Shown piece by piece: positions 1 to 64,000 of a DNA stretch of 64,000 bases; the stretch's first letter is position 1; every line of letters starts with the position of its first letter. The stretch comes from a virus, in the IMG/VR virus record IMGVR_UViG_3300049979_000188, one strand, 5' to 3'. The translations under genes were made by a program, and so were the position numbers. The notes beneath the pieces were generated by a model. It had not been told where the DNA came from and did not search any database. It was given only the letters and a program-made list of their open reading frames with translations.

Positions 1-1676
1 ACTTCTTTGCTCAGCACATTTGTGGTGGCCGTGAGCTCCGTTTCGAGCCGGAAAAACTGGCCGTCGTAGTACACGGTAGCTACCTGGATGGTTCCGGTAA
101 AGTGCTGCGTGTAGTTGAAATCGTAGGTCTGGCCATCGAACTCCACCTCCGCCCGGAAGCCGGCCGTACGACCCGAGTCGTAGTTATGGATAGAGAGCCG
201 GTAAGCTCCGACGGCCATGCGATTACGCTCCGTCCAGATGATATTTTCCACCCCCGTGCCTGCGGGACGAATCATGTCCACGTCCAGCATACCCGACATT
301 GCCGTTTTGGTGCCTTTGTATTCGCGGAAGTGAATATGTGAGCCCCGTGGGCCTGGTTCCTGGGCGTGGGCGTCCAGGTCACAGATGCTCTGGCCCTCCT
401 CGTTCCACTGAATCGAGAAGCGCAGTACCCCTTCCACGTTTCCGCCGGCCGCCTTGACGTTTTGCTTGAGGTTGCTGTCAGTCAAGGCATTGTTGTAGGA
501 CCAGCTAAAGGGGTTGTCCCAGAAAAAGATAAGCGGGGCACTGGGGTCCGCGGCCGTGACCAGGCTTACCAGGTTCGGCTCGTGCTGGTTTTCGAGCAGT
601 AACTCTACTTCCGTGCTGTAGGGCAAGACCTTGGTTAGAAAATCCTGCAGCGCAATGTCGTCTACTTTGCTCAAGGAGCGTGGGTTGACGGGACCGTCCT
701 GCTTGAGCATGTCCAGAATGGTGGCTTCCTTGCGGCTGCGGTCCACGTAGAGCACGTGCGTCAGGTCCACGTCATCAGGTCGGGCAAAGCGACGGCCCAG
801 GGCGCTGCCAATACCCAAGTCGTTGATGGTCTTTTCCGCGTCCTCTACCATCTTGGCCGTGACCAAGGCCGTGGGACGCTTGTAGTTGGCTGGTGCAACG
901 ATATTTTCGAAGCTGCGCACAGCCCGGTCGAGCTCCTTGCCCTCCGAAATATCGGTTAGCAGCGTACCCAGCGCCGCGTTGCGGATGCGACTCACGGCGC
1001 CGCCCGCCTGGCGCGACTCACGCCAGCTGAACGCTTCCTTTTCGACCGGGGTAAGCCGAGCGTAGCGCTTTTGCAGCTCACTAAACGCCGTGAGCATGCC
1101 CAAGTTTTCCTCACCCTTGTAGAGGGAATTTTGGGCAATGAGTTCGAGCACCGTTTCGGTAGCGTCGAGGGAGATTTCCACTAGTGAGCGCTCGAAAACG
1201 GCTTTGTCGTCCCGTTGCTTGGCCTGGCGGGTGGCCAGGCTATCGCCTGTTACGCTTTGAACCAGGGAAGCGGGCAGGCGCAGGTAGTGGTGGAAGTAGC
1301 GGGTAGGGTATTTCTCCCCCGTACCGATGTTGGTTTCCGTACCGAGCTCACGGGCTAGCGGGATGAAGGCATCGGCAATGGGGGCCTGGCTAACGAGCTC
1401 ATGCATGGCAGCCGCGACGGGACCATACTCAGCTGGGGCCTCGAAGTCCCAGAGGGTATAACGCTGGTTGTTGCGTAGAACGACGATGGCGGCGTAGTCC
1501 TTGATGAAGTGACGGCAGCAGTTGCAATTATTGAGTTGCTGCAACTCAGCCGGGAAGGCCCCCAGGTAGGTTTCCCACAGGAGCTTGCGGTCAACCTTGG
1601 CCAGGTAGACCTGCGTTTGACCGGCCAGCAGCAGGTGCGCATTTTGCTGAAAAGCGTCTCGGAAATCGGTGAACAT
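1..1676 (-). CDS. Large conserved phage protein, truncated at window edge; C-terminal YfaP/DUF2135-like domain
   Basis: Missing from the ORF track because it runs off the left edge. Hand translation from ATG at 1676 (MFTDFRDAFQQ...NCNCCRHFIKDY...) stays open to the edge. C-terminal part has DLDAHAQEP...LDVDM...GVENIIW...YRLSIHNY. Promoter motif directly upstream. Confidence 0.75.
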   Translation of the reverse strand, partial: MFTDFRDAFQQNAHLLLAGQTQVYLAKVDRKLLWETYLGAFPAELQQLNNCNCCRHFIKDYAAIVVLRNNQRYTLWDFEAPAEYGPVAAAMHELVSQAPIADAFIPLARELGTETNIGTGEKYPTRYFHHYLRLPASLVQSVTGDSLATRQAKQRDDKAVFERSLVEISLDATETVLELIAQNSLYKGEENLGMLTAFSELQKRYARLTPVEKEAFSWRESRQAGGAVSRIRNAALGTLLTDISEGKELDRAVRSFENIVAPANYKRPTALVTAKMVEDAEKTINDLGIGSALGRRFARPDDVDLTHVLYVDRSRKEATILDMLKQDGPVNPRSLSKVDDIALQDFLTKVLPYSTEVELLLENQHEPNLVSLVTAADPSAPLIFFWDNPFSWSYNNALTDSNLKQNVKAAGGNVEGVLRFSIQWNEEGQSICDLDAHAQEPGPRGSHIHFREYKGTKTAMSGMLDVDMIRPAGTGVENIIWTERNRMAVGAYRLSIHNYDSGRTAGFRAEVEFDGQTYDFNYTQHFTGTIQVATVYYDGQFFRLETELTATTNVLSKE

Positions 1677-1702
1677 ACAGTCTGTTTGAGTTCTTTATGA
1701 CT

Positions 1703-1732
1703 AGTTTACGACGAAAAAAAGGTGCTCGTTAC
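1703..1732 (-). promoter_or_regulatory. ECF-type promoter motif GTAAC-N17-CGTAAACT
   Basis: Exact motif in intergenic gap. Confidence 0.8.
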
Positions 1733-1747
1733 GGCAAGCCATTCAGC

Positions 1748-2263
1748 TTAGACTGGTTGGCTCTTTTCAGTGAGTGCCTGTAGTACGGCCCGCAAGCCTG
1801 CCGCCTCGGCTAGCTCGTAGGTGTCATGCTTGGGAATTCGGCGGTCGCGTAAAGTAAATTCGCCCCATACCAGCCATAGCTCCCCCAGGCAGTAGTCGTA
1901 GGTAAAGGCTGTCAGCTTCACCTTGCGCTCATGCTGGCGCGTGTAGGCATTACCGCGCTCGGGTAAGGGGGCGACAAACAGGTGAGCCCGGCCAGTTTGG
2001 CGTAGCCAACGCACTAGGGCGGCCTGGGTAGGTCGCGCGTACATCTGCCAGTAGCTACTGCTCCCGTCAAACGGCTTTTCCCCATTAATATGCGCATGAC
2101 CCTCGCTCTCGAATACGGCACCGGCTTCAAAGGTATCTGCGGCACGAGGCCCTTCACCGGCAAAAAGGGCCTCGCGGAACGTATAGCGTGTGAGCCCGTC
2201 AAAACCGGCTAGCTTCGCCAGGCGCGCGAGTTCAAAGTCAACCAGGGTTTCGTAGGTTTCCAT
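1748..2263 (-). CDS. hypothetical protein
   Basis: ORF 1748..2497; start moved to METYETL (2263) to avoid overlap with the upstream gene. Confidence 0.6.
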   Translation of the reverse strand: METYETLVDFELARLAKLAGFDGLTRYTFREALFAGEGPRAADTFEAGAVFESEGHAHINGEKPFDGSSSYWQMYARPTQAALVRWLRQTGRAHLFVAPLPERGNAYTRQHERKVKLTAFTYDYCLGELWLVWGEFTLRDRRIPKHDTYELAEAAGLRAVLQALTEKSQPV

Positions 2264-2276
2264 AAGATGATTGGCA

Positions 2277-2636
2277 TTAGCAGGGCTGGTTGCGGAGTTC
2301 AGGGTAACGTGCTTCGTAGGCCATGAGCAGCCAATCGCGCGGAATGATTTCGTCGCGTCGGATGCGTTCCGCGCTTGGATAATCATGTGCCATTTCAAAG
2401 CGCTCACGCGCCTCGTTACGGGCTTCACGTACTTGCCAGTACTGGGCGTGGGAGCTGATGACGGGCTTGGGGTAGTAAGCCACGGCTTCAAAGCCAATGG
2501 GATTTTCTAGCCCTTGGTACTCGGCGTCGGCCCTGGCCTGGGCTTCCTCCACGGGCTCGTAGCCCTGGTAACCCAGGCCGCCGTGGTAGGCGCGACTGCG
2601 TTTGATAATGACGTAAAGCTGAGCAGTAGATTCCAT
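2277..2636 (-). CDS. hypothetical protein
   Basis: ORF tiles the gene run, directly downstream of promoter motif 2658-2687. Confidence 0.6.
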   Translation of the reverse strand: MESTAQLYVIIKRSRAYHGGLGYQGYEPVEEAQARADAEYQGLENPIGFEAVAYYPKPVISSHAQYWQVREARNEARERFEMAHDYPSAERIRRDEIIPRDWLLMAYEARYPELRNQPC

Positions 2637-2657
2637 AAAAAAGCAAGATATGCAGGG

Positions 2658-2687
2658 TGTTTACGCAAAAAAACCCGCAGCTGTTAC
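2658..2687 (-). promoter_or_regulatory. promoter motif GTAAC-N17-CGTAAACA
   Basis: -35 lies in terminator loop. Confidence 0.75.
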
Positions 2688-2700
2688 CGCGGGTTTTTTT
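2667..2700. terminator. intrinsic terminator (bidirectional-type)
   Basis: AAAAAACCCGC-loop-GCGGGTTTTTT. Confidence 0.8.
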
Positions 2701-2707
2701 AGGGGAT

Positions 2708-3010
2708 TTATGTTGTAGCGACAGCTTGGTTTTCTGACCGCAGGTACAGATTCCACTCGGCCTGGCGCTGGCTCAGGCGTTGAAACGAGGCCTCGGGTCG
2801 GTAGTGGCGCGCGGGGTAGTCGAAGCGCACATCCAGGTAGGTGTCCCACTCCTGGTAATCCGTTTGCTGGCTTACCCAGCCGTAAAAGGTGATGATGGTA
2901 TCGCGGGAACGGCTCCCGACGCACTGCTTTTTAAGCTTCTTTTTAAGTCGTCGCGGTAGCTTAATTGCTTCGCTTGTACGAATGCGGCGTTTTCGGTTAT
3001 GGCAAGTCAT
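2708..3010 (-). CDS. hypothetical protein
   Basis: ORF tiles the gene run and ends at a terminator. Confidence 0.55.
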   Translation of the reverse strand: MTCHNRKRRIRTSEAIKLPRRLKKKLKKQCVGSRSRDTIITFYGWVSQQTDYQEWDTYLDVRFDYPARHYRPEASFQRLSQRQAEWNLYLRSENQAVATT

Positions 3011-3024
3011 TGTGCCTGTACTGG

Positions 3025-3720
3025 TTAAGGGGTGAGTAGTTTTTCCAACACGTAGGGCACGCCGACCGAAGCGATTTCCGGCACCAGGTGCACCTCACTC
3101 GTGTTAGCCCCGTAGATGGCGGGCGTGGAGGGGTCTACCAAGTAGATAGGACAGTGAGAGGGAGCGTAATCGAGTAAACTGGCCGCTGGGTAAACCTGTA
3201 GCGACGTGCCAACGATGAGCAGCACGTCGGCCGTGGCCGTGAGCAGCTGCGCTTCTTGGATGGCCGGTACGGCTTCGCCAAACCAGACGATATGCGGTCG
3301 CAACTGCTGGCCGTCGGGTGCCAGGTCCCCGACCTTGATGTCGCCGGGGCAGTCGTAAACCAGGCCACTGTTGCTCACGGAGCGCATCTGGTCGAGGCGG
3401 CCGTGCAGGTGCACAACTTGCCCTGAGCCCGCGCGCTCGTGCAAATCGTCCACGTTTTGGGTGATGATTGTTACTTTCCAGTCGGGACGATGAGCAAATT
3501 CAGCCAGGGCTACGTGCGCCGCGTTTGGCTTAACCGAGCGGGCCTGCGCGCGGCGCTGGTTGTAGAATTCGAGCACCAGGGCCGGGTCCTTGGCAAAGCC
3601 GGCGGGGGAGGCCACGTCTTCGAAGCGGTGGGTTTGCCAGAGGCCGTTACTGTCGCGAAACGTGCTGATTCCGCTCTCGGCCGAGATACCGGCACCGGTA
3701 AGCACAACTAAATGAGGCAT
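3025..3720 (-). CDS. cobB: NAD-dependent protein deacylase, Sir2/CobB family
   Basis: GAGISAESGISTFRD, ITQNVDDLHERAG, HLHG, RPHIVWFGE and GTSLQVYPAA sirtuin motifs. Confidence 0.95.
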   Translation of the reverse strand: MPHLVVLTGAGISAESGISTFRDSNGLWQTHRFEDVASPAGFAKDPALVLEFYNQRRAQARSVKPNAAHVALAEFAHRPDWKVTIITQNVDDLHERAGSGQVVHLHGRLDQMRSVSNSGLVYDCPGDIKVGDLAPDGQQLRPHIVWFGEAVPAIQEAQLLTATADVLLIVGTSLQVYPAASLLDYAPSHCPIYLVDPSTPAIYGANTSEVHLVPEIASVGVPYVLEKLLTP

Positions 3721-3725
3721 ACGAA

Positions 3726-4277
3726 TTAGAGTAAAGAGATGGGGCCCGTGAGGGTGGGTTCGTCAAAGGGGGGCGCATACTGCCGCGGGCCAGTTTCCAG
3801 GTACAAGCTTGTGAGCAGACCCGAGGGCAGAGGGCCTTTTTCCAGGTACACATCCAACCGCATAAGCCAGACGTAAACCCAGTCACCAAGGGGCAGCTGC
3901 CCGGCTTGCTGGGCTTTGCGTACGGCCCCGTCTACCGGAAATGCCTGGGTATTGTCCAGCAGGTAGGCGTAGCACTCCGCCACTAAGCGCGAGCGGTACA
4001 AGCCCGCGTAGCAGTGCAAGTAGACGTGTAAATCACTTCGCCGGGCCTGCTCCAGCGCTACCAGGGCCCCGTACAGGCTCGGCAGCACGCAGCCGGCCTC
4101 GCCCATTGGGAACCACTTGATGGCCACGTGGTGGGGGCCATGCGGCGTAAAGTAGTCAGGGTACGCGTCGTCGACACTCACCACCAGGTCCGTTTTGTGG
4201 GGCAAGCCCCGGTAGCCGGCTGCGCGCGGGCTCAGGCCCTGGTGCAGGTGGCTGGTAAGCCAATTAGTTGGGGTCAT
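3726..4277 (-). CDS. Cys-based (CX5R) dual-specificity/tyrosine phosphatase-like protein
   Basis: VYLHCYAGLYRS = HCxAGxxRS P-loop; start taken at MTPTNW. Confidence 0.75.
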   Translation of the reverse strand: MTPTNWLTSHLHQGLSPRAAGYRGLPHKTDLVVSVDDAYPDYFTPHGPHHVAIKWFPMGEAGCVLPSLYGALVALEQARRSDLHVYLHCYAGLYRSRLVAECYAYLLDNTQAFPVDGAVRKAQQAGQLPLGDWVYVWLMRLDVYLEKGPLPSGLLTSLYLETGPRQYAPPFDEPTLTGPISLL

Positions 4278-4485
4278 CGCCTGCGGGTAAATCGGTCCAC
4301 CACACGCACTGCCAGGGATGGTAAATCCTGTAGTAGGCATCCTCGTAGCAGTAGCCCGGACTTGATTGAAAAAAAGCGTCCGCATCGTAGCGTCCGACAA
4401 GAAAGCGGGTGCCGTCAAAAATAAGTATCTGGCGATTGGTTGCCGGCGGGTTAGCCGCCGGATACTTCGGGGAAAAGCTCTTCAT
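4264..4485 (-). CDS. small hypothetical protein (DUF551-like pattern)
   Basis: P..NRQILIFDG...GRY...WWTDLP pattern; fits between neighbours. Confidence 0.45.
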   Translation of the reverse strand: MKSFSPKYPAANPPATNRQILIFDGTRFLVGRYDADAFFQSSPGYCYEDAYYRIYHPWQCVWWTDLPAGDDPN

Positions 4486-4705
4486 GGGTTGCGCCCTGAA
4501 TAATGGCTAGTATGTCACGCGGGCGCACGAGCTGGCACTGGGCCTGGATTTGGCTGATGCGCCCTTTAGGGATGTCGTAGTGGGCCTTCTCCCCCGCGTG
4601 GAACCACCCGCGCGCAATATGCAGGGCCCGGGCCATGGCGTGCAGGTTATGGATGGAGTAAGGCAAGCACACCAGGTGGCGCTTGTTGTCGCAGTAGTAG
4701 CGCAT
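4451..4705 (-). CDS. DUF4031-like protein
   Basis: HLVC...LHAMARALHIARGWFH...HYDI resembles the DUF4031 consensus. Confidence 0.65.
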   Translation of the reverse strand: MRYYCDNKRHLVCLPYSIHNLHAMARALHIARGWFHAGEKAHYDIPKGRISQIQAQCQLVRPRDILAIIQGATHEELFPEVSGG

Positions 4706-4708
4706 GGC

Positions 4709-5488
4709 CTACGCGGGGGAGGCGGGTGCTACGCGAACGATTTTTCGCGTGCGCTCGTGCGGGCTTACCGCTACGAGTCGGCGCTGCAGCCACCCTTTAC
4801 CCACCCGGGCAATGCGGGTATGACCGCGGACCTTACCGCTTGTTGAATCGACTAGAAACTGGTTCCAGCCCTTACCCACCCGGGTGATGCGCACGTGCGT
4901 CTGGTTGGGGTTCTGGTTTAGTCGCGGGTTGAGCAAGCGCGCGGCCAGGCCCGCGCTAACGGGCTGGGCCTCGTAGCTGATAAATTCGGGCTCGGCCAGG
5001 TGCAGAAAAGCCAGCGCCTGAATGGCGGTTTCCATAAAGGGCCAGAGCCCGTTGTCGCGCGTGGCTTTGTTACCTTCCGCCCAGCGCACCGACCAGGAAA
5101 CAATGCGGGCCCGCGGGGCGCCGGTTGGGGCTGAGGCGTCGAGCACAAACAGACCCACCTTATTTACGTGGTAGCGAATAAAGCGGGTGGGACTCAGCAG
5201 TAGACACCCCTTTTCCTGGGGTAGGGTGTCGAGTAAGCCAAAGTCAAAGCCGTCGCGCACCGGTAGCAACGTCATTTCCTGCAGGGCTTCTTCACTGAAG
5301 AGGTAGTGATGACGCTGTTCGTCGTTGAAGTGGGCCTCAATTACGAGCTTGTTCATACCCACGTCGGCCACCTGGCGCAACTGGGGCCGTTCGAGCAGGT
5401 ATTCGCGGCAAACGGCTCGCAGCGACTTACTATGCGGCGTTACCTGGCAGAAACGAATCCCAAACCAGTCTTCGTGTTTGATGCGCAT
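4709..5488 (-). CDS. hypothetical protein
   Basis: 259-aa ORF tiling the gene run. Confidence 0.7.
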   Translation of the reverse strand: MRIKHEDWFGIRFCQVTPHSKSLRAVCREYLLERPQLRQVADVGMNKLVIEAHFNDEQRHHYLFSEEALQEMTLLPVRDGFDFGLLDTLPQEKGCLLLSPTRFIRYHVNKVGLFVLDASAPTGAPRARIVSWSVRWAEGNKATRDNGLWPFMETAIQALAFLHLAEPEFISYEAQPVSAGLAARLLNPRLNQNPNQTHVRITRVGKGWNQFLVDSTSGKVRGHTRIARVGKGWLQRRLVAVSPHERTRKIVRVAPASPA

Positions 5489-5499
5489 GGGCTAGTAGC

Positions 5500-5829
5500 T
5501 TAAACGAGTCGGGCGAGCTCGGGGTGGAGGGCGTAAAAGGCGGCTTCTTCTTGCTTGTGGCGTCGCAGTCGTTCCTCGCTCTCCTGCAGGGCTTGGCGGG
5601 CCTCTTCCTGTTGCTTGAGCACGTGTTCGTGGATAAGGGCCAAGCGCTCATCGCGTTCCTGCAGGGCGTTTTCAGCTGTAAGCGCGCGCTCCAGGGCTTC
5701 AGTCTCGCGTTTTTCCAGGGCTTGGTAGCCGGCTACAATCCGCTCCAGGTAAGAGCCGTTGCCCAGGCCCATGGTCTCGGCCAGGTAGCGTAAATTGCCG
5801 TGTGCTTCGGTTTCTTCGAATGCCATCAT
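5500..5829 (-). CDS. hypothetical coiled-coil protein
   Basis: E/Q/R/L-rich helical sequence; start refined to MMAFEE. Confidence 0.6.
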   Translation of the reverse strand: MMAFEETEAHGNLRYLAETMGLGNGSYLERIVAGYQALEKRETEALERALTAENALQERDERLALIHEHVLKQQEEARQALQESEERLRRHKQEEAAFYALHPELARLV

Positions 5830-5842
5830 TTTTAGGTTAAAA

Positions 5843-6052
5843 TTACCAACCGTCTCCTTCGTGTTCAGCCACCGCATTCTCATCGCCCTGGTGGTAGCCC
5901 TGGTCGAAAAGCTCTTCCTGGTAGCGTAATAGCAGGGCACATTCGTGGGGTTGTAGTTTAAGGGGCCTTTTGAGCTTTACGGCCTCTTTCAACCGCGTTA
6001 CTACGGCTAGCTGCAAGCTTTTCTCGCGGACCCCGCTTGGTGTTGTTCCCAT
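5843..6052 (-). CDS. hypothetical protein
   Basis: Small ORF directly after promoter motif 6069-6098. Confidence 0.55.
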   Translation of the reverse strand: MGTTPSGVREKSLQLAVVTRLKEAVKLKRPLKLQPHECALLLRYQEELFDQGYHQGDENAVAEHEGDGW

Positions 6053-6068
6053 AATCAGATGAGTCAGT

Positions 6069-6098
6069 AGTTTACGTAAGGTAGCAGATGCCCGTTAC
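6069..6098 (-). promoter_or_regulatory. promoter motif GTAAC-N17-CGTAAACT
   Basis: -35 overlaps TAA stop of DUF262 gene. Confidence 0.8.
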
Positions 6099-6625
6099 GG
6101 CTTGGTTTCCTTAGCCAGCAGCGCCTCTACGCGGGCAAGCTCCTCGGGTGAGTGCGGCGTGCCGCCCCCGTTCATTTGCAAATACCACTGCAGAACTTCC
6201 GCCTTGGTTTGCAGCGAGTTTACGTTAATCTTGATGGTTTGCCGTAAGCTAAGTGAGCCTTCGAACTCCCGGTAGAAGTGCCCAAACGCAGGCACTTCAT
6301 TTTTCATGAACCCCAGAATCGCGCTGATGCGCTGCAGGCCATCGACTACCACGAATTCGTTGTACTTTGTTCTTTTCGAGCCATGCCAATCGGGTTTGTT
6401 GAGGTAGAGTACTAAGCCTGATTGCCCACCAGTGAGCACGTACTCCATGAAAGCAGTTTGCTGCGCCCGGGTCCACACGTGACCCCGTTGAAAGTCCGGC
6501 TCCAGCTGCAGGCCTCCTTCCTGCGGTAATTGCCACTCGGCAATCACGGCTGGTAAGTGGTTTAGGCTATAGTTACACTCCCAGCTACCGCTGCGGATGC
6601 GCTGTACAATGTCATCAAAATGCAT
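6095..6625 (-). CDS. DUF262 (ParB/Srx-like) domain protein
   Basis: PDFQRGHVWT...VVVDGLQRISAI...MNGGG motifs. Confidence 0.85.
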   Translation of the reverse strand: MHFDDIVQRIRSGSWECNYSLNHLPAVIAEWQLPQEGGLQLEPDFQRGHVWTRAQQTAFMEYVLTGGQSGLVLYLNKPDWHGSKRTKYNEFVVVDGLQRISAILGFMKNEVPAFGHFYREFEGSLSLRQTIKINVNSLQTKAEVLQWYLQMNGGGTPHSPEELARVEALLAKETKP

Positions 6626-6636
6626 CGCCTACTAGC

Positions 6637-6870
6637 TTAGAAAAAAACAGTTGGATACAGGGTCTCGGCTTGGACAAGCAAATCAGCTAGTGATTCTTGC
6701 GCCGTGGCAAACCCTTCCCACGCACACTCGTGCGTTTTACCCTGGAAGGTAAAATTCCAGATGTGCCGGGCAAACCAATCACGGTCATTTTCGGGGCCCA
6801 TGCGCTTGGCCACCCGTTGCAGGGTAAGGTCAGCGCCGGCGTCGAGTAGAAGGACAAGTTTTTCATTCAT
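6637..6870 (-). CDS. hypothetical protein
   Basis: Small ORF after promoter motif 6876-6905. Confidence 0.55.
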   Translation of the reverse strand: MNEKLVLLLDAGADLTLQRVAKRMGPENDRDWFARHIWNFTFQGKTHECAWEGFATAQESLADLLVQAETLYPTVFF

Positions 6871-6875
6871 ACCGT

Positions 6876-6905
6876 AGTTTACGCCAAAAAAACCGCACCC
6901 GTTAC
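6876..6905 (-). promoter_or_regulatory. promoter motif GTAAC-N17-CGTAAACT
   Basis: -35 in terminator loop. Confidence 0.8.
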
Positions 6906-6917
6906 CAGGTGCGGTTT
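6886..6917 (-). terminator. intrinsic terminator
   Basis: AAACCGCACC/GGTGCGGTTT plus A-tract. Confidence 0.8.
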
Positions 6918-6927
6918 ATCGGAAGTT

Positions 6928-8118
6928 TTAGCGCCGGCGTCGCCCCGGGTAGGGTTCCCAACGGGGGGGTTCACCTGAGTCGGGGTTACTGTCGTTTACC
7001 ACGGCCCAGGTACTAAGACCCAGACTCAGCAAAATAATGAGTACGTAGACCCCGATAAGCTGCCCCTGGGTCAGGGAGACTTGTAGGTAGGCAAAGTCGG
7101 CAAAGGCTTTTCGTTGCCAGTGCTGGGTGACAATACGCTCCACTTCCGGGGCCGCGGCCACCAGGTTTAGCTGCCCCTGGTGCAGAAACAGGTCCCGTAT
7201 CTTGATTTCGGCCATCGGCGTGGTCTCCCAGGAAAAGACATCGCACCACGTAACGGCCTGTTGCTGATTCAACCCAATGCAGACGACCAGCTCATTCTTG
7301 TTACCGCCTTCCCAGTAGTGACGCTGCCAGATAGCGGCCTCGCGGGGTTGATTTTCGAAGAGCAACACAAAGACACGGACTTGTTTTTTTACGCCCAGCA
7401 GGGCGTTGAGCTCATCGTAGGGCCGCACCAAGCGGTAGGGAATGGGTCGCAAGCTCAGCACCGCCGGCTGCAGGCCTTGACCCGTGATGGCCGGGTAGTC
7501 GTAGAGCTTATACTGCGTCAGCACCTGGGGCTTAACCGCCTGCAGGTGAAAGAGGCTGCGCGAGGCCTGGATTTTGTTTTCGTAGCGGTGCTTTTTAGTC
7601 AGTAGCGAGAGGCGCTCGCGTTCGCCGCCCCAGTGGCAGACGTAGCGGTCACCGTCGATTTCGTGCGAGGCGCGGCCTAGCTCGACGAACTGACGGGGCT
7701 GCGCAAATTGGGCGCAAAGAGCCTCGTACTCTTGCTTGTCAATACTGGTTTCCTCTCCCAACTGGTTGACCTTGCGCCACTGCGCCGAATGGTATTCCTC
7801 GTGCGAGCAATCGTACGTTTCCGAGCCGCAACTCTTAACCCCCTTCGAGTCAACCGTGCAGCAGCACTCGCGCGTGCACGTCTGGCTAACCCACTCGCTC
7901 CAGGGCTCGTCGTACTCGACCCGTACGATGTAGGAACCCAGGTATTCGGTGTCGCTGGTGTTTAAGTTAACCAGTACCAGTCGGCTAATAGCCAGCACTA
8001 GTACGGAAGCGCCCAGTAAGAGAGCGATTTCCCACCACACGATGCGGTCGCGAAAAAAGCCGAGCAATACGCCCACTGCGACCAGGGGAATCAGGATGGC
8101 AAACCATTCGAGTTGCAT
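6928..8118 (-). CDS. Membrane-anchored protein (N- and C-terminal TM helices, Cys-rich loop; TPM-like C-terminal part)
   Basis: Two N-terminal hydrophobic segments, CTRECCC...C loop, WEGGNKNELVVCIG, C-terminal TM helix. Confidence 0.7.
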   Translation of the reverse strand: MQLEWFAILIPLVAVGVLLGFFRDRIVWWEIALLLGASVLVLAISRLVLVNLNTSDTEYLGSYIVRVEYDEPWSEWVSQTCTRECCCTVDSKGVKSCGSETYDCSHEEYHSAQWRKVNQLGEETSIDKQEYEALCAQFAQPRQFVELGRASHEIDGDRYVCHWGGERERLSLLTKKHRYENKIQASRSLFHLQAVKPQVLTQYKLYDYPAITGQGLQPAVLSLRPIPYRLVRPYDELNALLGVKKQVRVFVLLFENQPREAAIWQRHYWEGGNKNELVVCIGLNQQQAVTWCDVFSWETTPMAEIKIRDLFLHQGQLNLVAAAPEVERIVTQHWQRKAFADFAYLQVSLTQGQLIGVYVLIILLSLGLSTWAVVNDSNPDSGEPPRWEPYPGRRRR

Positions 8119-8165
8119 AGAAGCGAGAATGCTAAAAAAAGCCCAGGATAACCTTATCCTGGGCT

Positions 8166-8195
8166 AGTTTACGGAGAAAAGACACTAGGTGTTAC
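8166..8195 (-). promoter_or_regulatory. promoter motif GTAAC-N17-CGTAAACT
   Basis: Abuts stop of YgiC-like gene. Confidence 0.8.
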
Positions 8196-9364
8196 TACGA
8201 GAACCAGTGCGGGGCGAACTGCGCCATGTTGTCGGTAATCAGGCTGTTATGCTGCTCCCGAATACCCATACCAGCCGCCTCGCCCCCGATAACCCAGGCG
8301 CCCAGTACGGGAAGCCAGCCGTCAAAGGTCTGAATGGGGAAGAAGCGCTGCAGAATATAGCCTTCCTCACCGTATTCGCCCTCACGGGCTTCTTCCACAC
8401 GGTCACCGTCGTAAATGCTCGTATTTTGGCCTTCGCGGCTATAGACGGGTTTGCGGCACCACTTACCGGTCGGATAGGTCGCTTCGAGTTCCGCCTGGTC
8501 GGGGCTCAGGTAGTGGGCTTCGAGCAGTAGCGGATGGTTGGGGAACAGTTTCCAGAGGTACACCAGCAGCATCTTGTTGGAGAGGATGGCCTTGTAAGGA
8601 GGCTCCACCCAAGTCGTCGTACCGTAGTTGGGCGCCAGATGTTGGGCGAACTCCTCGTTGAGCAGCCACTCCCAGGGGTAGAGCTTAAAGAGGTTGCGGA
8701 TGGGCATACCTTCCGGCGTACAGAAGCGGTTTTGCTGCCGGCTATCAACACTGATTTCATCCACGTAAAGTACGCGGGTGGTGTAGCCGGCCTGGGCGGC
8801 GCACTCGGCCACGTAGCTTACGGTCATGTAGTCTTCCGCACTGTCGCGGCCGCAGGCCAGGTACAAGTCTACGCCGTCGGGACCGGTTGGCAAGTAAGGC
8901 TTACAGGTCCGCAGGTGGGCCACCAGGCGCTCATGCAAACTGTTCCACTGGTCAGGTTTACCGGCTGATTGTAGCCAATCGTACTGGATGACGGCTGCTT
9001 CGAGTAGGGAAGTGGGGGTATCGGCGTTGAATTCGAGCAGCTTAATCTGAGTAGTGCGGCTGTCATAGCCCAAATCGAAGCGGCCGTAAAGCGACACGTC
9101 ATCCTCGTTCCAGCTGCGTGTAATCAGGGCCGCATCGTCGGGGTTGATGAAGAATTGGGCCCAGAGCTGGTGGTCGATGACGTGTTGCACGACCTGTAGG
9201 CACATGCCGAAGAGCTCATTGGTAGCGGCTTCGAGTCGGTCTACTTCGCCGCTGGAGAAGTGATAGGCACTCGTTTCCGTGTAGTAGCCTTCGTGGTAGA
9301 GCATGCCCCGCTCGGCCAGGCGCTGCGTCAGTGCGGGGCGAGGCGTAATGGAGATGCGCTGCAC
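8195..9364 (-). CDS. Glutathionylspermidine synthase-like ATP-grasp protein (YgiC/YjfC family)
   Basis: LYGRFDLGYD, KLLEFNADTPTSLLEAA, FKLYPWEW, EPPYKAILSNK, KPVYSREG, GIRE motifs. Confidence 0.9.
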   Translation of the reverse strand: MQRISITPRPALTQRLAERGMLYHEGYYTETSAYHFSSGEVDRLEAATNELFGMCLQVVQHVIDHQLWAQFFINPDDAALITRSWNEDDVSLYGRFDLGYDSRTTQIKLLEFNADTPTSLLEAAVIQYDWLQSAGKPDQWNSLHERLVAHLRTCKPYLPTGPDGVDLYLACGRDSAEDYMTVSYVAECAAQAGYTTRVLYVDEISVDSRQQNRFCTPEGMPIRNLFKLYPWEWLLNEEFAQHLAPNYGTTTWVEPPYKAILSNKMLLVYLWKLFPNHPLLLEAHYLSPDQAELEATYPTGKWCRKPVYSREGQNTSIYDGDRVEEAREGEYGEEGYILQRFFPIQTFDGWLPVLGAWVIGGEAAGMGIREQHNSLITDNMAQFAPHWFS

Positions 9365-9693
9365 TAGGAACCGAATGAGGCGTGGGAGGAAGAACCAAAG
9401 CCACCGGAGTGAATCGAGCTGCTGCTATGGCTAAAGCTGCTGATGCGGGTCGGGGTATAGCCGGCGCGGCTGATTTCGGCCGAGCTGGCACCTTGGTAGG
9501 TGCTGGGGCTAATCATGCCGTGGTAGAGCGGGTACCAGCTGCCGTTGTAGTGGCGGTAAGCCTTGCCGTTGCGTACCGTATCGCGGGCCATCCCTTTGGC
9601 CGTCGTTCCGGGAATCCACTGGTCTTCCTGGCGCTGACAGGCCGTAATGGCCGTGGCAAAGGCCAGGGAAAGGAAAATCTGTTTTTTGTTCAT
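9364..9693 (-). CDS. Small lipoprotein, YgiB/YjfM-like partner of GSP-synthase-like enzyme
   Basis: Lipobox AITAC and S/G-rich tail ending SGGFGSSSHASFGS; abuts the YgiC-like gene. Confidence 0.7.
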   Translation of the reverse strand: MNKKQIFLSLAFATAITACQRQEDQWIPGTTAKGMARDTVRNGKAYRHYNGSWYPLYHGMISPSTYQGASSAEISRAGYTPTRISSFSHSSSSIHSGGFGSSSHASFGS

Positions 9694-9738
9694 GGGGTAA
9701 GTCAGCAAAAGGGCCACATTCAGTAGCGAATGTGGCCC

Positions 9739-9768
9739 AGTTTACGTTAAAAAGAAGGTGCCCGTTAC
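9739..9768 (-). promoter_or_regulatory. promoter motif GTAAC-N17-CGTAAACT
   Basis: -35 overlaps TAA of SPFH gene. Confidence 0.8.
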
Positions 9769-10589
9769 TTGCGGTTCACGTTTATCATGGGAATACTTTT
9801 CCCGTCCGTAATGATGACCATGTTACTGGTTTCACGCAACGCGTCGATGTACTTTGCCTGCAGCAAGCGCGGGTCCAGGCCGGCAGCCTTGATGCGGTCG
9901 GTTTCGGCATCAATCTTGGCCTTATCCTGGAGTACTTTACTTACTTCCAAGTCGTTGATGGCAAGCTGCTTTTTCTGAATCGAGTTGTTACGGTCGTTGA
10001 TGGCCTTGACCATCGACTCAGGTGGGGTAAAGCCTGAGCGCAACATGTTGAGCGTAAAGCCCCTTTTGATGAAGAGGGGACGAATGACGCTCTCAACTTC
10101 TGACTCGTACTCGCTCTGGTGGTAGAGCAGGTAGTCGGTCGTGTACTTGCTGTAGCGAGCCACGTCGACGTAGGCCTTGAGAATGATTTGGTCGAGTACC
10201 GATGTCTGAATATGGTCAAGCTCCAGTCGGTTTTCCGCGTCAGTGCCTCGTTGCCGGTTGTTGTAAAGGATTTCAACACCTTGCCCTCGGATGGCCTGGT
10301 AGGTGTACTTAGGGTCAACCGTGAAGAAGCCACCCCCGTTAATGGTTACCGTCTCGGGGACGGGGTCCCCATTTTGCTCGCCCATGGAGACCTGGTAGAG
10401 TTTGGAACCAAACCAGAGGGGGCCTTGGGCACCAGTGACAAGCTTGAAGTCCTGCTGGCCGTTACGGCCATAGTTGGTCATGAGCACCCCTTCGAAGTTT
10501 GGCTCGACGGCGTTCATGTTACAGGAGCTCAGACCAGTAAGCAGTAGTAGCAGGGTCAAGAGTTGACCCAGTAGGCGGGGGAATTTCAT
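9765..10589 (-). CDS. SPFH/Band-7 (prohibitin-like) lipoprotein
   Basis: Signal/lipobox GLSSC; GVLMTNYGRNG; PPESMVKAINDR...AKIDAE...QAKYIDAL coiled tail. Confidence 0.85.
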   Translation of the reverse strand: MKFPRLLGQLLTLLLLLTGLSSCNMNAVEPNFEGVLMTNYGRNGQQDFKLVTGAQGPLWFGSKLYQVSMGEQNGDPVPETVTINGGGFFTVDPKYTYQAIRGQGVEILYNNRQRGTDAENRLELDHIQTSVLDQIILKAYVDVARYSKYTTDYLLYHQSEYESEVESVIRPLFIKRGFTLNMLRSGFTPPESMVKAINDRNNSIQKKQLAINDLEVSKVLQDKAKIDAETDRIKAAGLDPRLLQAKYIDALRETSNMVIITDGKSIPMINVNRK

Positions 10590-10786
10590 GAAAAACAGAA
10601 AGGGGAAAAGAGTTACGAAAAAAGACGGTCGTAGGGGAGCTTGCAGAGAATAAGCACGTGCAGCACACCCGTCACAATACCCAGAACGGGGTAAGGTGAT
10701 TGAAAAAGAGTTATTTCCTGCCAAATAAGGACCAGGTTGCATCCTGCAAAGAGCAGGATGCGTAGCAGCAGTGCTTGCATGGGTAC

Positions 10787-11362
10787 TTACTTGCCGCTGG
10801 AGTCGGCTGCTGGTTTTGCCTTGGGAAACAACTCCACTTCGTTGTCCTGACCCGACTCCATTACTTGCTGGGTGTAAGCCGAGGAAACCACTTTGTAATG
10901 CAGCTCCTTGGTTGTAGCGGGGAGAAACCAGCTGCCGGGCTCCATGACAATAAACGTATTGTATTGCTGCTCGACACCGAGTACTTCGCGTTGCACGTTC
11001 AAAAAGGCCGCTCGCTCAGCTTCTACGCTTTGCTGCAGGTCTTTGTAGAGGCTGGTGTCGAAGGTAGGGTTAGCCTCGACAACGAATTTCATCAGGGAGC
11101 CATCGCCCTTACCTTGGTAGCGTCCCGCAATCAGGGCCGGAAAGATTTTTTCGAACCGGTCGGCGTATTCACTCGTGATGCCGGCCTTCTGGAAAATGGT
11201 TTTGCGCATCTTGTCGTGGGCAGCCTCCGCCGCCTTGCGTTGGGTGACGAAGGAATTGCGTAGTTCGCGCTCCGTGTTGCGGTAGCTTAGGCGCATACTG
11301 AATACCGTACCCGCAATCAGGGCCAGGACAATAAGCACCGTGATGATGAGAGTCTTCGACAT
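10787..11362 (-). CDS. Membrane-anchored helical protein, LemA-like
   Basis: N-terminal TM helix, then helical domain with YKDLQQSVEAERAAF...EQQYNTFI..PGSWF. Confidence 0.6.
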   Translation of the reverse strand: MSKTLIITVLIVLALIAGTVFSMRLSYRNTERELRNSFVTQRKAAEAAHDKMRKTIFQKAGITSEYADRFEKIFPALIAGRYQGKGDGSLMKFVVEANPTFDTSLYKDLQQSVEAERAAFLNVQREVLGVEQQYNTFIVMEPGSWFLPATTKELHYKVVSSAYTQQVMESGQDNEVELFPKAKPAADSSGK

Positions 11363-11394
11363 GGGAAGAAAAAAGGGGGTTGGTGAATATACTA

Positions 11395-11424
11395 AGTTTA
11401 CGGAAAAATAAAAGTCCCCGTTAC
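11395..11424 (-). promoter_or_regulatory. promoter motif GTAAC-N17-CGTAAACT
   Basis: -35 overlaps TAA of upstream gene. Confidence 0.8.
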
Positions 11425-11687
11425 GAGTTCAGCGACGTAGTCGCTCGCTTTCTGCGGGCCCACTCGTATTGGATGACAGCATACACGTAGTAAGCCCAGA
11501 GAAAAACGATGCACAGGCCCACCAGTAGGTGCACTAGCCAAGTAGGGCGCGACTGGGTCTGGCTGAGCTTGTGCACCATTACCTGGTAGTGGGCACGGCC
11601 AAGCAAGGTGACGGCCAGTAGTAGAACCACGCCCAGCGCCAGGTAAAAAACGGTGGCCAGCAGCAGGTAGTAACAAAGTGATTCCAT
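11421..11687 (-). CDS. small two-TM membrane protein
   Basis: Two hydrophobic segments; start refined. Confidence 0.55.
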   Translation of the reverse strand: MESLCYYLLLATVFYLALGVVLLLAVTLLGRAHYQVMVHKLSQTQSRPTWLVHLLVGLCIVFLWAYYVYAVIQYEWARRKRATTSLNS

Positions 11688-11694
11688 GCGTAGG

Positions 11695-12534
11695 TTAGGT
11701 ACTTCTTTTAGGCTTACGAGTCCCAGGGCGGGTCCGAAAGGCATGCGTGGGGTCGAAATCGTAGCGCGTGACCTGCTGTTTCTCCGTCAAGGGCAAGGCC
11801 AGGGGATAGGTACTCAGGAATTGGTTTGACAGGTACTGCTCCATACGTTGAAAAGCTTGGGGCGCATCGACGGCACGGTAAAACTCCAAGTCTTTGAGCA
11901 CTGGGTTCGTGACAAAAGCTTCTGCGTTCAAGCTAAAGCTCGGAGCCTGGATTACGTCGCGAAAGAGGCTATCATAGTCCGTATTTTCCAGCAGGGCCAG
12001 GCGTTCGTACTCGACGCGAGGCACTAGAATACGGTGCTGCCCTATCTGGCGGGCCCGGCGCTCAAAGTAGTACGTCGGTGGGGTAAGGGTGCTAAGCTTA
12101 GTCAGGCGCTCGGCAGAGGGTTCGCGGAACTCCGGGAAGTTCTCAGCCAGGACGTCTACGTCGTAGTAGCCTCGGCAACGACTCGTTAGACTAGCGGACG
12201 TGTTGAGGTAGTAATTATACCCAGCTTTGACCTGCGTTAGCAAGTATAGTTTGCCGCAAAAGCCAACCAGTGTCAGCGTAAGCGTCAGCTCGGTCTCACC
12301 CAGGCGCATGCTATGCGGGGTATAAACTCCGAGTAGTTTACCCAGTTCGTAGAGGGGTTTAGGCAAGTCTTTCAACACCCCGTTTTTCCCCCACTCCGTG
12401 CCCATGTGGCTCACACCCGAGTTGCGCAAGTTAAGCTCGTAAGGCTCGCGTTTATACACGACAGCCCGGTCCTGGCCCAGGGCCAGTAAGCTGTCGTAAT
12501 AATCTTTGTTCTCCTGCTTGCTGATGATTTTCAT
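11695..12534 (-). CDS. hypothetical protein
   Basis: 279-aa ORF after promoter motif 12542-12572. Confidence 0.7.
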   Translation of the reverse strand: MKIISKQENKDYYDSLLALGQDRAVVYKREPYELNLRNSGVSHMGTEWGKNGVLKDLPKPLYELGKLLGVYTPHSMRLGETELTLTLTLVGFCGKLYLLTQVKAGYNYYLNTSASLTSRCRGYYDVDVLAENFPEFREPSAERLTKLSTLTPPTYYFERRARQIGQHRILVPRVEYERLALLENTDYDSLFRDVIQAPSFSLNAEAFVTNPVLKDLEFYRAVDAPQAFQRMEQYLSNQFLSTYPLALPLTEKQQVTRYDFDPTHAFRTRPGTRKPKRST

Positions 12535-12541
12535 AGTAGCT

Positions 12542-12572
12542 AGTTTACGCCGGACTCGGAGAACTCGTTACT
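12542..12572 (-). promoter_or_regulatory. promoter motif GTAAC-N18-CGTAAACT
   Basis: Intergenic. Confidence 0.75.
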
Positions 12573-12581
12573 GCTTGCCGG

Positions 12582-13061
12582 TTAAAAAACCTGGTAGAAG
12601 AGTTCTCCGCCGCCGCCATCACGCAGCTCCAACTCCTTTACCTTCTCGGCTAGCATCTTACCCATGCGACTTCCTAAAAAAAGGAGACCCTCGACCGTGT
12701 AGTCATCGAAACCAAGCACGGCATCGGCCCCGTTTACGCTGCGTAGCATTAGCTGTAAGTCCAGCAGGGCTGAGGTGTAGAGGCTTAAACCAGGGCCGAC
12801 CAGCGAGGCCCACCCTTGGTAGTAAGCCAGTAGAATGGGCGGGTATAAGCCAGGCTGGGCATCCAGGTAGAAGACGGTAAGCAGGGCCATTCGTTCCTTA
12901 CTAGCTGGCAGAATCTCTTCCCCTTCATGGGTTCCCTCCATGCTGGGCAATAAATCAGGGTCTTCCTCGTAAACGTGAATTAGCACGTTACTGGCTTGAA
13001 AACGACCCAGCAAGGGGCGCGTAACAAGATGGGCGCTAAGCGCACTGACTGAAAACGCCAT
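12582..13061 (-). CDS. hypothetical protein
   Basis: ORF tiles the gene run. Confidence 0.55.
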   Translation of the reverse strand: MAFSVSALSAHLVTRPLLGRFQASNVLIHVYEEDPDLLPSMEGTHEGEEILPASKERMALLTVFYLDAQPGLYPPILLAYYQGWASLVGPGLSLYTSALLDLQLMLRSVNGADAVLGFDDYTVEGLLFLGSRMGKMLAEKVKELELRDGGGGELFYQVF

Positions 13062-13062
13062 C

Positions 13063-13281
13063 TTAGCGAAGAGTCAAAAAAACGACCAGCATACCCGTAC
13101 TACAAAGCGGCCACAACGCCGCTGAGAGTCGTTGCAGGTAAGGATGGCGGGCCGCCCACTGCTGGTAGAGCTCGTAATTTTTAGTGACGGGTACCCCGCA
13201 CATAGAAGCCAGTAATTGGGCTGCAAAAGCACCACTTACCCCTGAAGCGGCTAGCAATAAAAACAAGTGCGCGTAGTTCAT
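13063..13281 (-). CDS. small membrane protein
   Basis: Two hydrophobic segments. Confidence 0.5.
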   Translation of the reverse strand: MNYAHLFLLLAASGVSGAFAAQLLASMCGVPVTKNYELYQQWAARHPYLQRLSAALWPLCSTGMLVVFLTLR

Positions 13282-13646
13282 ACACCAGTCAGTAAAGAAG
13301 TGGAAGGATAATGATGAAAAAATGCACCGTCGGCCAGCAGCAGGTGGCGCCCACTCGTGGCCATGAAGCGCTCGCCCGGTACCGAGTCCAACCAGCAGTG
13401 AAAGCCACTTTGCCTGGCCACCGCTGCCAGCTGCTTTAGGGCGGGCTCCCAGGCGGCGCTGTTTTCCCAGTAAAGCAGGCAGCTTTTAAGGGTGAGTAGG
13501 CCCCGCTTATCCTGGTGTACGTAATAGTAGGCACGCCGGCCGACTGGGACCGCGCGTAAACGCGGCAAGTTGGCCGAGAGGGGGTATTGGGGCGTGGTTG
13601 AGTCCATAGAAGCGTACAAAGCTACTAAGTTTACGTTGAATTGCAA
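13278..13646 (-). CDS. hypothetical protein
   Basis: ORF tiles the gene run; start uncertain. Confidence 0.45.
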   Translation of the reverse strand: MQFNVNLVALYASMDSTTPQYPLSANLPRLRAVPVGRRAYYYVHQDKRGLLTLKSCLLYWENSAAWEPALKQLAAVARQSGFHCWLDSVPGERFMATSGRHLLLADGAFFHHYPSTSLLTGV

Positions 13647-13659
13647 GCAAAATAAACCT

Positions 13660-13690
13660 AAAAAAAGAGAGGCCTAGCGCCTCTCTTTTT
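13660..13690. terminator. intrinsic terminator (bidirectional-type)
   Basis: AAAAAGAGAGGC-CTAGC-GCCTCTCTTTTT. Confidence 0.8.
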
Positions 13691-13697
13691 CTTGCCC

Positions 13698-14648
13698 TTA
13701 CGCGCTTGGATTAGCCCGTTGTACGTCGGGATGGTTGTAGTTAAACACTACCACTGAGAACGGGTTGGGGAAGCCTTCGCGCTTCTCCACGCGGATGCAG
13801 CCGCAATCACGAAGTTCGTTAATAAGGTTACGGCGCTCGAAATCGGGTAATTGAGTCATTATGTCGGTGAGTCTTCGCAAAAAAGGCGACAACCAAACCT
13901 CCGACGATTTATGCTCAACTGCGTCACGCAGTAGGTAGCTCAGGCAGGTAAATGCGCGTTCTCCGCTAACGCGTCGCTGGGGCATAAACCCCGTGCCCGC
14001 GACGGTACTTTTTACCTCCTGCACTTCCAACTCGTTCTCAATCGGAACTACCGGGTAGCTGGGCGCCAGGGTAAGGGGCGGCAAAACTGCCGCATTTTCC
14101 AGCTCAGTTAGCGCCGCGCGCCGACTCTCGCTAAGAACGCTCAGGGCGTCGACGTAATGCTGGTCGCCGATAATTTGTAGCAGGTCCCCGGAAGTCGATT
14201 GCTTGAAACCCACCACCAGTATCTGACGACCCTGGCGACGTAAATGCTGGATAATGGGGATATAATCTCGGTCCCCGGCCATGAATACGAAACTGGTAAT
14301 ATCGGGCCGGGTGTAGAGCATTTCCAATCCGTCAATGCAGAGCTGCATATCGGCCGCATTTTTATGCTGTGTACCCAGCACATTGTGCGTGCTAGCACCC
14401 AGCAAATAAAGCGCCCCTAGCTGAGCACCCGGGCCCATGCGCTCGAAATCAGCGTAAGCATTAATAACCAGGGGCTCCAGGTGGAGTTTTTCTCGTAAAT
14501 GCCGCTGTAGCCCGCGCACAGTTTCGAGTACGCACTCCTGAGGGTCGCTCAAGGCCGGGTAGAAATTTTTAAAGTAGTAATAAAAGTTTTCGTAATCAAT
14601 TAGTATGGTGGCGTACCCTTTGGGTGGCGCAAGACTGCTTGGATTCAT
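13698..14648 (-). CDS. NYN (LabA/DUF88, PIN-like) domain protein with C-terminal HTH-like domain
   Basis: ILIDYEN, AYADF, KNAADMQLCID, FMAGDRDYIP..LRRQGRQILVVG. Confidence 0.9.
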   Translation of the reverse strand: MNPSSLAPPKGYATILIDYENFYYYFKNFYPALSDPQECVLETVRGLQRHLREKLHLEPLVINAYADFERMGPGAQLGALYLLGASTHNVLGTQHKNAADMQLCIDGLEMLYTRPDITSFVFMAGDRDYIPIIQHLRRQGRQILVVGFKQSTSGDLLQIIGDQHYVDALSVLSESRRAALTELENAAVLPPLTLAPSYPVVPIENELEVQEVKSTVAGTGFMPQRRVSGERAFTCLSYLLRDAVEHKSSEVWLSPFLRRLTDIMTQLPDFERRNLINELRDCGCIRVEKREGFPNPFSVVVFNYNHPDVQRANPSA

Positions 14649-14657
14649 TCTTTTTTT

Positions 14658-15005
14658 TTACTTAATAGGCGAGTTTAATTCACTGAGCGTCTTATAAATG
14701 ACAGCCGTGAGCTTTTTCATCATGGGCGCCAACCACCCGTTGCCGGTAAACGAGTGTTTCACTTCTTCCCCGCTGCGTTCGCGCCCGTAGACGTAGGTTG
14801 AATCAGCCGCCAGATAGGTATAACTGATTTCGCCAAATTCCACCACGTTGATGGGTTGCACCAAGCTCACCCGGTGGGTGGCGGGCAGCAAAGCGGCCGC
14901 ATCGAGCAAGCGCTGGCGATTGGCATTGCGCCGTTCACGCGTCTTACCGGTTAAGGTATTGATAGGCCCGGTGGGCCGGTAGAGGGGCGGGGCAGTGTCA
15001 GACAT
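14658..15005 (-). CDS. hypothetical protein
   Basis: Start refined to MSDTAPP, after promoter/terminator 15016-15058. Confidence 0.55.
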   Translation of the reverse strand: MSDTAPPLYRPTGPINTLTGKTRERRNANRQRLLDAAALLPATHRVSLVQPINVVEFGEISYTYLAADSTYVYGRERSGEEVKHSFTGNGWLAPMMKKLTAVIYKTLSELNSPIK

Positions 15006-15046
15006 AAAAAAAAAAGGGATGTGTACGTAGTTTACGTACACATCCC
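15006..15046 (-). terminator. intrinsic terminator
   Basis: GGGATGTGTACGTA-GTT-TACGTACACATCCC plus A10 tract. Confidence 0.85.
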
Positions 15047-15058
15047 CTGGGTCGTTAC
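15029..15058 (-). promoter_or_regulatory. promoter motif GTAAC-N17-CGTAAACT
   Basis: -10 in loop of a 14-bp hairpin; -35 overlaps TAA of BCS1 gene. Confidence 0.8.
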
Positions 15059-16398
15059 CTGGGCCTGGGTGAACTTTGCAGGAGCCGCCTGGAGGGGGCA
15101 ACCACGTTAGCAGGTACAGTTGGTTGCGGACCCGTGTTAGTCGACTTGCCGGCTACGCGCACGGGGGGTAGCGTAACGGGCGGTGGATTTTCATAGACGG
15201 CACTAAGGGCCTCAAAGGCGCGTACCGGGTTATGACGCTCGCGCATCAGCTCACCCTGGATAGTGGCCATCGAGAGGCGGCGCTCCGTAAAAAGAGTGGC
15301 AAGTTTAGTCGCCAGCTCCGAGGCCTGGGGAAAGCTAGTGGCTGGATAAAAGCGGTTGAAGATTTCCTTTACCAGTGGCCCGCTGGGGTTGTCAATCAGC
15401 ACCCGGACGTCAACTCGCCCGGGGCGTATGAGGGCCGGGTCCAGGCACTCGGGGTGATTGGCCGTCATAATGAGCAAGGTGCCGTGTCCGGAGCTCACGC
15501 CGTCGATGGCGTTGAGTACCCCACTGTAAGTCAGCCCTCGCTGGGTATCACCCGCCACTTCCCGCCCTGGCAGGACGGTGTCTACGTCTTCTAAGACGAT
15601 AATGCAGTGACGCAAGCTGTTAATTAAGCCGCTAAGCGTAGCATCCGTCAAATCCGGGTCACCCAGGTTAAGAATGTAGAGCGGGAGTGCCCAATGGCCA
15701 GCCAGGGCCTTGATAAGCGAGCTTTTGCCCCCGCCAGGCGGGCCGTAGAAAATGTAGCCCCGACGCCACGAAATACCCCGCTCGGCGTACCACTGCTCAC
15801 TGGCGAGGAACTCCCCAATATCGTGTTGGAGCGTCTGCTTGATGTCGGCGTCTAATATGACCGTATCGAGCGGACGCGGTAGCTGGCGTTCGCAATACCC
15901 CCAATTCGTGCCCGATTGCGTGCTAACCAGGATGCTGTTATCAGTAGGCGTGTATAAGCGCTTACCTTCCGCTAGGATGGTATCCCAGAATGCGCGGTCA
16001 CGTCCCAGCATCTGTAGGGTTAAGCGTACCAGTAGCTGCCCAGTTGCCCCGTTACCCGTACTAGCCGTATAGGAATCGCGTTCCAGCAGAAGGCGTTTAC
16101 CCGCGTAGCGGATAAGGTACTTACCCGGGGCAGGGCCCAATAAGGATTCGTCGTAGCGACTAATGGCCGTCACGTGCGGGGTTTGCGGCAAATACTTGTT
16201 ACACCAGCTCAGCAGCCAGTAGAACGTTTCCCCCCGCTGCTCGTCCACGCTTAGCGAAGACGTAAAGCGACGCTTGAGCAAATACGTGATATTGGTAAAC
16301 GTGCTTTTGCCCCAGTTGAGCAAGTTTCCCCCGGCGGCCCCTACTAGCACAGCCAGGTACGTGGGAATAGGTGGTAAAATTGGTAAAGGCATGCGCAA
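15055..16398 (-). CDS. BCS1-family AAA+ ATPase
   Basis: N-terminal TM plus BCS1_N-like region; RPLDTVIL, WYAERGISWRRGYIFYGPPGGGKSS (Walker A), LEDVD (Walker B), LNAIDG, LDPALIRPGRVD. Confidence 0.9.
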   Translation of the reverse strand: MRMPLPILPPIPTYLAVLVGAAGGNLLNWGKSTFTNITYLLKRRFTSSLSVDEQRGETFYWLLSWCNKYLPQTPHVTAISRYDESLLGPAPGKYLIRYAGKRLLLERDSYTASTGNGATGQLLVRLTLQMLGRDRAFWDTILAEGKRLYTPTDNSILVSTQSGTNWGYCERQLPRPLDTVILDADIKQTLQHDIGEFLASEQWYAERGISWRRGYIFYGPPGGGKSSLIKALAGHWALPLYILNLGDPDLTDATLSGLINSLRHCIIVLEDVDTVLPGREVAGDTQRGLTYSGVLNAIDGVSSGHGTLLIMTANHPECLDPALIRPGRVDVRVLIDNPSGPLVKEIFNRFYPATSFPQASELATKLATLFTERRLSMATIQGELMRERHNPVRAFEALSAVYENPPPVTLPPVRVAGKSTNTGPQPTVPANVVAPSRRLLQSSPRPR

Positions 16399-16514
16399 AC
16401 CAGCTGAAGGGTGAGTACCGGTATAGCTTTCTTGGCGAATGCAGTGCCCGGTTTACGCAAAAATACACCCCACTGTGCAAAAGACAATGGGGTGTACTAA
16501 TTTTAACGCGCAGA

Positions 16515-17609
16515 TTACGAAAGTGCTGCAGTAGTCGCACTAATCGTACCCAGCAGGGCCGGGGCCGCGATACGGCTAATGGTTACGGGCTGCTGCAGGC
16601 TGGCGGAGGCTTTCCAGGCGCCGGCCAAGGCCGCGGGCTCGTCCGTGAATACCTGGCCGTCGCTGGTCAAAAACAGGGTATTGCCTTGCGCAAAGAGTTG
16701 GGCCAGCAGAATGCCCACAGTACTTGGGGCTTCGGTGTCAAGTACAATGGCAGGGTTAGCGGGAGCGGGGGTTTCTGGCATGTCAATGACTGGGGGAAGT
16801 GGGAGGGTGAGAGGCCCAAGTGCTGTAACAACGCTTGAATCTACTTCTACGGGAAATTTACTGGTCTGACTAGGAGCGGGCTCGGGTAGAGGCTCAGCTA
16901 CTGCCACGCTAACGTCTTCTTTGCTTGCTGGCTTATGGTAGGAAGTACCCGTAAGCGGCAAATCCAAGATAGCCCGAATTTCGTCCTGGGTTTTTGCTTC
17001 TTCGATAGCCGTTAAGGCCAGGCTATGGATAAGGTTGAGCTCTTCGTTTAGCTCTCCCGTAGGGTCAGCACTGGGGTTGATGTGCTTCGTAACGGGGTTC
17101 CAGTCAGTGGGCAAAACAGCTATCTCTGTGACAAAATAAACACGGATAAGCTTACCTGCTGCATTGTTTCGCGCATAAACAAACTTAACTCGGGCTGGAA
17201 GTCCTTCGCCTGCCTGACGTTCCAAATAGAAGAAACGCGTGGTTTTCTTCGGAAACTTTTCTTTTGGGGCTACGGTGACCACGGGCTCCACTACAATGGG
17301 AACCGTTACTTCTGGAGCTGGAGCTGGAGCTGGAGCTGGAGCTGGATGTTGACGCTCGCTGCCACGGGGTCCGCGTAGGACGGCAGGTAAGCGAGATGTG
17401 CTGCTTACTTCATCAAGGCCAATGAGTTGTCCCCGTAGGCGCTCAGCCGCACTAAGGGCGCGTTCATAACGCCGGTTAAAGGCTGATTGCTGCCGCCAAC
17501 GCTCGAATTCAGCCCAACTCGGCATGCCGGGCTTTCGCAGCAGCTCGTGCAGCTTCGTGCCTTTTGCGAGCTCATCAAAAATAGATTTTTGCAGCGGGGT
17601 TAGTTTCAT
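16515..17609 (-). CDS. Putative DNA-binding protein: terminase-small-subunit-like HTH, Pro-rich linker, integrase Arm-type DNA-binding domain
   Basis: N-term IFDELAKG..LHELLRKPGMPSW..FERW...F..RYERA; mid-region RVYFVTEIAVLPTDWNP.TKHI....ELNEEL resembles Arm-DNA-bind_5; no tyrosine-recombinase catalytic domain. Confidence 0.55.
   Translation of the reverse strand: MKLTPLQKSIFDELAKGTKLHELLRKPGMPSWAEFERWRQQSAFNRRYERALSAAERLRGQLIGLDEVSSTSRLPAVLRGPRGSERQHPAPAPAPAPAPEVTVPIVVEPVVTVAPKEKFPKKTTRFFYLERQAGEGLPARVKFVYARNNAAGKLIRVYFVTEIAVLPTDWNPVTKHINPSADPTGELNEELNLIHSLALTAIEEAKTQDEIRAILDLPLTGTSYHKPASKEDVSVAVAEPLPEPAPSQTSKFPVEVDSSVVTALGPLTLPLPPVIDMPETPAPANPAIVLDTEAPSTVGILLAQLFAQGNTLFLTSDGQVFTDEPAALAGAWKASASLQQPVTISRIAAPALLGTISATTAALS
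17316..17345. repeat. (TGGAGC)n hexamer microsatellite encoding PAPAPAPAP
   Basis: ctggagctggagctggagctggagctgga directly visible inside the CDS. Confidence 0.85.
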
Positions 17610-17625
17610 GAGAATAAAAAACTGT

Positions 17626-18315
17626 TTACAAATCGGTTACCAAGTACACCTTAGCCAGGGGCCAGTCACTTTGGTGAAGAACTGGCCCCGAATGTGTGTT
17701 GTGGACCTGCCGGTGGTTCATGTCGAACTTGAGCAGGGTTTTATAGAGTTCGTAGCTACGCACTACTTCGCGGCTAATCTCGTCGTCGGGGTCCCACTGA
17801 ATACCTCGTTGTTCACCCGGGCTAAGGGTCGGGTAGAGCAGCAAGCCAAGCTTAGGGAAGCTGTGACGCAATTTATGCTCTTGCTCGATGATGCGACTGC
17901 GTAACTCAATGGGCCAGTCCAGGTAGTAGACCTGACCGGCTAAAAAACGAGAGTAGGCTTCGAGCGCATCGGCGACCACTCGCAACTCAGGCTCCTGCAG
18001 GGTCGTGAAGGCCGTATCCCGGGTTGCGCGGATAAAGAGAAATTGCTTACCAAGCCACCAAAGGCTGTCGAGGGTGGGCCAAATGTCTTTATCGGCGCCA
18101 ACGGGTTTATCTGCCGGGAACAAGAGGGTGTTTACCTCAGCCAGCGCTTGCGTAAGTTTAGCTGCTTGCAGCTCCGGCTGCTTGCGTAAGACAAGCGGGA
18201 GCTTTTCCAGGCTGAGTTGTCCACTCAGCAAGGTGCGCATGAAGGTAAGTGCACGGAAAGTAAGGCCGACTTGCTCGCGGGTAAGCTTCCAGGTCACAAC
18301 GTAAGTAGCGTTCAT
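17626..18315 (-). CDS. hypothetical protein
   Basis: ORF tiles the gene run; start refined to MNATYVV. Confidence 0.65.
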   Translation of the reverse strand: MNATYVVTWKLTREQVGLTFRALTFMRTLLSGQLSLEKLPLVLRKQPELQAAKLTQALAEVNTLLFPADKPVGADKDIWPTLDSLWWLGKQFLFIRATRDTAFTTLQEPELRVVADALEAYSRFLAGQVYYLDWPIELRSRIIEQEHKLRHSFPKLGLLLYPTLSPGEQRGIQWDPDDEISREVVRSYELYKTLLKFDMNHRQVHNTHSGPVLHQSDWPLAKVYLVTDL

Positions 18316-18319
18316 AAAA

Positions 18320-19573
18320 TTAGGGTATGCGGCGGTCAACAAGGGGTTGACGACCACGGTAAACAAGTCCGCTCAACCCGTCGATAGTCAGCCACTCACC
18401 CTGAGCAACCCGCTCGCCGGAGGCCAGCACCAGGGTGTTGTTTTCGATTGTAAAGTTGGCCCCGACTACGGCCGGAATGCCGGCGCGCATGGCTTCGAGG
18501 GCGGCATGGGAGGTTTGACCACCCGTGTGGGTGAGAATGCCCCCGCACTGGACCATATCCACGACTTCTTCGGCAAAGGTATGCTCGGCTACGTAGAGGC
18601 AATCAGCTCCCGTCTGAGCCGGCTTGGGCCCAAAGAAAACGCGGCCGCTCACCGCGCCTGAAACTGCACCCAACCCTTGGGCTACGGGCCACTCAGTAGT
18701 AGCAATGCTTAGCCACCAGGGCGCCTTGCTGTCGCGCCGGTTTACCAGGCTTTCCGCTTGCTGGGGCGTGAGAATACCCACGCGCTGCATCGAGGCCGCA
18801 ATACGCGCAGCCGCTGGCGCGGCAATGTGGCGCAGCAACCGGGCTTGCACCAAGTAGAGGATGGGCTCTGCCCCGGCAACAGGACTCGGTGAGAAGACAA
18901 ATTCTACGTCAACGGGCCCGCCAAAGCGACTTTCCAGTAGTGGCTGTAGGGCGCGTAAACGCGCCTGGTAGTCGAGCGGGAGCTCCTGACTCGGGGTTTG
19001 CCTGCCGCCCACAAGTTCGCCGCCGGTAGTGGCTTCCAAGGCCTCAATAATACCCACCTCAGCGCCCGTATGGGGGTTACGGCTAAAGTAAGTGCCGGCC
19101 CAGCTGCCGGGCTCAGGGGCCACGTAGTTCTGAATCACAATCCCCATTCCAAACTTTTGGTCCAGGCGATAAAGCGCGCGAAACTTGGTGGCCGATTCGC
19201 TGTACCAGGACCCGATTACGCGCCGCAGTGCGGCGTGCAACGCGCGCGTGTTCAGCGTACGCGGGTCGGCGTTGGGCACATCAACGACCGTCTCCAACTG
19301 TCCGGGCATAGATACCAGCGGGGAGGAGCGCACGGCCAATCGCTGACCCAGGTGCAGGTACACCTCGTTTTCTACCTGGGCCCAGTCAGCGTGGTAAATA
19401 CCCAGGCCGGGCTCGTGCTGCGCGATATGCTCGTATTCGGCCGGCAGGATGAGCGCGCGGGGTACCTGAAAAAGTCCGCAAAAGCTGAGTTCACCCAGCA
19501 CCAGCAGGTTGGCAGCCTTTGCGCCAATGTTAACTTCGTCGGCGTGGGGGTCAAGCAGGGTTACCGGATTCAT
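18320..19573 (-). CDS. Truncated PEP-synthase/pyruvate-phosphate-dikinase-like protein (ATP-grasp plus phospho-His swivel domain)
   Basis: GAKAANL, LAVRSS..VSMPG, VIQNYV, DVEFVF, YLVQAR, GAVSGRV, GILTHTGGQTSHAA...GIPAVVG. Confidence 0.85.
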   Translation of the reverse strand: MNPVTLLDPHADEVNIGAKAANLLVLGELSFCGLFQVPRALILPAEYEHIAQHEPGLGIYHADWAQVENEVYLHLGQRLAVRSSPLVSMPGQLETVVDVPNADPRTLNTRALHAALRRVIGSWYSESATKFRALYRLDQKFGMGIVIQNYVAPEPGSWAGTYFSRNPHTGAEVGIIEALEATTGGELVGGRQTPSQELPLDYQARLRALQPLLESRFGGPVDVEFVFSPSPVAGAEPILYLVQARLLRHIAAPAAARIAASMQRVGILTPQQAESLVNRRDSKAPWWLSIATTEWPVAQGLGAVSGAVSGRVFFGPKPAQTGADCLYVAEHTFAEEVVDMVQCGGILTHTGGQTSHAALEAMRAGIPAVVGANFTIENNTLVLASGERVAQGEWLTIDGLSGLVYRGRQPLVDRRIP

Positions 19574-19599
19574 GGACAGGGGTTGTTGGTTTCGTAGCT

Positions 19600-19629
19600 A
19601 GTTTACGGAAAACCCGGTTTACCCGTTAC
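19600..19629 (-). promoter_or_regulatory. promoter motif GTAAC-N17-CGTAAACT
   Basis: Upstream of PEP-utilising gene. Confidence 0.8.
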
Positions 19630-19630
19630 G

Positions 19631-20038
19631 CTACTCTGGTTTGACCAGGGCCAGGAAACCTTCAAGGCTGCGGATAATCTCGTCGTTGAAGGTAAAGCCC
19701 AGTACCGGCTGAGTGGCCGCCCACGTGCAGATAGCCTGCGTCTGGGCGGCCGTAGCACTGGCCTGGCACAGCGTAAATTCAGTGTCTGAGACTCTGACCC
19801 AGCCCAGTCCATCGAGGTAGTCCTGCGCGTCGAACTGCCGCCACTCCCCGCTGTCCTCGTGGGCTTGCTCGGCCAAAGGAAACAGGGTATAAACAAGGCG
19901 CCGGGCGAGGCGAAAATGGCCCACGTGATGGCCCGGGAAATAGGCCCCTTCTGGACTCAGGTACCCGTACTTGGACGTTTGCTGCAACTCTTCGCTTTGG
20001 CAGTAAACACTCCCGTCGCGGTTCAGTATCGTTGTCAT
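19631..20038 (-). CDS. Paralog 1 of GY(L)xxxGxFYxCxxxxH...GWxKLS family, function unknown
   Basis: GYLSPEGAYFPGHHVGH...YLDGLGWVRVS. Confidence 0.75.
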   Translation of the reverse strand: MTTILNRDGSVYCQSEELQQTSKYGYLSPEGAYFPGHHVGHFRLARRLVYTLFPLAEQAHEDSGEWRQFDAQDYLDGLGWVRVSDTEFTLCQASATAAQTQAICTWAATQPVLGFTFNDEIIRSLEGFLALVKPE

Positions 20039-20064
20039 TGCTAAAAAAGGCTATGCTGGCCGGC

Positions 20065-20577
20065 TTAGTAAAGGCGCACTCGCTTGAGAAAATCCTCCAC
20101 GGTACATGGACTAGTGTTGTACTCAAACTTGGTGCGCTCACCGCTTTGCATCCACGTTAGCAGGGCGGCGACCTGCGCGTCACTGGGGTAGAGAAACGGA
20201 TACTCTTCCAGCGGTTTACCCGGATTGGCCGCCGACCACTCCGACATGGACGTGAAGTAAATGATATGCCCGCTGCTGATTTTAACCCACCCATTAGTGC
20301 GGAAAAATGTTTCAGCCTCTTCTTCCAGCTGGTACTTGTCCAGGTGAGCCGGAATGGGGCGCTCGGGGTAGAGGGCCGTAAACTCGACTACTTCTTCAGG
20401 CGTGAGGTAGGTCTGGGGCACGCTGTAGTGCAGGGGCTGCTCGGGGAAGAGGGCCGCGTGCAGCCGGGGACCAAAGCGACGGTGAGCCTGGTAACCACAG
20501 GCGTAGAAAAGGCCGTTGCGGTCCAGGTAGCCGTCGATATAACTACCGCTCAGGGGTTGGGGAAGTAGCGTGCTCAT
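20065..20577 (-). CDS. Paralog 2 of the same family
   Basis: GYLDRNGLFYACGYQAH...FFRTNGWVKISSG. Confidence 0.75.
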   Translation of the reverse strand: MSTLLPQPLSGSYIDGYLDRNGLFYACGYQAHRRFGPRLHAALFPEQPLHYSVPQTYLTPEEVVEFTALYPERPIPAHLDKYQLEEEAETFFRTNGWVKISSGHIIYFTSMSEWSAANPGKPLEEYPFLYPSDAQVAALLTWMQSGERTKFEYNTSPCTVEDFLKRVRLY

Positions 20578-20912
20578 ACTAGGGTTACGGTAAAAAGTTT
20601 CTCTACGCGTTCCAAGTGGTGCGTAAACATGAGCGCCTTGGCGCGTAAGGTGTGGTGTCCGTAGTCAGACCCGATAAGGGCCGTAATTGAATCGAGCACA
20701 AACACCAAAAAATCACGCTGGCGCCAGATATTCTGATGGTATTGGTCAATACTGTCAAGGACAGTCAACCATTGCGCAGCCGTTAAGAGTGGCCCGTGCT
20801 GCATAACGAACAGCTGGCGTTGTTGCGTGACATCCCGACTGGGAAAGTAAGATTCGTAGAGGGCATCGAATTCGGCCGCGATGCTGGTGCGCTGCTTCGG
20901 AGTCAAGTACAT
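20574..20912 (-). CDS. hypothetical protein
   Basis: ORF tiles the gene run. Confidence 0.6.
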   Translation of the reverse strand: MYLTPKQRTSIAAEFDALYESYFPSRDVTQQRQLFVMQHGPLLTAAQWLTVLDSIDQYHQNIWRQRDFLVFVLDSITALIGSDYGHHTLRAKALMFTHHLERVEKLFTVTLV

Positions 20913-20921
20913 AAAAAACGC

Positions 20922-21374
20922 TTACGTACTGGAAGGGCGCTGACCACGGCCGGGTACACGCACAGTGGTAGGTTTGGGCAACGCAACGTGAAAGAAAGGT
21001 ACCTGCCGGGCTAGAAACTCGGCGAGCGTACACTCCTGCAGGTTATAGTAGAGGAAGCCTTGCTCCCCACTCTCCTGCCACCTGATAACGGCCTGTAGCT
21101 GGGCCTCACTCATGACTTCGAGCTCACTGGCCATCTCCTCATCCTGCGGGGCGTAGAGCAGCCGGCCGCTGCTGAGCTTTGTCCACCCCTGGTTGATAAA
21201 CCAACGCTCCGCGTTCTGGGGCTTTGTGGCTTGCGGGTAGAGGTGGGCGAAGAGCTCGGGGGCAAAGAGCCGGTGACCCTGACGCTCGCAGCGGTAGAAG
21301 CGACCCGCTCGGTCTAAAAAACCCGTTGGGCAATAGCCGGCAAGCATTTCTGAGTGGAAGGCAACACTATCCAT
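20922..21374 (-). CDS. Paralog 3 of the same family
   Basis: GFLDRAGRFYRCERQGH...WFINQGWTKLSSG. Confidence 0.75.
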   Translation of the reverse strand: MDSVAFHSEMLAGYCPTGFLDRAGRFYRCERQGHRLFAPELFAHLYPQATKPQNAERWFINQGWTKLSSGRLLYAPQDEEMASELEVMSEAQLQAVIRWQESGEQGFLYYNLQECTLAEFLARQVPFFHVALPKPTTVRVPGRGQRPSST

Positions 21375-21402
21375 GGTGCGTCAAGTAGAGTAAGTACTGG
21401 CT

Positions 21403-21432
21403 GGTTTACGCACAACAGGCCCGGCTTGTTAC
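21403..21432 (-). promoter_or_regulatory. promoter motif GTAAC-N17-CGTAAACC
   Basis: -35 in loop of GGCCCGGC/GCCGGGCC hairpin. Confidence 0.75.
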
Positions 21433-21449
21433 GCCGGGCCCGGAGAGAA

Positions 21450-21854
21450 TTACGGCTCTACGGGAGACCCAGCCGTGAAGCTTGACCAAATCAGGTCCTG
21501 GTAGTCGAGCACAATGCGGGTTTCCTCTTCCGTTAGCCGGCGCAGGCTCGCCGTTGGTGCACGAAGTCTGGTCGCCGCTTCAAACCTAGCTTTATAGGAT
21601 AACAACCTTACCAAAGCTTTATCCGGGTAGCCCAGCAAGCCTACGCTTATGTGGTCAAACAAGTCGGCCGCATCTTGGCTTAGCAACCCAAACTCGTGTA
21701 ACCGCATAACCAGGTAGTAGGCCTCGCGGTAAAAACTGCGTTTCTGCGCCTGGTCGCACACGTAGGCGGGTGCCTCAATGGCCCGTAAGAGCCTACGCAA
21801 ATACTGGTTTATCTGCGCTTGTGAGTCAGCGGGGGTAAATTGAGTGGCGTCCAT
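21450..21854 (-). CDS. hypothetical protein
   Basis: ORF tiles the gene run. Confidence 0.55.
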   Translation of the reverse strand: MDATQFTPADSQAQINQYLRRLLRAIEAPAYVCDQAQKRSFYREAYYLVMRLHEFGLLSQDAADLFDHISVGLLGYPDKALVRLLSYKARFEAATRLRAPTASLRRLTEEETRIVLDYQDLIWSSFTAGSPVEP

Positions 21855-21859
21855 GGGAG

Positions 21860-22255
21860 TTACTCGGCAACGTCAACCAGAAACTTACTAACCGGGATTC
21901 GAAAGCAATTGTAGTGAATGGTATCGGAGTCCCCATTGTAGGCGAGCAGGAACTTGACCTGGGCCTCCGTCATGAGCAGGTCAATATCGGCAAAGTAATA
22001 GAAGCGTCCGTCCGAGAGCTTTATCCAGCCCAGCTCATCGAGGAACGCCTCGCTTTTAGCGTAGCTAGCTAAGGCAGGTACCAGTTGCCGGTGAATCTTT
22101 TCGGCCAGCAAGTAATGACTGGAGTAGCCACAGGGGTAAAAATGACCCTCGCGGTCCACGTAGCCGGAAAAGAACTGCGCGGCCTCCTTGTGGCGCATAC
22201 CGGCCAGGCTACGCGCCCGTTGGTAGGGAAAGGGTTGGGGTTTAACACGCTTCAT
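21860..22255 (-). CDS. Paralog 4 of the same family
   Basis: GYVDREGHFYPCGYSSH...FLDELGWIKLSDG; start refined to MKRVKPQ. Confidence 0.75.
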   Translation of the reverse strand: MKRVKPQPFPYQRARSLAGMRHKEAAQFFSGYVDREGHFYPCGYSSHYLLAEKIHRQLVPALASYAKSEAFLDELGWIKLSDGRFYYFADIDLLMTEAQVKFLLAYNGDSDTIHYNCFRIPVSKFLVDVAE

Positions 22256-22583
22256 GGTCGAGGGTAGGGAAGGGTGAGTTAAGACGCAACAGGTTATGCG
22301 GGATGGTCTGCGCCTGGCTCCCGCGCCACTGGGCACTGCTGTGGGCGCTCTCAAATTCGTGCACCAGAAGCCCTTCAGACATGTCAAGCCCCAACTTAGC
22401 TTCCTCGTTGTGGGCTACCAGGCCCTGGCAAGCGCGGTTGCAGTTGCTGTGACAGGCCCAGTTATGGCCCGTCTGCTGCTTGAGGGCAATAATTTCCCCG
22501 GCATGGGGTAGACAGCCCGAATTCATCGCGTACTCGGCTTCGGGAGTTGCTGAAAAAGGGCAGGTAAGGCAAGGCTGAGCCAT
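22242..22583 (-). CDS. Cys-rich hypothetical protein
   Basis: CLTCPF...WACHSNCNRACQG, possible metal binding. Confidence 0.55.
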   Translation of the reverse strand: MAQPCLTCPFSATPEAEYAMNSGCLPHAGEIIALKQQTGHNWACHSNCNRACQGLVAHNEEAKLGLDMSEGLLVHEFESAHSSAQWRGSQAQTIPHNLLRLNSPFPTLDHEAC

Positions 22584-22590
22584 GGGTGCA

Positions 22591-23589
22591 CTACTGGGCT
22601 TGGAAGGTGAGAAAATCGGAGAGTTTCCAGTCCATGCCATTGAAATCAATGGTTTCCGAGTCCTGGAGCTCGCGCCAGCTTAGCACCACTTCCAGCTGCT
22701 GGGGTGTCAGGCGCATGGAAGCCGGACTGAAATGGTAAAGCCGGCCCGAGGAGAGTTTAGCCCAGCCTTTGCTGTCGAGCAGGCGCTGCTCATCCCAGGG
22801 TTCATCCGCCCCCAGTGGACCCGGGTAATATTTTTTCTTTAGCAGCGGGGCCAGCCAGGTGTGGGCCTGAAAAGAGCACGCGTAGAAGAGGCCCTCCGGG
22901 CTCAGGTAGCCGTGCTGAACCACGGAATGGGCCATGGAGCTGGGCTCGGGTGCCTGCTCTTCCACGGGGGCTTGGTAGGGGCGGGAGGTACGCTTCGCCG
23001 GGGCAATACCCGCCGCCGCTTCCAAGGCATCCAGGCGCTCGGCCCGGGCCTGAATACCCTGGGCATACAAGCGCAGAAAATCGGGCGCCGCATCCGGAAT
23101 CGCCTCCACCGGGTTTACGAGCTTAAGCAGGCGGGCCAGTTTTTGGAGCCGCTGGTAGGTGGCATTCGCTTTCTGGCGCAGCTCATCGGCATCCTCAGCC
23201 GCTACCGACACCCGGGCGACGATTTTAGAAGTATAAACTCCTACATCTACGCAGCCGTGCAGGTGATTACGCTCCGGGTTGGCCGCCTTCGCGCACGCCT
23301 CGGCGTACTCGGCAAACTGCAGCTCGTAGTAGGCCCCCAACCGCTCCATCGTATCTTGGGGAGAAGGTAAGGCGGGCAAATTAGCCTTCACTACACCCTG
23401 TCCATCCGGGGTGAAGGTGAGCTTACCGGCAAAGAACTCACGCACGTGCTTTCTTTTCAAGCCACCTCCGAGCAGAATATCGACGGCCAGGTCGGGTTTA
23501 TAGTGGGTCCAGAACTCACGTAGCTGCTCGGCCAGGCCGTCGCCGTCAACGCGAAAGGAAAGAGTATGGGCGGAGCTTGCTGGCTGCAT
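22591..23589 (-). CDS. Two-domain protein; C-terminal domain is paralog 5 of the same family
   Basis: C-term GYLSPEGLFYACSFQAH...LLDSKGWAKLSSG. Confidence 0.75.
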   Translation of the reverse strand: MQPASSAHTLSFRVDGDGLAEQLREFWTHYKPDLAVDILLGGGLKRKHVREFFAGKLTFTPDGQGVVKANLPALPSPQDTMERLGAYYELQFAEYAEACAKAANPERNHLHGCVDVGVYTSKIVARVSVAAEDADELRQKANATYQRLQKLARLLKLVNPVEAIPDAAPDFLRLYAQGIQARAERLDALEAAAGIAPAKRTSRPYQAPVEEQAPEPSSMAHSVVQHGYLSPEGLFYACSFQAHTWLAPLLKKKYYPGPLGADEPWDEQRLLDSKGWAKLSSGRLYHFSPASMRLTPQQLEVVLSWRELQDSETIDFNGMDWKLSDFLTFQAQ

Positions 23590-23612
23590 AAGAAGGAAAG
23601 TGAAAGAGGAGT

Positions 23613-23642
23613 AGTCTACGTTTTCTCCGGGCCCGGCGTTAC
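23613..23642 (-). promoter_or_regulatory. promoter motif GTAAC-N17-CGTAGACT
   Basis: Intergenic variant. Confidence 0.7.
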
Positions 23643-23938
23643 TAGGTACGCCAAAAGGTGTTCACCAGTTTGCGCCGCTGGGTAGGGCTGGCCAGTAGCA
23701 GCATCCGGGCCAGGCCTATGCCGGCTAAATCACCTTTCTCAGCAGCGTACGCCTGGCACCATTCGATGCTGGAGGTCCCCAAGTTTAGGTCGTCCAAAAC
23801 GATGTGTAGGCTGCCGCCTACTGCGTTACCAGGCAGGGCGTAATAGGCTCGCGTAGCGGCGACGAGCTCAGGCAGTATTGGTTTACGCGTTAGTACGAGC
23901 AGCTCCTCAAAGCTGGTAGCTAATTCGGTGTCAGACAT
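23642..23938 (-). CDS. conserved phage hypothetical protein
   Basis: YY...GNAVGGSLHIVLDDLN pattern; flanked by promoter motifs. Confidence 0.65.
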   Translation of the reverse strand: MSDTELATSFEELLVLTRKPILPELVAATRAYYALPGNAVGGSLHIVLDDLNLGTSSIEWCQAYAAEKGDLAGIGLARMLLLASPTQRRKLVNTFWRT

Positions 23939-23970
23939 AAAAAAAAGGGGACCTAGTGAGTCCCCTTTTT
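23939..23970. terminator. intrinsic terminator
   Basis: A-tract GGGGAC-CTAGTGA-GTCCCC T-tract. Confidence 0.75.
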
Positions 23971-23995
23971 ACGCTAAAAGTCACTAAGCTGTTAC
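23966..23995 (-). promoter_or_regulatory. promoter motif GTAAC-N17-CGTAAA
   Basis: -35 overlaps TAA; -10 abuts terminator arm. Confidence 0.7.
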
Positions 23996-25143
23996 CGTTT
24001 TTTGGTTTGCTGGATGTAGAGTTCCAGCAAAGTGGTGTTCTGGTAGAGGTAGAACTCCAGGCGCATGGTGAGCAGCAATTGCTCGATGAAATCGGCGTCT
24101 ACCTTATCGGGTAACTCAGACGCCGCAAACAAGGCCTTGATGAGTGGTATCTCTGCTTCGGCATGGGTTAGCAGCGTCTGCAAGTCAACCTCGCCACGGC
24201 GAATAGCCAGTAGCTCCTCCCGGTTAGGGCGCCGTACGTGTAAGCCTTGGCCAGCGGCCACTTCGCGCGCAATATCGAGCAGACGACGGCAGTGCATCAT
24301 GTTTTTTCCGTCAATTTGCTGCCCATGCGTGCTGGTTTCCACGTAACGGGCTTTATTTCGCTTGGCCAACCACTGCTCGTACTGCTTGTACTTGGTGCAG
24401 TGCTGCGAGTACGCATCCTTGTCGTAGCTCATAAAGCGAATCGGGGTGCGTCCTTCCGGAATGGAAGCCGAGCGCAAATCATTAGACGTCAACTGCTCAT
24501 TCAGTAAACCAGGCAGGCTAAAGGTTGGGTTGTTGTAGCTGTAGTAGAGGGCATAGAGATTGCGCATCTTCGGCACCGGCACTACCCCAAAATTACGTTG
24601 ACTCACACCAGGCTGCGTTAGACCCAAACGGTCAATAAAATGCAACAGTGGCTCCGAACCACCCTCCGCCCGGGCTACGCGACAAAAGTCAAGGGGCGTT
24701 TTGCGGGTCATTTGCTCTTTCTCCTGGTTCATGAGCTTATTCAAGCCCTTAGCCTTGGTGATTTGCTCATCGGCGTAGCCGGCCAGCGAGTTAGCCAGTC
24801 GCTTGGTGAGAAACTTTTCCACGTGGGTCAGTACCAGGTTGTAGACCGGGTGCATGTGTAAGATGACGTCCTCGGGCATAGCCAGTAGCTCCAGTACCGT
24901 GGGGTTACCCACCCCCAGCAGGGCCAGGAACTTACCCAGTTCGTAGCCCGTCACATCGTTGGTATCGTTGTTGATGATTTCCTGCCGCGTCAAGCCCAGC
25001 ATATCGGGTAGGGGCAGTACGTAGATGTAGCGAATGTCGGTGTCGCTCGTCTCGATGGCCGTGCCGTAGGCCCGCGAACCAGCGACGCATTCAAAAATAA
25101 TGTGGCCACCGGCCTTCAGGGTTTCGTACGTCCAGGTTTGCAT
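23992..25143 (-). CDS. Pol-beta superfamily nucleotidyltransferase (Nuc-transf / RlaP-like)
   Basis: VAGSRAYGTAIETSDTDIRYIY (GS...DxD), GNPTVLELL, C-terminal KNMMHCRRLL...LLAIRRG...LPDKVD. Confidence 0.85.
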   Translation of the reverse strand: MQTWTYETLKAGGHIIFECVAGSRAYGTAIETSDTDIRYIYVLPLPDMLGLTRQEIINNDTNDVTGYELGKFLALLGVGNPTVLELLAMPEDVILHMHPVYNLVLTHVEKFLTKRLANSLAGYADEQITKAKGLNKLMNQEKEQMTRKTPLDFCRVARAEGGSEPLLHFIDRLGLTQPGVSQRNFGVVPVPKMRNLYALYYSYNNPTFSLPGLLNEQLTSNDLRSASIPEGRTPIRFMSYDKDAYSQHCTKYKQYEQWLAKRNKARYVETSTHGQQIDGKNMMHCRRLLDIAREVAAGQGLHVRRPNREELLAIRRGEVDLQTLLTHAEAEIPLIKALFAASELPDKVDADFIEQLLLTMRLEFYLYQNTTLLELYIQQTKKR

Positions 25144-25168
25144 GAGTAAAGGTGTTAGTGACCTGGAC

Positions 25169-25702
25169 CTACCCGGCCGGGGGTAGCTGCCGCTGGTCAG
25201 TGGGTTTTTCGAGGGGTAAAGTTTTTTTCTTACGTTGCCAGCCTCGGTAGTCTGCTAGTAGAGCTCCGAGCAAGGATGCGACTAGCAGCAAAACCCCCAC
25301 CAGGTGCAAATCCGCTAGTGGCAGGGTCGCCGCGTACGAAAGCAGGCTTAAAAAGCCACAAATCAGGGCCGAACGCCGCCAGTAACCTGGCGTGGTAACG
25401 CCCATGTGAGAGGCCACTAAAAAGAAGGCCGCAAAGCATGCCCAGGCCACAGCCACGTGCGTGAGGCCGGCCGTGAGTGGGGTACTATAGGCCGGTGCCT
25501 GGTAGAGACGCGCCAGGGGAAAATGGGCAAACCCGTGCGCCATAAACCAGCTATGCTCCGCATCTGCTCTTACCTGGTTAGCTTGCGCGACCAGGCCTCG
25601 ACCTATCCAGGCCTCTAGCATGCCATAGCCGAATAGCAGGGCAAGCAGTAGCTGAAGCAGGTAGGATGTTGATGGGCCTCGGGTGATTAGTGTGTTAGCC
25701 AT
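25169..25702 (-). CDS. multi-pass membrane protein
   Basis: About 4 hydrophobic segments; start refined to MANTLIT. Confidence 0.6.
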   Translation of the reverse strand: MANTLITRGPSTSYLLQLLLALLFGYGMLEAWIGRGLVAQANQVRADAEHSWFMAHGFAHFPLARLYQAPAYSTPLTAGLTHVAVAWACFAAFFLVASHMGVTTPGYWRRSALICGFLSLLSYAATLPLADLHLVGVLLLVASLLGALLADYRGWQRKKKTLPLEKPTDQRQLPPAG

Positions 25703-25726
25703 TGGTAGGGGAAAGGATGGTCTCTT

Positions 25727-25772
25727 ACTTAAAAAGACCTGCCGCAAATGACTGCGGCAGGTCTTTTTAAGT
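25727..25772. terminator. 20-bp inverted repeat / terminator
   Basis: ACTTAAAAAGACCTGCCGCA-AATGAC-TGCGGCAGGTCTTTTTAAGT. Confidence 0.85.
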
Positions 25773-25779
25773 GGCTAAC

Positions 25780-26367
25780 TTATTCGGAAAGCATGGTCTC
25801 CTGGTTAAATCCGTTCCAGAGCACGGCCGCGTTCTCCATGGCGGCGTAGTGCTCCTGGGCCGTGACCGGGTCCGGGATACGCACTGGGGCTTTTACCCGT
25901 TTACCATCGAGTGTATTGTGAAACCAGCGGTCTCCAGCCGTAGGGATACCGCACTCGGTGCAGATAACGGCGTAGTAGCCAATCCAGCCCGCATCCACGT
26001 TCATGCCCGTTTCAGGGGTGCCGTAGAGCGGGTCAGGCGTCACGATGATTTCGCCCGACCCACGGCAATCTTCGCAGAGGCAGAGTTGCCGATTGAGCTC
26101 GGCTTTGAAGCCGGCTAGCTGTTGTTCTGTAGCCTGAGTTTGCCCGGGTAGCTCGTTTTTCAAGCTGTGCTGCACACCCTGGGCATCCGTGTAGGTAATA
26201 AAACGGGCCCTGCGCACGTCCGCCTTAGAAAGAGTGAAATGTGACCAGTGTGGCGCGGAGAGCGGTAGCTTTTGGCCGGCAAGCAGGTCCGCATCGGTGA
26301 GCAAAATAGTATCTTCGGGGGCGAGTGTGCGTCCCCAAACAGCCAGGCTAGGTGCGTGCAATGACAT
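25780..26367 (-). CDS. hypothetical protein with two CxxC pairs (Zn-ribbon)
   Basis: CEDCRG...ICTECG. Confidence 0.55.
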   Translation of the reverse strand: MSLHAPSLAVWGRTLAPEDTILLTDADLLAGQKLPLSAPHWSHFTLSKADVRRARFITYTDAQGVQHSLKNELPGQTQATEQQLAGFKAELNRQLCLCEDCRGSGEIIVTPDPLYGTPETGMNVDAGWIGYYAVICTECGIPTAGDRWFHNTLDGKRVKAPVRIPDPVTAQEHYAAMENAAVLWNGFNQETMLSE

Positions 26368-26391
26368 AAGAGATGAGTGAGAGGGCGATAG

Positions 26392-26949
26392 TTACTTGGC
26401 GCCGAATTCAAGGTTGAGTTTTTCGTGGAGCGCACGACGAGACGCCAACTCCCGCGCCTCCTCGGCCCTTGCCTTCTCTTCCGCCCGTTGCCGCTCCGTT
26501 TCCTTGATTTCGGCCAGCATGGCCTGGGCCCGGCTCGTGGCGGGTTCAATCACTTCCTTGAGCAGCTGCTGGTAGAAGAAAGTATTGAGCTCCTCCGCCG
26601 CCGTGTAGGCCTCATCGGTCTGCTCGCTGTAGGGCGTTTGGGTTAGGAAGTGGTTGAGGTAGCCAACCTCCGTGCAGTAGGGGTCAGACGAGTACACCAG
26701 CACCCCGTTACGCAGAATATGCAGGCGGTAATCGGCTTCCCCGGAAGCCACCCGCTCATTGGCCAGCAGTAGCAGGCTGCACTCGTGGACGAGCTGCGCC
26801 GTAGTAAGGGGGCCGTAGAGCTGTAAATCGCTGTCAAAACTAGCCATTAAGCAGCCACGGATTACGTCGTCGCTGTTGGGCTTGTAGGCGAAGAGGTGAT
26901 ATAAAGGAGGGGCTTCCTTATGAGCCTGCACATCAGCAAGGGTAAACAT
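26392..26949 (-). CDS. hypothetical protein
   Basis: ORF after promoter motif 26982-27011. Confidence 0.6.
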   Translation of the reverse strand: MFTLADVQAHKEAPPLYHLFAYKPNSDDVIRGCLMASFDSDLQLYGPLTTAQLVHECSLLLLANERVASGEADYRLHILRNGVLVYSSDPYCTEVGYLNHFLTQTPYSEQTDEAYTAAEELNTFFYQQLLKEVIEPATSRAQAMLAEIKETERQRAEEKARAEEARELASRRALHEKLNLEFGAK

Positions 26950-26981
26950 GGTCAGACTAGTTAAGGGGCTACAGACAAGCA

Positions 26982-27011
26982 AGTATACGTGAAAGGCTAC
27001 CCCTCCGTTAC
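26982..27011 (-). promoter_or_regulatory. promoter motif GTAAC-N17-CGTATACT
   Basis: At gene junction. Confidence 0.75.
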
Positions 27012-27296
27012 GACCGCTGGAAAGTAGCGCAGCCCCGAAGCGCTCACGAATAAATCGGCTTGCAAGGCAGCCTCCAGTCGGGCTACCTGGTCGTAGAAGC
27101 CATCCAGCCCAAAGAGGAAAATGGCTAGCTCATGGGGGCTCATGTGGAGGCGCTCGGCAAGCTCGGGCGCTGTTATGCCCTGGCGAGCAAGAACCGTGTT
27201 AAGCTCTTCGCTAAGGTCAAAGGTTTTGGAAACCGAAATTTTAACCGCCACGGGCGTGCGATTCAGTACCTGGGTAACGAGCGGGTCAGTGGGCAT
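26997..27296 (-). CDS. XRE-like helix-turn-helix protein
   Basis: LNTVLARQGITAPELAERLHMSPHEL. Confidence 0.55.
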   Translation of the reverse strand: MPTDPLVTQVLNRTPVAVKISVSKTFDLSEELNTVLARQGITAPELAERLHMSPHELAIFLFGLDGFYDQVARLEAALQADLFVSASGLRYFPAVVTEG

Positions 27297-27300
27297 TAGC

Positions 27301-27672
27301 TTACGAGTTTGGGTCAAAATGACGGCAGCAGTGGTCGTGGCCGAGTCGCTCGACAAGTTTAGGCTCTACCAGGCACTGGCCGTAATCAGTGGTGCTGCTG
27401 GGCCCATACATGGCTAGGGCAGGCTTACTGCGCTTGTAGAAGCTGCAGTTACGGCACTGGCGTACCAGCGGCTCCGTGCTTACCGGTTCGGGCCACTGCA
27501 GCAAGCGTTTGAGCTGGTCACCGAGTTGGGCGGCTTGCTTGGACTCCGCCCCACTTAGGCCGTGCGTGGCCACGTGCTGGCCACCCTCGGCATCAAGGGC
27601 AAAAACGATTAGCTGCGTTGCCCCGAGCTGCTCGCGATAACGCTTGACGCTAGCAATGGTAATCTTTTCCAT
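27301..27672 (-). CDS. hypothetical protein with C-terminal Cys cluster
   Basis: CRNCSFY...GQC...CCRHF; follows promoter motif. Confidence 0.55.
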   Translation of the reverse strand: MEKITIASVKRYREQLGATQLIVFALDAEGGQHVATHGLSGAESKQAAQLGDQLKRLLQWPEPVSTEPLVRQCRNCSFYKRSKPALAMYGPSSTTDYGQCLVEPKLVERLGHDHCCRHFDPNS

Positions 27673-27700
27673 GGGTGTAGAAGAAAAAAATATGAAAGCC

Positions 27701-27731
27701 AGTTTACGCAAAACCCACCCTGTGTCGTTAC
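27701..27731 (-). promoter_or_regulatory. promoter motif GTAAC-N18-CGTAAACT
   Basis: -35 in terminator loop after helicase. Confidence 0.75.
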
Positions 27732-27749
27732 GGACTAAGGGTGGGTTTT
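27710..27749. terminator. intrinsic terminator
   Basis: AAAACCCACCCT/AGGGTGGGTTTT. Confidence 0.8.
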
Positions 27750-27755
27750 CTTATC

Positions 27756-30434
27756 TTATGCGTGCTTACTCAGGTAGTGCTTAGCCAGCGCCTGCATCCG
27801 GCTCTCGTCGCTGTACTGGTCCGCCGCTTCTTTCAAGGGGTCCACAATGCCGTGGGACTGGCTCGATTTTAAACCCAGTAGGTTAATGATAACCGGGTCC
27901 GAGCCGCTCTCCGACACCAGGTATATGGCCATTACCTGGTCTACTTGGCCGTCGCGGTCGATACGGCCCACTAATTGGTCGTGCACCTGGGGACTCCAAT
28001 CAAGCTCCCCAATGACAATGGTCTTGCAGATTTTCTGCAACCCATCCAGGCCGGCCCCCGAGCGCAGTGAAATTAAAAAGAGCTTGGTACGTCCCTCGAT
28101 AAAGGCCGTTTTAGCGTCGTGCTTCTGCTTTTCGCTCTCCGTGCCGCTGTACATGACCGGGTTATACTCAGCCAGCTCCTTGCGGACAATATCGTAACAG
28201 TTATGTACGACAGTTAAATCATCTAATAGAAATAGATGGTCGCCATCAGTTTCGAAACCATAATAAGTATCAACACCTATCGGTTCAATTCTAAGACCAG
28301 TCCTTAATACAGACTTAATTTGTCTGCGTACGTCAGGTTTTTTACGCTTCACACGGACCGTAAGCGCAGTTAAATCCCCTGAGATACGCACCGTGTGATA
28401 TACCTGAGCTGTATTATCGTAGGGTGTAGTTCTAGTGTAAGTCTTTAGGTAAGCCGCCAGGCCTAAAGACTTACATAAACGTGTGACATCTTCTGCCAAT
28501 TTTTTCGATTTATTGACAAAATCAGCACCCATAGCATTCCGATAAACATGCCCATCGGAATCAATTAAACCGCTTAGTAATTCCCAGCGCTCCGTAAGAC
28601 TTGCTGTTTGATAACAATGCGGAATATGCTTGTTATCAGCCAGTGACAGCGAGCGAAAATGACGTACCAACTTATTACGCGTTTTAACCCCTGTTGCGCC
28701 AGATGTTAAGTCATAAAAATAACAGCTATCACCATTAATGGTCTTGGTTGCTTTCACGCTAAGTGACCAGCGGTTTGCAATTAACTCAAGTTCGTCTCTT
28801 ATTTCAACGTCAGCTGAACACAAACGCATGGTGCGTAAATCTGAGGCGCCATCACCAAGCCAGAATCCTAATAACCAAGGTTCAACAACGGATTCCTGTT
28901 CAGGGTATACAAGAGCGTCAGCCCGATACAGTGTATAACTTTTTTGTTGCGAGGGATTCAAAGAATAAAAATCTCTCGCCGTCATAGTTTTGTAACCAGA
29001 CTTATTCTTATGTAGTGTTAGGATGTGACCGCTACTACACACCCAAGGCTCACCTTTCTTAGGTATGATTCTGAACATATCACCCACACCTAAGAAAGAC
29101 GAACGCACTTTCCTGGGTTTTGAATCAGGACCCATGAGTAAATCACCAGCTTTGACATTTTCGACGTTTAGAAAACTACCGTCGAAAGCGAGTACTTTGG
29201 TCCCTTTCCCAAAGCAATCCCGGTGCCAGAGGCCCAGTACCACTGGCTCGTCGGCTTCGAGCAGAATACGCACGTAATCGGCAATGGCCCGCGCCTTGGA
29301 TATGCCCGTGGTGTAGCGCGCGAGCATATCGAGCTCCTGGGCGGCCTGGCCCCGTTCAATAAAGGAGCCCGTCGTGACGCGCTGAGCTAGTTCGCGGGCC
29401 CGCTGCTCGCTTTTCTTGACTTCCTTCTCGTCGTACTCCACATAGTGGATAATGGTATTGATGGCGGGCAGCTCCCGGCCAACCTCCTGACGGGTACGCC
29501 GCAAAAAGAGGTGATTTTCCCGCAAAAAAGTCCCGAGGGCCTTTGGGTCGACCACCTTGTGGTTACGCCCGTAGGGCACGCACCATTCGCGTAGAAAATT
29601 ATCGCGCGTATCGAGGCAATCCGGGTTAATCAAGTCCAACACGTTGAACATCTCGTCGCCGTAATTGAAGATGGGCGTGGCCGAGAGGGCGCAGGTATAC
29701 TCGACGGAAGTAGAGAGGCACTTGCCCCCGGCGTACTTGGCGCTGGTGTAGTTGCGCAGCTCCTGAATCTCGTCAAAGATGGCCGAGCGAAAGAAGTTGG
29801 TCTTGAAAAAGACGCTCCAGCCCGCTAGCTGCGTGTACTTGAAAATGTAGACGTCAGCCTTGGGTAAGGTATAAGGCGTCGTCTTTTTGATGATGTGCAC
29901 CGTCAAATTGGTGAACTTCTCAATGACTTCCTCTTTCCACTGGCGCGTCATGTGGGTCTGCACGACGATGGCCACCGGCAAGGTACCCGGGGTAAAGAGG
30001 GTAAGCGTGGCCGAGAGGCTCTTGCCCAAGCCCAAGTCGTCACCGAGTAGCAACCGCTTTTGGCGGGCATGCAAGGGTGGAAACTGCAGTTGGTAGGGCC
30101 GCGCGGCGTAGCCGGGATTGAGCGTAATGGCCGGCGCCTGGTAATGGGGCGTCAGAATAGCTTCGAGCTCGTTAATATTGTCCTCGTACGCCTGGGCCTG
30201 CGCCGCTAAGACCTGCCGGTCGGCCTCGTCAATGCGCAAATGATAGCGCGAGCTGAACCAGAGTAAATCGGCGCTGTTCTGCGGCGTATCGGGAAAGCTA
30301 AAGGGAGGTACCGCCCCCTTGGGGATGCGCGGGAAGATGTTTTTGAGTTTGATGCTGACGTGGGGCTCGCACTGGGTTATGACGTAGCGCTTACGCGAGG
30401 CATCGTGCACGAGGGCACCGTAGGTTTTAGGCAT
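27756..30434 (-). CDS. SNF2-family helicase interrupted by an intein
   Basis: LLGDDLGLGKS (motif I), IFDEIQELR (II), LSATPI (III), SLRSGAGLDGLQ...ELDWSP..HDQLVGRIDRDGQ (V-VI). Confidence 0.92.
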   Translation of the reverse strand: MPKTYGALVHDASRKRYVITQCEPHVSIKLKNIFPRIPKGAVPPFSFPDTPQNSADLLWFSSRYHLRIDEADRQVLAAQAQAYEDNINELEAILTPHYQAPAITLNPGYAARPYQLQFPPLHARQKRLLLGDDLGLGKSLSATLTLFTPGTLPVAIVVQTHMTRQWKEEVIEKFTNLTVHIIKKTTPYTLPKADVYIFKYTQLAGWSVFFKTNFFRSAIFDEIQELRNYTSAKYAGGKCLSTSVEYTCALSATPIFNYGDEMFNVLDLINPDCLDTRDNFLREWCVPYGRNHKVVDPKALGTFLRENHLFLRRTRQEVGRELPAINTIIHYVEYDEKEVKKSEQRARELAQRVTTGSFIERGQAAQELDMLARYTTGISKARAIADYVRILLEADEPVVLGLWHRDCFGKGTKVLAFDGSFLNVENVKAGDLLMGPDSKPRKVRSSFLGVGDMFRIIPKKGEPWVCSSGHILTLHKNKSGYKTMTARDFYSLNPSQQKSYTLYRADALVYPEQESVVEPWLLGFWLGDGASDLRTMRLCSADVEIRDELELIANRWSLSVKATKTINGDSCYFYDLTSGATGVKTRNKLVRHFRSLSLADNKHIPHCYQTASLTERWELLSGLIDSDGHVYRNAMGADFVNKSKKLAEDVTRLCKSLGLAAYLKTYTRTTPYDNTAQVYHTVRISGDLTALTVRVKRKKPDVRRQIKSVLRTGLRIEPIGVDTYYGFETDGDHLFLLDDLTVVHNCYDIVRKELAEYNPVMYSGTESEKQKHDAKTAFIEGRTKLFLISLRSGAGLDGLQKICKTIVIGELDWSPQVHDQLVGRIDRDGQVDQVMAIYLVSESGSDPVIINLLGLKSSQSHGIVDPLKEAADQYSDESRMQALAKHYLSKHA
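28200..29216 (-). mobile_element. Intein with LAGLIDADG homing endonuclease (339 aa)
   Basis: Starts CFGKGTKVLAFDG after LWHRD; ends VVHN before +1 Cys; WLLGFWLGDG and LLSGLIDSDG motifs; visibly more AT-rich than flanks. Confidence 0.93.
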
Positions 30435-30442
30435 AATAGCTT

Positions 30443-30967
30443 TTAATCAGGGACGCGTTCGTGCACCACGTGTTGGTCACCACAAGTGAGGCAAGTGGCC
30501 AGGTTAAGGTTTTGGAGCTCCTTTTCCTCACCCATTCCGCCGTACGAGTAGGTTTCGGCTTGAGTCGTAAAGTTCTGCCCGCCGCAAGCTGGGCAACAAG
30601 CATGCAGGTGGCAATAGGCCGCGCGTAGCTCCGCCCATTTTGTTTTACGCCACTCGCTACCGGCGTAAAACAAAAACTGCGTAGGTATTACTTCATCTCG
30701 TCCAAAGCGGCCGTACAAGGCCGGGGTGTGGGCCAGACGCACGGATGGGTCAGCCCGGCGGGAGAGAATGTTGAGCGTAAGCGTACTGAGTAACCTAAAA
30801 TGCGTACACCGAGCCGTGAGCTCCGGGCTAACAGGTAAGCCAAAACGCTTTAAATCAGTCTCCAGCTGGTAGAGGCGGGTGTAATTGGCATTGTACTTAC
30901 GGTTCAAATCGCGCAAGCGCGTGCTGGCCTTACGCATCAGGGCCAGTTCCATGCGTTCCAAATTCAT
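30443..30967 (-). CDS. hypothetical protein with C-terminal Zn-ribbon
   Basis: CPACGG...CLTCG..HVVHERVP. Confidence 0.6.
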   Translation of the reverse strand: MNLERMELALMRKASTRLRDLNRKYNANYTRLYQLETDLKRFGLPVSPELTARCTHFRLLSTLTLNILSRRADPSVRLAHTPALYGRFGRDEVIPTQFLFYAGSEWRKTKWAELRAAYCHLHACCPACGGQNFTTQAETYSYGGMGEEKELQNLNLATCLTCGDQHVVHERVPD

Positions 30968-31284
30968 CCTATTTCAAGTAGTAAGGTTACGGAGGTAACC
31001 TGTTGGACGGTAAACTTTCGAAAGGGTACTCTCACCAAGGCATCCCGGTAATAGCCTGTCTTCGTGCCTTGGGTGCCCAGGCATTTGGACGACCAGTAGC
31101 CCGTGAGCCACCCGGATTTAGTTACGCGGAAAAAATCGTACAAATCCAGCTTGGTTTCCCCACCGCGCAGCGCATGCAGCGTAGAGACCACGCAACGGGT
31201 GCCCGTAATCTCGGCGCAGGCGCGGTAACCCGTGATAAAAGTCATTGCTGACAGACCAGGGCGAAGCTGGCCACAAAAAAACAT
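30964..31284 (-). CDS. hypothetical protein
   Basis: ORF tiles the gene run; start uncertain. Confidence 0.45.
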   Translation of the reverse strand: MFFCGQLRPGLSAMTFITGYRACAEITGTRCVVSTLHALRGGETKLDLYDFFRVTKSGWLTGYWSSKCLGTQGTKTGYYRDALVRVPFRKFTVQQVTSVTLLLEIG

Positions 31285-31393
31285 ACCCAGCCAACCTTAG
31301 CCGAAGTTGAATCTTCCTTATCCCCGCGGTCAATGCCGTAGCCACTAACCAGCAGCAGAATAAGGGCAAGTGCTATTTTAAAACCGTCGTGCA

Positions 31394-31594
31394 TTAGCAG
31401 GTCTCTTCTCCCAGCAACGGGGTTACGGGTGGACAAGCCGCGTGAAAATCACCAAATACTTTCAGCAGGTTCAACGAGAGCTTAAAGTTGATGGGCTGCG
31501 TATAGCGCAGCTCCTTACCACAACCTTCGCAGCGCCAGCCCGCTTCATCCTTTTTACTTTTAGGGTCAGTTTTGACCATCACAACCTCAGCCAT
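31394..31594 (-). CDS. small Cys/His protein
   Basis: CEGCG...HAAC. Confidence 0.45.
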   Translation of the reverse strand: MAEVVMVKTDPKSKKDEAGWRCEGCGKELRYTQPINFKLSLNLLKVFGDFHAACPPVTPLLGEETC

Positions 31595-31600
31595 AAGTAC

Positions 31601-31879
31601 TTAAAAAGGTAAACGCTCGTGGGTAGTATGCACGCTGCCGCAGGCACAGGTGCACGTGTTCAAATCTTTGTACGCATCTTCGCGGCCCTCGACCAGCGGA
31701 TAACTGACTAAGGTAGTAGTGTGCGGGATTGCACCACAAGCCGGGCAACGGCCATGGGCTAGCGCGTATGCCTGTCTAAAGCGCTGGCTGTCTTCACGGC
31801 CGGTTAGGGCCCGAATAAGCTCCTCTCGACTCAGGTGGGGGTTATTGCGGAGCGTAAGCTCGAAGTCAATCTCAGACAT
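31601..31879 (-). CDS. small Zn-ribbon protein, paralogous to the C-terminus of 30443..30967
   Basis: CPACGA...CTCACG..HTTHERLP. Confidence 0.6.
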   Translation of the reverse strand: MSEIDFELTLRNNPHLSREELIRALTGREDSQRFRQAYALAHGRCPACGAIPHTTTLVSYPLVEGREDAYKDLNTCTCACGSVHTTHERLPF

Positions 31880-31888
31880 AGGGATTAC

Positions 31889-32797
31889 TTAACGCGGGCT
31901 GACACCGGGAGCCAGCTCCCAGATTCGCCCTTGAACAGGTTGGTCGATAAAGCAGCAGGGGTGCGCCCCGTACCCGTAGCCCGGGCCGGCATCCACTAAT
32001 ACGAGGCCCAACTCCTGGGTTAACATAAAGTCGAGGGTCGCGCCAATTGCGGCCGTTTCCACCCCCTCGTTGACTTCCGCCAGCCACGGCACCAGGCCCA
32101 GCTCGGCGCGCTTCTCGTAGAGCGTTCTGCCGTACCAGCGACTCCAGCTCATCGCCTCCGAAAGCCAGCGCGGATACTGAAACTGCTCGCCCTGCGTGCG
32201 CAAGTCAATGGGCCCGGCCTGCGGGTAATACCAGCTTACGGCGCCTTCCGCTTCCAGGGTAGGACCCAGGAAGACGCGAAACTCTACCGGGTAGCCGTTT
32301 ACGCGAACCGGGGTCAGACGCGGCCGGCCCACAATGGTAATCTCCGGCATCCCCCAGTGCAGCTCAATCAGGCGCGGGTCGTCCAAGAAAAGAGGTAGCT
32401 TCTCGGGCAAGGGCTGCCCCTCACTCATAGCGTACTTAACCTGGTCGCCGGCGCAGAGCTCCGTGCGCCAGAACCCCCCCGCTTCCGCATAGGCCTCCGC
32501 CTTTGCCAGCTGCTCGGCGTCAACTCCGGTAAGCGAATGACCATCGAGCAACTCAAAGACGGCGGGCATGGAAATAGTCGCGATAACTTCCACGGGGATA
32601 TAGGGGACCCCGGCTACTTCGGCAATGCGGCACCAGGTCAAGATAGAGGCCGCCTGCATGAGTCCCGCCTGCTGGCCAACCGCTTCGGGCGCCACGCGGT
32701 GCTGACGGTAGTAGGTTTCTACGGCCGCGCAGCGAGCCAGGCCCTCGGCTACCCGCGCGTCCAGCAGTTCATTAAAGTTATCGGGGAAGAACTTCAT
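31889..32797 (-). CDS. Putative divergent ATP-grasp protein (R2K-like)
   Basis: FWRTE.C, VEFRVF, TLDFML...LVLVDAGP, GAHPCCF; start refined to MKFFPDN. Confidence 0.5.
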   Translation of the reverse strand: MKFFPDNFNELLDARVAEGLARCAAVETYYRQHRVAPEAVGQQAGLMQAASILTWCRIAEVAGVPYIPVEVIATISMPAVFELLDGHSLTGVDAEQLAKAEAYAEAGGFWRTELCAGDQVKYAMSEGQPLPEKLPLFLDDPRLIELHWGMPEITIVGRPRLTPVRVNGYPVEFRVFLGPTLEAEGAVSWYYPQAGPIDLRTQGEQFQYPRWLSEAMSWSRWYGRTLYEKRAELGLVPWLAEVNEGVETAAIGATLDFMLTQELGLVLVDAGPGYGYGAHPCCFIDQPVQGRIWELAPGVSPR

Positions 32798-33062
32798 TAT
32801 CGACGCCAGGTACGGGGTTATTGGAAATAAAATAGGCCTCGCGGGCTGCGAGCATATACTGCGCCTGTTGGTAGCACTCCTTGGCCACGTGCTCGAAAAA
32901 CTGCTCGGGATGGCGAATATTGATAGCGTTCGGATTCGCCATAAAGCCTTGCAATGCCAGGCCAGCAAAGTGGTCGAGCAGCGTTACTTGACCCGCCGTT
33001 GGGTTCTCCCGCACGCTTTGGGGACTGATTAGCCCTTGGGGCTCAGTTGTGTCGAGTTTCAT
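32778..33062 (-). CDS. small conserved phage protein
   Basis: LLDHFAGLALQGF.AN...A..CY..A..ML.AR pattern common in phages. Confidence 0.6.
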   Translation of the reverse strand: MKLDTTEPQGLISPQSVRENPTAGQVTLLDHFAGLALQGFMANPNAINIRHPEQFFEHVAKECYQQAQYMLAAREAYFISNNPVPGVDNEVLPR

Positions 33063-33072
33063 AGAAACGGAG

Positions 33073-33435
33073 TTAAAACCAGGCCAGGCCCAGGTTGAAT
33101 ACGAAGATAGGCTTCGAGTCAATAGCGGCTGGCATACCCATTACCTTATTAGTAACCAGGAGCAAGCCCTTTACCTCGTCAAATTGGCAATAGCGCTCGC
33201 ACTGGCGAAAAATGGCTTTCTTACTACCCGCAATTTTCACTTCGATGCCCAGGCCGTGCGGGGCCATAAAGTCGATAATGCTTTCGGGCGAAAGGACTAC
33301 TTCCTGGCCATCGAGCAGGCCTTGGTCACGTAGCAGAGCGGCCAGCTGCGTCTGCAACCCTTTTTCGTTGTGGAGCATGAAGCGCTTACCCCGTAGGGCC
33401 CGGGCAACCTGTTCGTAGGTCTGGCTAACGTTCAT
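33073..33435 (-). CDS. PD-(D/E)XK restriction-endonuclease-like protein
   Basis: IIDFM....GIEVK......RQCERY......LLLVT. Confidence 0.7.
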   Translation of the reverse strand: MNVSQTYEQVARALRGKRFMLHNEKGLQTQLAALLRDQGLLDGQEVVLSPESIIDFMAPHGLGIEVKIAGSKKAIFRQCERYCQFDEVKGLLLVTNKVMGMPAAIDSKPIFVFNLGLAWF

Positions 33436-33436
33436 C

Positions 33437-34135
33437 TTAAGCAGGTGTGCTGGGTGAGATAGATTCGCTAAGCAGGTAGGCTTTTCGCAGCAAATCTTGC
33501 GGAAGCTGCTTTTTACTGGGTTCTCCAATGGTATGGACGGCCACACCAGCCAGTAGCTTACGCAGGGAAGCTTGCTGCTCGCGCGTGGTCCCCACTATGC
33601 CGTAATGCCCTTCGAGTCGACCCAGGCTTACCAGATTGGGCGTTTGCCCGCCCCGCATTTTCAGATTGGGGTCGTAATAAGCCGCCACCAGCTGACGCGT
33701 GGTGGGGTAAAACAGGACGAATCCCTGACTGCTGCTGAGCAGGTAGCGCAGATACTTTTCGTCGACTATGCCAGGGCTAGTATAGGCTTTACCCAGGTAA
33801 GGGTCCTGTTTTGCGCCCGCTTCGAAGGTCAGACTATGCTGGGGCTTACCTGAATACAGCGGCCCCTCGTGAACCCAGAAATTACGCCAGCCAACCTTGA
33901 CTTCGCTCAGCTTGCCTCCCCTGGCCAGGTAACCCGATACCATGTCTACGACCCAGCAATTATCGGTCTGGCCGGTGGTGAAGCTTTGACCAGTCTCCGC
34001 GCATTTATACGAGAGGTAGCACGTCTCGACCTCAATACCGTTGAACTCCATAACGTAGAGCTCCGGCTGCAAGTGCACAAGGCCGTGCTCCGAGTACGGA
34101 CTGGGCAAGGTTTGCGGGATACTAAAGGGCGACAT
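33437..34135 (-). CDS. hypothetical protein
   Basis: 232-aa ORF tiling the gene run. Confidence 0.6.
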   Translation of the reverse strand: MSPFSIPQTLPSPYSEHGLVHLQPELYVMEFNGIEVETCYLSYKCAETGQSFTTGQTDNCWVVDMVSGYLARGGKLSEVKVGWRNFWVHEGPLYSGKPQHSLTFEAGAKQDPYLGKAYTSPGIVDEKYLRYLLSSSQGFVLFYPTTRQLVAAYYDPNLKMRGGQTPNLVSLGRLEGHYGIVGTTREQQASLRKLLAGVAVHTIGEPSKKQLPQDLLRKAYLLSESISPSTPA

Positions 34136-34142
34136 GGCGAGG

Positions 34143-34532
34143 TTACTTTTTAAGGGGGGCTAGCTTTTTGGCGGCACTCAGCTGTTTCTCAAAAATGGCA
34201 AACGCAGCGTGGAAGGCCGCTGTCTCCGCCTCGGCGCGGGTAGGGAAAAGCAGAAACTTATCTTCTTCCCAATCGAGGCGTTCCTTCACGAGGTCGTGGT
34301 AGGTAATGCGAAACCGAAAGTAGCCGGGTGTCAGGTTAGGCGGATGCCCGTCGATGAAAACCAAGAGTTGCTGCTCATCGAAGAAATAGAAGAGCTTACT
34401 CAAACCCAAGTGTAAAACCAGCGGGAGGGAATGAATCCAGGGTGTTTTCTGAATGTACTCGTGGCTGAGCGGGTAGCGCTGCTTGAGCAAATGCCAGGTA
34501 AGGCGCGCGTAGGTGTTGGTAGTATAAGCCAT
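34143..34532 (-). CDS. hypothetical protein
   Basis: ORF tiles the gene run. Confidence 0.55.
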   Translation of the reverse strand: MAYTTNTYARLTWHLLKQRYPLSHEYIQKTPWIHSLPLVLHLGLSKLFYFFDEQQLLVFIDGHPPNLTPGYFRFRITYHDLVKERLDWEEDKFLLFPTRAEAETAAFHAAFAIFEKQLSAAKKLAPLKK

Positions 34533-34752
34533 TAAACTTCAGTTTTACAAAGCGGGCAGAGCCAGCCCCACTTTTTTATGCGTTCCCAATCCTTGGCTCC
34601 AACTTGGACGGCTTCACAACGCCCGCAAACAAACAAGGTCAGGGTAGTTTGAAAGCCAATCCGCCCGCCTTCCGGGTTGCGGTCAGTTGCTTTACGCGCT
34701 GGGTTGGTATCGCGCAGCTGTGAGCTCTGAGTGGGTAGACCTTCAATGCGCA

Positions 34753-34965
34753 TTAGTATGTTGGTCGGCGTTGAACAGGGCAACGAAAGTTGGGACAACT
34801 GAAAAATTCAACTTGCCGGCAGGCATGTCCGCAGCTACCACATACAGCTATTACCGGGTTTGTATCCATTGGCTTAGCTACCGGCAAGAACTCAATCAGG
34901 GGCACGCCTAAGCGCAGCGCTTTTTGCGCGGGTGTTTCGGCTTGTTCGTTTAGTTCGGTTGACAT
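34753..34965 (-). CDS. small Cys-rich protein
   Basis: VCGSCG...CPNFRCPVQ; follows promoter motif. Confidence 0.5.
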   Translation of the reverse strand: MSTELNEQAETPAQKALRLGVPLIEFLPVAKPMDTNPVIAVCGSCGHACRQVEFFSCPNFRCPVQRRPTY

Positions 34966-34970
34966 GAGAC

Positions 34971-35001
34971 GGTGTACGTAAAAAAGGTTAGTGCGCGTTA
35001 C
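34971..35001 (-). promoter_or_regulatory. promoter motif GTAAC-N18-CGTACAC (variant)
   Basis: -35 overlaps TAA; weaker -10. Confidence 0.6.
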
Positions 35002-35630
35002 CCGCGATAGGTTGTCTGCGTGAGTGTATCGGCTGGCCCCTCCATTCCCCGCGTGTAAGGCCGGCGCGGCTCGCCCTTAGCCGTGTAGAAACTGTTGCCC
35101 ATCGGCTTTGCCTGGTAGGTGTAGTAGGGCGGGCGCCGAACAATATCGAGTACCCAGGTAAACTGCAGCTGAGGGCCGTTAAAATCATAGCCCTGCGCGT
35201 TTGGGTTGAAGCCCTCGGCCATGTGGCGGCGTATGAAACCGTTCTTGAGTAGGAGTTGCCCAATTTCTGTGGCCGCACGCTCTTCCAGGTAGCCCAATAC
35301 ATTTGGTCCATCCATATAGCGCTTACCGCTATCAAATTCATGCTTGCTTACGTGGGCATAGGCCCGAATCTCGTCCAGCTCCTTGGGGAGTTCGGCCGGG
35401 TGCCAGCCGTACTGCTGGGCCGCATTGACCAGCGTCAGCTGTTGAATAAACGTCAGGGCTGGGGGAGCTTGCGCAAAAGTCGGGGCTGGGCGGCCCAGGA
35501 GCTCCTCGAACTGCATGCGCGTGAGCCCGGAACGGAAGTAGACTGAGTCCTGGACCGAATACTCAGGTAGGGCGCGTAACCACTTAATGATGGAATCCAG
35601 CTCGGGCAAAGCAGTCGTAGGCGTACTCAT
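34998..35630 (-). CDS. hypothetical protein
   Basis: Stop codon overlaps promoter -35 element. Confidence 0.6.
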   Translation of the reverse strand: MSTPTTALPELDSIIKWLRALPEYSVQDSVYFRSGLTRMQFEELLGRPAPTFAQAPPALTFIQQLTLVNAAQQYGWHPAELPKELDEIRAYAHVSKHEFDSGKRYMDGPNVLGYLEERAATEIGQLLLKNGFIRRHMAEGFNPNAQGYDFNGPQLQFTWVLDIVRRPPYYTYQAKPMGNSFYTAKGEPRRPYTRGMEGPADTLTQTTYRG

Positions 35631-36043
35631 AGATGGGGGGCTAACACCTGCCAGAAACGAGCAGGTAAGTGAACGTTGGGAAGGTCGATGGCGTGCACAA
35701 AAAGCGGGGCAATCTGCTCAGGCTGATAGCCAGCGAGTCCACAGCCCACTTCCGTGACCAGGAAGGTAAGCTCGGGGTGCTGGTAAGCGCAGGCCAGAAA
35801 GGCAGCTACGTGCCAGGCAATCGCCGACAATGGCAAAGATACACTTAAATTGTGAGGTTTGGTAGGCAAGGCGTAAGTTTGCCCCACTAACCCTGTTTTC
35901 CCATACTGGGCGCCAATTTTCATGGCGAATTTAGCAGCCCCGGCCCCGTTAATCATGGCCAGGTTCGCCCCAAACACGAACACCTGCCCCACTTCCACGT
36001 GCGTGATGCGCTCGGACGTAATACGCTGCTGCCAGTTACTCAT
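35627..36043 (-). CDS. Macro-domain-like phage protein (A1S_2505-like)
   Basis: VFVFGANLA.INGAGAAKFA...GQTYALPTK...FLVTEVGCGLAGY. Confidence 0.7.
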   Translation of the reverse strand: MSNWQQRITSERITHVEVGQVFVFGANLAMINGAGAAKFAMKIGAQYGKTGLVGQTYALPTKPHNLSVSLPLSAIAWHVAAFLACAYQHPELTFLVTEVGCGLAGYQPEQIAPLFVHAIDLPNVHLPARFWQVLAPHL

Positions 36044-36309
36044 TGACCCGGCTTTACACCTAGCTTTTCCAGCCGCTTACGCGCTTCGCGAATCGTGAAT
36101 TCAGCTTCGGCAATCTCGGTGGTGAGCTCTTCGATTTCTTCGTCGCGCTCCAGTTCGGTTTCTTCTTCCCGGTGACACGTGGCGCAGATAACGATACCAG
36201 GATGCCACTTATCGGAGCCGTAACCATCGTGTAAATCAAACCAGTTGCCGCACTGCACGCAAGGGCAGGGGGCGTCCATGGCATCGGTATCGTCTTCAGA
36301 AGCAAACAT
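36040..36309 (-). CDS. small Zn-finger/coiled-coil protein
   Basis: CVQCG...ICATC plus acidic coil; start refined. Confidence 0.5.
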   Translation of the reverse strand: MFASEDDTDAMDAPCPCVQCGNWFDLHDGYGSDKWHPGIVICATCHREEETELERDEEIEELTTEIAEAEFTIREARKRLEKLGVKPGQ

Positions 36310-36310
36310 A

Positions 36311-36754
36311 CTAGTGGGAAATAGAGGTGATAAATTCCATCCATACGGGCAGCATGGAGGTAATACGTACGCGGGGATAGCGGCGCTTGAACTCGTCCAA
36401 AGGTAAGGTATGCCACCCGTCGTTGGCCAAGGGGTTGAGTACGTGGCCACTAGCATACACCAGGGCCCACCAACCGGTGCCCCATTCAGGGGGGATGGCG
36501 CAGCGCAGGATGCCGGGCCAGGGTGTCGAGGCCACAAAAGGCACGAAGCGCAGCGTAGTAGCATAGCCGAGCTCACGGGCCGCTCGGACAAAGGTTTGTC
36601 CGCCCCACTTTTTCTTGGGCGGTAGTACGCAACGCAAACGCTCACGCGCTTCTTCCAAAGGAAGACCCGTGAGCGTTGCCAGTAAGGCGAGTAGGTAGTC
36701 GTCTGGGTTACTGGTGGTGACCAGTTCGACTTCGTAAGCAGATTGCTGGGGCAT
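36311..36754 (-). CDS. hypothetical protein
   Basis: ORF tiles the gene run. Confidence 0.55.
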   Translation of the reverse strand: MPQQSAYEVELVTTSNPDDYLLALLATLTGLPLEEARERLRCVLPPKKKWGGQTFVRAARELGYATTLRFVPFVASTPWPGILRCAIPPEWGTGWWALVYASGHVLNPLANDGWHTLPLDEFKRRYPRVRITSMLPVWMEFITSISH

Positions 36755-36811
36755 CGGTTAAATTATACGAGTCGACCGGCCTGGCGGAAGAGCTTTCACT
36801 TTTTCTGAAAA

Positions 36812-37870
36812 CTACGCTTGCTCATGGTAAAGAGTATGTAACTCATTAAGTGTATGCCCCGTGAGGGCTACCGCTTTCGCTTGGAAGAAGGCCCCAGGCT
36901 CTTCCCGTATGTTTACTTGCGGGAACTTCACATCGGGGTGAGCTGACTTCATCCAGTCTCGTAAGAGGCGGTATACCATGCGGTGGTTACCCGTGCGCAG
37001 CTGACTTTCGAGCTGGGTGGAAAGATACTGCGCCGCGCGAAAACCGCGTAGCTCATCCTCCAGGGCGTCTAGTCGCGCTACGACATCCTCGTTATGGGGA
37101 AGCTGCAGAAAACGACGGATGCGGCCGGCTAATTCGTCATCTTCCCCGCTTCGGCCATGTCCGGTTACGGTTACCTTCACCCCAGTATTATACGGCGTAA
37201 CTACCCCGTCCTTCTGGCTCGTTCCCTGGGCGTGGAGCGTGCTACCCGCCTGACGCCAGGCCGTTTCTGGTTGGGTTAGGGGTTGCACCAAGATGCTGGC
37301 GAATACGGCGCCTTGTACCTCATCGGTGAGTCCGAGCAAAATGGGCGTGAAATAGTAGTTCTCCACGTCTTCCAGAATAGCCCCCACCTGGTAGCCTTCT
37401 TTCTCAACGTTACTGGCCACCACCCGCCAGTTGTAGCGGTTGACCCCGTTACGGCTTACCAGCTCACAGTCTACTGACTCGTTGTAGCCCAGGCCGGGTG
37501 AGCCGCGGAAGACCACATCAGCATAGACGCAGCTGAGTTCGCCACGACCAGCATACGGGCTACCAGGGGGTAGAAATACCCCTTCCAGGCTCCCCGGTAC
37601 CCGGGCCTCGGTTTGGCGAACAACGAGCTCCGCGCCTTGAAAGATTTGCTTGGTGGTGGTAAGACGCTGAAGCTCTCCACCTTCGTAGCCGAGGCGGACA
37701 AGACCGGCCAGGGAGTCGGCGTTGCCGTCGTAATAGAGTAGCCGATGCTGCAGGTCTTTGTTAACGCAGGTGGCCACAAACCAGCCCGTATTGTAGTCAA
37801 TGGGAAACCCCGGGAGCGTAACATAGTACGCCCCGCTCGGGTGCTTACGCAAATGAGCGAAAAATTTCAT
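36812..37870 (-). CDS. hypothetical protein
   Basis: 352-aa ORF. Confidence 0.7.
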   Translation of the reverse strand: MKFFAHLRKHPSGAYYVTLPGFPIDYNTGWFVATCVNKDLQHRLLYYDGNADSLAGLVRLGYEGGELQRLTTTKQIFQGAELVVRQTEARVPGSLEGVFLPPGSPYAGRGELSCVYADVVFRGSPGLGYNESVDCELVSRNGVNRYNWRVVASNVEKEGYQVGAILEDVENYYFTPILLGLTDEVQGAVFASILVQPLTQPETAWRQAGSTLHAQGTSQKDGVVTPYNTGVKVTVTGHGRSGEDDELAGRIRRFLQLPHNEDVVARLDALEDELRGFRAAQYLSTQLESQLRTGNHRMVYRLLRDWMKSAHPDVKFPQVNIREEPGAFFQAKAVALTGHTLNELHTLYHEQA

Positions 37871-37884
37871 GGGTTACTACAACG

Positions 37885-38175
37885 TTAACGAAGCGTAGAA
37901 AGTAAAAAATGATGGGGGTTCCACTGGTGAACCAAGCCGGGTAGCTGGCGCCGGTCAACCTGGATGAGCATCTTAGCCTGGCGACTACTGGTGGGTGGCA
38001 CAAAGAAGCGTACACCCATTTGCTCCAACGTATAGTGCCCGTAGGCCAGTTGCTGCATGCGCTGAGTGAGGGCAATGAGGGGTGCCGTTTTAGCTTCCTC
38101 AGCAAAGAGTGCGGCGTTGGTGCGGGCGGCCAGTAGGAAAAGCCGGTGAGCGGCGCGGCGATGACGAGCTTTCAT
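37885..38175 (-). CDS. hypothetical protein
   Basis: Follows promoter motif 38180-38209. Confidence 0.5.
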   Translation of the reverse strand: MKARHRRAAHRLFLLAARTNAALFAEEAKTAPLIALTQRMQQLAYGHYTLEQMGVRFFVPPTSSRQAKMLIQVDRRQLPGLVHQWNPHHFLLSTLR

Positions 38176-38179
38176 GGCT

Positions 38180-38209
38180 AGTTTACGCAAGGCCATAGGC
38201 CCGCGTTAC
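38180..38209 (-). promoter_or_regulatory. promoter motif GTAAC-N17-CGTAAACT
   Basis: -35 overlaps TAA of DUF4326 gene. Confidence 0.8.
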
Positions 38210-38913
38210 TGCCCAACCGGCGTGGCCAATAGGCGCGCATCTACCTGCCCCATACGTAAGCCTTGGTTGAGGTGAGGCATCCCCAGGACGAGCTCGCGGT
38301 GAAGCTTAAGCAGGATGTGCACGTGGCAGACTTTCTGCGCCCGGTTTGGGTCGTCGTGCACGCACCAGCACGCCAGGCGCTTGCCCGTTAACTCGGGCAA
38401 GGCCGCCACCAGATGGGGCGTACCGCGCACATATTGCTCGTAGGCAGCCAGCACGGCCGGCCGGTCAGCTTCGCGCTTGAGCGGAAAAGGATTCGCCCAC
38501 ATACTGGCGGTTAGGCCCCGGTGCTCATTGGCCCGGCCCATGTAGAGGTCATAGCGCGCGTGGGGCGTGCGTTTGAGGTTTAGCAGGGTGACATAGGGAT
38601 AAGCCGGATTCTGAGCGGCTAACTCACGGGCCACAAACCAGCTCTCAAACCGGCACTCCGCTACCGGGTAAAGTCCGCCTTGTCGGCCTCGAACAAACAG
38701 GGTAAGAGATTCGGGTTCGTAGAGGCTGGTTAACCGCTCACCGGGTAAACGATTCGTAATATTGCCCATTAGGGCGAAATCAGCCACCACGTCCGTAATA
38801 GCTTCCTGCTCTTGGGCTAACCAGGTAAAGGGCATTCCGTGGTAGTACCGGGCCAGCTTACTAAGCTCCATACACAAAGTCACGTAGTTGCCCGCCCTTG
38901 GCCCGGAAGTCAC
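38206..38913 (-). CDS. DUF4326 domain protein
   Basis: DLYMGR...SMWANPF......AYEQYV......LPELTGKRLACWC...CHVHIL. Confidence 0.85.
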   Translation of the reverse strand: MTSGPRAGNYVTLCMELSKLARYYHGMPFTWLAQEQEAITDVVADFALMGNITNRLPGERLTSLYEPESLTLFVRGRQGGLYPVAECRFESWFVARELAAQNPAYPYVTLLNLKRTPHARYDLYMGRANEHRGLTASMWANPFPLKREADRPAVLAAYEQYVRGTPHLVAALPELTGKRLACWCVHDDPNRAQKVCHVHILLKLHRELVLGMPHLNQGLRMGQVDARLLATPVGQ

Positions 38914-39262
38914 GCACCAGGCTTACCACCTTACGGCCGGCATCAGTAATCGAGACAAAGGGGTTTACCTCGGTACCCAGGTTCTTTACCCAGTCAATGT
39001 CTTCCAGGTCTTCGAGTACGTCGAGGTCGTCGTGGTTGGGGTCGGGAATGGCACTGCCCTGGTACTGCGTACCATAGGTTGGCTTCCAGGTGGAGTAGCC
39101 CGTACCCAGGCCATTGCCAAAGCCACGCTTATCGGCATTGATACGCAAGCGCTTATCGTCGACAACCCCTTTTTTATCAACGGCACAGCTCTCCAGGTAG
39201 AGCAGCAAACTGTAGTGGTCACGGCCCCAGGTTTTGGTGCCAACGCGTTCGAGCTTATTCAT
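38861..39262 (-). CDS. hypothetical protein
   Basis: WGRDHYSLLLYLE...HDDLD.LEDL; compact ORF. Confidence 0.6.
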   Translation of the reverse strand: MNKLERVGTKTWGRDHYSLLLYLESCAVDKKGVVDDKRLRINADKRGFGNGLGTGYSTWKPTYGTQYQGSAIPDPNHDDLDVLEDLEDIDWVKNLGTEVNPFVSITDAGRKVVSLVRDFRAKGGQLRDFVYGA

Positions 39263-39276
39263 GTGAAAAGTAAGGT

Positions 39277-39522
39277 TTACGGCTGGGATGTTACCGCCGC
39301 CATGGTAATGGTTATGCGCAGCTCCGAACCTTGCCCGATAGTCATCACGCAGGGAAGAGCCGCGGTCGAAGTAGCCGGTTCACGGAGCAACTGGGCTTGA
39401 GCCGCCTCGGCCTTGTCGAGGTTAACCACCAGGTCAGCAAAAAAGGCGATGCAGGCAAACGCCACCAGCACCACCAGCAGGAAGTAGACTACCTCCTTGT
39501 ACTCAGACAAGAACTTACGCAT
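39277..39522 (-). CDS. small membrane protein
   Basis: One TM segment; start refined. Confidence 0.45.
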   Translation of the reverse strand: MRKFLSEYKEVVYFLLVVLVAFACIAFFADLVVNLDKAEAAQAQLLREPATSTAALPCVMTIGQGSELRITITMAAVTSQP

Positions 39523-39817
39523 TCGTCTGCTCGTTAACAACATCACGTGGGTCAACAAAGCTGTCGCGCAGCACCACAAACGCCTGGTGCAGGCGCTTGA
39601 GCCGGGCTACTACCTCCGGACTCCAGCTGTGCTTGAGGGCGAGCTCCTGCATGGCCGATTCCTCGGGAGCATCAGGGTCATCGTAGTCGCTCCAGCCCAT
39701 CACAATGCCGTAGAGCCAGGCATCACGCCGATTAGCGCCCATGTCGCGCGAGGTGAAGGCACAAATGTTTTCCAGCGCAATAAGCGGGTTCTCGGGAAGC
39801 TGGTACGGGTTATGCAT
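39515..39817 (-). CDS. conserved phage hypothetical protein
   Basis: RDMGANRRDAWLYGIVMGW pattern. Confidence 0.6.
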   Translation of the reverse strand: MHNPYQLPENPLIALENICAFTSRDMGANRRDAWLYGIVMGWSDYDDPDAPEESAMQELALKHSWSPEVVARLKRLHQAFVVLRDSFVDPRDVVNEQTNA

Positions 39818-40658
39818 CGAGGGTTACTTTACGGTAGGTAAGGGAAATACGCGGCCCCACGTCCCCTTTCTGGGGAAGTATGGCGTGGAGGTAGTTTTGC
39901 TGGCACGCGGCGTTCATCATCAGCACGTCGCCGTTCTCCAGCTTCAAGTCGATGCGCTCACCCGACTCTTTCTCCCGAAAACTGAAGGTACGCGTAGCCC
40001 CCAGGTTAACCGTGGCAATGACCGGGGCTGGGCCTAGCTGGGCTTCCTTATCCGAATGCCAGCCAATGGTTTGCTTACCATTTATATAAAGGTTGAGCAG
40101 TACGGAGTTATACCCAAAAGCCGTCGACTCGAATTGCTCCAGCTGCTGGCGAATGCCCGTTAGTACGGGCGTAAAGCCTTGACTGGGCAATTCCAAATCG
40201 GCGTATTGGTAAACGCCTTTATCGAAGGCCGGGTCCACGGCATAGGCCATCGCCCGCTTGATGTGCCGCAGCTGTCCTTGCTTGTCGGTCAGCGTGCTGT
40301 ACCAGGTAATATCCTGGGCCGTCTTGGGGTTGCTGCCACGCAAGGCCTCGAAATAAGTCTGGGCCAGCTCGGGCGCAAAGAACCCGGGCAAGTGCAGAAA
40401 ATCCGGTGATTGACCAGCCCGCGTTGCGTTGTAAACCAGCGCGTCGCGCCGCGCATACTCGGTAATGGCGCCCACTTCCCAGCTCATGGCTTCCAGATTA
40501 ACCGCTCCGGGACGAGTCGGATAATCAGAGAAAACCTGCCCTTCTGTGTCACTATTAAGCCGGCCATCCAAATACCAGGTAGTGCCGTCGTGCAGGGCCG
40601 CCGCAATAGTACCTCCGTCACGGTAACGGGTAATACTCTTAATATCGGTAATATTCAT
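39810..40658 (-). CDS. AlkB-family 2OG-Fe(II) dioxygenase with extra N-terminal domain
   Basis: NSVLLNLY..G...IGWHSDKE, IATVNLGATRTF.FR, LHAI, RISLTYR. Confidence 0.9.
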   Translation of the reverse strand: MNITDIKSITRYRDGGTIAAALHDGTTWYLDGRLNSDTEGQVFSDYPTRPGAVNLEAMSWEVGAITEYARRDALVYNATRAGQSPDFLHLPGFFAPELAQTYFEALRGSNPKTAQDITWYSTLTDKQGQLRHIKRAMAYAVDPAFDKGVYQYADLELPSQGFTPVLTGIRQQLEQFESTAFGYNSVLLNLYINGKQTIGWHSDKEAQLGPAPVIATVNLGATRTFSFREKESGERIDLKLENGDVLMMNAACQQNYLHAILPQKGDVGPRISLTYRKVTLDA

Positions 40659-40668
40659 TGACTTTTAG

Positions 40669-40944
40669 TTAAAACCCGTTGCTCAGGTTTCGGATGCGTT
40701 GCGCCGTTTTAGCCGCACTCACCAGGGCAGCTTCCTGCATGGCCCGGCGTATTTCCCCGTCGGGGTCACTCACGATGTGGGGGCCGCTCAGGTCTGCATC
40801 GTTGTCATTTTCCAGGTAAAGTGTACCGTGGCTAGGGCTGCCTAGTCGCCGGTCCAGGTAGAGGCTGGTGCCGTTGCGCAGATACGCCCGGATGCTGCCG
40901 CCGTCCTTGTAGGCATGGGCCTCGATGATGTCGTTACTGTTCAT
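40669..40944 (-). CDS. Stand-alone paralog of the N-terminal domain of the AlkB protein
   Basis: AYKDGGSI.A.L.NGTSLYLDRRLGS versus RYRDGGTI.A.L.DGTTWYLDGRLNS. Confidence 0.7.
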   Translation of the reverse strand: MNSNDIIEAHAYKDGGSIRAYLRNGTSLYLDRRLGSPSHGTLYLENDNDADLSGPHIVSDPDGEIRRAMQEAALVSAAKTAQRIRNLSNGF

Positions 40945-41506
40945 GCGCGTCTTGCTCGAAAATGGCGCGCAGGGCCTGGTGAGCTTTTGCTTCCTGCGCG
41001 ATATAACAGTCTACGATGTTTTTAGCCACGGCGTTACCTGGGTCAGTCAGCGCATCCCTGAGGCGAAATTTATAGTAACATCCTTCGCTGTCAAAGAGCA
41101 ACCCACGCGTTTTAGAGACGGGTTTTATGTTCACGTAATACTCTGACTTATCGGCCAGTAGCCCTAGTATTACAGTATCTCTGTAGAGGTTTGCCCGCAC
41201 AACGGGCACATCCGCCTTAAGAAAGACCGGCAGGTCCTGGTCGCGGTGTGAGGCGTAGGGATGTGCCGACTTCCACAGCTCGCGCGCTACCTCAGCCCCG
41301 GCTTCAACTGGTAAGAGCTCTTCACAAGAGGCACTGTAGACGGCGGCTTGTGCACTGGTACGTGGCCCGGGACCGGGACTGCGATAGAGGCGCCCCATTA
41401 GGGGGCTCTTCGGGTTCAAGTCCAAGACAACTACCGTCTGGTCATGCCGCACGGCATAGACGAGCTTCTCGGGTTCATTACGCACTACTAAGGCAAAAGG
41501 TATCAT
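40934..41506 (-). CDS. hypothetical protein
   Basis: ORF tiles the gene run. Confidence 0.55.
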   Translation of the reverse strand: MIPFALVVRNEPEKLVYAVRHDQTVVVLDLNPKSPLMGRLYRSPGPGPRTSAQAAVYSASCEELLPVEAGAEVARELWKSAHPYASHRDQDLPVFLKADVPVVRANLYRDTVILGLLADKSEYYVNIKPVSKTRGLLFDSEGCYYKFRLRDALTDPGNAVAKNIVDCYIAQEAKAHQALRAIFEQDAHEQ

Positions 41507-41511
41507 AAAGA

Positions 41512-42063
41512 CTACTGGTAATAAAACGTATCCTCAGGTTGGCGTACCTGAGTATAGGGTAAACATACCCAGGTGCGCTCCCGTCGGCCCAAACCCAGGG
41601 GATAGCGAGCCGGGTCGAGCTGGCTGAGTAAGTCCTTGGCCAAACGCAGCTCACACCAGGCCACGATGCGCCGGGTGGTCAGCTCGTAGAGAAAATACCG
41701 CGTGCTCACTACCCCGGTCCTGGGCCAGGGTTCCGGCAACCGCCGATTATGCAAAAAGCTGCGCGCAGCCGCTAGCTGAGCCTCCTCATAGCTAGCCTGG
41801 TGCCCCCCGCTAGCGGAGTCGACAACCCGGTAGTTGCGGGCCCGTTTCAAGTACGACCACTCGTAAGTCGTATATTCGAGTTGAGGCGGAATGATGTGAG
41901 GCAACCCAGTGAGCCCCTGAATGCGAATGGGGTCACTGTAGCGCGAATGCGAGGTAATTTGGAACCGGTAACCGCAGTAGCGGCTGGCCCAGCGCAACCA
42001 CACTTGTGGGCGGGCCCTACGCCCGCCAGCCTCCAGGTACGGCGCGTTCTTGAACATCGACAA
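41512..42063 (-). CDS. hypothetical protein
   Basis: ORF tiles the gene run. Confidence 0.5.
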   Translation of the reverse strand: MSMFKNAPYLEAGGRRARPQVWLRWASRYCGYRFQITSHSRYSDPIRIQGLTGLPHIIPPQLEYTTYEWSYLKRARNYRVVDSASGGHQASYEEAQLAAARSFLHNRRLPEPWPRTGVVSTRYFLYELTTRRIVAWCELRLAKDLLSQLDPARYPLGLGRRERTWVCLPYTQVRQPEDTFYYQ

Positions 42064-42982
42064 AGTGAGCCGGATTACCGACCTGGTATTTGTGGGCGTT
42101 TATGTTGTGCAACAGTTCCATAGCCTGCAGGTAGCGGTTGAACGTTGCCTGACTTTCGGCCCCAAGCTCGGTGGTGTAGGCCTCCACGCTGCCAAAGTTA
42201 AGCTCGTGGGCGTAGTCAAAGCCGGCCGTGCGCATCTGCAGGTAGAGCTCAACGGCCCAGTAAGGGGCGCCAATCATTTGCTCATCGTCGCGCTCGTCCC
42301 ACACGTCGCCTTGCGGGGTGGCTTCCATAATACGGGTAGGCACGCCTAAGTAAGCGCCTACCTGATAGACTTCACTCTTGTGCAAATCGCCGATAAACTG
42401 CAAGTCAACCATGGCGTCGGAGGCCTTGCCAAAGAAGCCCAGGTAAGCCCCCTCATCCCGGTTGGTCGTGCCGGCTACCAGGGAGCGAAACCCCTCCGTC
42501 TGCAGAATAGCCGCCTGGAAGTAAAACATGGGGGTACGCAACACGGAGGCCATCTGCCCGTTGGCCCAGGCCTGGTGACGATAGGTTTGGCCGACCCCAT
42601 TGACCATCGCCTCGTAGGCGGTAGCCAAGTTGATGGAGTCGTACGTGATAACGCTACCGTTGCGGTGGCGAATGTGCTCGACCACTTCGCGGGCCTTGTT
42701 ACTAGCCTCGGCCTGGCCACTAACCCCGCTCACTCCGTACATGGGTAAGCCCATCGCCGCAATGCGCTTAATGGGCGAGTCAGGTTGACGCGCGGCCGCA
42801 TCGAGCAGGTAAAGCGCAACTGCCGAATCAATGCCCCCGGAAATGCCCAGCACTACCGCATCGAGCGCCTGGGTACGGAAGAAGTTATTGAGGGCCCGTA
42901 GCTTGGCGGCCACGTAGCTTTCGACCTCGAAGCCGCGGGTCTTTTTGAAGCGGGAAATCAGGGCTTGCAAGTCAGCACGCAT
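42017..42982 (-). CDS. nadE: NH3-dependent NAD+ synthetase
   Basis: VLGISGGIDSAV (PP-loop), GTTNRDEG..LGFFGKASD..VDLQFIGDLHKSEVY..G..LGVP; no glutaminase domain. Confidence 0.85.
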   Translation of the reverse strand: MRADLQALISRFKKTRGFEVESYVAAKLRALNNFFRTQALDAVVLGISGGIDSAVALYLLDAAARQPDSPIKRIAAMGLPMYGVSGVSGQAEASNKAREVVEHIRHRNGSVITYDSINLATAYEAMVNGVGQTYRHQAWANGQMASVLRTPMFYFQAAILQTEGFRSLVAGTTNRDEGAYLGFFGKASDAMVDLQFIGDLHKSEVYQVGAYLGVPTRIMEATPQGDVWDERDDEQMIGAPYWAVELYLQMRTAGFDYAHELNFGSVEAYTTELGAESQATFNRYLQAMELLHNINAHKYQVGNPAHFVDVQERAVPGGWRA

Positions 42983-42987
42983 AAGGC

Positions 42988-43671
42988 TTAATCAAGGGGG
43001 ATAAAAGGAGAGGGAACTATGCTATGGCTCAGGCCGTCTTTGCCACTGTACTCGGTCGTAACAGTGTAGATTTTTTCACTTTCGGCCGCGGCCACGACCT
43101 CGTCCCAGCTTAGCTCAACCAGCGAGTCGGGAACGACGCCTTTACCAGGCTCAAACTCGTAGCACCAGTAATGGCGGTACTCGGCCTTATACTGGTGCAT
43201 CGCGTGGTGACTCTGATAGAGCTGGCGGGCGTAGCGATAGGTGCCATGGTTGTAGAAGGGATGAAAACCCGCTTCGAGCTGACCTGGCCACTGCGCACCA
43301 TAGCCGTACCACGTTTGCGTGTTGGAACGAGCTGCCACGGGCGGTAGGCCCAGCGGTAGAAACCCAAGACGCTGCAGCTCCAGGAAAATACTAAGCTGAT
43401 TGAGGGCTTCCTTCAGTACGGCGGTCCCCCCGTGCTCGGGGTAGTAGACAAAGCGCTGTAGCTGGTAATCCGAGTTGAGTTGAACGTGCTCCTGGTAGGG
43501 CTCACGGTGAGGCAGCTTGCGCAAGCTGGTGTAAGGCAGACACGTGCGCAGCGTCACAAACGTGCTGTCCGTCTTGACCAGTTCAAAGGGCAGGCCATAG
43601 CCCAGGGCCTGCCCCAAAATACGCTGTATTTCAGCTTTAGGCAAGTCGACAAATTCTTGGAAGGGTCTCAT
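42988..43671 (-). CDS. hypothetical protein
   Basis: Follows promoter motif 43676-43705. Confidence 0.6.
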   Translation of the reverse strand: MRPFQEFVDLPKAEIQRILGQALGYGLPFELVKTDSTFVTLRTCLPYTSLRKLPHREPYQEHVQLNSDYQLQRFVYYPEHGGTAVLKEALNQLSIFLELQRLGFLPLGLPPVAARSNTQTWYGYGAQWPGQLEAGFHPFYNHGTYRYARQLYQSHHAMHQYKAEYRHYWCYEFEPGKGVVPDSLVELSWDEVVAAAESEKIYTVTTEYSGKDGLSHSIVPSPFIPLD

Positions 43672-43675
43672 GCCA

Positions 43676-43705
43676 AGTATACGCTTAACCTGGGCTATCC
43701 GTTAC
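43676..43705 (-). promoter_or_regulatory. promoter motif GTAAC-N17-CGTATACT
   Basis: At gene junction upstream of the nadE unit. Confidence 0.75.
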
Positions 43706-43987
43706 CAGGCGTCCCCACCCCAGTTCGTCGAGCTGACGCAGCAAGTCAGCAGCATCCGTAAAGCTAAAGCCCGCGTACGGGTAAGGACCTTGCTCCGGGT
43801 AATTGGAAAGGGGCTGCTTAAGCACGGCTACCCCGGATGCCCAAAGCTCCAGCTCGCGCTTCTCGGGGCTAATAGATTCGCCTTCCCAGCGAAAGCCGCC
43901 TGGCCAACCCGCGCCACTGAGCAAGTCTACTCCCCGGGCCTGCAGTTCCTGCTGCAGCATACTATCGACAAAAAAAGAACGTGTCAT
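43685..43987 (-). CDS. hypothetical protein
   Basis: ORF tiles the gene run. Confidence 0.5.
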   Translation of the reverse strand: MTRSFFVDSMLQQELQARGVDLLSGAGWPGGFRWEGESISPEKRELELWASGVAVLKQPLSNYPEQGPYPYAGFSFTDAADLLRQLDELGWGRLVTDSPG

Positions 43988-43993
43988 TTTAGG

Positions 43994-45550
43994 TTAGTTT
44001 TCAGGTTGAAGAGCTTGTAAACGGGTTAGTTCTGCGAGGGCTTGTGTATGAAAGGCAGGGTCCGTATCAGCGTGATACGCCACGTTGGCTTGCCAAACCG
44101 CGAGTGAAAAAGCCATCGGCTCGCTAATTGACGCCCGGTAATAGGGGCAAACGTAGGGGTAGACGTAGGGAACCCGGGTGCGCACCTTGACGGAGTCCAT
44201 ATCGCCCTTTTCCACGACGAGTCCCCCAAAGGGGGCCCCCAGGATAAAGTCACGCGCATCGAGTACTTCCGTATCGGAACCTGATTCAACCAGGGCCCAA
44301 GTCTTGCCGATGGTGACGCCACCCTTCGCCAGGGCCTCGGTGACGAACCGGAAGGTCGCCCCGCCTTGCACATCGTCATCAAATAAGTCGTAGCTACCGG
44401 GGGGAATCTGCGCGCCCCAGCGCACGTACTCTTCGACCGTGCAGGTAGCGTGCATTTCAGGTCGCACCCCGAAGCTAAGAAAGCGCAGGCCAAAGGTATC
44501 GTAGACCCGGCTTACGGCAAAGACATGGTCCGCCTTATTAGGTGGGTCACTTCTCACGTAAGGGTCCAGGCTAATGAGGGGTTCGCGGCGTCCGTACAGG
44601 GGCCCAAAAGGGGAAGGGTGGTCTACGCTGGGACGACGGCGACGCGCAAAGTCGAGTTGCTGCTCCTGCAGTCGCACTACCTGAACTTCGTCAAAGTAGG
44701 GACGCAGCAGTTCCACGAAGGGCAGCTCCCGCTCCTGCGTTACCCGTACCACAAGCTTGCGCGGGGTAGGTGGGTACGTAAAAGCTTGGCGCAGCTGGGT
44801 GGAAGAAAGACTGCTGGTGTTTACGGCTTCGAGAATCACACTCGGATAGGGGCCGTCGAGTAAGGAGCCTACGTTAGGGCCGTGGTAGTGCTGCTGCAGG
44901 GCCCGCACCTCGGCCATGGCCTGGCCATACATGGCTTCGTAGCCAGGCCGGCTTACCACGACCGCCTGGCCGTGGTGGGCAAAGGCGTTGGCAAAGCGGG
45001 CGTTATCACCGCCACAGACGTAAAAAACGGGTACGTGGTGGCCCGTGCGCAACTGTACGTAGCGTTCGAGTCGCATAACCAACTCCGTAAAATTAAGCGA
45101 GCCCGGGGCAAATACCCCAGCCCAGGGGTCTACATTAAGCCAGGGCTCAAACTTGGTAGCATCGGCCAGCAGGCGAATACGCTGGTGAATGGGCAAGGCT
45201 TGCTCACCGAGCTTGTAGCGGATGTACTCGTCGTGGTCGGGCGCCAGAAAGCCCCCTACGCAGGTATAACCAGCCGCGTTCACCGCATCGCGCGCTACGC
45301 GCATCATTTGCAGGTGACCCTCGTGCACGGGGTTAAACGAGCCCGTCCCCAGTACGATGGCCGGCCGCTTGGCCTGGGCTAACTGCTCGCGTACGTAGCT
45401 CAGGGGGGTGCAGTCCAGCGCCAGGCTTTGCGGAATGTTGAGCGGACTGGCAAGCGAATCAGTAAAGAAGCCAGCCTGCGCAATACCGGCCTCCCCAAGC
45501 TCCCCGACGACGGTGCTAAAGAAAGGGTCCTGGGCGATTTTGTGGTTCAT
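43994..45550 (-). CDS. HxGH nucleotidyltransferase (NadD/NMNAT-like) fused to a type I PRTase-like domain
   Basis: GTGSFNPVHEGH, YVCGGDN...VVVSRPG, SLSSTQLR; C-terminal YDLFDDDVQGGATF resembles the PRPP-binding loop; start refined to MNHKIAQ. Confidence 0.8.
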   Translation of the reverse strand: MNHKIAQDPFFSTVVGELGEAGIAQAGFFTDSLASPLNIPQSLALDCTPLSYVREQLAQAKRPAIVLGTGSFNPVHEGHLQMMRVARDAVNAAGYTCVGGFLAPDHDEYIRYKLGEQALPIHQRIRLLADATKFEPWLNVDPWAGVFAPGSLNFTELVMRLERYVQLRTGHHVPVFYVCGGDNARFANAFAHHGQAVVVSRPGYEAMYGQAMAEVRALQQHYHGPNVGSLLDGPYPSVILEAVNTSSLSSTQLRQAFTYPPTPRKLVVRVTQERELPFVELLRPYFDEVQVVRLQEQQLDFARRRRPSVDHPSPFGPLYGRREPLISLDPYVRSDPPNKADHVFAVSRVYDTFGLRFLSFGVRPEMHATCTVEEYVRWGAQIPPGSYDLFDDDVQGGATFRFVTEALAKGGVTIGKTWALVESGSDTEVLDARDFILGAPFGGLVVEKGDMDSVKVRTRVPYVYPYVCPYYRASISEPMAFSLAVWQANVAYHADTDPAFHTQALAELTRLQALQPEN

Positions 45551-45804
45551 GATGTAGCGAGTAAGCAGGTAAGAAGTAGATGCAGAAACTTGACCACCAG
45601 AAAGTAAGGCCAGAATAAGACAACCACTACCTGACTTATCAGGTAAGATAGTAGCAAGGCCCACTCGGGCGCGGGTAGGGCCAGTTTCTCTACGAAGTGG
45701 GTCCAGAGCGACGTGCGGTACGCCACGTAATGGCAGGCCGGTAAGACGACCAGGGCGTAGTAGAGGCCAGCTACTAGCCAGTAGGTGAACACAGTTGTTA
45801 CCAT
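45547..45804 (-). CDS. small two-TM membrane protein
   Basis: Hydrophobic segments, VVLFWPYFL. Confidence 0.5.
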   Translation of the reverse strand: MVTTVFTYWLVAGLYYALVVLPACHYVAYRTSLWTHFVEKLALPAPEWALLLSYLISQVVVVLFWPYFLVVKFLHLLLTCLLATS

Positions 45805-46007
45805 GCGATGACATTCCCTTCGAGCCACTCGTAAACACTGTCTCGCCAGCCCGTGTCATTCATGCCGTACGCCTGGGCATCGTAGCGCAGGGCAGCGGGG
45901 AGCTGGTCAAAAATACGCTGCAGCTCACGGGGGGAATAGCTATCGCCCGTGGCATCGACCAGTACATCGTGGAAGTGGTCCCAGTCGTTTCTTGTGAATT
46001 CAGCCAT
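45798..46007 (-). CDS. small hypothetical protein
   Basis: ...AQAYGMNDTGWRDSVYEWL; start refined. Confidence 0.5.
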   Translation of the reverse strand: MAEFTRNDWDHFHDVLVDATGDSYSPRELQRIFDQLPAALRYDAQAYGMNDTGWRDSVYEWLEGNVIAW

Positions 46008-46014
46008 AAGGTGC

Positions 46015-46827
46015 TTACTTGCTAAAGGGGGCAATGGCTTCGAAAATAACGTCGAAGCGAATGATAATGCGCGGGCCTTCCCCGCCTTCGTATTTGGACA
46101 CGTCATGCGCCAGGCGGTGGTCAAACAAGAGCACCGAACCCATTTGAGGAGTATAGGCGTCGCGCACCAGCTCCGGGTCGCTTACCTCGTGGTCCCAATC
46201 CTGGTGACGACGCATGGCGACGGGTACCAGGTTCTGTCCATCCGCAATAAAGCGCGTAGCGCCCGTCGAGTTGGTTGTCAGGTAGAGTACCCCCGACATG
46301 AGGGTACGTTGCAGGCCTCCGGGGTAGATGTAGCCGGCATCGTAATGGGTGAAGTGCTGGCCGCCCTGGTCGTAGCGCATATAGCGCGCCATCGGAGAAA
46401 CCCCTACTGGGGCCCAGTAACGGTGGCCATGGGGTCCTTTTCCTTCGGCATCCGCGTCAAACCAATCGGTAGCTGAGTACGCACCCATCAGGCGTCGAGC
46501 AGGCAGAAAAGGTTTAATAAGCGGCCAGAGCGCTTCCCCAAAGCCTGGGTCCCAGCACGTGATGCGTTGCGAGCCAAGCTCACTGGTGGCCGCCGTTACC
46601 GGTCCACCCGGCGCCATGCCTTGAATGGTTACCGGGGCAAAGCTACCCTGCCGCTCGAAGTAGGCCCGAAGTAGTTGGCAGCTGGCTGGGGTCAGCAGGT
46701 CGCGTACGTAGATTTTATGGTCCAGTGCACGCAGTAGGGCGGCGCCCGGATTGCCTGAAAGCTCGGGAAATACTTCTTGGCTTACGCAGCCGCCGGGAAT
46801 GCGGCTCATGTCAGGAGCACTGTTCAT
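46015..46827 (-). CDS. 2OG-Fe(II) dioxygenase (prolyl-4-hydroxylase-like)
   Basis: RYMRYDQGGQHFTHYDAG, SGVLYLT...GATRF, PQMGSVLLFDHRLAHD, RIIIRFDV. Confidence 0.88.
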   Translation of the reverse strand: MNSAPDMSRIPGGCVSQEVFPELSGNPGAALLRALDHKIYVRDLLTPASCQLLRAYFERQGSFAPVTIQGMAPGGPVTAATSELGSQRITCWDPGFGEALWPLIKPFLPARRLMGAYSATDWFDADAEGKGPHGHRYWAPVGVSPMARYMRYDQGGQHFTHYDAGYIYPGGLQRTLMSGVLYLTTNSTGATRFIADGQNLVPVAMRRHQDWDHEVSDPELVRDAYTPQMGSVLLFDHRLAHDVSKYEGGEGPRIIIRFDVIFEAIAPFSK

Positions 46828-46854
46828 AAAAAAGCAGGAGGTTGGTTACAAGGA

Positions 46855-46884
46855 AGTTTACGTAAAAAAGCCCTGCGCTGTTAC
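46855..46884 (-). promoter_or_regulatory. promoter motif GTAAC-N17-CGTAAACT
   Basis: -35 in terminator loop; heads the 2OG/NTase unit. Confidence 0.8.
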
Positions 46885-46896
46885 TAACGCAGGGCT
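46864..46896 (-). terminator. intrinsic terminator
   Basis: AGCCCTGCG/CGCAGGGCT plus A-tract. Confidence 0.75.
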
Positions 46897-46904
46897 CGCA
46901 GAAA

Positions 46905-47123
46905 TCAGGGCTTCGTATAATTTGCCAGGTACGAGGCACTCAGGCTTAGCTCAGGGTCTACTTCGCGCCCGGTACGCCGGCTAAAGGTCCAGGGCCCGCA
47001 GTGAATAAGGTCCTCGTCGACCAGGGTTACGTTGAGCTGCATCGGAACGCGGCCGGCTAAGAGCCGCAAGACAGTATCACCTGCTTCGACGGCCATAAAA
47101 TCTACGCGTGTGGGCTTTTCCAT
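46905..47123 (-). CDS. small hypothetical protein
   Basis: ORF tiles the gene run. Confidence 0.5.
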   Translation of the reverse strand: MEKPTRVDFMAVEAGDTVLRLLAGRVPMQLNVTLVDEDLIHCGPWTFSRRTGREVDPELSLSASYLANYTKP

Positions 47124-47401
47124 GGAAATAAGTACGGGTCGAGTAAAGCAAGTACTTCAGCTTGGCTGCGAGTAGCAGGCTGGTGGGTAGCCAGCAGGTT
47201 ATAGCCGGTAATGGCTACCTGCAGCTCAGGGGTTTCGAGTATGAAAACCTTTTGGTAGCTTAGGGCAAAGCTTACGTTCACTTGCTCGGCCTCGAAGGCT
47301 AGCACCGACTCAATCCGGCAGGGTCCTTGCGAGATGAGGATGCTTTTGAGCTGCTCGCCGGCAAAGGTGTCGGGGGTAAGCTGGGGGATATTATTGGTCA
47401 T
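47102..47401 (-). CDS. hypothetical protein
   Basis: ORF tiles the gene run. Confidence 0.5.
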   Translation of the reverse strand: MTNNIPQLTPDTFAGEQLKSILISQGPCRIESVLAFEAEQVNVSFALSYQKVFILETPELQVAITGYNLLATHQPATRSQAEVLALLDPYLFPWKSPHA

Positions 47402-48146
47402 GTTGAGCTTCGGGTTTGGGAAGTAGCGCTTCAGGTAAATCGTCCGGGACCTGGCCCTGCATGACCTGGTCGGCGTTGTGCAGAATAAAGGCTACGTACT
47501 GCAGGGCTACCTCCGCATTGCCACTTTTACTTAGCACCCGGCGAATACGTTTGACCAGTAAGGCCACGCTTACGCGGTGAACTCCTACGCGGTGCGTGTC
47601 GGTAAGGGCATCGAGTTTAGTTCGCAGCTGCAGCACCTCGTTGCGTAAGCCAGCTTCCACCCCGTGGTTATCGGCAGTGGGCAGACCGAGCTGTCGCAGA
47701 TTGGTTTCCAGTGATTTAATGCGCGTGCGTAAACTACCGGCCTCGCTATTAGCTTCGAGTAGCTTCTGGCGAAGTTCACGTACGGAGCTGGGTTCCGCCT
47801 TAGCTTGTGCGCCTTCCGGGCTTACCGCGGATTTGCTGAGTAGGAGTTGGACCTGGCCCTGGGTGTTTTTAAGCTGCCCTTGCAGGTTACTAACCTGTTC
47901 GTTTAGTCGGCGTACGTGGTCTTGAAAGGCCGTATTCTCCCGACTTAAACGGCGTGCCAGCCTTTCGCTCTCGCTTAACTGTCCGCTTATTTTATCGGCG
48001 TCAATCACGTCTTTACGGGCACTGAGCTTGGCGCCTACTTCCCGCAACGCGTCCACGCCACCACGAATATACTGCGCGTGTTCCGTGTCGTTGTCACGGC
48101 GCCAGGCGCCAATCTGGTTTCTAAAAAAGGAAAGAACGTTAAACAT
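47391..48146 (-). CDS. coiled-coil protein
   Basis: Long heptad-like region. Confidence 0.6.
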   Translation of the reverse strand: MFNVLSFFRNQIGAWRRDNDTEHAQYIRGGVDALREVGAKLSARKDVIDADKISGQLSESERLARRLSRENTAFQDHVRRLNEQVSNLQGQLKNTQGQVQLLLSKSAVSPEGAQAKAEPSSVRELRQKLLEANSEAGSLRTRIKSLETNLRQLGLPTADNHGVEAGLRNEVLQLRTKLDALTDTHRVGVHRVSVALLVKRIRRVLSKSGNAEVALQYVAFILHNADQVMQGQVPDDLPEALLPKPEAQHDQ

Positions 48147-48852
48147 GGGTAGGGGAATTAGGTGAGACCGAATCTGCGGCCAGTGCCTCGGTAATGCGCA
48201 GGGCTAAACTCGGGAAACACGCCGCTAGCACTGGGTCGATTTGTGCAAGTTGCACCTGCGGGTAAACCGGGGGCTTGTAAAACGTAGTGGGCTGGTTGGG
48301 CTTCAGATTCAAGTGCGTTTTAAACCACTCCGCCTGCGCGTGCAAGTCCCGCCAGTCAATCCAGGCGTTGAGCACCTCGTACTCACGCGCGGTGGCGCCA
48401 AACTCTGACTCACGGCGTAGGGTCTGTATCGTGTCACCGAGTTTGAGCAAGCGCCCCGTAAAGCTGGCCAATTGCCGAAACTCCCCGGGCTCGGTACACA
48501 CCAGGCGCGTTTCGAGCCAGCGCACAAAGGTCAGGCACAACACGTCAGCTGCGCGCAACCCAAAATCAGGGTCTGTGTCGACCATGAAGTCGAAAAAGGT
48601 CTCCCCCTTCTTGCCCCGGGTAAAGGTAACCAGGCCTTTTTCATGCAGTAACAGCTTTAGCTCCTGGCTGATGGACTGCTCGGGGTAGTGCTCGTGCAGA
48701 AAAAGGGTATAGCGCTTTTTTAAGCGCCGCTCCATTAGCCTCGCCCAGGCCTTATTATTGAGTGGGGTCAGCAAATGCTTGGCCACGAGCTTAGGCCAGA
48801 AGTCCTGCAGACTTCGGCAAAAAGCATAGAACGTCTCGCGATGGTGAACCAT
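48139..48852 (-). CDS. hypothetical protein
   Basis: ORF tiles the gene run. Confidence 0.6.
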   Translation of the reverse strand: MVHHRETFYAFCRSLQDFWPKLVAKHLLTPLNNKAWARLMERRLKKRYTLFLHEHYPEQSISQELKLLLHEKGLVTFTRGKKGETFFDFMVDTDPDFGLRAADVLCLTFVRWLETRLVCTEPGEFRQLASFTGRLLKLGDTIQTLRRESEFGATAREYEVLNAWIDWRDLHAQAEWFKTHLNLKPNQPTTFYKPPVYPQVQLAQIDPVLAACFPSLALRITEALAADSVSPNSPTHV

Positions 48853-48890
48853 TGGGTAGCGTAGGGTAAGCTAGTGAGTAAGGAGGATGG

Positions 48891-49256
48891 CTAAAAACAA
48901 CGAATGGCAATATCACCCTTATCCACCCGAACGACCAGTCCGTTGCTGTAGGTGTGTTCTTCCGGACCAGTGACGATGCGGAAGCCACCGTAAACGGTGG
49001 AAAAACGCGGGGATGCGGGGTGATAGCCGTTGGTAAACTCAATGCGGTCGTAGCGGCGCAGAGACCCCAGCGTACGCTTCCCCAGCGCATCCTTCGGCCC
49101 ATCCCGCTTATAAAGCCGGCTCAAGAGCCAGGGGGAAGGACGACGAAATCCTTCTTTTTTCTCCCCCGACTCCATTACTTGGTAGGGGCCGGGACCTTTA
49201 TGGGTTGTGCCGCTCAAGGTAAGACGTAGTACTTGCTCTTTTTCCATAGGTACCAA
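48891..49256 (-). CDS. hypothetical protein (possibly ASCH/PUA-like)
   Basis: LRLTL.......SGEKKE.FR....W...RL......YDRIEFTNGY; follows promoter motif. Confidence 0.55.
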   Translation of the reverse strand: MVPMEKEQVLRLTLSGTTHKGPGPYQVMESGEKKEGFRRPSPWLLSRLYKRDGPKDALGKRTLGSLRRYDRIEFTNGYHPASPRFSTVYGGFRIVTGPEEHTYSNGLVVRVDKGDIAIRCF

Positions 49257-49285
49257 GTATACGCCTTAAAACAAGTACGCGTTAC
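49256..49285 (-). promoter_or_regulatory. promoter motif GTAAC-N17-CGTATACT
   Basis: Divergent from the plus-strand island. Confidence 0.8.
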
Positions 49286-49299
49286 GAGCCTATTTAAGT

Positions 49300-50025
49300 G
49301 TGTCAGGACCCGTTACACTGACCGCAGCTATGGCCAAAGAACTTAATTTTTCACCCGACGTCTCGCCCCTTGGCAGCTCCGCTGTTACGGGCACTGTTCG
49401 ACAAGAAAAACCCGTCTTCGTAAGCAAAAAGACGCCTCCCAGTGTAGTTCGCCAGGTAGTAGTTACCGCCTTAAGCCAAGGCTATCAGGTCACGGCTGTT
49501 GCCCCGGCTTCGAGTGGCAACGCCCCGCTTAGCGGCTACGTCATCTACCGAAACGACCGCCCCAGCCCCCTGGCCACTGTTTCGCAGCTGCCCTACCTGG
49601 ATTTAACCGCCCCCGCCGGTAGCCTACCTGGCTACCGCATAAGCGCGTTGAACCTCTCGGGTGTGGAAGGCCCTAAGTCAACGATGACTACGGTAAGTGC
49701 GGGCGGCCCTGTCGTTACCGTTCCGACGCCAAGTCTACCCACCAGCGTCACCATTGACGGCAGTGTGGTGGTAAGCGGAGAAACTATTTTTAGTGCCGAT
49801 GACCAGGTCCTGACCCTCTCGGCCGCCGGTCTGCTCACCGCTAGCTTTAGCAGCGGCAGCGGGACCGTTGAGATTAGCTACCCGCCGGCTACGAGCTGGT
49901 CCGCCCTCAATGCCACAACCGGCCTGAACGTAGCCGCTAACCGCAATTTCATTCTACGCGTGAAGCACCCCGTGAACACGGCTTTTACGGCCGTGCTGAC
50001 CATCAACTATGTGCCAGCTACTTAA
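49300..50025 (+). CDS. Fibronectin type III/Ig-like virion protein
   Basis: GNAPLSGYVIYRND...YRISALNLSGVEGPKS FN3 pattern; S/T/V/P-rich beta strands. Confidence 0.65.
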   Translation: MSGPVTLTAAMAKELNFSPDVSPLGSSAVTGTVRQEKPVFVSKKTPPSVVRQVVVTALSQGYQVTAVAPASSGNAPLSGYVIYRNDRPSPLATVSQLPYLDLTAPAGSLPGYRISALNLSGVEGPKSTMTTVSAGGPVVTVPTPSLPTSVTIDGSVVVSGETIFSADDQVLTLSAAGLLTASFSSGSGTVEISYPPATSWSALNATTGLNVAANRNFILRVKHPVNTAFTAVLTINYVPAT

Positions 50026-50041
50026 AAAGTTAACCACCTCT

Positions 50042-51025
50042 ATGTCGCTCATTATTACCCGCCGCGTAGCCCCGGCGGCGCCCAACCTGGACCCTTTGCT
50101 CACGGAGCAACTGCAAGCGCGCCCTACCACGGTGCAGGTGCAGAACTTGATTGCCAACGCAGTGTCCAGCATACCAGGAAGCGACGAGTCACTGACGGAG
50201 GCCTTACTCATTCGCCCCACCACCACGCAGGTGCAGAACTTAATCACCCAGGCAGCTTTTGAGGCAGGCATCGGCACAACCCTAACGCCTTTCACCCCTG
50301 CCGCCCTGGCTGGGAGCCTCCCCCTCTGGCTGGATGCCGGTGATAGCACTACCCTTACCATAAGTGGCGGTAGCGTAAGTAACTGGCGTAACAAGGGAGA
50401 CGCGGGCGGTAGCTTCGTCCCCGTACTGAGTGCCCCACTCTTTCAGGATAACGAAGTAGTCTTCAACGCTACGCCCCTGAGCAGCGACGTGGCGTTTCCC
50501 ACCAGCTTAAACTTTATAGTACTGGCCGTAACCCGGCAATCGGATTACAGCACCGAAGCCCACGTGCTTAATGTAGCCGGCTACATTACCACCCTGGGGG
50601 TTAAAAACGGAACCGTATATGGGTTTACCCAACCTGACTTCCAGAACCAAGTAAGTCAAGCAGTTGGTCCTGGAACGACGCTGCGCGGAACCGTTTTTTC
50701 CCGGGAAGAACGCCTAAGTCGCACGCGTATTGGCCAGAACGGCGCACCTGGCGCTCTTATTACGGCGACTGCAGTTACCCTGGCGCAAGGCCCCGCCCTA
50801 CTCGGCGGAGAGCGACAGTCAAACAATAGCGTAGAGAATCCTTTCAAAGGGAATATTGTGGAATTGGTGTACTGCACGACCAGTTCCATGGCTCTCATCC
50901 GTAAGCTCGAAGGCTATTACCGCCTCAAGTACGGCATCGCCTTACCGCCCACGCACCCCTACGCGACGACGCCTCCTTACGTTGAAAACCTATCCCCACC
51001 CGATTTAACGCCCCAGGTAGTTTAA
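50042..51025 (+). CDS. Putative fibre/lectin (concanavalin/LamG-like) protein with N-terminal repeat
   Basis: Two copies of D..L(T)E.L..RPTT.QVQNLI; LWLDAGD......SVSNWRNKG; FKGNIVELV...KLEGY..LKYG. Confidence 0.6.
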   Translation: MSLIITRRVAPAAPNLDPLLTEQLQARPTTVQVQNLIANAVSSIPGSDESLTEALLIRPTTTQVQNLITQAAFEAGIGTTLTPFTPAALAGSLPLWLDAGDSTTLTISGGSVSNWRNKGDAGGSFVPVLSAPLFQDNEVVFNATPLSSDVAFPTSLNFIVLAVTRQSDYSTEAHVLNVAGYITTLGVKNGTVYGFTQPDFQNQVSQAVGPGTTLRGTVFSREERLSRTRIGQNGAPGALITATAVTLAQGPALLGGERQSNNSVENPFKGNIVELVYCTTSSMALIRKLEGYYRLKYGIALPPTHPYATTPPYVENLSPPDLTPQVV

Positions 51026-51026
51026 A

Positions 51027-52967
51027 ATGCCCTCTATTAACAGTCTTATCGTCAAGTTTGGGGTACTGATGAATCAGTACTCGCTTACCTCCTACCGGCC
51101 CAAAGTTGCCCGTGAAACCACGACCTGGAAAGACGGCACCTTACTGGTCACCACGCGCCTGAATGACGCCTTAGGTACGCTCGTGCCTGACCCACGCACG
51201 CAAGGCCCCATTGGCAGTGTGCTTTATACCACGGCCTACGCGGACGAGGAAATTATCTACTACGAACAAGTTTTCCCACGGGAAGAGCTGGATGTTCGTG
51301 ACTTTGGGCTGAGTGGTAAAACACCCGATTGCAGTCCACTCTGGGAAGCACTCAGCAATTACTTCCCCCCAAGCTTACCCCAGTGTTTTCTTTTCCAGCC
51401 AGGGACTACGTATACCTTCAAAACGGGTCTCAAGGTTGATTCGCGGGGGCATCGTCTCTTCGCGCCCAACCCCAAGCGCCCGGCCGTAGTTAGCGTACCA
51501 GGGGGCATAACGTCGCTTGAGAGCTACGGTCCGAACGGGACAACTGGTTTGCAGATTGAGAATTTTAGGTTCGGAGCCTCCAGCCAGGTCAAAGATGGTG
51601 CGGCTGACCAGGATGGCAATGTGTACCCGAGCACGGACATTCGCAGCGATGACCCTTATGCCTGTCTCTACCACGGAGCTCTTATCAGCAACGTGGTTCA
51701 GTTTAAGAACGTGGAATTCGGTGGCTTTAGCGGCAACGGTCTTAAGGCCATCGCCTACATCGACCCCAATAGCACGTATACGGCAAACACGTCGCTAAGC
51801 ACCTTTATTGGGCTGAAAATTACGGGTTGCGGTGGCGATGGTATTCTTATCAACGGCGCCGATGCCAACCACATGCTCTTCATGGACCTTGACATCCGTG
51901 ACAACGTAGGCTTTGGGTATACGGACGACAGCTTACTGGGCAACCACGTCATGTTTGCCCACTTCAACAACAACAAGCGGGGCACTTTCCGGGTGCGTGG
52001 GCCAGGCAACTCGGCCTTGTTGAACATGATTTACACCGAGGAGATTCAGGACTACCTGACCTTGCCTTCCACCAATAAGGAAAAGGGGTATGGCGGCTAT
52101 CTTTACGGCAATGCGAAGTTGAGCGGCGGGACAGTTTCGCCCGAAGGGTCGGGCATGCCTGGTAGCAAGGTTTTCTGCTACAACCAGGCTGAGGCCTGCG
52201 TCGGCAGCTTTAGCTCAGGCATAAGCTTTGGGACGGTAAGCATCGGCAAGGGTGGGCTTTACTTCAACGGTGGACTCACCTTCACCCCCGTCAACGAAGC
52301 TGAAGGCTATCGCTACCACCAGGGTAGCAGCTTTACGGGCAACATTGCCGAGTACCTGACCCGCAACCTGAGTTTAGCACAGACAGGCCGGCCAGCTCAG
52401 AGTGATGCCGTCAACTTGGTCACGCCCTTCATCAACGGGAATCGACACCTGTTGGTGCGTGTCTATGAAGAACTGACTACGTATAAAAACCAGTCGGGGG
52501 ACAACTTCACGTTCTTTGCCGGTGACCGCATAACCGAGCACTACCCCAATGCCTGGCGCCCACTTGCCCTGCTCTGCGTCGGCGGTGGGCAGTACCGCGA
52601 TGACTATACCACCTCAATGACGCTCACGCCGACTGCACGCATCGACGGCAACTATGAACACGTGTTCTCAGGTACCGACCCGATACCTGCCATTGGCTCC
52701 TTCATCACCGTTGCCGGAATTGGCCCGTTCCAGGTAGCAGGCCGCGGCCTCGACCCCCGGGCCATTACCTTAGCACCCAGCTCGCTGCCCATCACGGGGG
52801 GAAGTCACGCGGTGGGATACGCTAAACCTACTTTCCGCCCGGAAGGCGCCGGCTCGGGCTCCACGGAGCAGCGACCGGACCTAACCGGTTACGGCGGGCC
52901 CTGGCAGTACTGGAACACAAGTACCAATACGCTGCAGACCTGGACCGGTACTAACTGGATAGGCTAA
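51027..52967 (+). CDS. Tailspike/depolymerase-like protein (pectate-lyase-like beta-helix)
   Basis: LDVRDFGLSG, FQPGTTY, G/N-rich beta-helix repeats; C-terminal GSGSTEQRP..GYGG..QYWNTSTN.L.TWTGTNW. Confidence 0.7.
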   Translation: MPSINSLIVKFGVLMNQYSLTSYRPKVARETTTWKDGTLLVTTRLNDALGTLVPDPRTQGPIGSVLYTTAYADEEIIYYEQVFPREELDVRDFGLSGKTPDCSPLWEALSNYFPPSLPQCFLFQPGTTYTFKTGLKVDSRGHRLFAPNPKRPAVVSVPGGITSLESYGPNGTTGLQIENFRFGASSQVKDGAADQDGNVYPSTDIRSDDPYACLYHGALISNVVQFKNVEFGGFSGNGLKAIAYIDPNSTYTANTSLSTFIGLKITGCGGDGILINGADANHMLFMDLDIRDNVGFGYTDDSLLGNHVMFAHFNNNKRGTFRVRGPGNSALLNMIYTEEIQDYLTLPSTNKEKGYGGYLYGNAKLSGGTVSPEGSGMPGSKVFCYNQAEACVGSFSSGISFGTVSIGKGGLYFNGGLTFTPVNEAEGYRYHQGSSFTGNIAEYLTRNLSLAQTGRPAQSDAVNLVTPFINGNRHLLVRVYEELTTYKNQSGDNFTFFAGDRITEHYPNAWRPLALLCVGGGQYRDDYTTSMTLTPTARIDGNYEHVFSGTDPIPAIGSFITVAGIGPFQVAGRGLDPRAITLAPSSLPITGGSHAVGYAKPTFRPEGAGSGSTEQRPDLTGYGGPWQYWNTSTNTLQTWTGTNWIG

Positions 52968-53010
52968 AAAAAAAAGCGGTACGTCCTGGGTGGACGTACC
53001 GCTTTTTTTT
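52968..53010. terminator. bidirectional terminator ending the plus-strand island
   Basis: A8-GCGGTACGTCC-TGGGT-GGACGTACCGC-T8. Confidence 0.9.
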
Positions 53011-53666
53011 CTGCATGCTATTCCGGTCACAGGAACCCGGCGCGTGAGCGGGCGGAATGCACGGCCGGGTCGAAAGCCGGTAGTTAGTTAAGCCAAGCGC
53101 TAAAGTACGTTTCACTGGAGGCTTCGCTGAACTCGAAGCTTTCTACCTGACGGGCAAACCGCCGGGTCACAGCTACACCGACCAGTGTCCGTTCCCCCCG
53201 CCCTGGTCGGTACAACTGGGGGTGCACGGGATTTCAAAGGGGTCTCTCGCTCCCCTATCCAGCAATCAAACCAGCGACTACACCCCCTTATGGGATAAAC
53301 GTACGCTACAGTCCGACTGGTCGAGCTGCGCTTTTTTCGCCGCGTAGCCTGCTAAAAGCCACCCCTACGGGCAGTCACATAGGCGTCCTTGACGCTAACC
53401 CGGTCAAGGAGTAACCGATTTCCCACCTCGGTTGGGGACGGTTTGGATTGCCTGTTACCAGCCTCGGGTCGTCGTACCCCATGCACTTGCTGTCACCAGC
53501 GTTCATCGACTGCGCGTTCCAAGCAACAGGCCGACTTCGGTAGATATGTCACGCAGCCACCTCACCCATGCGCGGAGATGGTTCCCGATTTAAGCTGACC
53601 TGTGTACGGAGACCAGCTGCGTGTCTTGCCCTGTCCGTTCACCCAGCGGTAGTGGACGACGGGGGA
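53011..53666 (-). ncRNA. Candidate large structured ncRNA (~650 nt)
   Basis: No plausible protein ORF in a gene-dense genome; many inverted repeats; ends at terminator 52968-53010; strand inferred from the upstream promoter. Confidence 0.5.
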
Positions 53667-54005
53667 CTAGCTCCAATCACGGGGTATCAAGTTCTTGGCC
53701 CAGTGATTTACTTCGTTCATGTCGGCTGCTTTACTAAAATGCACATAGCCTTCGTCTCGAATGACTTCTACCGAGCCACAGGTCAAACAAGCTTTGCCCT
53801 CCATGTAAAAGCCGCTACCGTAGTCCGAGTAGATGTCAACTTCTTCTTCATTACCACAATCACAGCTAAGCGGGTAGTGCTGGCGCCAATTGGCGTTGAC
53901 TTCCTCTATCGTTTCGTAGTGATGCGAGATAACATAGTCATCTCCGGTCTCACAATAGCGAATATGACCGTCAGGGAATTGAATGGCGCCAAGTGCGTGT
54001 GACAT
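53667..54005 (-). CDS. hypothetical protein with Cys pairs
   Basis: CDCG...ACLTC; follows promoter motif 54031-54060. Confidence 0.6.
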   Translation of the reverse strand: MSHALGAIQFPDGHIRYCETGDDYVISHHYETIEEVNANWRQHYPLSCDCGNEEEVDIYSDYGSGFYMEGKACLTCGSVEVIRDEGYVHFSKAADMNEVNHWAKNLIPRDWS

Positions 54006-54007
54006 GT

Positions 54008-54053
54008 AGGAAGCTGCTCGTAGTGTAGCAAGTATACGTACGAGCAGCTTCCT
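54008..54053. repeat. 15-bp perfect inverted repeat enclosing promoter -10
   Basis: AGGAAGCTGCTCGTA-N16-TACGAGCAGCTTCCT. Confidence 0.85.
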
Positions 54054-54060
54054 GCGTTAC
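54031..54060 (-). promoter_or_regulatory. promoter motif GTAAC-N17-CGTATACT
   Basis: -10 in loop of a 15-bp hairpin. Confidence 0.8.
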
Positions 54061-54065
54061 CACAC

Positions 54066-54938
54066 CTAGTCCAGAATAAGCCAATCGGTGGCCAGCCAGT
54101 CTGCCTGGTAGGGTTGCGCCGCTTCCATAGTCCCGTTTTTGAGCACGGCCACCACAAAATTTACCCCCATGGCAATGCCCGAAACCGGTAGGTTATCTAC
54201 GGCAAGCACCTCGCTTACTGTGGGAACGAAGACGGCGCTGTCAGTAAGCAGCCAGTAGCCATCCCAGTGCAGACGTGCAATGCGCTTGCCTCGTTTGAGG
54301 GCCTCGATGGCCGCCCCGAAGGAATATAAGCGCTGGTCAGGCCGCCAGTTAATACTCTCCCGGCGCTCTAAGTCAGCGGGTTCTGCAGCTGGCGCTGGTT
54401 GGCGTTCCGGAGCAAAAGGCAAGTCAAAGGCCGCATCACTGCCGTAGGAGGTTCCGTCGTCGTACCAGCGGCGCGTGCGGTAGGCATTCGCGCGCCACAC
54501 GTCCCCGATAATACCGGCCCAGCTTCCGTCCGGGTACACGGCGTAGCTTAACTCATGGGCCTTGAGCTTATGCCCGCCCTTGGTGCGCTCAACTTTGCCC
54601 AGGTCGTGTTTGAGGCGACTCTTACGGTAGACCTGGTACTCGGCCTCCCCGCCCTTGATAAAGTACTTCCCAAAGTCCCCTTCCGAGAAGAAATGACTGC
54701 TGGCCCCGGACCCATCCGGGTTACGTCGCACCACCGAATAGGCAATGCGTCCGTCACCCTGGGGGGTCACGTAAGCTTCGCACGCATCGCCTACGAAGAA
54801 CCTGTTCCAATCGTTAGAGGCAACTTCGTCACACTCGCCCATGAAATGGCTGGGATGGGGTTCGCGCACGCACATGCAGTTGAGGAGTACGCTCTGGGTT
54901 GGCACATCTTGGGTGTGCTTGAGGTCTGAGTTTTCCAC
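54066..54938 (-). CDS. Multi-domain protein with C-terminal DUF2829 / Tad2-like domain
   Basis: SFGAAIEALKRGKRIARLHW...PYQADWLATDW. Confidence 0.75.
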   Translation of the reverse strand: MENSDLKHTQDVPTQSVLLNCMCVREPHPSHFMGECDEVASNDWNRFFVGDACEAYVTPQGDGRIAYSVVRRNPDGSGASSHFFSEGDFGKYFIKGGEAEYQVYRKSRLKHDLGKVERTKGGHKLKAHELSYAVYPDGSWAGIIGDVWRANAYRTRRWYDDGTSYGSDAAFDLPFAPERQPAPAAEPADLERRESINWRPDQRLYSFGAAIEALKRGKRIARLHWDGYWLLTDSAVFVPTVSEVLAVDNLPVSGIAMGVNFVVAVLKNGTMEAAQPYQADWLATDWLILD

Positions 54939-54952
54939 GGTAGAAAGACTAA

Positions 54953-55333
54953 TTAAATGGGTTCAAAACGGATGGTGAGCTCTTTCTCTGGGTAGCAGGC
55001 CAGCGGCAGGTACTCAGCCAAGGCCTGCAAGACTGCCTGGCGCAGGCCCTGCGGAGTCGGGGCTTCTACGGCGATAAGCTTGTCGGAAGTCGTGGCCTTA
55101 AAGCCCTTGACCGTACGCTCCATGTGGAACGTGATGTGATGGCTGCGCGTCATAAGTAAAGCTAGTTCACCAGCAGGAATCCCCGCGACGTTGGTCACCG
55201 AGGGTTCCGTAACGCACTCGACACCTGGTCGATGCGCTGAAGTGATTGGTCTTACAAATATACGGGTAAACTTGGTTTGGACAACTACGTAAAGAAAAAA
55301 CCTCAACCAAAAAATTGGTTGAGGTTTTAACAA
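54953..55333 (-). CDS. hypothetical protein
   Basis: ORF start overlaps a terminator, so the true start is probably further downstream. Confidence 0.4.
   Translation of the reverse strand: MLKPQPIFWLRFFLYVVVQTKFTRIFVRPITSAHRPGVECVTEPSVTNVAGIPAGELALLMTRSHHITFHMERTVKGFKATTSDKLIAVEAPTPQGLRQAVLQALAEYLPLACYPEKELTIRFEPI
55297..55328. terminator. intrinsic terminator after tRNA-scaffold RNA A
   Basis: AAAACCTCAACCAA/TTGGTTGAGGTTTT. Confidence 0.75.
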
Positions 55334-55338
55334 AGAAG

Positions 55339-55451
55339 GCCGGGTGCCGGGAGTCGAACCCGGACGTCAGGTTGCAACCCTGACCGGAGCGCGTTTGCGA
55401 GGTAAGCCTCCGGCGTCTGCATCACTGCGCACCAATTTCGCCACACCCGGC
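55339..55451 (-). ncRNA. tRNA-scaffold RNA A (Leu-type body; 12-nt D-loop insert, 18-nt anticodon loop, G-1:C73)
   Basis: (G)CCGGGTG/CACCCGG(C); GCGAAATTGGT-[GCGCAGTGATGC]-AGACGC; CGGAG/CTCCG stem; GTCAGG/CCTGAC variable arm; CCGGG-TTCGACT-CCCGG. Confidence 0.8.
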
Positions 55452-55458
55452 TTTTTCG

Positions 55459-55770
55459 TTACCCTGGCGCAGGCGCTTCGGGTAGGGGTGTGATAATAAC
55501 TTGTCCCGTTAGCAGGATACGCCTGCCGCTATCCAGGTCAAAAAACGTATAGTGGACATTATCGGGCGCGAGGGTGACTTCGCCCTGGGCGAGGTAGGTC
55601 CGAAAGACCAGGCCATTCTGGATGAGCTCGACGCACGTACGCTTGCGTGCATTACGTGCCCGCTCCCGGGCATCGAGCTGTATTACCACAAAGGCCGAGA
55701 CGAGCAGCGCGCCCATTGTGGTAGCGAAATAGATGGCGTCGTAAAAGAGCGAATCAGGTTGGTAGCCCAT
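55459..55770 (-). CDS. small membrane protein
   Basis: One N-terminal TM segment. Confidence 0.55.
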   Translation of the reverse strand: MGYQPDSLFYDAIYFATTMGALLVSAFVVIQLDARERARNARKRTCVELIQNGLVFRTYLAQGEVTLAPDNVHYTFFDLDSGRRILLTGQVIITPLPEAPAPG

Positions 55771-55771
55771 T

Positions 55772-56431
55772 TTAACTGGGTGAAAACTGGTAGTCCGGAT
55801 GGAAGTTCAACCGAATCAGGGTCCGCTCCACGGGACCCGCGATAGGCAGACTCTCGTGAATGCCGAGTGAATTGAGAAAGTAGACTTCGTTGGCCGGCAT
55901 CACGTGCGTGGCCAGGTGGTCGGTGCTGATTGCCGCGCAGCAGCCCCCGGGTCCGAACTCGCCGTCGTATTCCCCCTCGTAAACCTGGCAGCCGGCCACA
56001 TTGGAGACCAGCAGCATACCACCAGGCTCCAGTCCCGGCTTCCAGTAACCACCGGTCTGCGCCCAGTTGCGCGGCATACGATGCTGGCCGGCCGGTGCCG
56101 GGCGATGTGAGCCACCGGGAGTGGGACAGGGTGTGGCGATATGCGAGCCCTGGGCCACGTGCATGCCCGGGGTTTCGTACCAGTTGTAATCCACATGCTT
56201 GCCCCCGCGCCGGTGGGTCGTGTTAATGATACGCTTCTCGTCGATGGTGACGTAGCCCACAGCGTTGCGGGCACTGACCTGCGTGAGCATCTGCTCCAGT
56301 ACGGGTACGTAATCAGCAAAGCCTTCGGGCAGCTGCAGCGTGTCGAGCCCCACGCGGTGCATGTAGAGACTACGCTGCGCAAAGGCTGGCATGGCGCGGA
56401 TTTGACCGACGGGCTGGGCGACACTAAGCAT
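55772..56431 (-). CDS. Putative 2OG-Fe(II) dioxygenase
   Basis: HRRGGKHVD (HxD), distal LGIHES (H), RTLIRL (R). Confidence 0.65.
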   Translation of the reverse strand: MLSVAQPVGQIRAMPAFAQRSLYMHRVGLDTLQLPEGFADYVPVLEQMLTQVSARNAVGYVTIDEKRIINTTHRRGGKHVDYNWYETPGMHVAQGSHIATPCPTPGGSHRPAPAGQHRMPRNWAQTGGYWKPGLEPGGMLLVSNVAGCQVYEGEYDGEFGPGGCCAAISTDHLATHVMPANEVYFLNSLGIHESLPIAGPVERTLIRLNFHPDYQFSPS

Positions 56432-56454
56432 ACAAAAAAGGGCTGATTTTAGCT

Positions 56455-56484
56455 AGTTTACGGGTATACGCAGTACTGCGTTAC
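56455..56484 (-). promoter_or_regulatory. promoter motif GTAAC-N17-CGTAAACT
   Basis: Spacer contains palindrome CGCAGTACTGCG. Confidence 0.8.
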
Positions 56485-56492
56485 GCCCTGAG

Positions 56493-57020
56493 TTAGTAAG
56501 CCCAGTTATGGGTAACAATAGCAGGGATACCTAACTTAGCAAGTAACAAATCCAGGGTTTCCTTGTCGAGCCGGCCGTACTGAGTCAGCTCTTCTCCGTC
56601 CACAATAAGGTCCGTGCCCGTGGTATAACAGCACCCATCGCCGCAAGTGTGGTCCCATTCACGAATGGTAATACGATGAGGCTTTTTCGAATCCACAAGG
56701 GGATACGGCTTTTGGGTTTGAATTTTACCGGGGCCGAGCCAATAAATAATTGGCAGACTACCCGTCTCGTAATCGAGAGTGTCTGCTATGGTTAGCAGTA
56801 GACTCTCATCAGCAAAAGCAGCCTCGAATTGGGCAACGGTGTCGTAGACGAAGTTGTCCCAACTTTGAGTGCCCACATACAGCTGCTCAGCTGTATCAAC
56901 TGCTTCCACAATATGGGTTTTGGTCGACTGGTCGTAGGTATACTTGAATTGCAGCTTGGGGTGCTCAACTAGTTGAGCATCAAGTAAGGCAATGAGGTAC
57001 TTCTCAGCTTCCTCGTTCAT
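56493..57020 (-). CDS. hypothetical protein
   Basis: 175-aa ORF between RNA genes. Confidence 0.6.
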   Translation of the reverse strand: MNEEAEKYLIALLDAQLVEHPKLQFKYTYDQSTKTHIVEAVDTAEQLYVGTQSWDNFVYDTVAQFEAAFADESLLLTIADTLDYETGSLPIIYWLGPGKIQTQKPYPLVDSKKPHRITIREWDHTCGDGCCYTTGTDLIVDGEELTQYGRLDKETLDLLLAKLGIPAIVTHNWAY

Positions 57021-57037
57021 AGTAGGTAAAAAGTATG

Positions 57038-57110
57038 TCGGGGTACTCGGGCTCGAACCGAGGACCTCTCCCTCATGAGGGGAGCGCTCTACCAGCTGAG
57101 CTAAGGAGGC
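57038..57110 (-). pseudogene. tRNA(CAT)-like gene with unpaired acceptor stem
   Basis: Perfect D, anticodon (CTCCC-CT-CAT-GA-GGGAG) and T arms, but 5' GCCTCCT cannot pair with 3' TACCCCG. Confidence 0.75.
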
Positions 57111-57116
57111 AAAATT

Positions 57117-57335
57117 TTACTTACCGTAGATGGTTGTCTTGCGGCCGTCTACCCAGTACGTGGTGCTTACGCTGTCCTGCTGGGTACTGTCCGCTTCAAT
57201 CGGGTAGTTGAGGCCTTGCTGATAAAGGGTTACGGCTCGACGCTTGCCAAAACGGGTCCCACTACCCAATGAGAAAAAATAAAGCACCAGCAGGGTTAGA
57301 ATCAGTGCTAACAATAGGGTACGTTTGTTTTCCAT
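57117..57335 (-). CDS. small membrane-anchored protein
   Basis: N-terminal hydrophobic helix; start refined. Confidence 0.45.
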   Translation of the reverse strand: MENKRTLLLALILTLLVLYFFSLGSGTRFGKRRAVTLYQQGLNYPIEADSTQQDSVSTTYWVDGRKTTIYGK

Positions 57336-57365
57336 TGAGAAAGAATAAATAACTTGAAAGTCAGC

Positions 57366-57435
57366 GTAGCGGTCTTCCATGGTTGAACCTGGGAAGAGAT
57401 TCTGCCGCCTGGCTCTACCGCTGAGCATCCCGTGC
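57366..57435 (-). pseudogene. degenerate tRNA remnant
   Basis: GCTC-AGCGGTA-GAGC D arm and GGTTCAACC T-loop remnant; other stems broken. Confidence 0.45.
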
Positions 57436-57513
57436 AACCGTACAACTGGTCAGGCAGGCGAGGGGTAACCTCCCGCCGACGTACGACTTGGCGGGGTTTT
57501 CCATTCAAGTTTT

Positions 57514-57846
57514 CTACTTAATCCACTCCGCCAGACCTGCTTCCATCGCTTCAGCGATGGTGTGCGTGGGATTAGCCTGCAAATCCTTCATAGCCCAAAG
57601 CAATACTTCTGCCTCCAGCTTAAAGGCGCGGGCCTCCGTAAGGCCATTGTCAATGGCGGCAAGCTCTTGCTCAACCGGCACCTGATTCGAGGAGGGGTTT
57701 GCCGCACAAAAAGCTTCGTGGGTGAGGTTGCGCCCCGTCTCAGGGTCGAAGCCGGTGCCCCAAAAATCAGGTGCGCCGGGCAGCGCTGAGTTAAAAAGTG
57801 TTTTGGAATCACCTGAGCTCAGGTGGTCGTTGCGGTAAGTTTCCAT
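57514..57846 (-). CDS. hypothetical protein
   Basis: ...LEAEVLLWAMKDLQANP..TIAEAMEAGLAEWIK. Confidence 0.6.
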   Translation of the reverse strand: METYRNDHLSSGDSKTLFNSALPGAPDFWGTGFDPETGRNLTHEAFCAANPSSNQVPVEQELAAIDNGLTEARAFKLEAEVLLWAMKDLQANPTHTIAEAMEAGLAEWIK

Positions 57847-57860
57847 GATGAAAAATAAGG

Positions 57861-57962
57861 TGGCGCAGACAAGTGGACTCGAACCACCGACCTCCTACCG
57901 TACCGTTGAAGAATTGAACTCCGGGGCCAATGCAGGCGCTCTACCGACTGAGCTACGTCTAC
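57861..57962 (-). ncRNA. tRNA-scaffold RNA B (33-nt anticodon loop containing a second T-loop-like hairpin; CCA encoded)
   Basis: GTAGACG/TGTCTGC-G-CCA; GCTC-AGTCGGTA-GAGC; CCTGC/GTAGG; GGTGG-TTCGAGT-CCACT. Confidence 0.85.
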
Positions 57963-58166
57963 TTACGTGCGGCTTACGTTTACCGCGAGAACACTTCCAC
58001 AGTTCCCCGACCTATCCGTTGAGGCGTTTGCATCCCTTGCCCAAGCAACCCAGGCCTTGGCTACTTGCACTTCGTGTGTATTGCACGCCCTCACCTAGCA
58101 CATTTTTCGGAAAAACAAGCGGCACGTGACCTCCGCCCCCCTCAGTTAGAACTGGATAAACTGATG

Positions 58167-58239
58167 CACACGAGATAGGGTTCGAACCTATGACCTGCGG
58201 TTTTGGAGACCGCCGCTCTACCAGCTGAGCTACCCGTGT
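58167..58239 (-). tRNA. trnW: tRNA-Trp(CCA)
   Basis: Full cloverleaf ACACGGG/CTCGTGT, GCGGT-CT-CCA-AA-ACCGC, T loop TTCGAAC. Confidence 0.93.
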
Positions 58240-58694
58240 AAATGTACTGGTGGACTTATCAAGGGTTCGTCCATGAGCCAGCCAGTACCCCGTAAAACTT
58301 GTCATCCTCCACGGTGAGGGTATTTCTTCGCACTAGTCAGGCTGTTCTTCCCCGTTTAGAAGGTCAATCGCGCATCACTGCGGGACGGCCTTCCGTTGGC
58401 CTCGAACCAACTGAATTTACTGGCGCCTTACTCAGGCTACCTACCTGTTCTCTGCCTTAGGTTACCCCAACCCTTGTCGTGAGTTGCCCGGGTGGGTGAC
58501 CCGTACCCGTGCTCGAAGGAGTCACAAACATACGGGCGCCAGCCAAGACGCAACTCAGTGTCCAAGTGCTAAGATAGCTTACCAGCCCTCTCGGCGGTAG
58601 CGTAAAGGTAGTCGGGCGTGAACTGCGAGGCGCAAGGCCAGCAAATCCAGTTCACGTAACTACCTGGTAGGGTTTGCCTACCGTAAAGTTGTAC

Positions 58695-58952
58695 TTACCT
58701 ATCAGCGAGACTATGCTTGGTAAGGGCTAGAAAGTTACCTAGCTCCTCGAAAAACTCCTCGCCGGCCAAGGCAAGTTGAGCCGTAGCATCCCCCATGGTA
58801 GCTCCTCGGGCATGAAGCAAGCGCACGGGAGTCTCTCCCACCAGTGTCAGAATAGCCACAAAGGGCTGCTCAACTGAGTCGTTCATGTTATAGCAAGTAA
58901 CACTGAAGGGGGAGACAGCAGGGGCCGTCAACGTAGGAAGCGGGAGTGTCAT
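58695..58952 (-). CDS. hypothetical protein (HicB-like fold possible)
   Basis: ..ARGATMGDATAQLALA pattern. Confidence 0.45.
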   Translation of the reverse strand: MTLPLPTLTAPAVSPFSVTCYNMNDSVEQPFVAILTLVGETPVRLLHARGATMGDATAQLALAGEEFFEELGNFLALTKHSLADR

Positions 58953-58968
58953 AAAGGAAAAGTAAGTG

Positions 58969-59054
58969 TACGGATGAAGGGAATCGAACCCTCAAGCCCG
59001 GTCAAGGGCCAACACAGTTTAAGTATGTCGTGTATCCCATTCCACCACACCCGC
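58969..59054 (-). tRNA. trnL: tRNA-Leu(TAA)
   Basis: Class II cloverleaf; ACATA-CT-TAA-AC-TGTGT; long variable arm; TTCGATT. Confidence 0.9.
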
Positions 59055-59058
59055 ATAG

Positions 59059-59217
59059 AGACAGTAGCTGGAGTCGAACCAGCGGCAAGTACCCAGGGGA
59101 CAGGTTTTATTTACTCCTCTTGTTGCCCGGCTTGCGGCCCGGCTCAAAGGTCCCCCTAAGCTGGATACCAGGTGCATCCTGACCCTCCCGCGGACTAGTC
59201 TGGGGTGTCATACTGCC
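59059..59217 (-). ncRNA. tRNA-scaffold RNA C (acceptor stem plus T arm enclosing a ~127-nt structured core)
   Basis: GGCAGTA/TACTGTC; GCTGG-TTCGACT-CCAGC; internal stems GGGGAC/GTCCCC and GGATGC/GTATCC. Confidence 0.7.
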
Positions 59218-59237
59218 AGGTTAAGCGCGTGCCCGCG

Positions 59238-59582
59238 CTAGTTCTTTGTCGCGACGAGTTGCTCGGCTAGCAGCTCCGCAACTTGTCGCAATGTATTGAG
59301 TGGCACAAAATTGTAGTCAAGCACGTTTCGCAATGCCCGGGCCAGTTTAACACGGTCCCACTCATCGAGTATTTCTTGCTCTGTAAGGTGAAGGCGAAAA
59401 TGACCGTGCTCCGTTTTCATTGTGGTTAGCAAGTAGCGCTCGCCCGGCTGTTCTACCAGGGTAAAGTACTTAGTGCCCACCGTTGCAACGGTAAACTCGT
59501 CGATTTCCCGCTCCTTAACTGGCCCGCGACTACGAAGTGCCTCGCGGTAGAGGGTCTGACCCTTTACAAGTTTTGCTGCCAT
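59238..59582 (-). CDS. beta-barrel-like phage hypothetical protein
   Basis: LVKGQTLY...TVATVGTKYFTL. Confidence 0.6.
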   Translation of the reverse strand: MAAKLVKGQTLYREALRSRGPVKEREIDEFTVATVGTKYFTLVEQPGERYLLTTMKTEHGHFRLHLTEQEILDEWDRVKLARALRNVLDYNFVPLNTLRQVAELLAEQLVATKN

Positions 59583-59722
59583 CGCGACTGATTAATAAAG
59601 GTAATAGTAGACGGGGGCGTCCCCCCTGCAAAAAGCGCATTTACAATTTATGCTATGGCCCGGACCCTGGGTTGTACCAGCGGTGTTATACTCCGCATCA
59701 TTCTTTCCGCAAATCTACTAAG

Positions 59723-59800
59723 CGGTCCCTACCGGGGTCGAACCGGTCTGATAACTCCCGTGACAGGGGAGTAGCCACGCCTACCGCAGCCCCAGGGACC
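59723..59800 (-). tRNA. trnD: tRNA-Asp(GTC)
   Basis: GGTCCCT/AGGGACC, CTCCC-CT-GTC-AC-GGGAG, TTCGACC; G73. Confidence 0.88.
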
Positions 59801-60053
59801 AGAATTGCCCGGAATTTGACCAGTAACCTCCCACACCGGGCTGGTGGGTTATCGCCTGGCACCCACATGAAGGGCTAGTCAAGGTCTTCCCCTTGCGTCG
59901 TCCCGTTATACCTCAATTGGCGAGGGTAGTGCCTGCATCTAAGAGCGCCATGGCGGAGTGTCTACGGGAACACTCACTTCAAGAGGGTGACCAGTTATAC
60001 GATACTAGTCGAAAACGCCGTGCCTCCAGGCTTACTGCTTAAACAGAAGGATT

Positions 60054-60281
60054 CTATTCCGTAAAGACCAGTGTGTCATGTTCATTGACCACCGTGGGCG
60101 GGTATTCGCCAGGAGCACACACGTAGGGCAGCTCATTCCAGGGGGTCTGGCCATCACCCACTTTGAGTTGCCGCGTCGTTTCGTCGTAGGCCGGCTCGCG
60201 TAGGCCCAGAATCGGGTTTACTTGCTGCCAGTTTTCGCTGCTGTCGCCACGTAGGCGAATGCGCGTGGGGGTGTCATCCAT
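60054..60281 (-). CDS. Stand-alone Mtd_N / hyaluronidase N-terminal-like domain
   Basis: RIRLRGDSSENWQQVNPIL...EPAYDETTRQLKVGDGQTPWNELPY. Confidence 0.8.
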   Translation of the reverse strand: MDDTPTRIRLRGDSSENWQQVNPILGLREPAYDETTRQLKVGDGQTPWNELPYVCAPGEYPPTVVNEHDTLVFTE

Positions 60282-60529
60282 GGTCGTAGAAGTTAAGTGG
60301 TTGAAGGAGGGAAAACTAGTACGGTATCACCCACTACTAGAATTACAGGGTCATCGTTGACCGTCGTTTTAGGTTTATCAGTCATGGGCAAACTTACAGT
60401 ACCTACTTAAAAGGTGCCCAAGCCGAGTACAGACTAGCGCGTAATGGCTGGCCTTGCGAGCCTTGCCGACGAACCAGTCACTGGAATCGAACCGTAAAGT
60501 ACTTCACTGACTTTCGGCCGGCTTGGGTA

Positions 60530-60605
60530 TGGAGCGAGAGAACGGGTTCGAACCGTCGACCTGCTGCTTGGAAGGCAGCCGCTCTACCAACTGAGCTACT
60601 CTCGC
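60530..60605 (-). tRNA. trnG: tRNA-Gly(TCC), CCA encoded
   Basis: GCGAGAG/CTCTCGC, GCTGC-CT-TCC-AA-GCAGC, T73-CCA. Confidence 0.95.
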
Positions 60606-60850
60606 AAAGTGGACTGGACTTATTAGCTCCAGCCCCTCCGACTTGCGCAGTGTTGTTACGACCCCTTGACCCGGGCTACACGGTCAAGCCGTAACCAAGT
60701 GGGCTAGCACCACTTCACTGGGAGTCCGCATCGTCACCAGCACATACGTCCGGGAGAGGCTAGGCGGCGCACCGATTAGAAGAGGACCGATTCGACGGTC
60801 TCCCTGGGCCCAGGGACCACTGAGAAGAGCTACTTTACGCCGCGCTTATA

Positions 60851-60874
60851 CCATTGTCTGGTACCAGACAATGG
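60851..60874. repeat. perfect 24-bp palindrome
   Basis: CCATTGTCTGGTACCAGACAATGG. Confidence 0.9.
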
Positions 60875-60925
60875 AGCTACGTTGACTCTTGTTCAGTGTG
60901 CTGGTCTATCCCAGCTGCTCTTTTG

Positions 60926-60997
60926 GTCACAGAGATGGACTCGAACCACCGACCACCCTCCTTGCGGGGGTACTCTACCACCTGAGCTACCTGCAAC
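60926..60997 (-). ncRNA. tRNA-scaffold RNA D (anticodon loop replaced by GCAA tetraloop; G-1:C73)
   Basis: (G)TTGCAGG/TCTGTGA(C); GCTC-AGGTGGTA-GAGT; CCCCC-GCAA-GG-A-GGG; GGTGG-TTCGAGT-CCATC. Confidence 0.8.
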
Positions 60998-61145
60998 AAA
61001 CAAGGTTCTGTTAATCCAGTACCCACAACCGCTTCAAACGAGGCTCCCCGCTTACCTGGGAACCGGATGGGTAAGCATCCTGAGTTACGTTTTCTACTCA
61101 TTTACCGTAGGGTATTATGCTTGCGCAGCGGCTACCACGGTAAGT

Positions 61146-61268
61146 TAGGACGTAGGGGAATCGCACCCCTGCTTGGTTCAGCCTGGGCGCCTGCCCGGGG
61201 ATGGGCGCCGTCAAAGGCTTCTCTTACTCCTGGGATTTGGAGCGTGCTCTCTACTACACCAACGTCTT
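61146..61268 (-). ncRNA. tRNA-scaffold RNA E (8-nt anticodon loop, 55-nt variable-region insert)
   Basis: AAGACGT/ACGTCCT; GTGT..GCAC D stem; GCTCC-AAATCCCA-GGAGT; AGGGG-TGCGATT-CCCCT. Confidence 0.65.
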
Positions 61269-61371
61269 TTTATGGTGATAACTTGGTGTTGCTTACATAC
61301 CTTACCGGTCTGAATTCGAACCAGTTAAGTAATTTTGCCGACCTTTACGGGACAAACCACGTTACCACCTG

Positions 61372-61488
61372 AGCCAAGGGAAGGACTCGAACCTCCACAG
61401 CTGCTGAGAATCCTCTTAAGCAAGACCCCGTCGGGTTATTCACTTGCAGCTTATGTTGAATTTACGGTTTGCCATACCGAACCCTGAC
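61372..61488 (-). ncRNA. tRNA-scaffold RNA F (anticodon arm replaced by a branched ~65-nt domain)
   Basis: GTCAGGG/CCTTGGC; CGGT-ATGGCAA-ACCG; AGCTGC/GCAGCT closing a 41-nt loop; GGAGG-TTCGAGT-CCTTC. Confidence 0.75.
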
Positions 61489-61880
61489 TTGTTCTGGAAT
61501 TTGGCCGCGTATTCTGTTCTTTGCGACGGGTCTTAGTTCACGTATATTCCAGTTACCCAGCTGTCGAATCAAGGCGGCGTGCATCCCGCACACCTGATGT
61601 TCCCCGACCTTGTCCTGACACATCTTCGGACAAACAGAGACTCCAGCTCATAAGGGTCGGCCTGCCAGCTCAGGTATGCCCCAGGCCTTCGCATGCAAAC
61701 CAAACCCTTACCTCAGTACCCGACAGCTTGATTTACATCAGGGGCTGCCGGGAATAGGCGTTGAAAAAGTAACCGGTGGGTTGCAAATTAACCGATTTTC
61801 CTAGTCCCCCCACCTACTACCGTGCAACTAGTAGTAGGAATCTCGCGGTATCAGAAGATGCTGCCATCACTTTTTCATCG

Positions 61881-61953
<73 letters not shown>

Positions 61954-62384
61954 TTGTGTAAGTTCTACTACTTTTACGCAGCCTCAAAAGTTCACCAGAA
62001 CTAGTAAATCTTTAAGGCTGCGTAGGCATAGTGGGTGCTGCTGAGGACTTTCACCTTCTTTTCCTTTAGCTACCAGGTGGGGCGTACCCTTTACCAGGCT
62101 CCTCCCCTCGATTTCCCGTCTCGAAGGGCCGGCAGCACAATGCATGTGCGTCGACTGACATTAGCACTGCGTAGGAACGGCTAGTAACCGTACGCGCAGT
62201 CAGTTGAAGTGTCCACCGTTACCGGCGACTCACAAAAAGTTTGAGGGCGTACGTGCGGTACGCAACCACGCGGGATTTTTACCCGCCAAGGCGACTGACC
62301 CTGAGCCACTACAGCTCAATTGGTTGTGCTCTCTTCAAGCCACTATTACCTAATCGCCCCGGTGTTCGTTCCACTGCCTCAAGT

Positions 62385-62520
62385 CAATTCGGGATGGCTT
62401 TGAACCATCGCCCTACCAGGGATAAGCTGGTAGTACCCGTTTTCAGCTTGAAGTATCACCTTCAGACTGGGGGTGTCGCAGGCCTTGAGCCCGCCGCTCT
62501 GACCACTGAGCTACCGAATG
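62385..62520 (-). ncRNA. tRNA-scaffold RNA G (CAA anticodon arm retained, 68-nt multi-hairpin variable region)
   Basis: CATTCGG/CCGAATT; GCTC-AGTGGTCA-GAGC; GCGGG-CTCAAGG-CCTGC; TGAAG/CTTCA and CTACCAG/CTGGTAG hairpins; GATGG-TTCAAAG-CCATC. Confidence 0.75.
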
Positions 62521-62599
62521 ATTTTTTGAAAGAGCTTGTCTTTCATCCTTTTGCCAACAAGTCAAAGACCTTTGCGACTTCAACCTGCTGCCGAAGTAC

Positions 62600-63235
62600 C
62601 TAGTTTACGCTATTTGGGACCGGCCCGTTACCACTTTTGGTAGAAAAAGTGCGCTCGAAGTTGTTTTCGTGCGTACTAGCGGGCGGAATCAGCCCGAATC
62701 TAGCTTCCAGTGGGGGGTGCGCCAAAAGACGGTCCTCGTAGAGTGACACGGGCACCCCATGCTGCGTGATGACCTTGTAAAGAAAGTTACCGCGATGAAA
62801 TTCTCGGTCATCGACTGTGGCACTCACGTAAGTCTCGTCCGCAATGCGGGCAATCACGTACTGGTTAAGTCCGTAGAGAGGACCCGGGAGGTCTTCATTC
62901 TCCTTACTTTTGAGTGGCTCAGGCTCAGCTATCTGATAAGAGCGGCGCCGGGTAACGCGCTGGGTCGGCACTTGGATGAGTTGCAACCCATCCTGGGTGA
63001 TGAGGTCATAATGCCAGCCACTGGCATTAAGCCCGCTCAGAAAGACGGCATCTTTGACCATGCCGTATACATATTGTGCATTCGGACTGTCAAGGGAACC
63101 TAACCGAATAATGACAAAAGCGCCCTTACCCAAGGGTGCGACGCTTGCGTCTAAATCAGTTACAAGGACAGGGTCACCCGGCCCATTCGGGTGCCAGGGA
63201 TTGCGGGTATCGTCGAGCGTTGCTTTTTCAAACAT
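62600..63235 (-). CDS. hypothetical protein, possibly two SH3-like barrels
   Basis: Two similar units ending HYDLITQDG and LYKVITQHG. Confidence 0.6.
   Translation of the reverse strand: MFEKATLDDTRNPWHPNGPGDPVLVTDLDASVAPLGKGAFVIIRLGSLDSPNAQYVYGMVKDAVFLSGLNASGWHYDLITQDGLQLIQVPTQRVTRRRSYQIAEPEPLKSKENEDLPGPLYGLNQYVIARIADETYVSATVDDREFHRGNFLYKVITQHGVPVSLYEDRLLAHPPLEARFGLIPPASTHENNFERTFSTKSGNGPVPNSVN
62602..62631 (-). promoter_or_regulatory. promoter motif GTAAC-N17-CGTAAACT
   Basis: At 3' end of CDS, pointing into the tRNA/tRNA-like cluster. Confidence 0.8.
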
Positions 63236-63253
63236 GAGACAAAATTGAATCGG

Positions 63254-63442
63254 TTAAGCAGGCAATAAGTTAAGCTCACGTGCGAGCGCATCCTGCAGCA
63301 GGCGTCCAAGACGCAAACGAGCTGGCTCATCGAGGTTGTTAGCCTCGGCCGAGAAGCGAAGCTCGACCAGGGGGCCCTCGTCGTGGAGGTCAACGATACT
63401 TACGCTGCCATTGACGTGCAACTGAGTGGTGATTTCAAGCAT
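63254..63442 (-). CDS. small hypothetical protein
   Basis: ORF between tRNA-like gene and next CDS. Confidence 0.45.
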   Translation of the reverse strand: MLEITTQLHVNGSVSIVDLHDEGPLVELRFSAEANNLDEPARLRLGRLLQDALARELNLLPA

Positions 63443-63473
63443 AAGGGGTTAGGGCTGGTTGTAAAAAAAAGTG

Positions 63474-63586
63474 GTACGGCGGTAGGACTCGAACCTACAA
63501 CCCTCCAGGGTCGGGCCTGATGCGCATCTCGGTTATCCATCTGAAGGGCCCAGTCAAGGGTGGTTGCCGATTTCACGACACCGTAC
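63474..63586 (-). ncRNA. tRNA-scaffold RNA H (50-nt anticodon-loop insert; G-1:C73)
   Basis: (G)TACGGTG/CGCCGTA(C); GTGA-AATCGGCAA-CCAC; inner GGGCC/GGCCC stem; GTAGG-TTCGAGT-CCTAC. Confidence 0.8.
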
Positions 63587-63647
63587 TTTTCCACCCGGTC
63601 CATGTGTCGCCGGGGTACCATAGAAGCCCACTACGAGCTTCACTAGT

Positions 63648-63828
63648 CGAGGATGTCAGGAGTTGAACCTGAATGGACGAGCCCTGGGCAACTAGGGCAA
63701 TGTGTACACCAACTACCGTACCCTGCCGCAGGAGTCATTGTCCGGAAGCTCTTTTTACGTCCCCACCCCGTGTACAAAGCGGAGGCGCTACTTCGAACTT
63801 CTGTGTCTACCAATTCCACCACATCCCT
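63648..63828 (-). ncRNA. tRNA-scaffold RNA I (Leu-type D arm and variable arm; ~105-nt domain replacing the anticodon arm)
   Basis: AGGGATG/CATCCTC; GTGGAATTGGTAGACAC; TGTACAC/GTGTACA inner stem; GCCCTAG-TTGC-CCAGGGC; TCAGG-TTCAACT-CCTGA. Confidence 0.8.
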
Positions 63829-64000
63829 AGAAGAAAATACCTACTAATCACTTACTTACTACTGTCGCCAGCGCCGGCGCTGGCTGAGTAGCCTCCGCCT
63901 GCAGTAACCTGGTCATCCGGCAGTAGTTGGTTACAATGCGATAAAAACTAGCCAGATGATGCAGCGTGTGCACCTCAGCTCGCGCTAAACCTTCGCCCGT

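Follow-up and report, generated by a model that had tools for sequence, protein, structure and literature searches.

Non-decoding RNAs of tRNA shape are familiar from bacteriophage T5, where RNA1, RNA2 and RNA3 and the stable RNAI, RNAIII and RNAIV (NC_005859, T5s01-T5s07) comprise tRNA-shaped RNAs as well as closed RNAs of ~100 nt, all lying among tRNAs. The tRNA-like members retain a T arm and an acceptor-like stem, and their function is unassigned in the annotation; RNA1 and RNA2 carry large inserts, RNA3 has no D arm, and these RNAs end in an encoded CCA or NCA. Some of the stable RNAs directly abut tRNA-His and RNA1, without a gap. The 'tRNA1' species of Mukai et al. 2017 (PMC5389517) are irregular G-1 tRNAs embedded in polycistrons, for which a link to Acidobacteria and to toxin-antitoxin loci was drawn; their anticodon is still GGU, one of them has an 8/4 fold, and they are charged by E. 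coli HisRS while remaining unused in translation. In eukaryotes, mascRNA, cut from the 3' end of MALAT1 (PMC9976931), is a cloverleaf with no conserved anticodon loop that is excised by tRNA-processing enzymes and is inactive in aminoacylation. Some phages, moreover, encode tRNAs with an altered anticodon arm that escape anticodon nucleases (PMC11555353; also PMC10264068, as far as its citation in PMC12851939 describes them), and both sets still decode and refill the tRNA pool. In the maturation of bacterial tRNA-His, RNase P cuts the precursor at -2/-1, helped by U-2 and G-1 (PMC5499578).

Here, we analysed a window of 64,000 nucleotides—the whole stretch of viral DNA from IMG/VR record IMGVR_UViG_3300049979_000188, itself part of a phage of ~203 kb—and, within it, a 72-nt tRNA-shaped RNA gene termed element D (Table 1). 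The gene occupies positions 60926-60997 of the minus strand, running from G-1 (60997) and U1 (60996) to A72 (60927) and C73 (60926), exactly where an earlier note on this DNA had placed it; the D and T arms described there as intact proved to be so, with a D stem of 4 bp and a T stem of 5 bp, both without unpaired positions. The acceptor comprises 8 bp (G-1:C73, U1-A72, U2.G71, G3.U70, C4-G69, A5-U68, G6-C67 and G7.U66), and the 17 body pairs include 0 mismatches. Five of these pairs are G.U, three of them in the acceptor—a number seen in one family in 77 among ordinary tRNAs. The variable loop has 5 nt and, as read from the sequence, the tertiary core retains the complete set of class I tRNA bases (U8, A9, A14, G15:C48, G18, G19, A21, G46, U54-U55-C56 and A58). 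The 3' tail after C73 reads CAA, and a full CCA is not encoded. On the 5' side, the sequence ahead of G-1 is rich in U and contains no CCA.

The anticodon arm, in turn, measures 15 nt against the usual 17, leaving element D 2 nt shorter than a normal tRNA; the description of a normal-length body has to be corrected in this respect. Within the cloverleaf, the best fold of the arm is the GCAA-capped stem with a bulged A that the note had drawn, at -22.0 kcal/mol (-23.4 kcal/mol with A26-U44 added), and the alternatives reach -19.4 (same loop with a C.A mismatch), -18.9 (a loop of 5 nt) and -18.5 kcal/mol (the Leu-CAA fold of ARAGORN). With the other stems forced, the sealed fold accounts for ~73% of the ensemble and a slipped register for ~27%; the isolated arm has z = -3.8. 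The window contains 3 fully paired bodies of this form, and none turned up among 60 random sequences of 64 kb. The claim that normal decoding is impossible is borne out by the missing 7-nt loop, the missing U33 and the favoured sealed fold. The Rfam tRNA model (RF00005) matches at 60926-60996 with 32.1 bits and the loop unaligned (cut-off 29 bits; the match appears only in E-value mode): the acceptor, D and T stems and the invariant core bases are present, while the 5-bp anticodon stem with a 7-nt loop and U33 is not. No other Rfam family was reported at these positions to E = 10, lower-scoring overlaps of the tRNA clan being unlisted, and no clear promoter for the gene was found.

A short arm of this kind might also arise from a small deletion introduced by sequencing or assembly, a concern voiced in the earlier note and one to which we assign very little probability because Logan contig L181 (run SRR35533023) shows 100% identity to the window over 3,740 bp spanning element D. 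The phage is known from a single sample, and the L181 and JGI/IMG assemblies may derive from shared reads; on the other side, the proteins of the surrounding region are present also on a JGI/IMG contig of 202,851 bp, and adding back 2 nt would still yield no His anticodon.

As regards identity, element D shares with bacterial tRNA-His the encoded G-1 paired to C73, the U-2 and the 8-bp acceptor, and its U2 and G3 are those of phage His tRNAs; it differs in having neither a 7-nt loop nor a GUG anywhere in the anticodon arm, in U1-A72 for G1-C72 and in its three acceptor G.U pairs. Of the two identity elements put forward in the earlier note, the His-type end proved meaningful (see the survey below), whereas the alanine identity drawn from G3.U70 did not hold. 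The bacterial alanine set consists of A73, G2-C71, G3.U70, G4-C69 and G20 (PMC9976931), and only G3.U70 is matched by element D, with its C73, U2.G71, C4-G69 and U20; the closest look-alike, L056, has G3-C70. Other assignments were also rejected. An att-site (attP/attR) tRNA fragment is contradicted by the full-length body and by the lack of any integrase family among the scanned ORFs, and a tmRNA or YrlA Y RNA by RF00005 being the only family reported at 60926-60996. ARAGORN calls tRNA-Leu(CAA) after a one-base stem shift, and a reading of element D as an odd working decoder—this leucine tRNA or a frameshift tRNA—is highly improbable, since that fold is 3.5-4.9 kcal/mol worse than the sealed one and has G33 for U33, lacks base 26 and closes its loop with a C.A mismatch. 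Leucine tRNAs are recognised by A73, a long variable arm and a canonical loop, to which C73, the short variable loop and G33 stand opposed. Activation of RelA requires codon pairing, which element D cannot make.

Table 1. Features of element D and of the surrounding RNA island (window coordinates unless prefixed; strand and remarks as available)
Feature	Position	Strand	Remark
RNA island: ordinary tRNAs (Trp, Leu, Asp, Gly, Met), tRNA bodies with inserts, small ORFs	55339..64000	-	
tRNA bodies with large structured anticodon-region inserts	57864-57962, 62385-62520, 63474-63586, 63648-63828; L182:8834-8973, L182 ~8337-8503		
Sister tRNA body A, G-1:C73, non-canonical core	55339..55451	-	
Sister tRNA body H, G-1:C73, inserted core	63474..63586	-	
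~115-nt stem-closed RNA	60412-60527	-	No Rfam match
~98-nt stem-closed RNA	60825..60922	-	z = -4.3; starts 4 nt past C73 of element D
~100-nt stem-closed RNA upstream of element D	61273..61369	-	z = -4.3; ACCA end, internal T-loop-like hairpin
Element D, 72-nt tRNA-shaped RNA gene, G-1 to C73	60926..60997	-	Same sequence in Logan contig L181
Acceptor 5' strand, G-1 to G7	60990..60997	-	U-2 at 60998 precedes
D arm, 4 bp with G10.U25	60972..60987	-	Loop A14, G15, G18, G19, A21
Sealed 15-nt anticodon arm, 5-bp stem	60956..60970	-	Bulged A 60959, GCAA loop 60965-60962
T arm, 5 bp	60934..60950	-	Canonical T loop
Acceptor 3' strand	60923..60933	-	C73 60926, encoded C74 60925, then AA

Element D is thus a tRNA-shaped, non-decoding RNA within a phage tRNA cluster that holds other putative stable RNAs—the arrangement known from T5, although no T5 tRNA-like RNA combines a full body, a minimal sealed arm and G-1:C73. 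The island runs past the end of the window into L182, and its insert-bearing tRNA bodies carry 26 to ~100 nt in the anticodon region; one of them, at 57864-57962, has a second T-loop-like hairpin and an encoded CCA. The G-1:C73 pair occurs in three bodies of the island, all non-canonical (55339-55451, element D and 63474-63586), and in none of the parsed ordinary tRNAs, most of which (Met, Leu, Trp and Glu) encode only C74 without a full CCA. Between the bodies lie stem-closed RNAs of about 100-120 nt (z -3.1 to -4.3), the one after tRNA-Gly having the value of -3.1. The one that begins almost directly after element D contains a perfect 24-bp palindrome (60851-60874) and is a candidate cargo that 3' processing of element D would free. 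A perfect 16-bp palindrome was also observed at 60801-60816, downstream of the gene; both palindromes could form hairpins or support intermolecular pairing. The closed RNAs at 61273-61369 and 60412-60527, for which no Rfam match was obtained, are similar to T5 RNAI/III in size and layout. Elsewhere in the island, a tRNA with a CAU anticodon (57046-57110, minus strand) has unpaired acceptor strands and represents a broken or recombined gene, and the minus-strand ORF at 59238-59582 encodes a phage ProQ C-terminal-like protein (PF24203), a possible RNA binder; two homologues of this protein are surrounded by protein genes, outside RNA islands. At the far edge of the RNA region, ~600 nt of the minus strand (53020-53660) hold no convincing ORF and have a structured 3' end (z -4 to -6).

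We found no sister phage and no close database relative of the carrier of element D; the nine proteins looked up, eight of them from the island, were all singletons at 90%, a 211-aa island protein returned no homologue, and BLAST against cultured phages gave only generic tRNA matches. A search with its glutathionylspermidine synthase retrieved 80 loci, all distant. The Bacteroidota-type motif TAnnTTTG leans to the coding strand (23 vs 10) and is not enriched in total (33 vs 28 +/- 6). The window also encodes an RlaP-like nucleotidyltransferase (23992-25143), an NMN-adenylyltransferase-like protein (43994-45859; a cytidylyltransferase-like gene named from its homologues) and a Tad2-like domain (54066-54938), and Sir2 and NAD synthase families are among the scanned ORFs; judged by family membership, these genes look like an RNA-repair, NAD-restoring and anti-defence set. 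An SNF2-type helicase gene (27756-30434, minus strand) is split by an intein with a LAGLIDADG homing endonuclease. No PTH2-like gene (PF01981) was detected in five look-alike records or among the ~100 unbroken ORFs of at least 75 aa scanned in the window and L182, with ~130 kb of the phage lying outside these two sequences.

The closest counterpart of element D, L056, comes from a podovirus-like contig whose capsid is closest to that of a Bradyrhizobium phage. It too has 72 nt, a sealed arm and G-1:C73, and 52 of its 72 positions (72%) are identical to those of element D. Its acceptor has U1-A72, U2-A71 and G3-C70, its 6-bp GC arm is closed by CGAA, and two-sided changes separate it from element D at pairs 4:69, 5:68, 50:64 and 51:63. 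L056 is the reciprocal best match of element D among 337 tRNA-like sequences, the sole IMG/VR match to the acceptor-plus-D-arm pattern with arm length unrestricted and the sole match with the exact length plus G-1 and C73; because both patterns were built from element D and L056, this result speaks to the lack of any version with a normal loop among the matches and not to the independence of the match. Scans of metagenomes and genomes with a D-like arm pattern returned only the contig of L056 and one unrelated Ala-type element. Given that L056 has the U2-A71 and G3-C70 of phage His tRNAs, the G3.U70 of element D is best read, on comparison of the two acceptors, as wobble drift within a His-type stem. 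With no sister phage found, element D has no true orthologue, and the resemblance to L056 could be convergent.

To place this pair in a broader context, we surveyed IMG/VR with a pattern in which a short arm was required and only the D, variable and T loops were fixed. The 95 short-armed matches, pooled with other loci, collapsed into 33 families, of which 21 have an intact acceptor. Among these 21, G-1:C73 is present in five; of 71 ordinary tRNAs other than tRNA-His at the same loci, none has it (Fisher p = 0.0004; p = 0.002 when element D is left out), an enrichment that gives weight to the His-type end pointed out in the earlier note. All five C73 are paired with G-1 (p = 0.006). Of the 21 families, 16 retain C74 (p about 1e-6 against 0.25), and G3.U70 is rare, at 3/21 compared with 3/71 ordinary tRNAs (raw counts). 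These figures stem from a single narrow pattern with small counts, two or three of the 21 rows probably being mis-parsed ordinary tRNAs. Their loops read GCAA, CGAA, ACAC, UUCG or UAUA, or have 5-6 nt, and the GNRA loop of element D is no class feature: the class keeps a closed, non-decoding arm for which GNRA is not required. The excess of His-type ends and of C74 shows where the constraint lies, namely on the acceptor end. A search with model R1 found only bodies already known.

Further comparative evidence comes from a family of gut phages (17 contigs) in which the G-1...C73 acceptor and C74 are invariant and the short arm has 13 or 14 nt. One version of the arm still contains UUGUG, a trace that suggests an origin from tRNA-His. 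Between two alleles with 86-87% identity, whose downstream flanks share 95-99%, the acceptor is unchanged, and the changes in the arm and T stem are compensatory. The same phages carry a second body, from a family not selected for its end, in which G-1:C73 is fixed, the stem has 6 bp and the purine loop of 5 nt varies. In the complete 174-kb member G006, we found no ordinary tRNA-His among 24 tRNA matches; it has two G-1:C73 bodies unable to read His codons (L196:6559-6628 and L197:7127-7200) and a tmRNA. In another phage, a short-armed body with G-1:C73 lies 30 kb from the cluster that contains a normal tRNA-His, and such bodies can therefore be extra genes. We regard the gut-phage families as analogues of element D, homology being unproven. 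Other short-armed elements came to light alongside. The L005 family (55 loci) is an abundant tRNA-like element with the acceptor shifted into a long closing stem, probably not chargeable; a near-perfect tRNA-Ala body (G3.U70, A73) with the arm sealed by a cUUCGg tetraloop (L183:3465-3537 and L180:345-416) lies among cellular genes on a contig labelled as a Saccharibacteria MAG; and a phage locus retrieved through an unrelated protein (L149:13377-16794) holds three tRNA-like genes with no callable anticodon.

Taken together, the intact body, the sealed arm, G-1:C73 with C74, the dense RNA polycistron and the recurrence of the design in unrelated phages make it very probable that element D is a real, selected, non-decoding tRNA mimic. 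The three acceptor G.U pairs would also fit relaxed selection, and the competing account is of a decaying pseudogene in which an ordinary tRNA lost 2-3 nt of its loop: removing positions 32-34 of an Ala(UGC)-type loop leaves GCAA, the odds of obtaining a GNRA by such a deletion are by our own estimate roughly 1 in 7, the same island holds the broken CAU tRNA, about a third of the short-armed families have broken acceptors (12/33) and element D carries five G.U pairs and a bulge. We nonetheless consider decay improbable. A single deletion cannot explain the gene because neither an Ala- nor a Val-like loop agrees with its His-type end and the arm retains nothing of a GUG; the 17 body pairs have no mismatch, L056 preserves the length and design through compensatory changes, and two further non-canonical bodies of the island share the G-1:C73 pair that its ordinary tRNAs lack.

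As a stand-alone decoy, the mature RNA would absorb proteins of host defence that seize a tRNA by its acceptor stem, its T arm or its CCA end, with a sealed loop that anticodon nucleases could not cut; defence enzymes with such grips exist (PMC12851939), L056, followed by a terminator of its own, resembles an isolated gene, unrelated phages show the design again and the window holds counter-defence-type genes (Tad2-like, RlaP-like, NAD synthase and Sir2). We rate this role as possible but unlikely, as no partner was identified in the analysis, our literature search, though incomplete, found no published phage tRNA decoy of this kind, and the sealed loop may simply go unnoticed because the loop sequence that anticodon nucleases recognise extends past the anticodon (PMC12851939). 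The known nuclease-escaping phage tRNAs share with element D the phage origin, the altered anticodon arm and a plausible counter-defence setting; element D, however, cannot decode as they do. Even less probable is a charged, non-ribosomal tRNA, loaded with histidine by host HisRS and either donating the amino acid to a phage enzyme or sequestering HisRS or EF-Tu. In its favour, HisRS needs no more than G-1:C73 to charge mini- and microhelices (PMC9976931) and gives the anticodon little weight (PMC4357726), 'tRNA1' offers a precedent (PMC5389517)—albeit one with an anticodon, where element D has no anticodon loop and a 7/5 fold plus G-1—and C74 is kept across the short-armed class. Against it, the window and L182 yielded no aminoacyl-transferase, Pth2 or synthetase family, the His end occurs in just 5/21 short-armed families, and the HisRS of an alphaproteobacterial group does not use G-1:C73 (PMC9976931), an alphaproteobacterial host being possible for L056 in view of its capsid. 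A wider proposal joins both roles: phages would widely encode host-processed, histidylated, anticodon-sealed His-ended RNAs that never decode and serve as uncleavable decoys or as carriers of an amino acid against tRNA-targeting immunity, with element D and L056 as one family in very different phages. It, too, appears unlikely.

The role that we rank first, tentatively and at somewhat less than an even chance, is that of a handle for cleavage, by which the transcript would be punctuated and the neighbouring RNAs freed, because closed RNAs surround element D in its T5-like island and one of them starts right after it. Freeing pre-tRNAs from polycistrons is the essential job of RNase P in E. coli (PMC7049720), and both U-2 and G-1, which steer the enzyme, are present. 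In the proposed sequence of events, element D would be co-transcribed with the island; host RNase P would cut it at -2/-1 in the manner of tRNA-His; and the 3' end would be trimmed to C74 and the CCA then completed, as the neighbouring ordinary tRNAs need. The flanking RNAs would thereby be released, leaving a stable tRNA-shaped product unable to misread codons, which would act through its upper half, namely the acceptor stem and the D/T elbow. Host HisRS may charge this product—by our analysis with about even odds—with no delivery of histidine at a codon. The handle role takes mascRNA as its model, an RNA of unrelated, eukaryotic origin; element D differs from it in its full D arm and His-type end. 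Several points weigh against this role: L056 is followed directly 3' by a terminator-like hairpin with no cargo downstream, the spacer immediately upstream of element D is weakly structured (z = -1.5), and an ordinary tRNA would do equally well as a handle. The handle, decoy and charged-donor roles are not mutually exclusive.

Our literature search, incomplete as it is, found no description of sealed-anticodon, His-ended phage RNAs, and tRNA finders mislabel them: ARAGORN calls element D a leucine tRNA and the look-alikes Ser, Phe, Gly or '???'. What is new here is the counted enrichment of His-type ends and C74, a near twin in an unrelated phage and the evidence against alanine and GNRA readings. 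Element D represents the smallest possible case, a body with no cargo, and is therefore the cleanest substrate for establishing what the body alone does—whether it is cut by RNase P, accepts histidine or blocks defences that target tRNAs. The decoy role, if true, would constitute a new form of RNA-based counter-defence; the handle role, if true, would mean that phages use a mascRNA-like punctuation of their transcripts.
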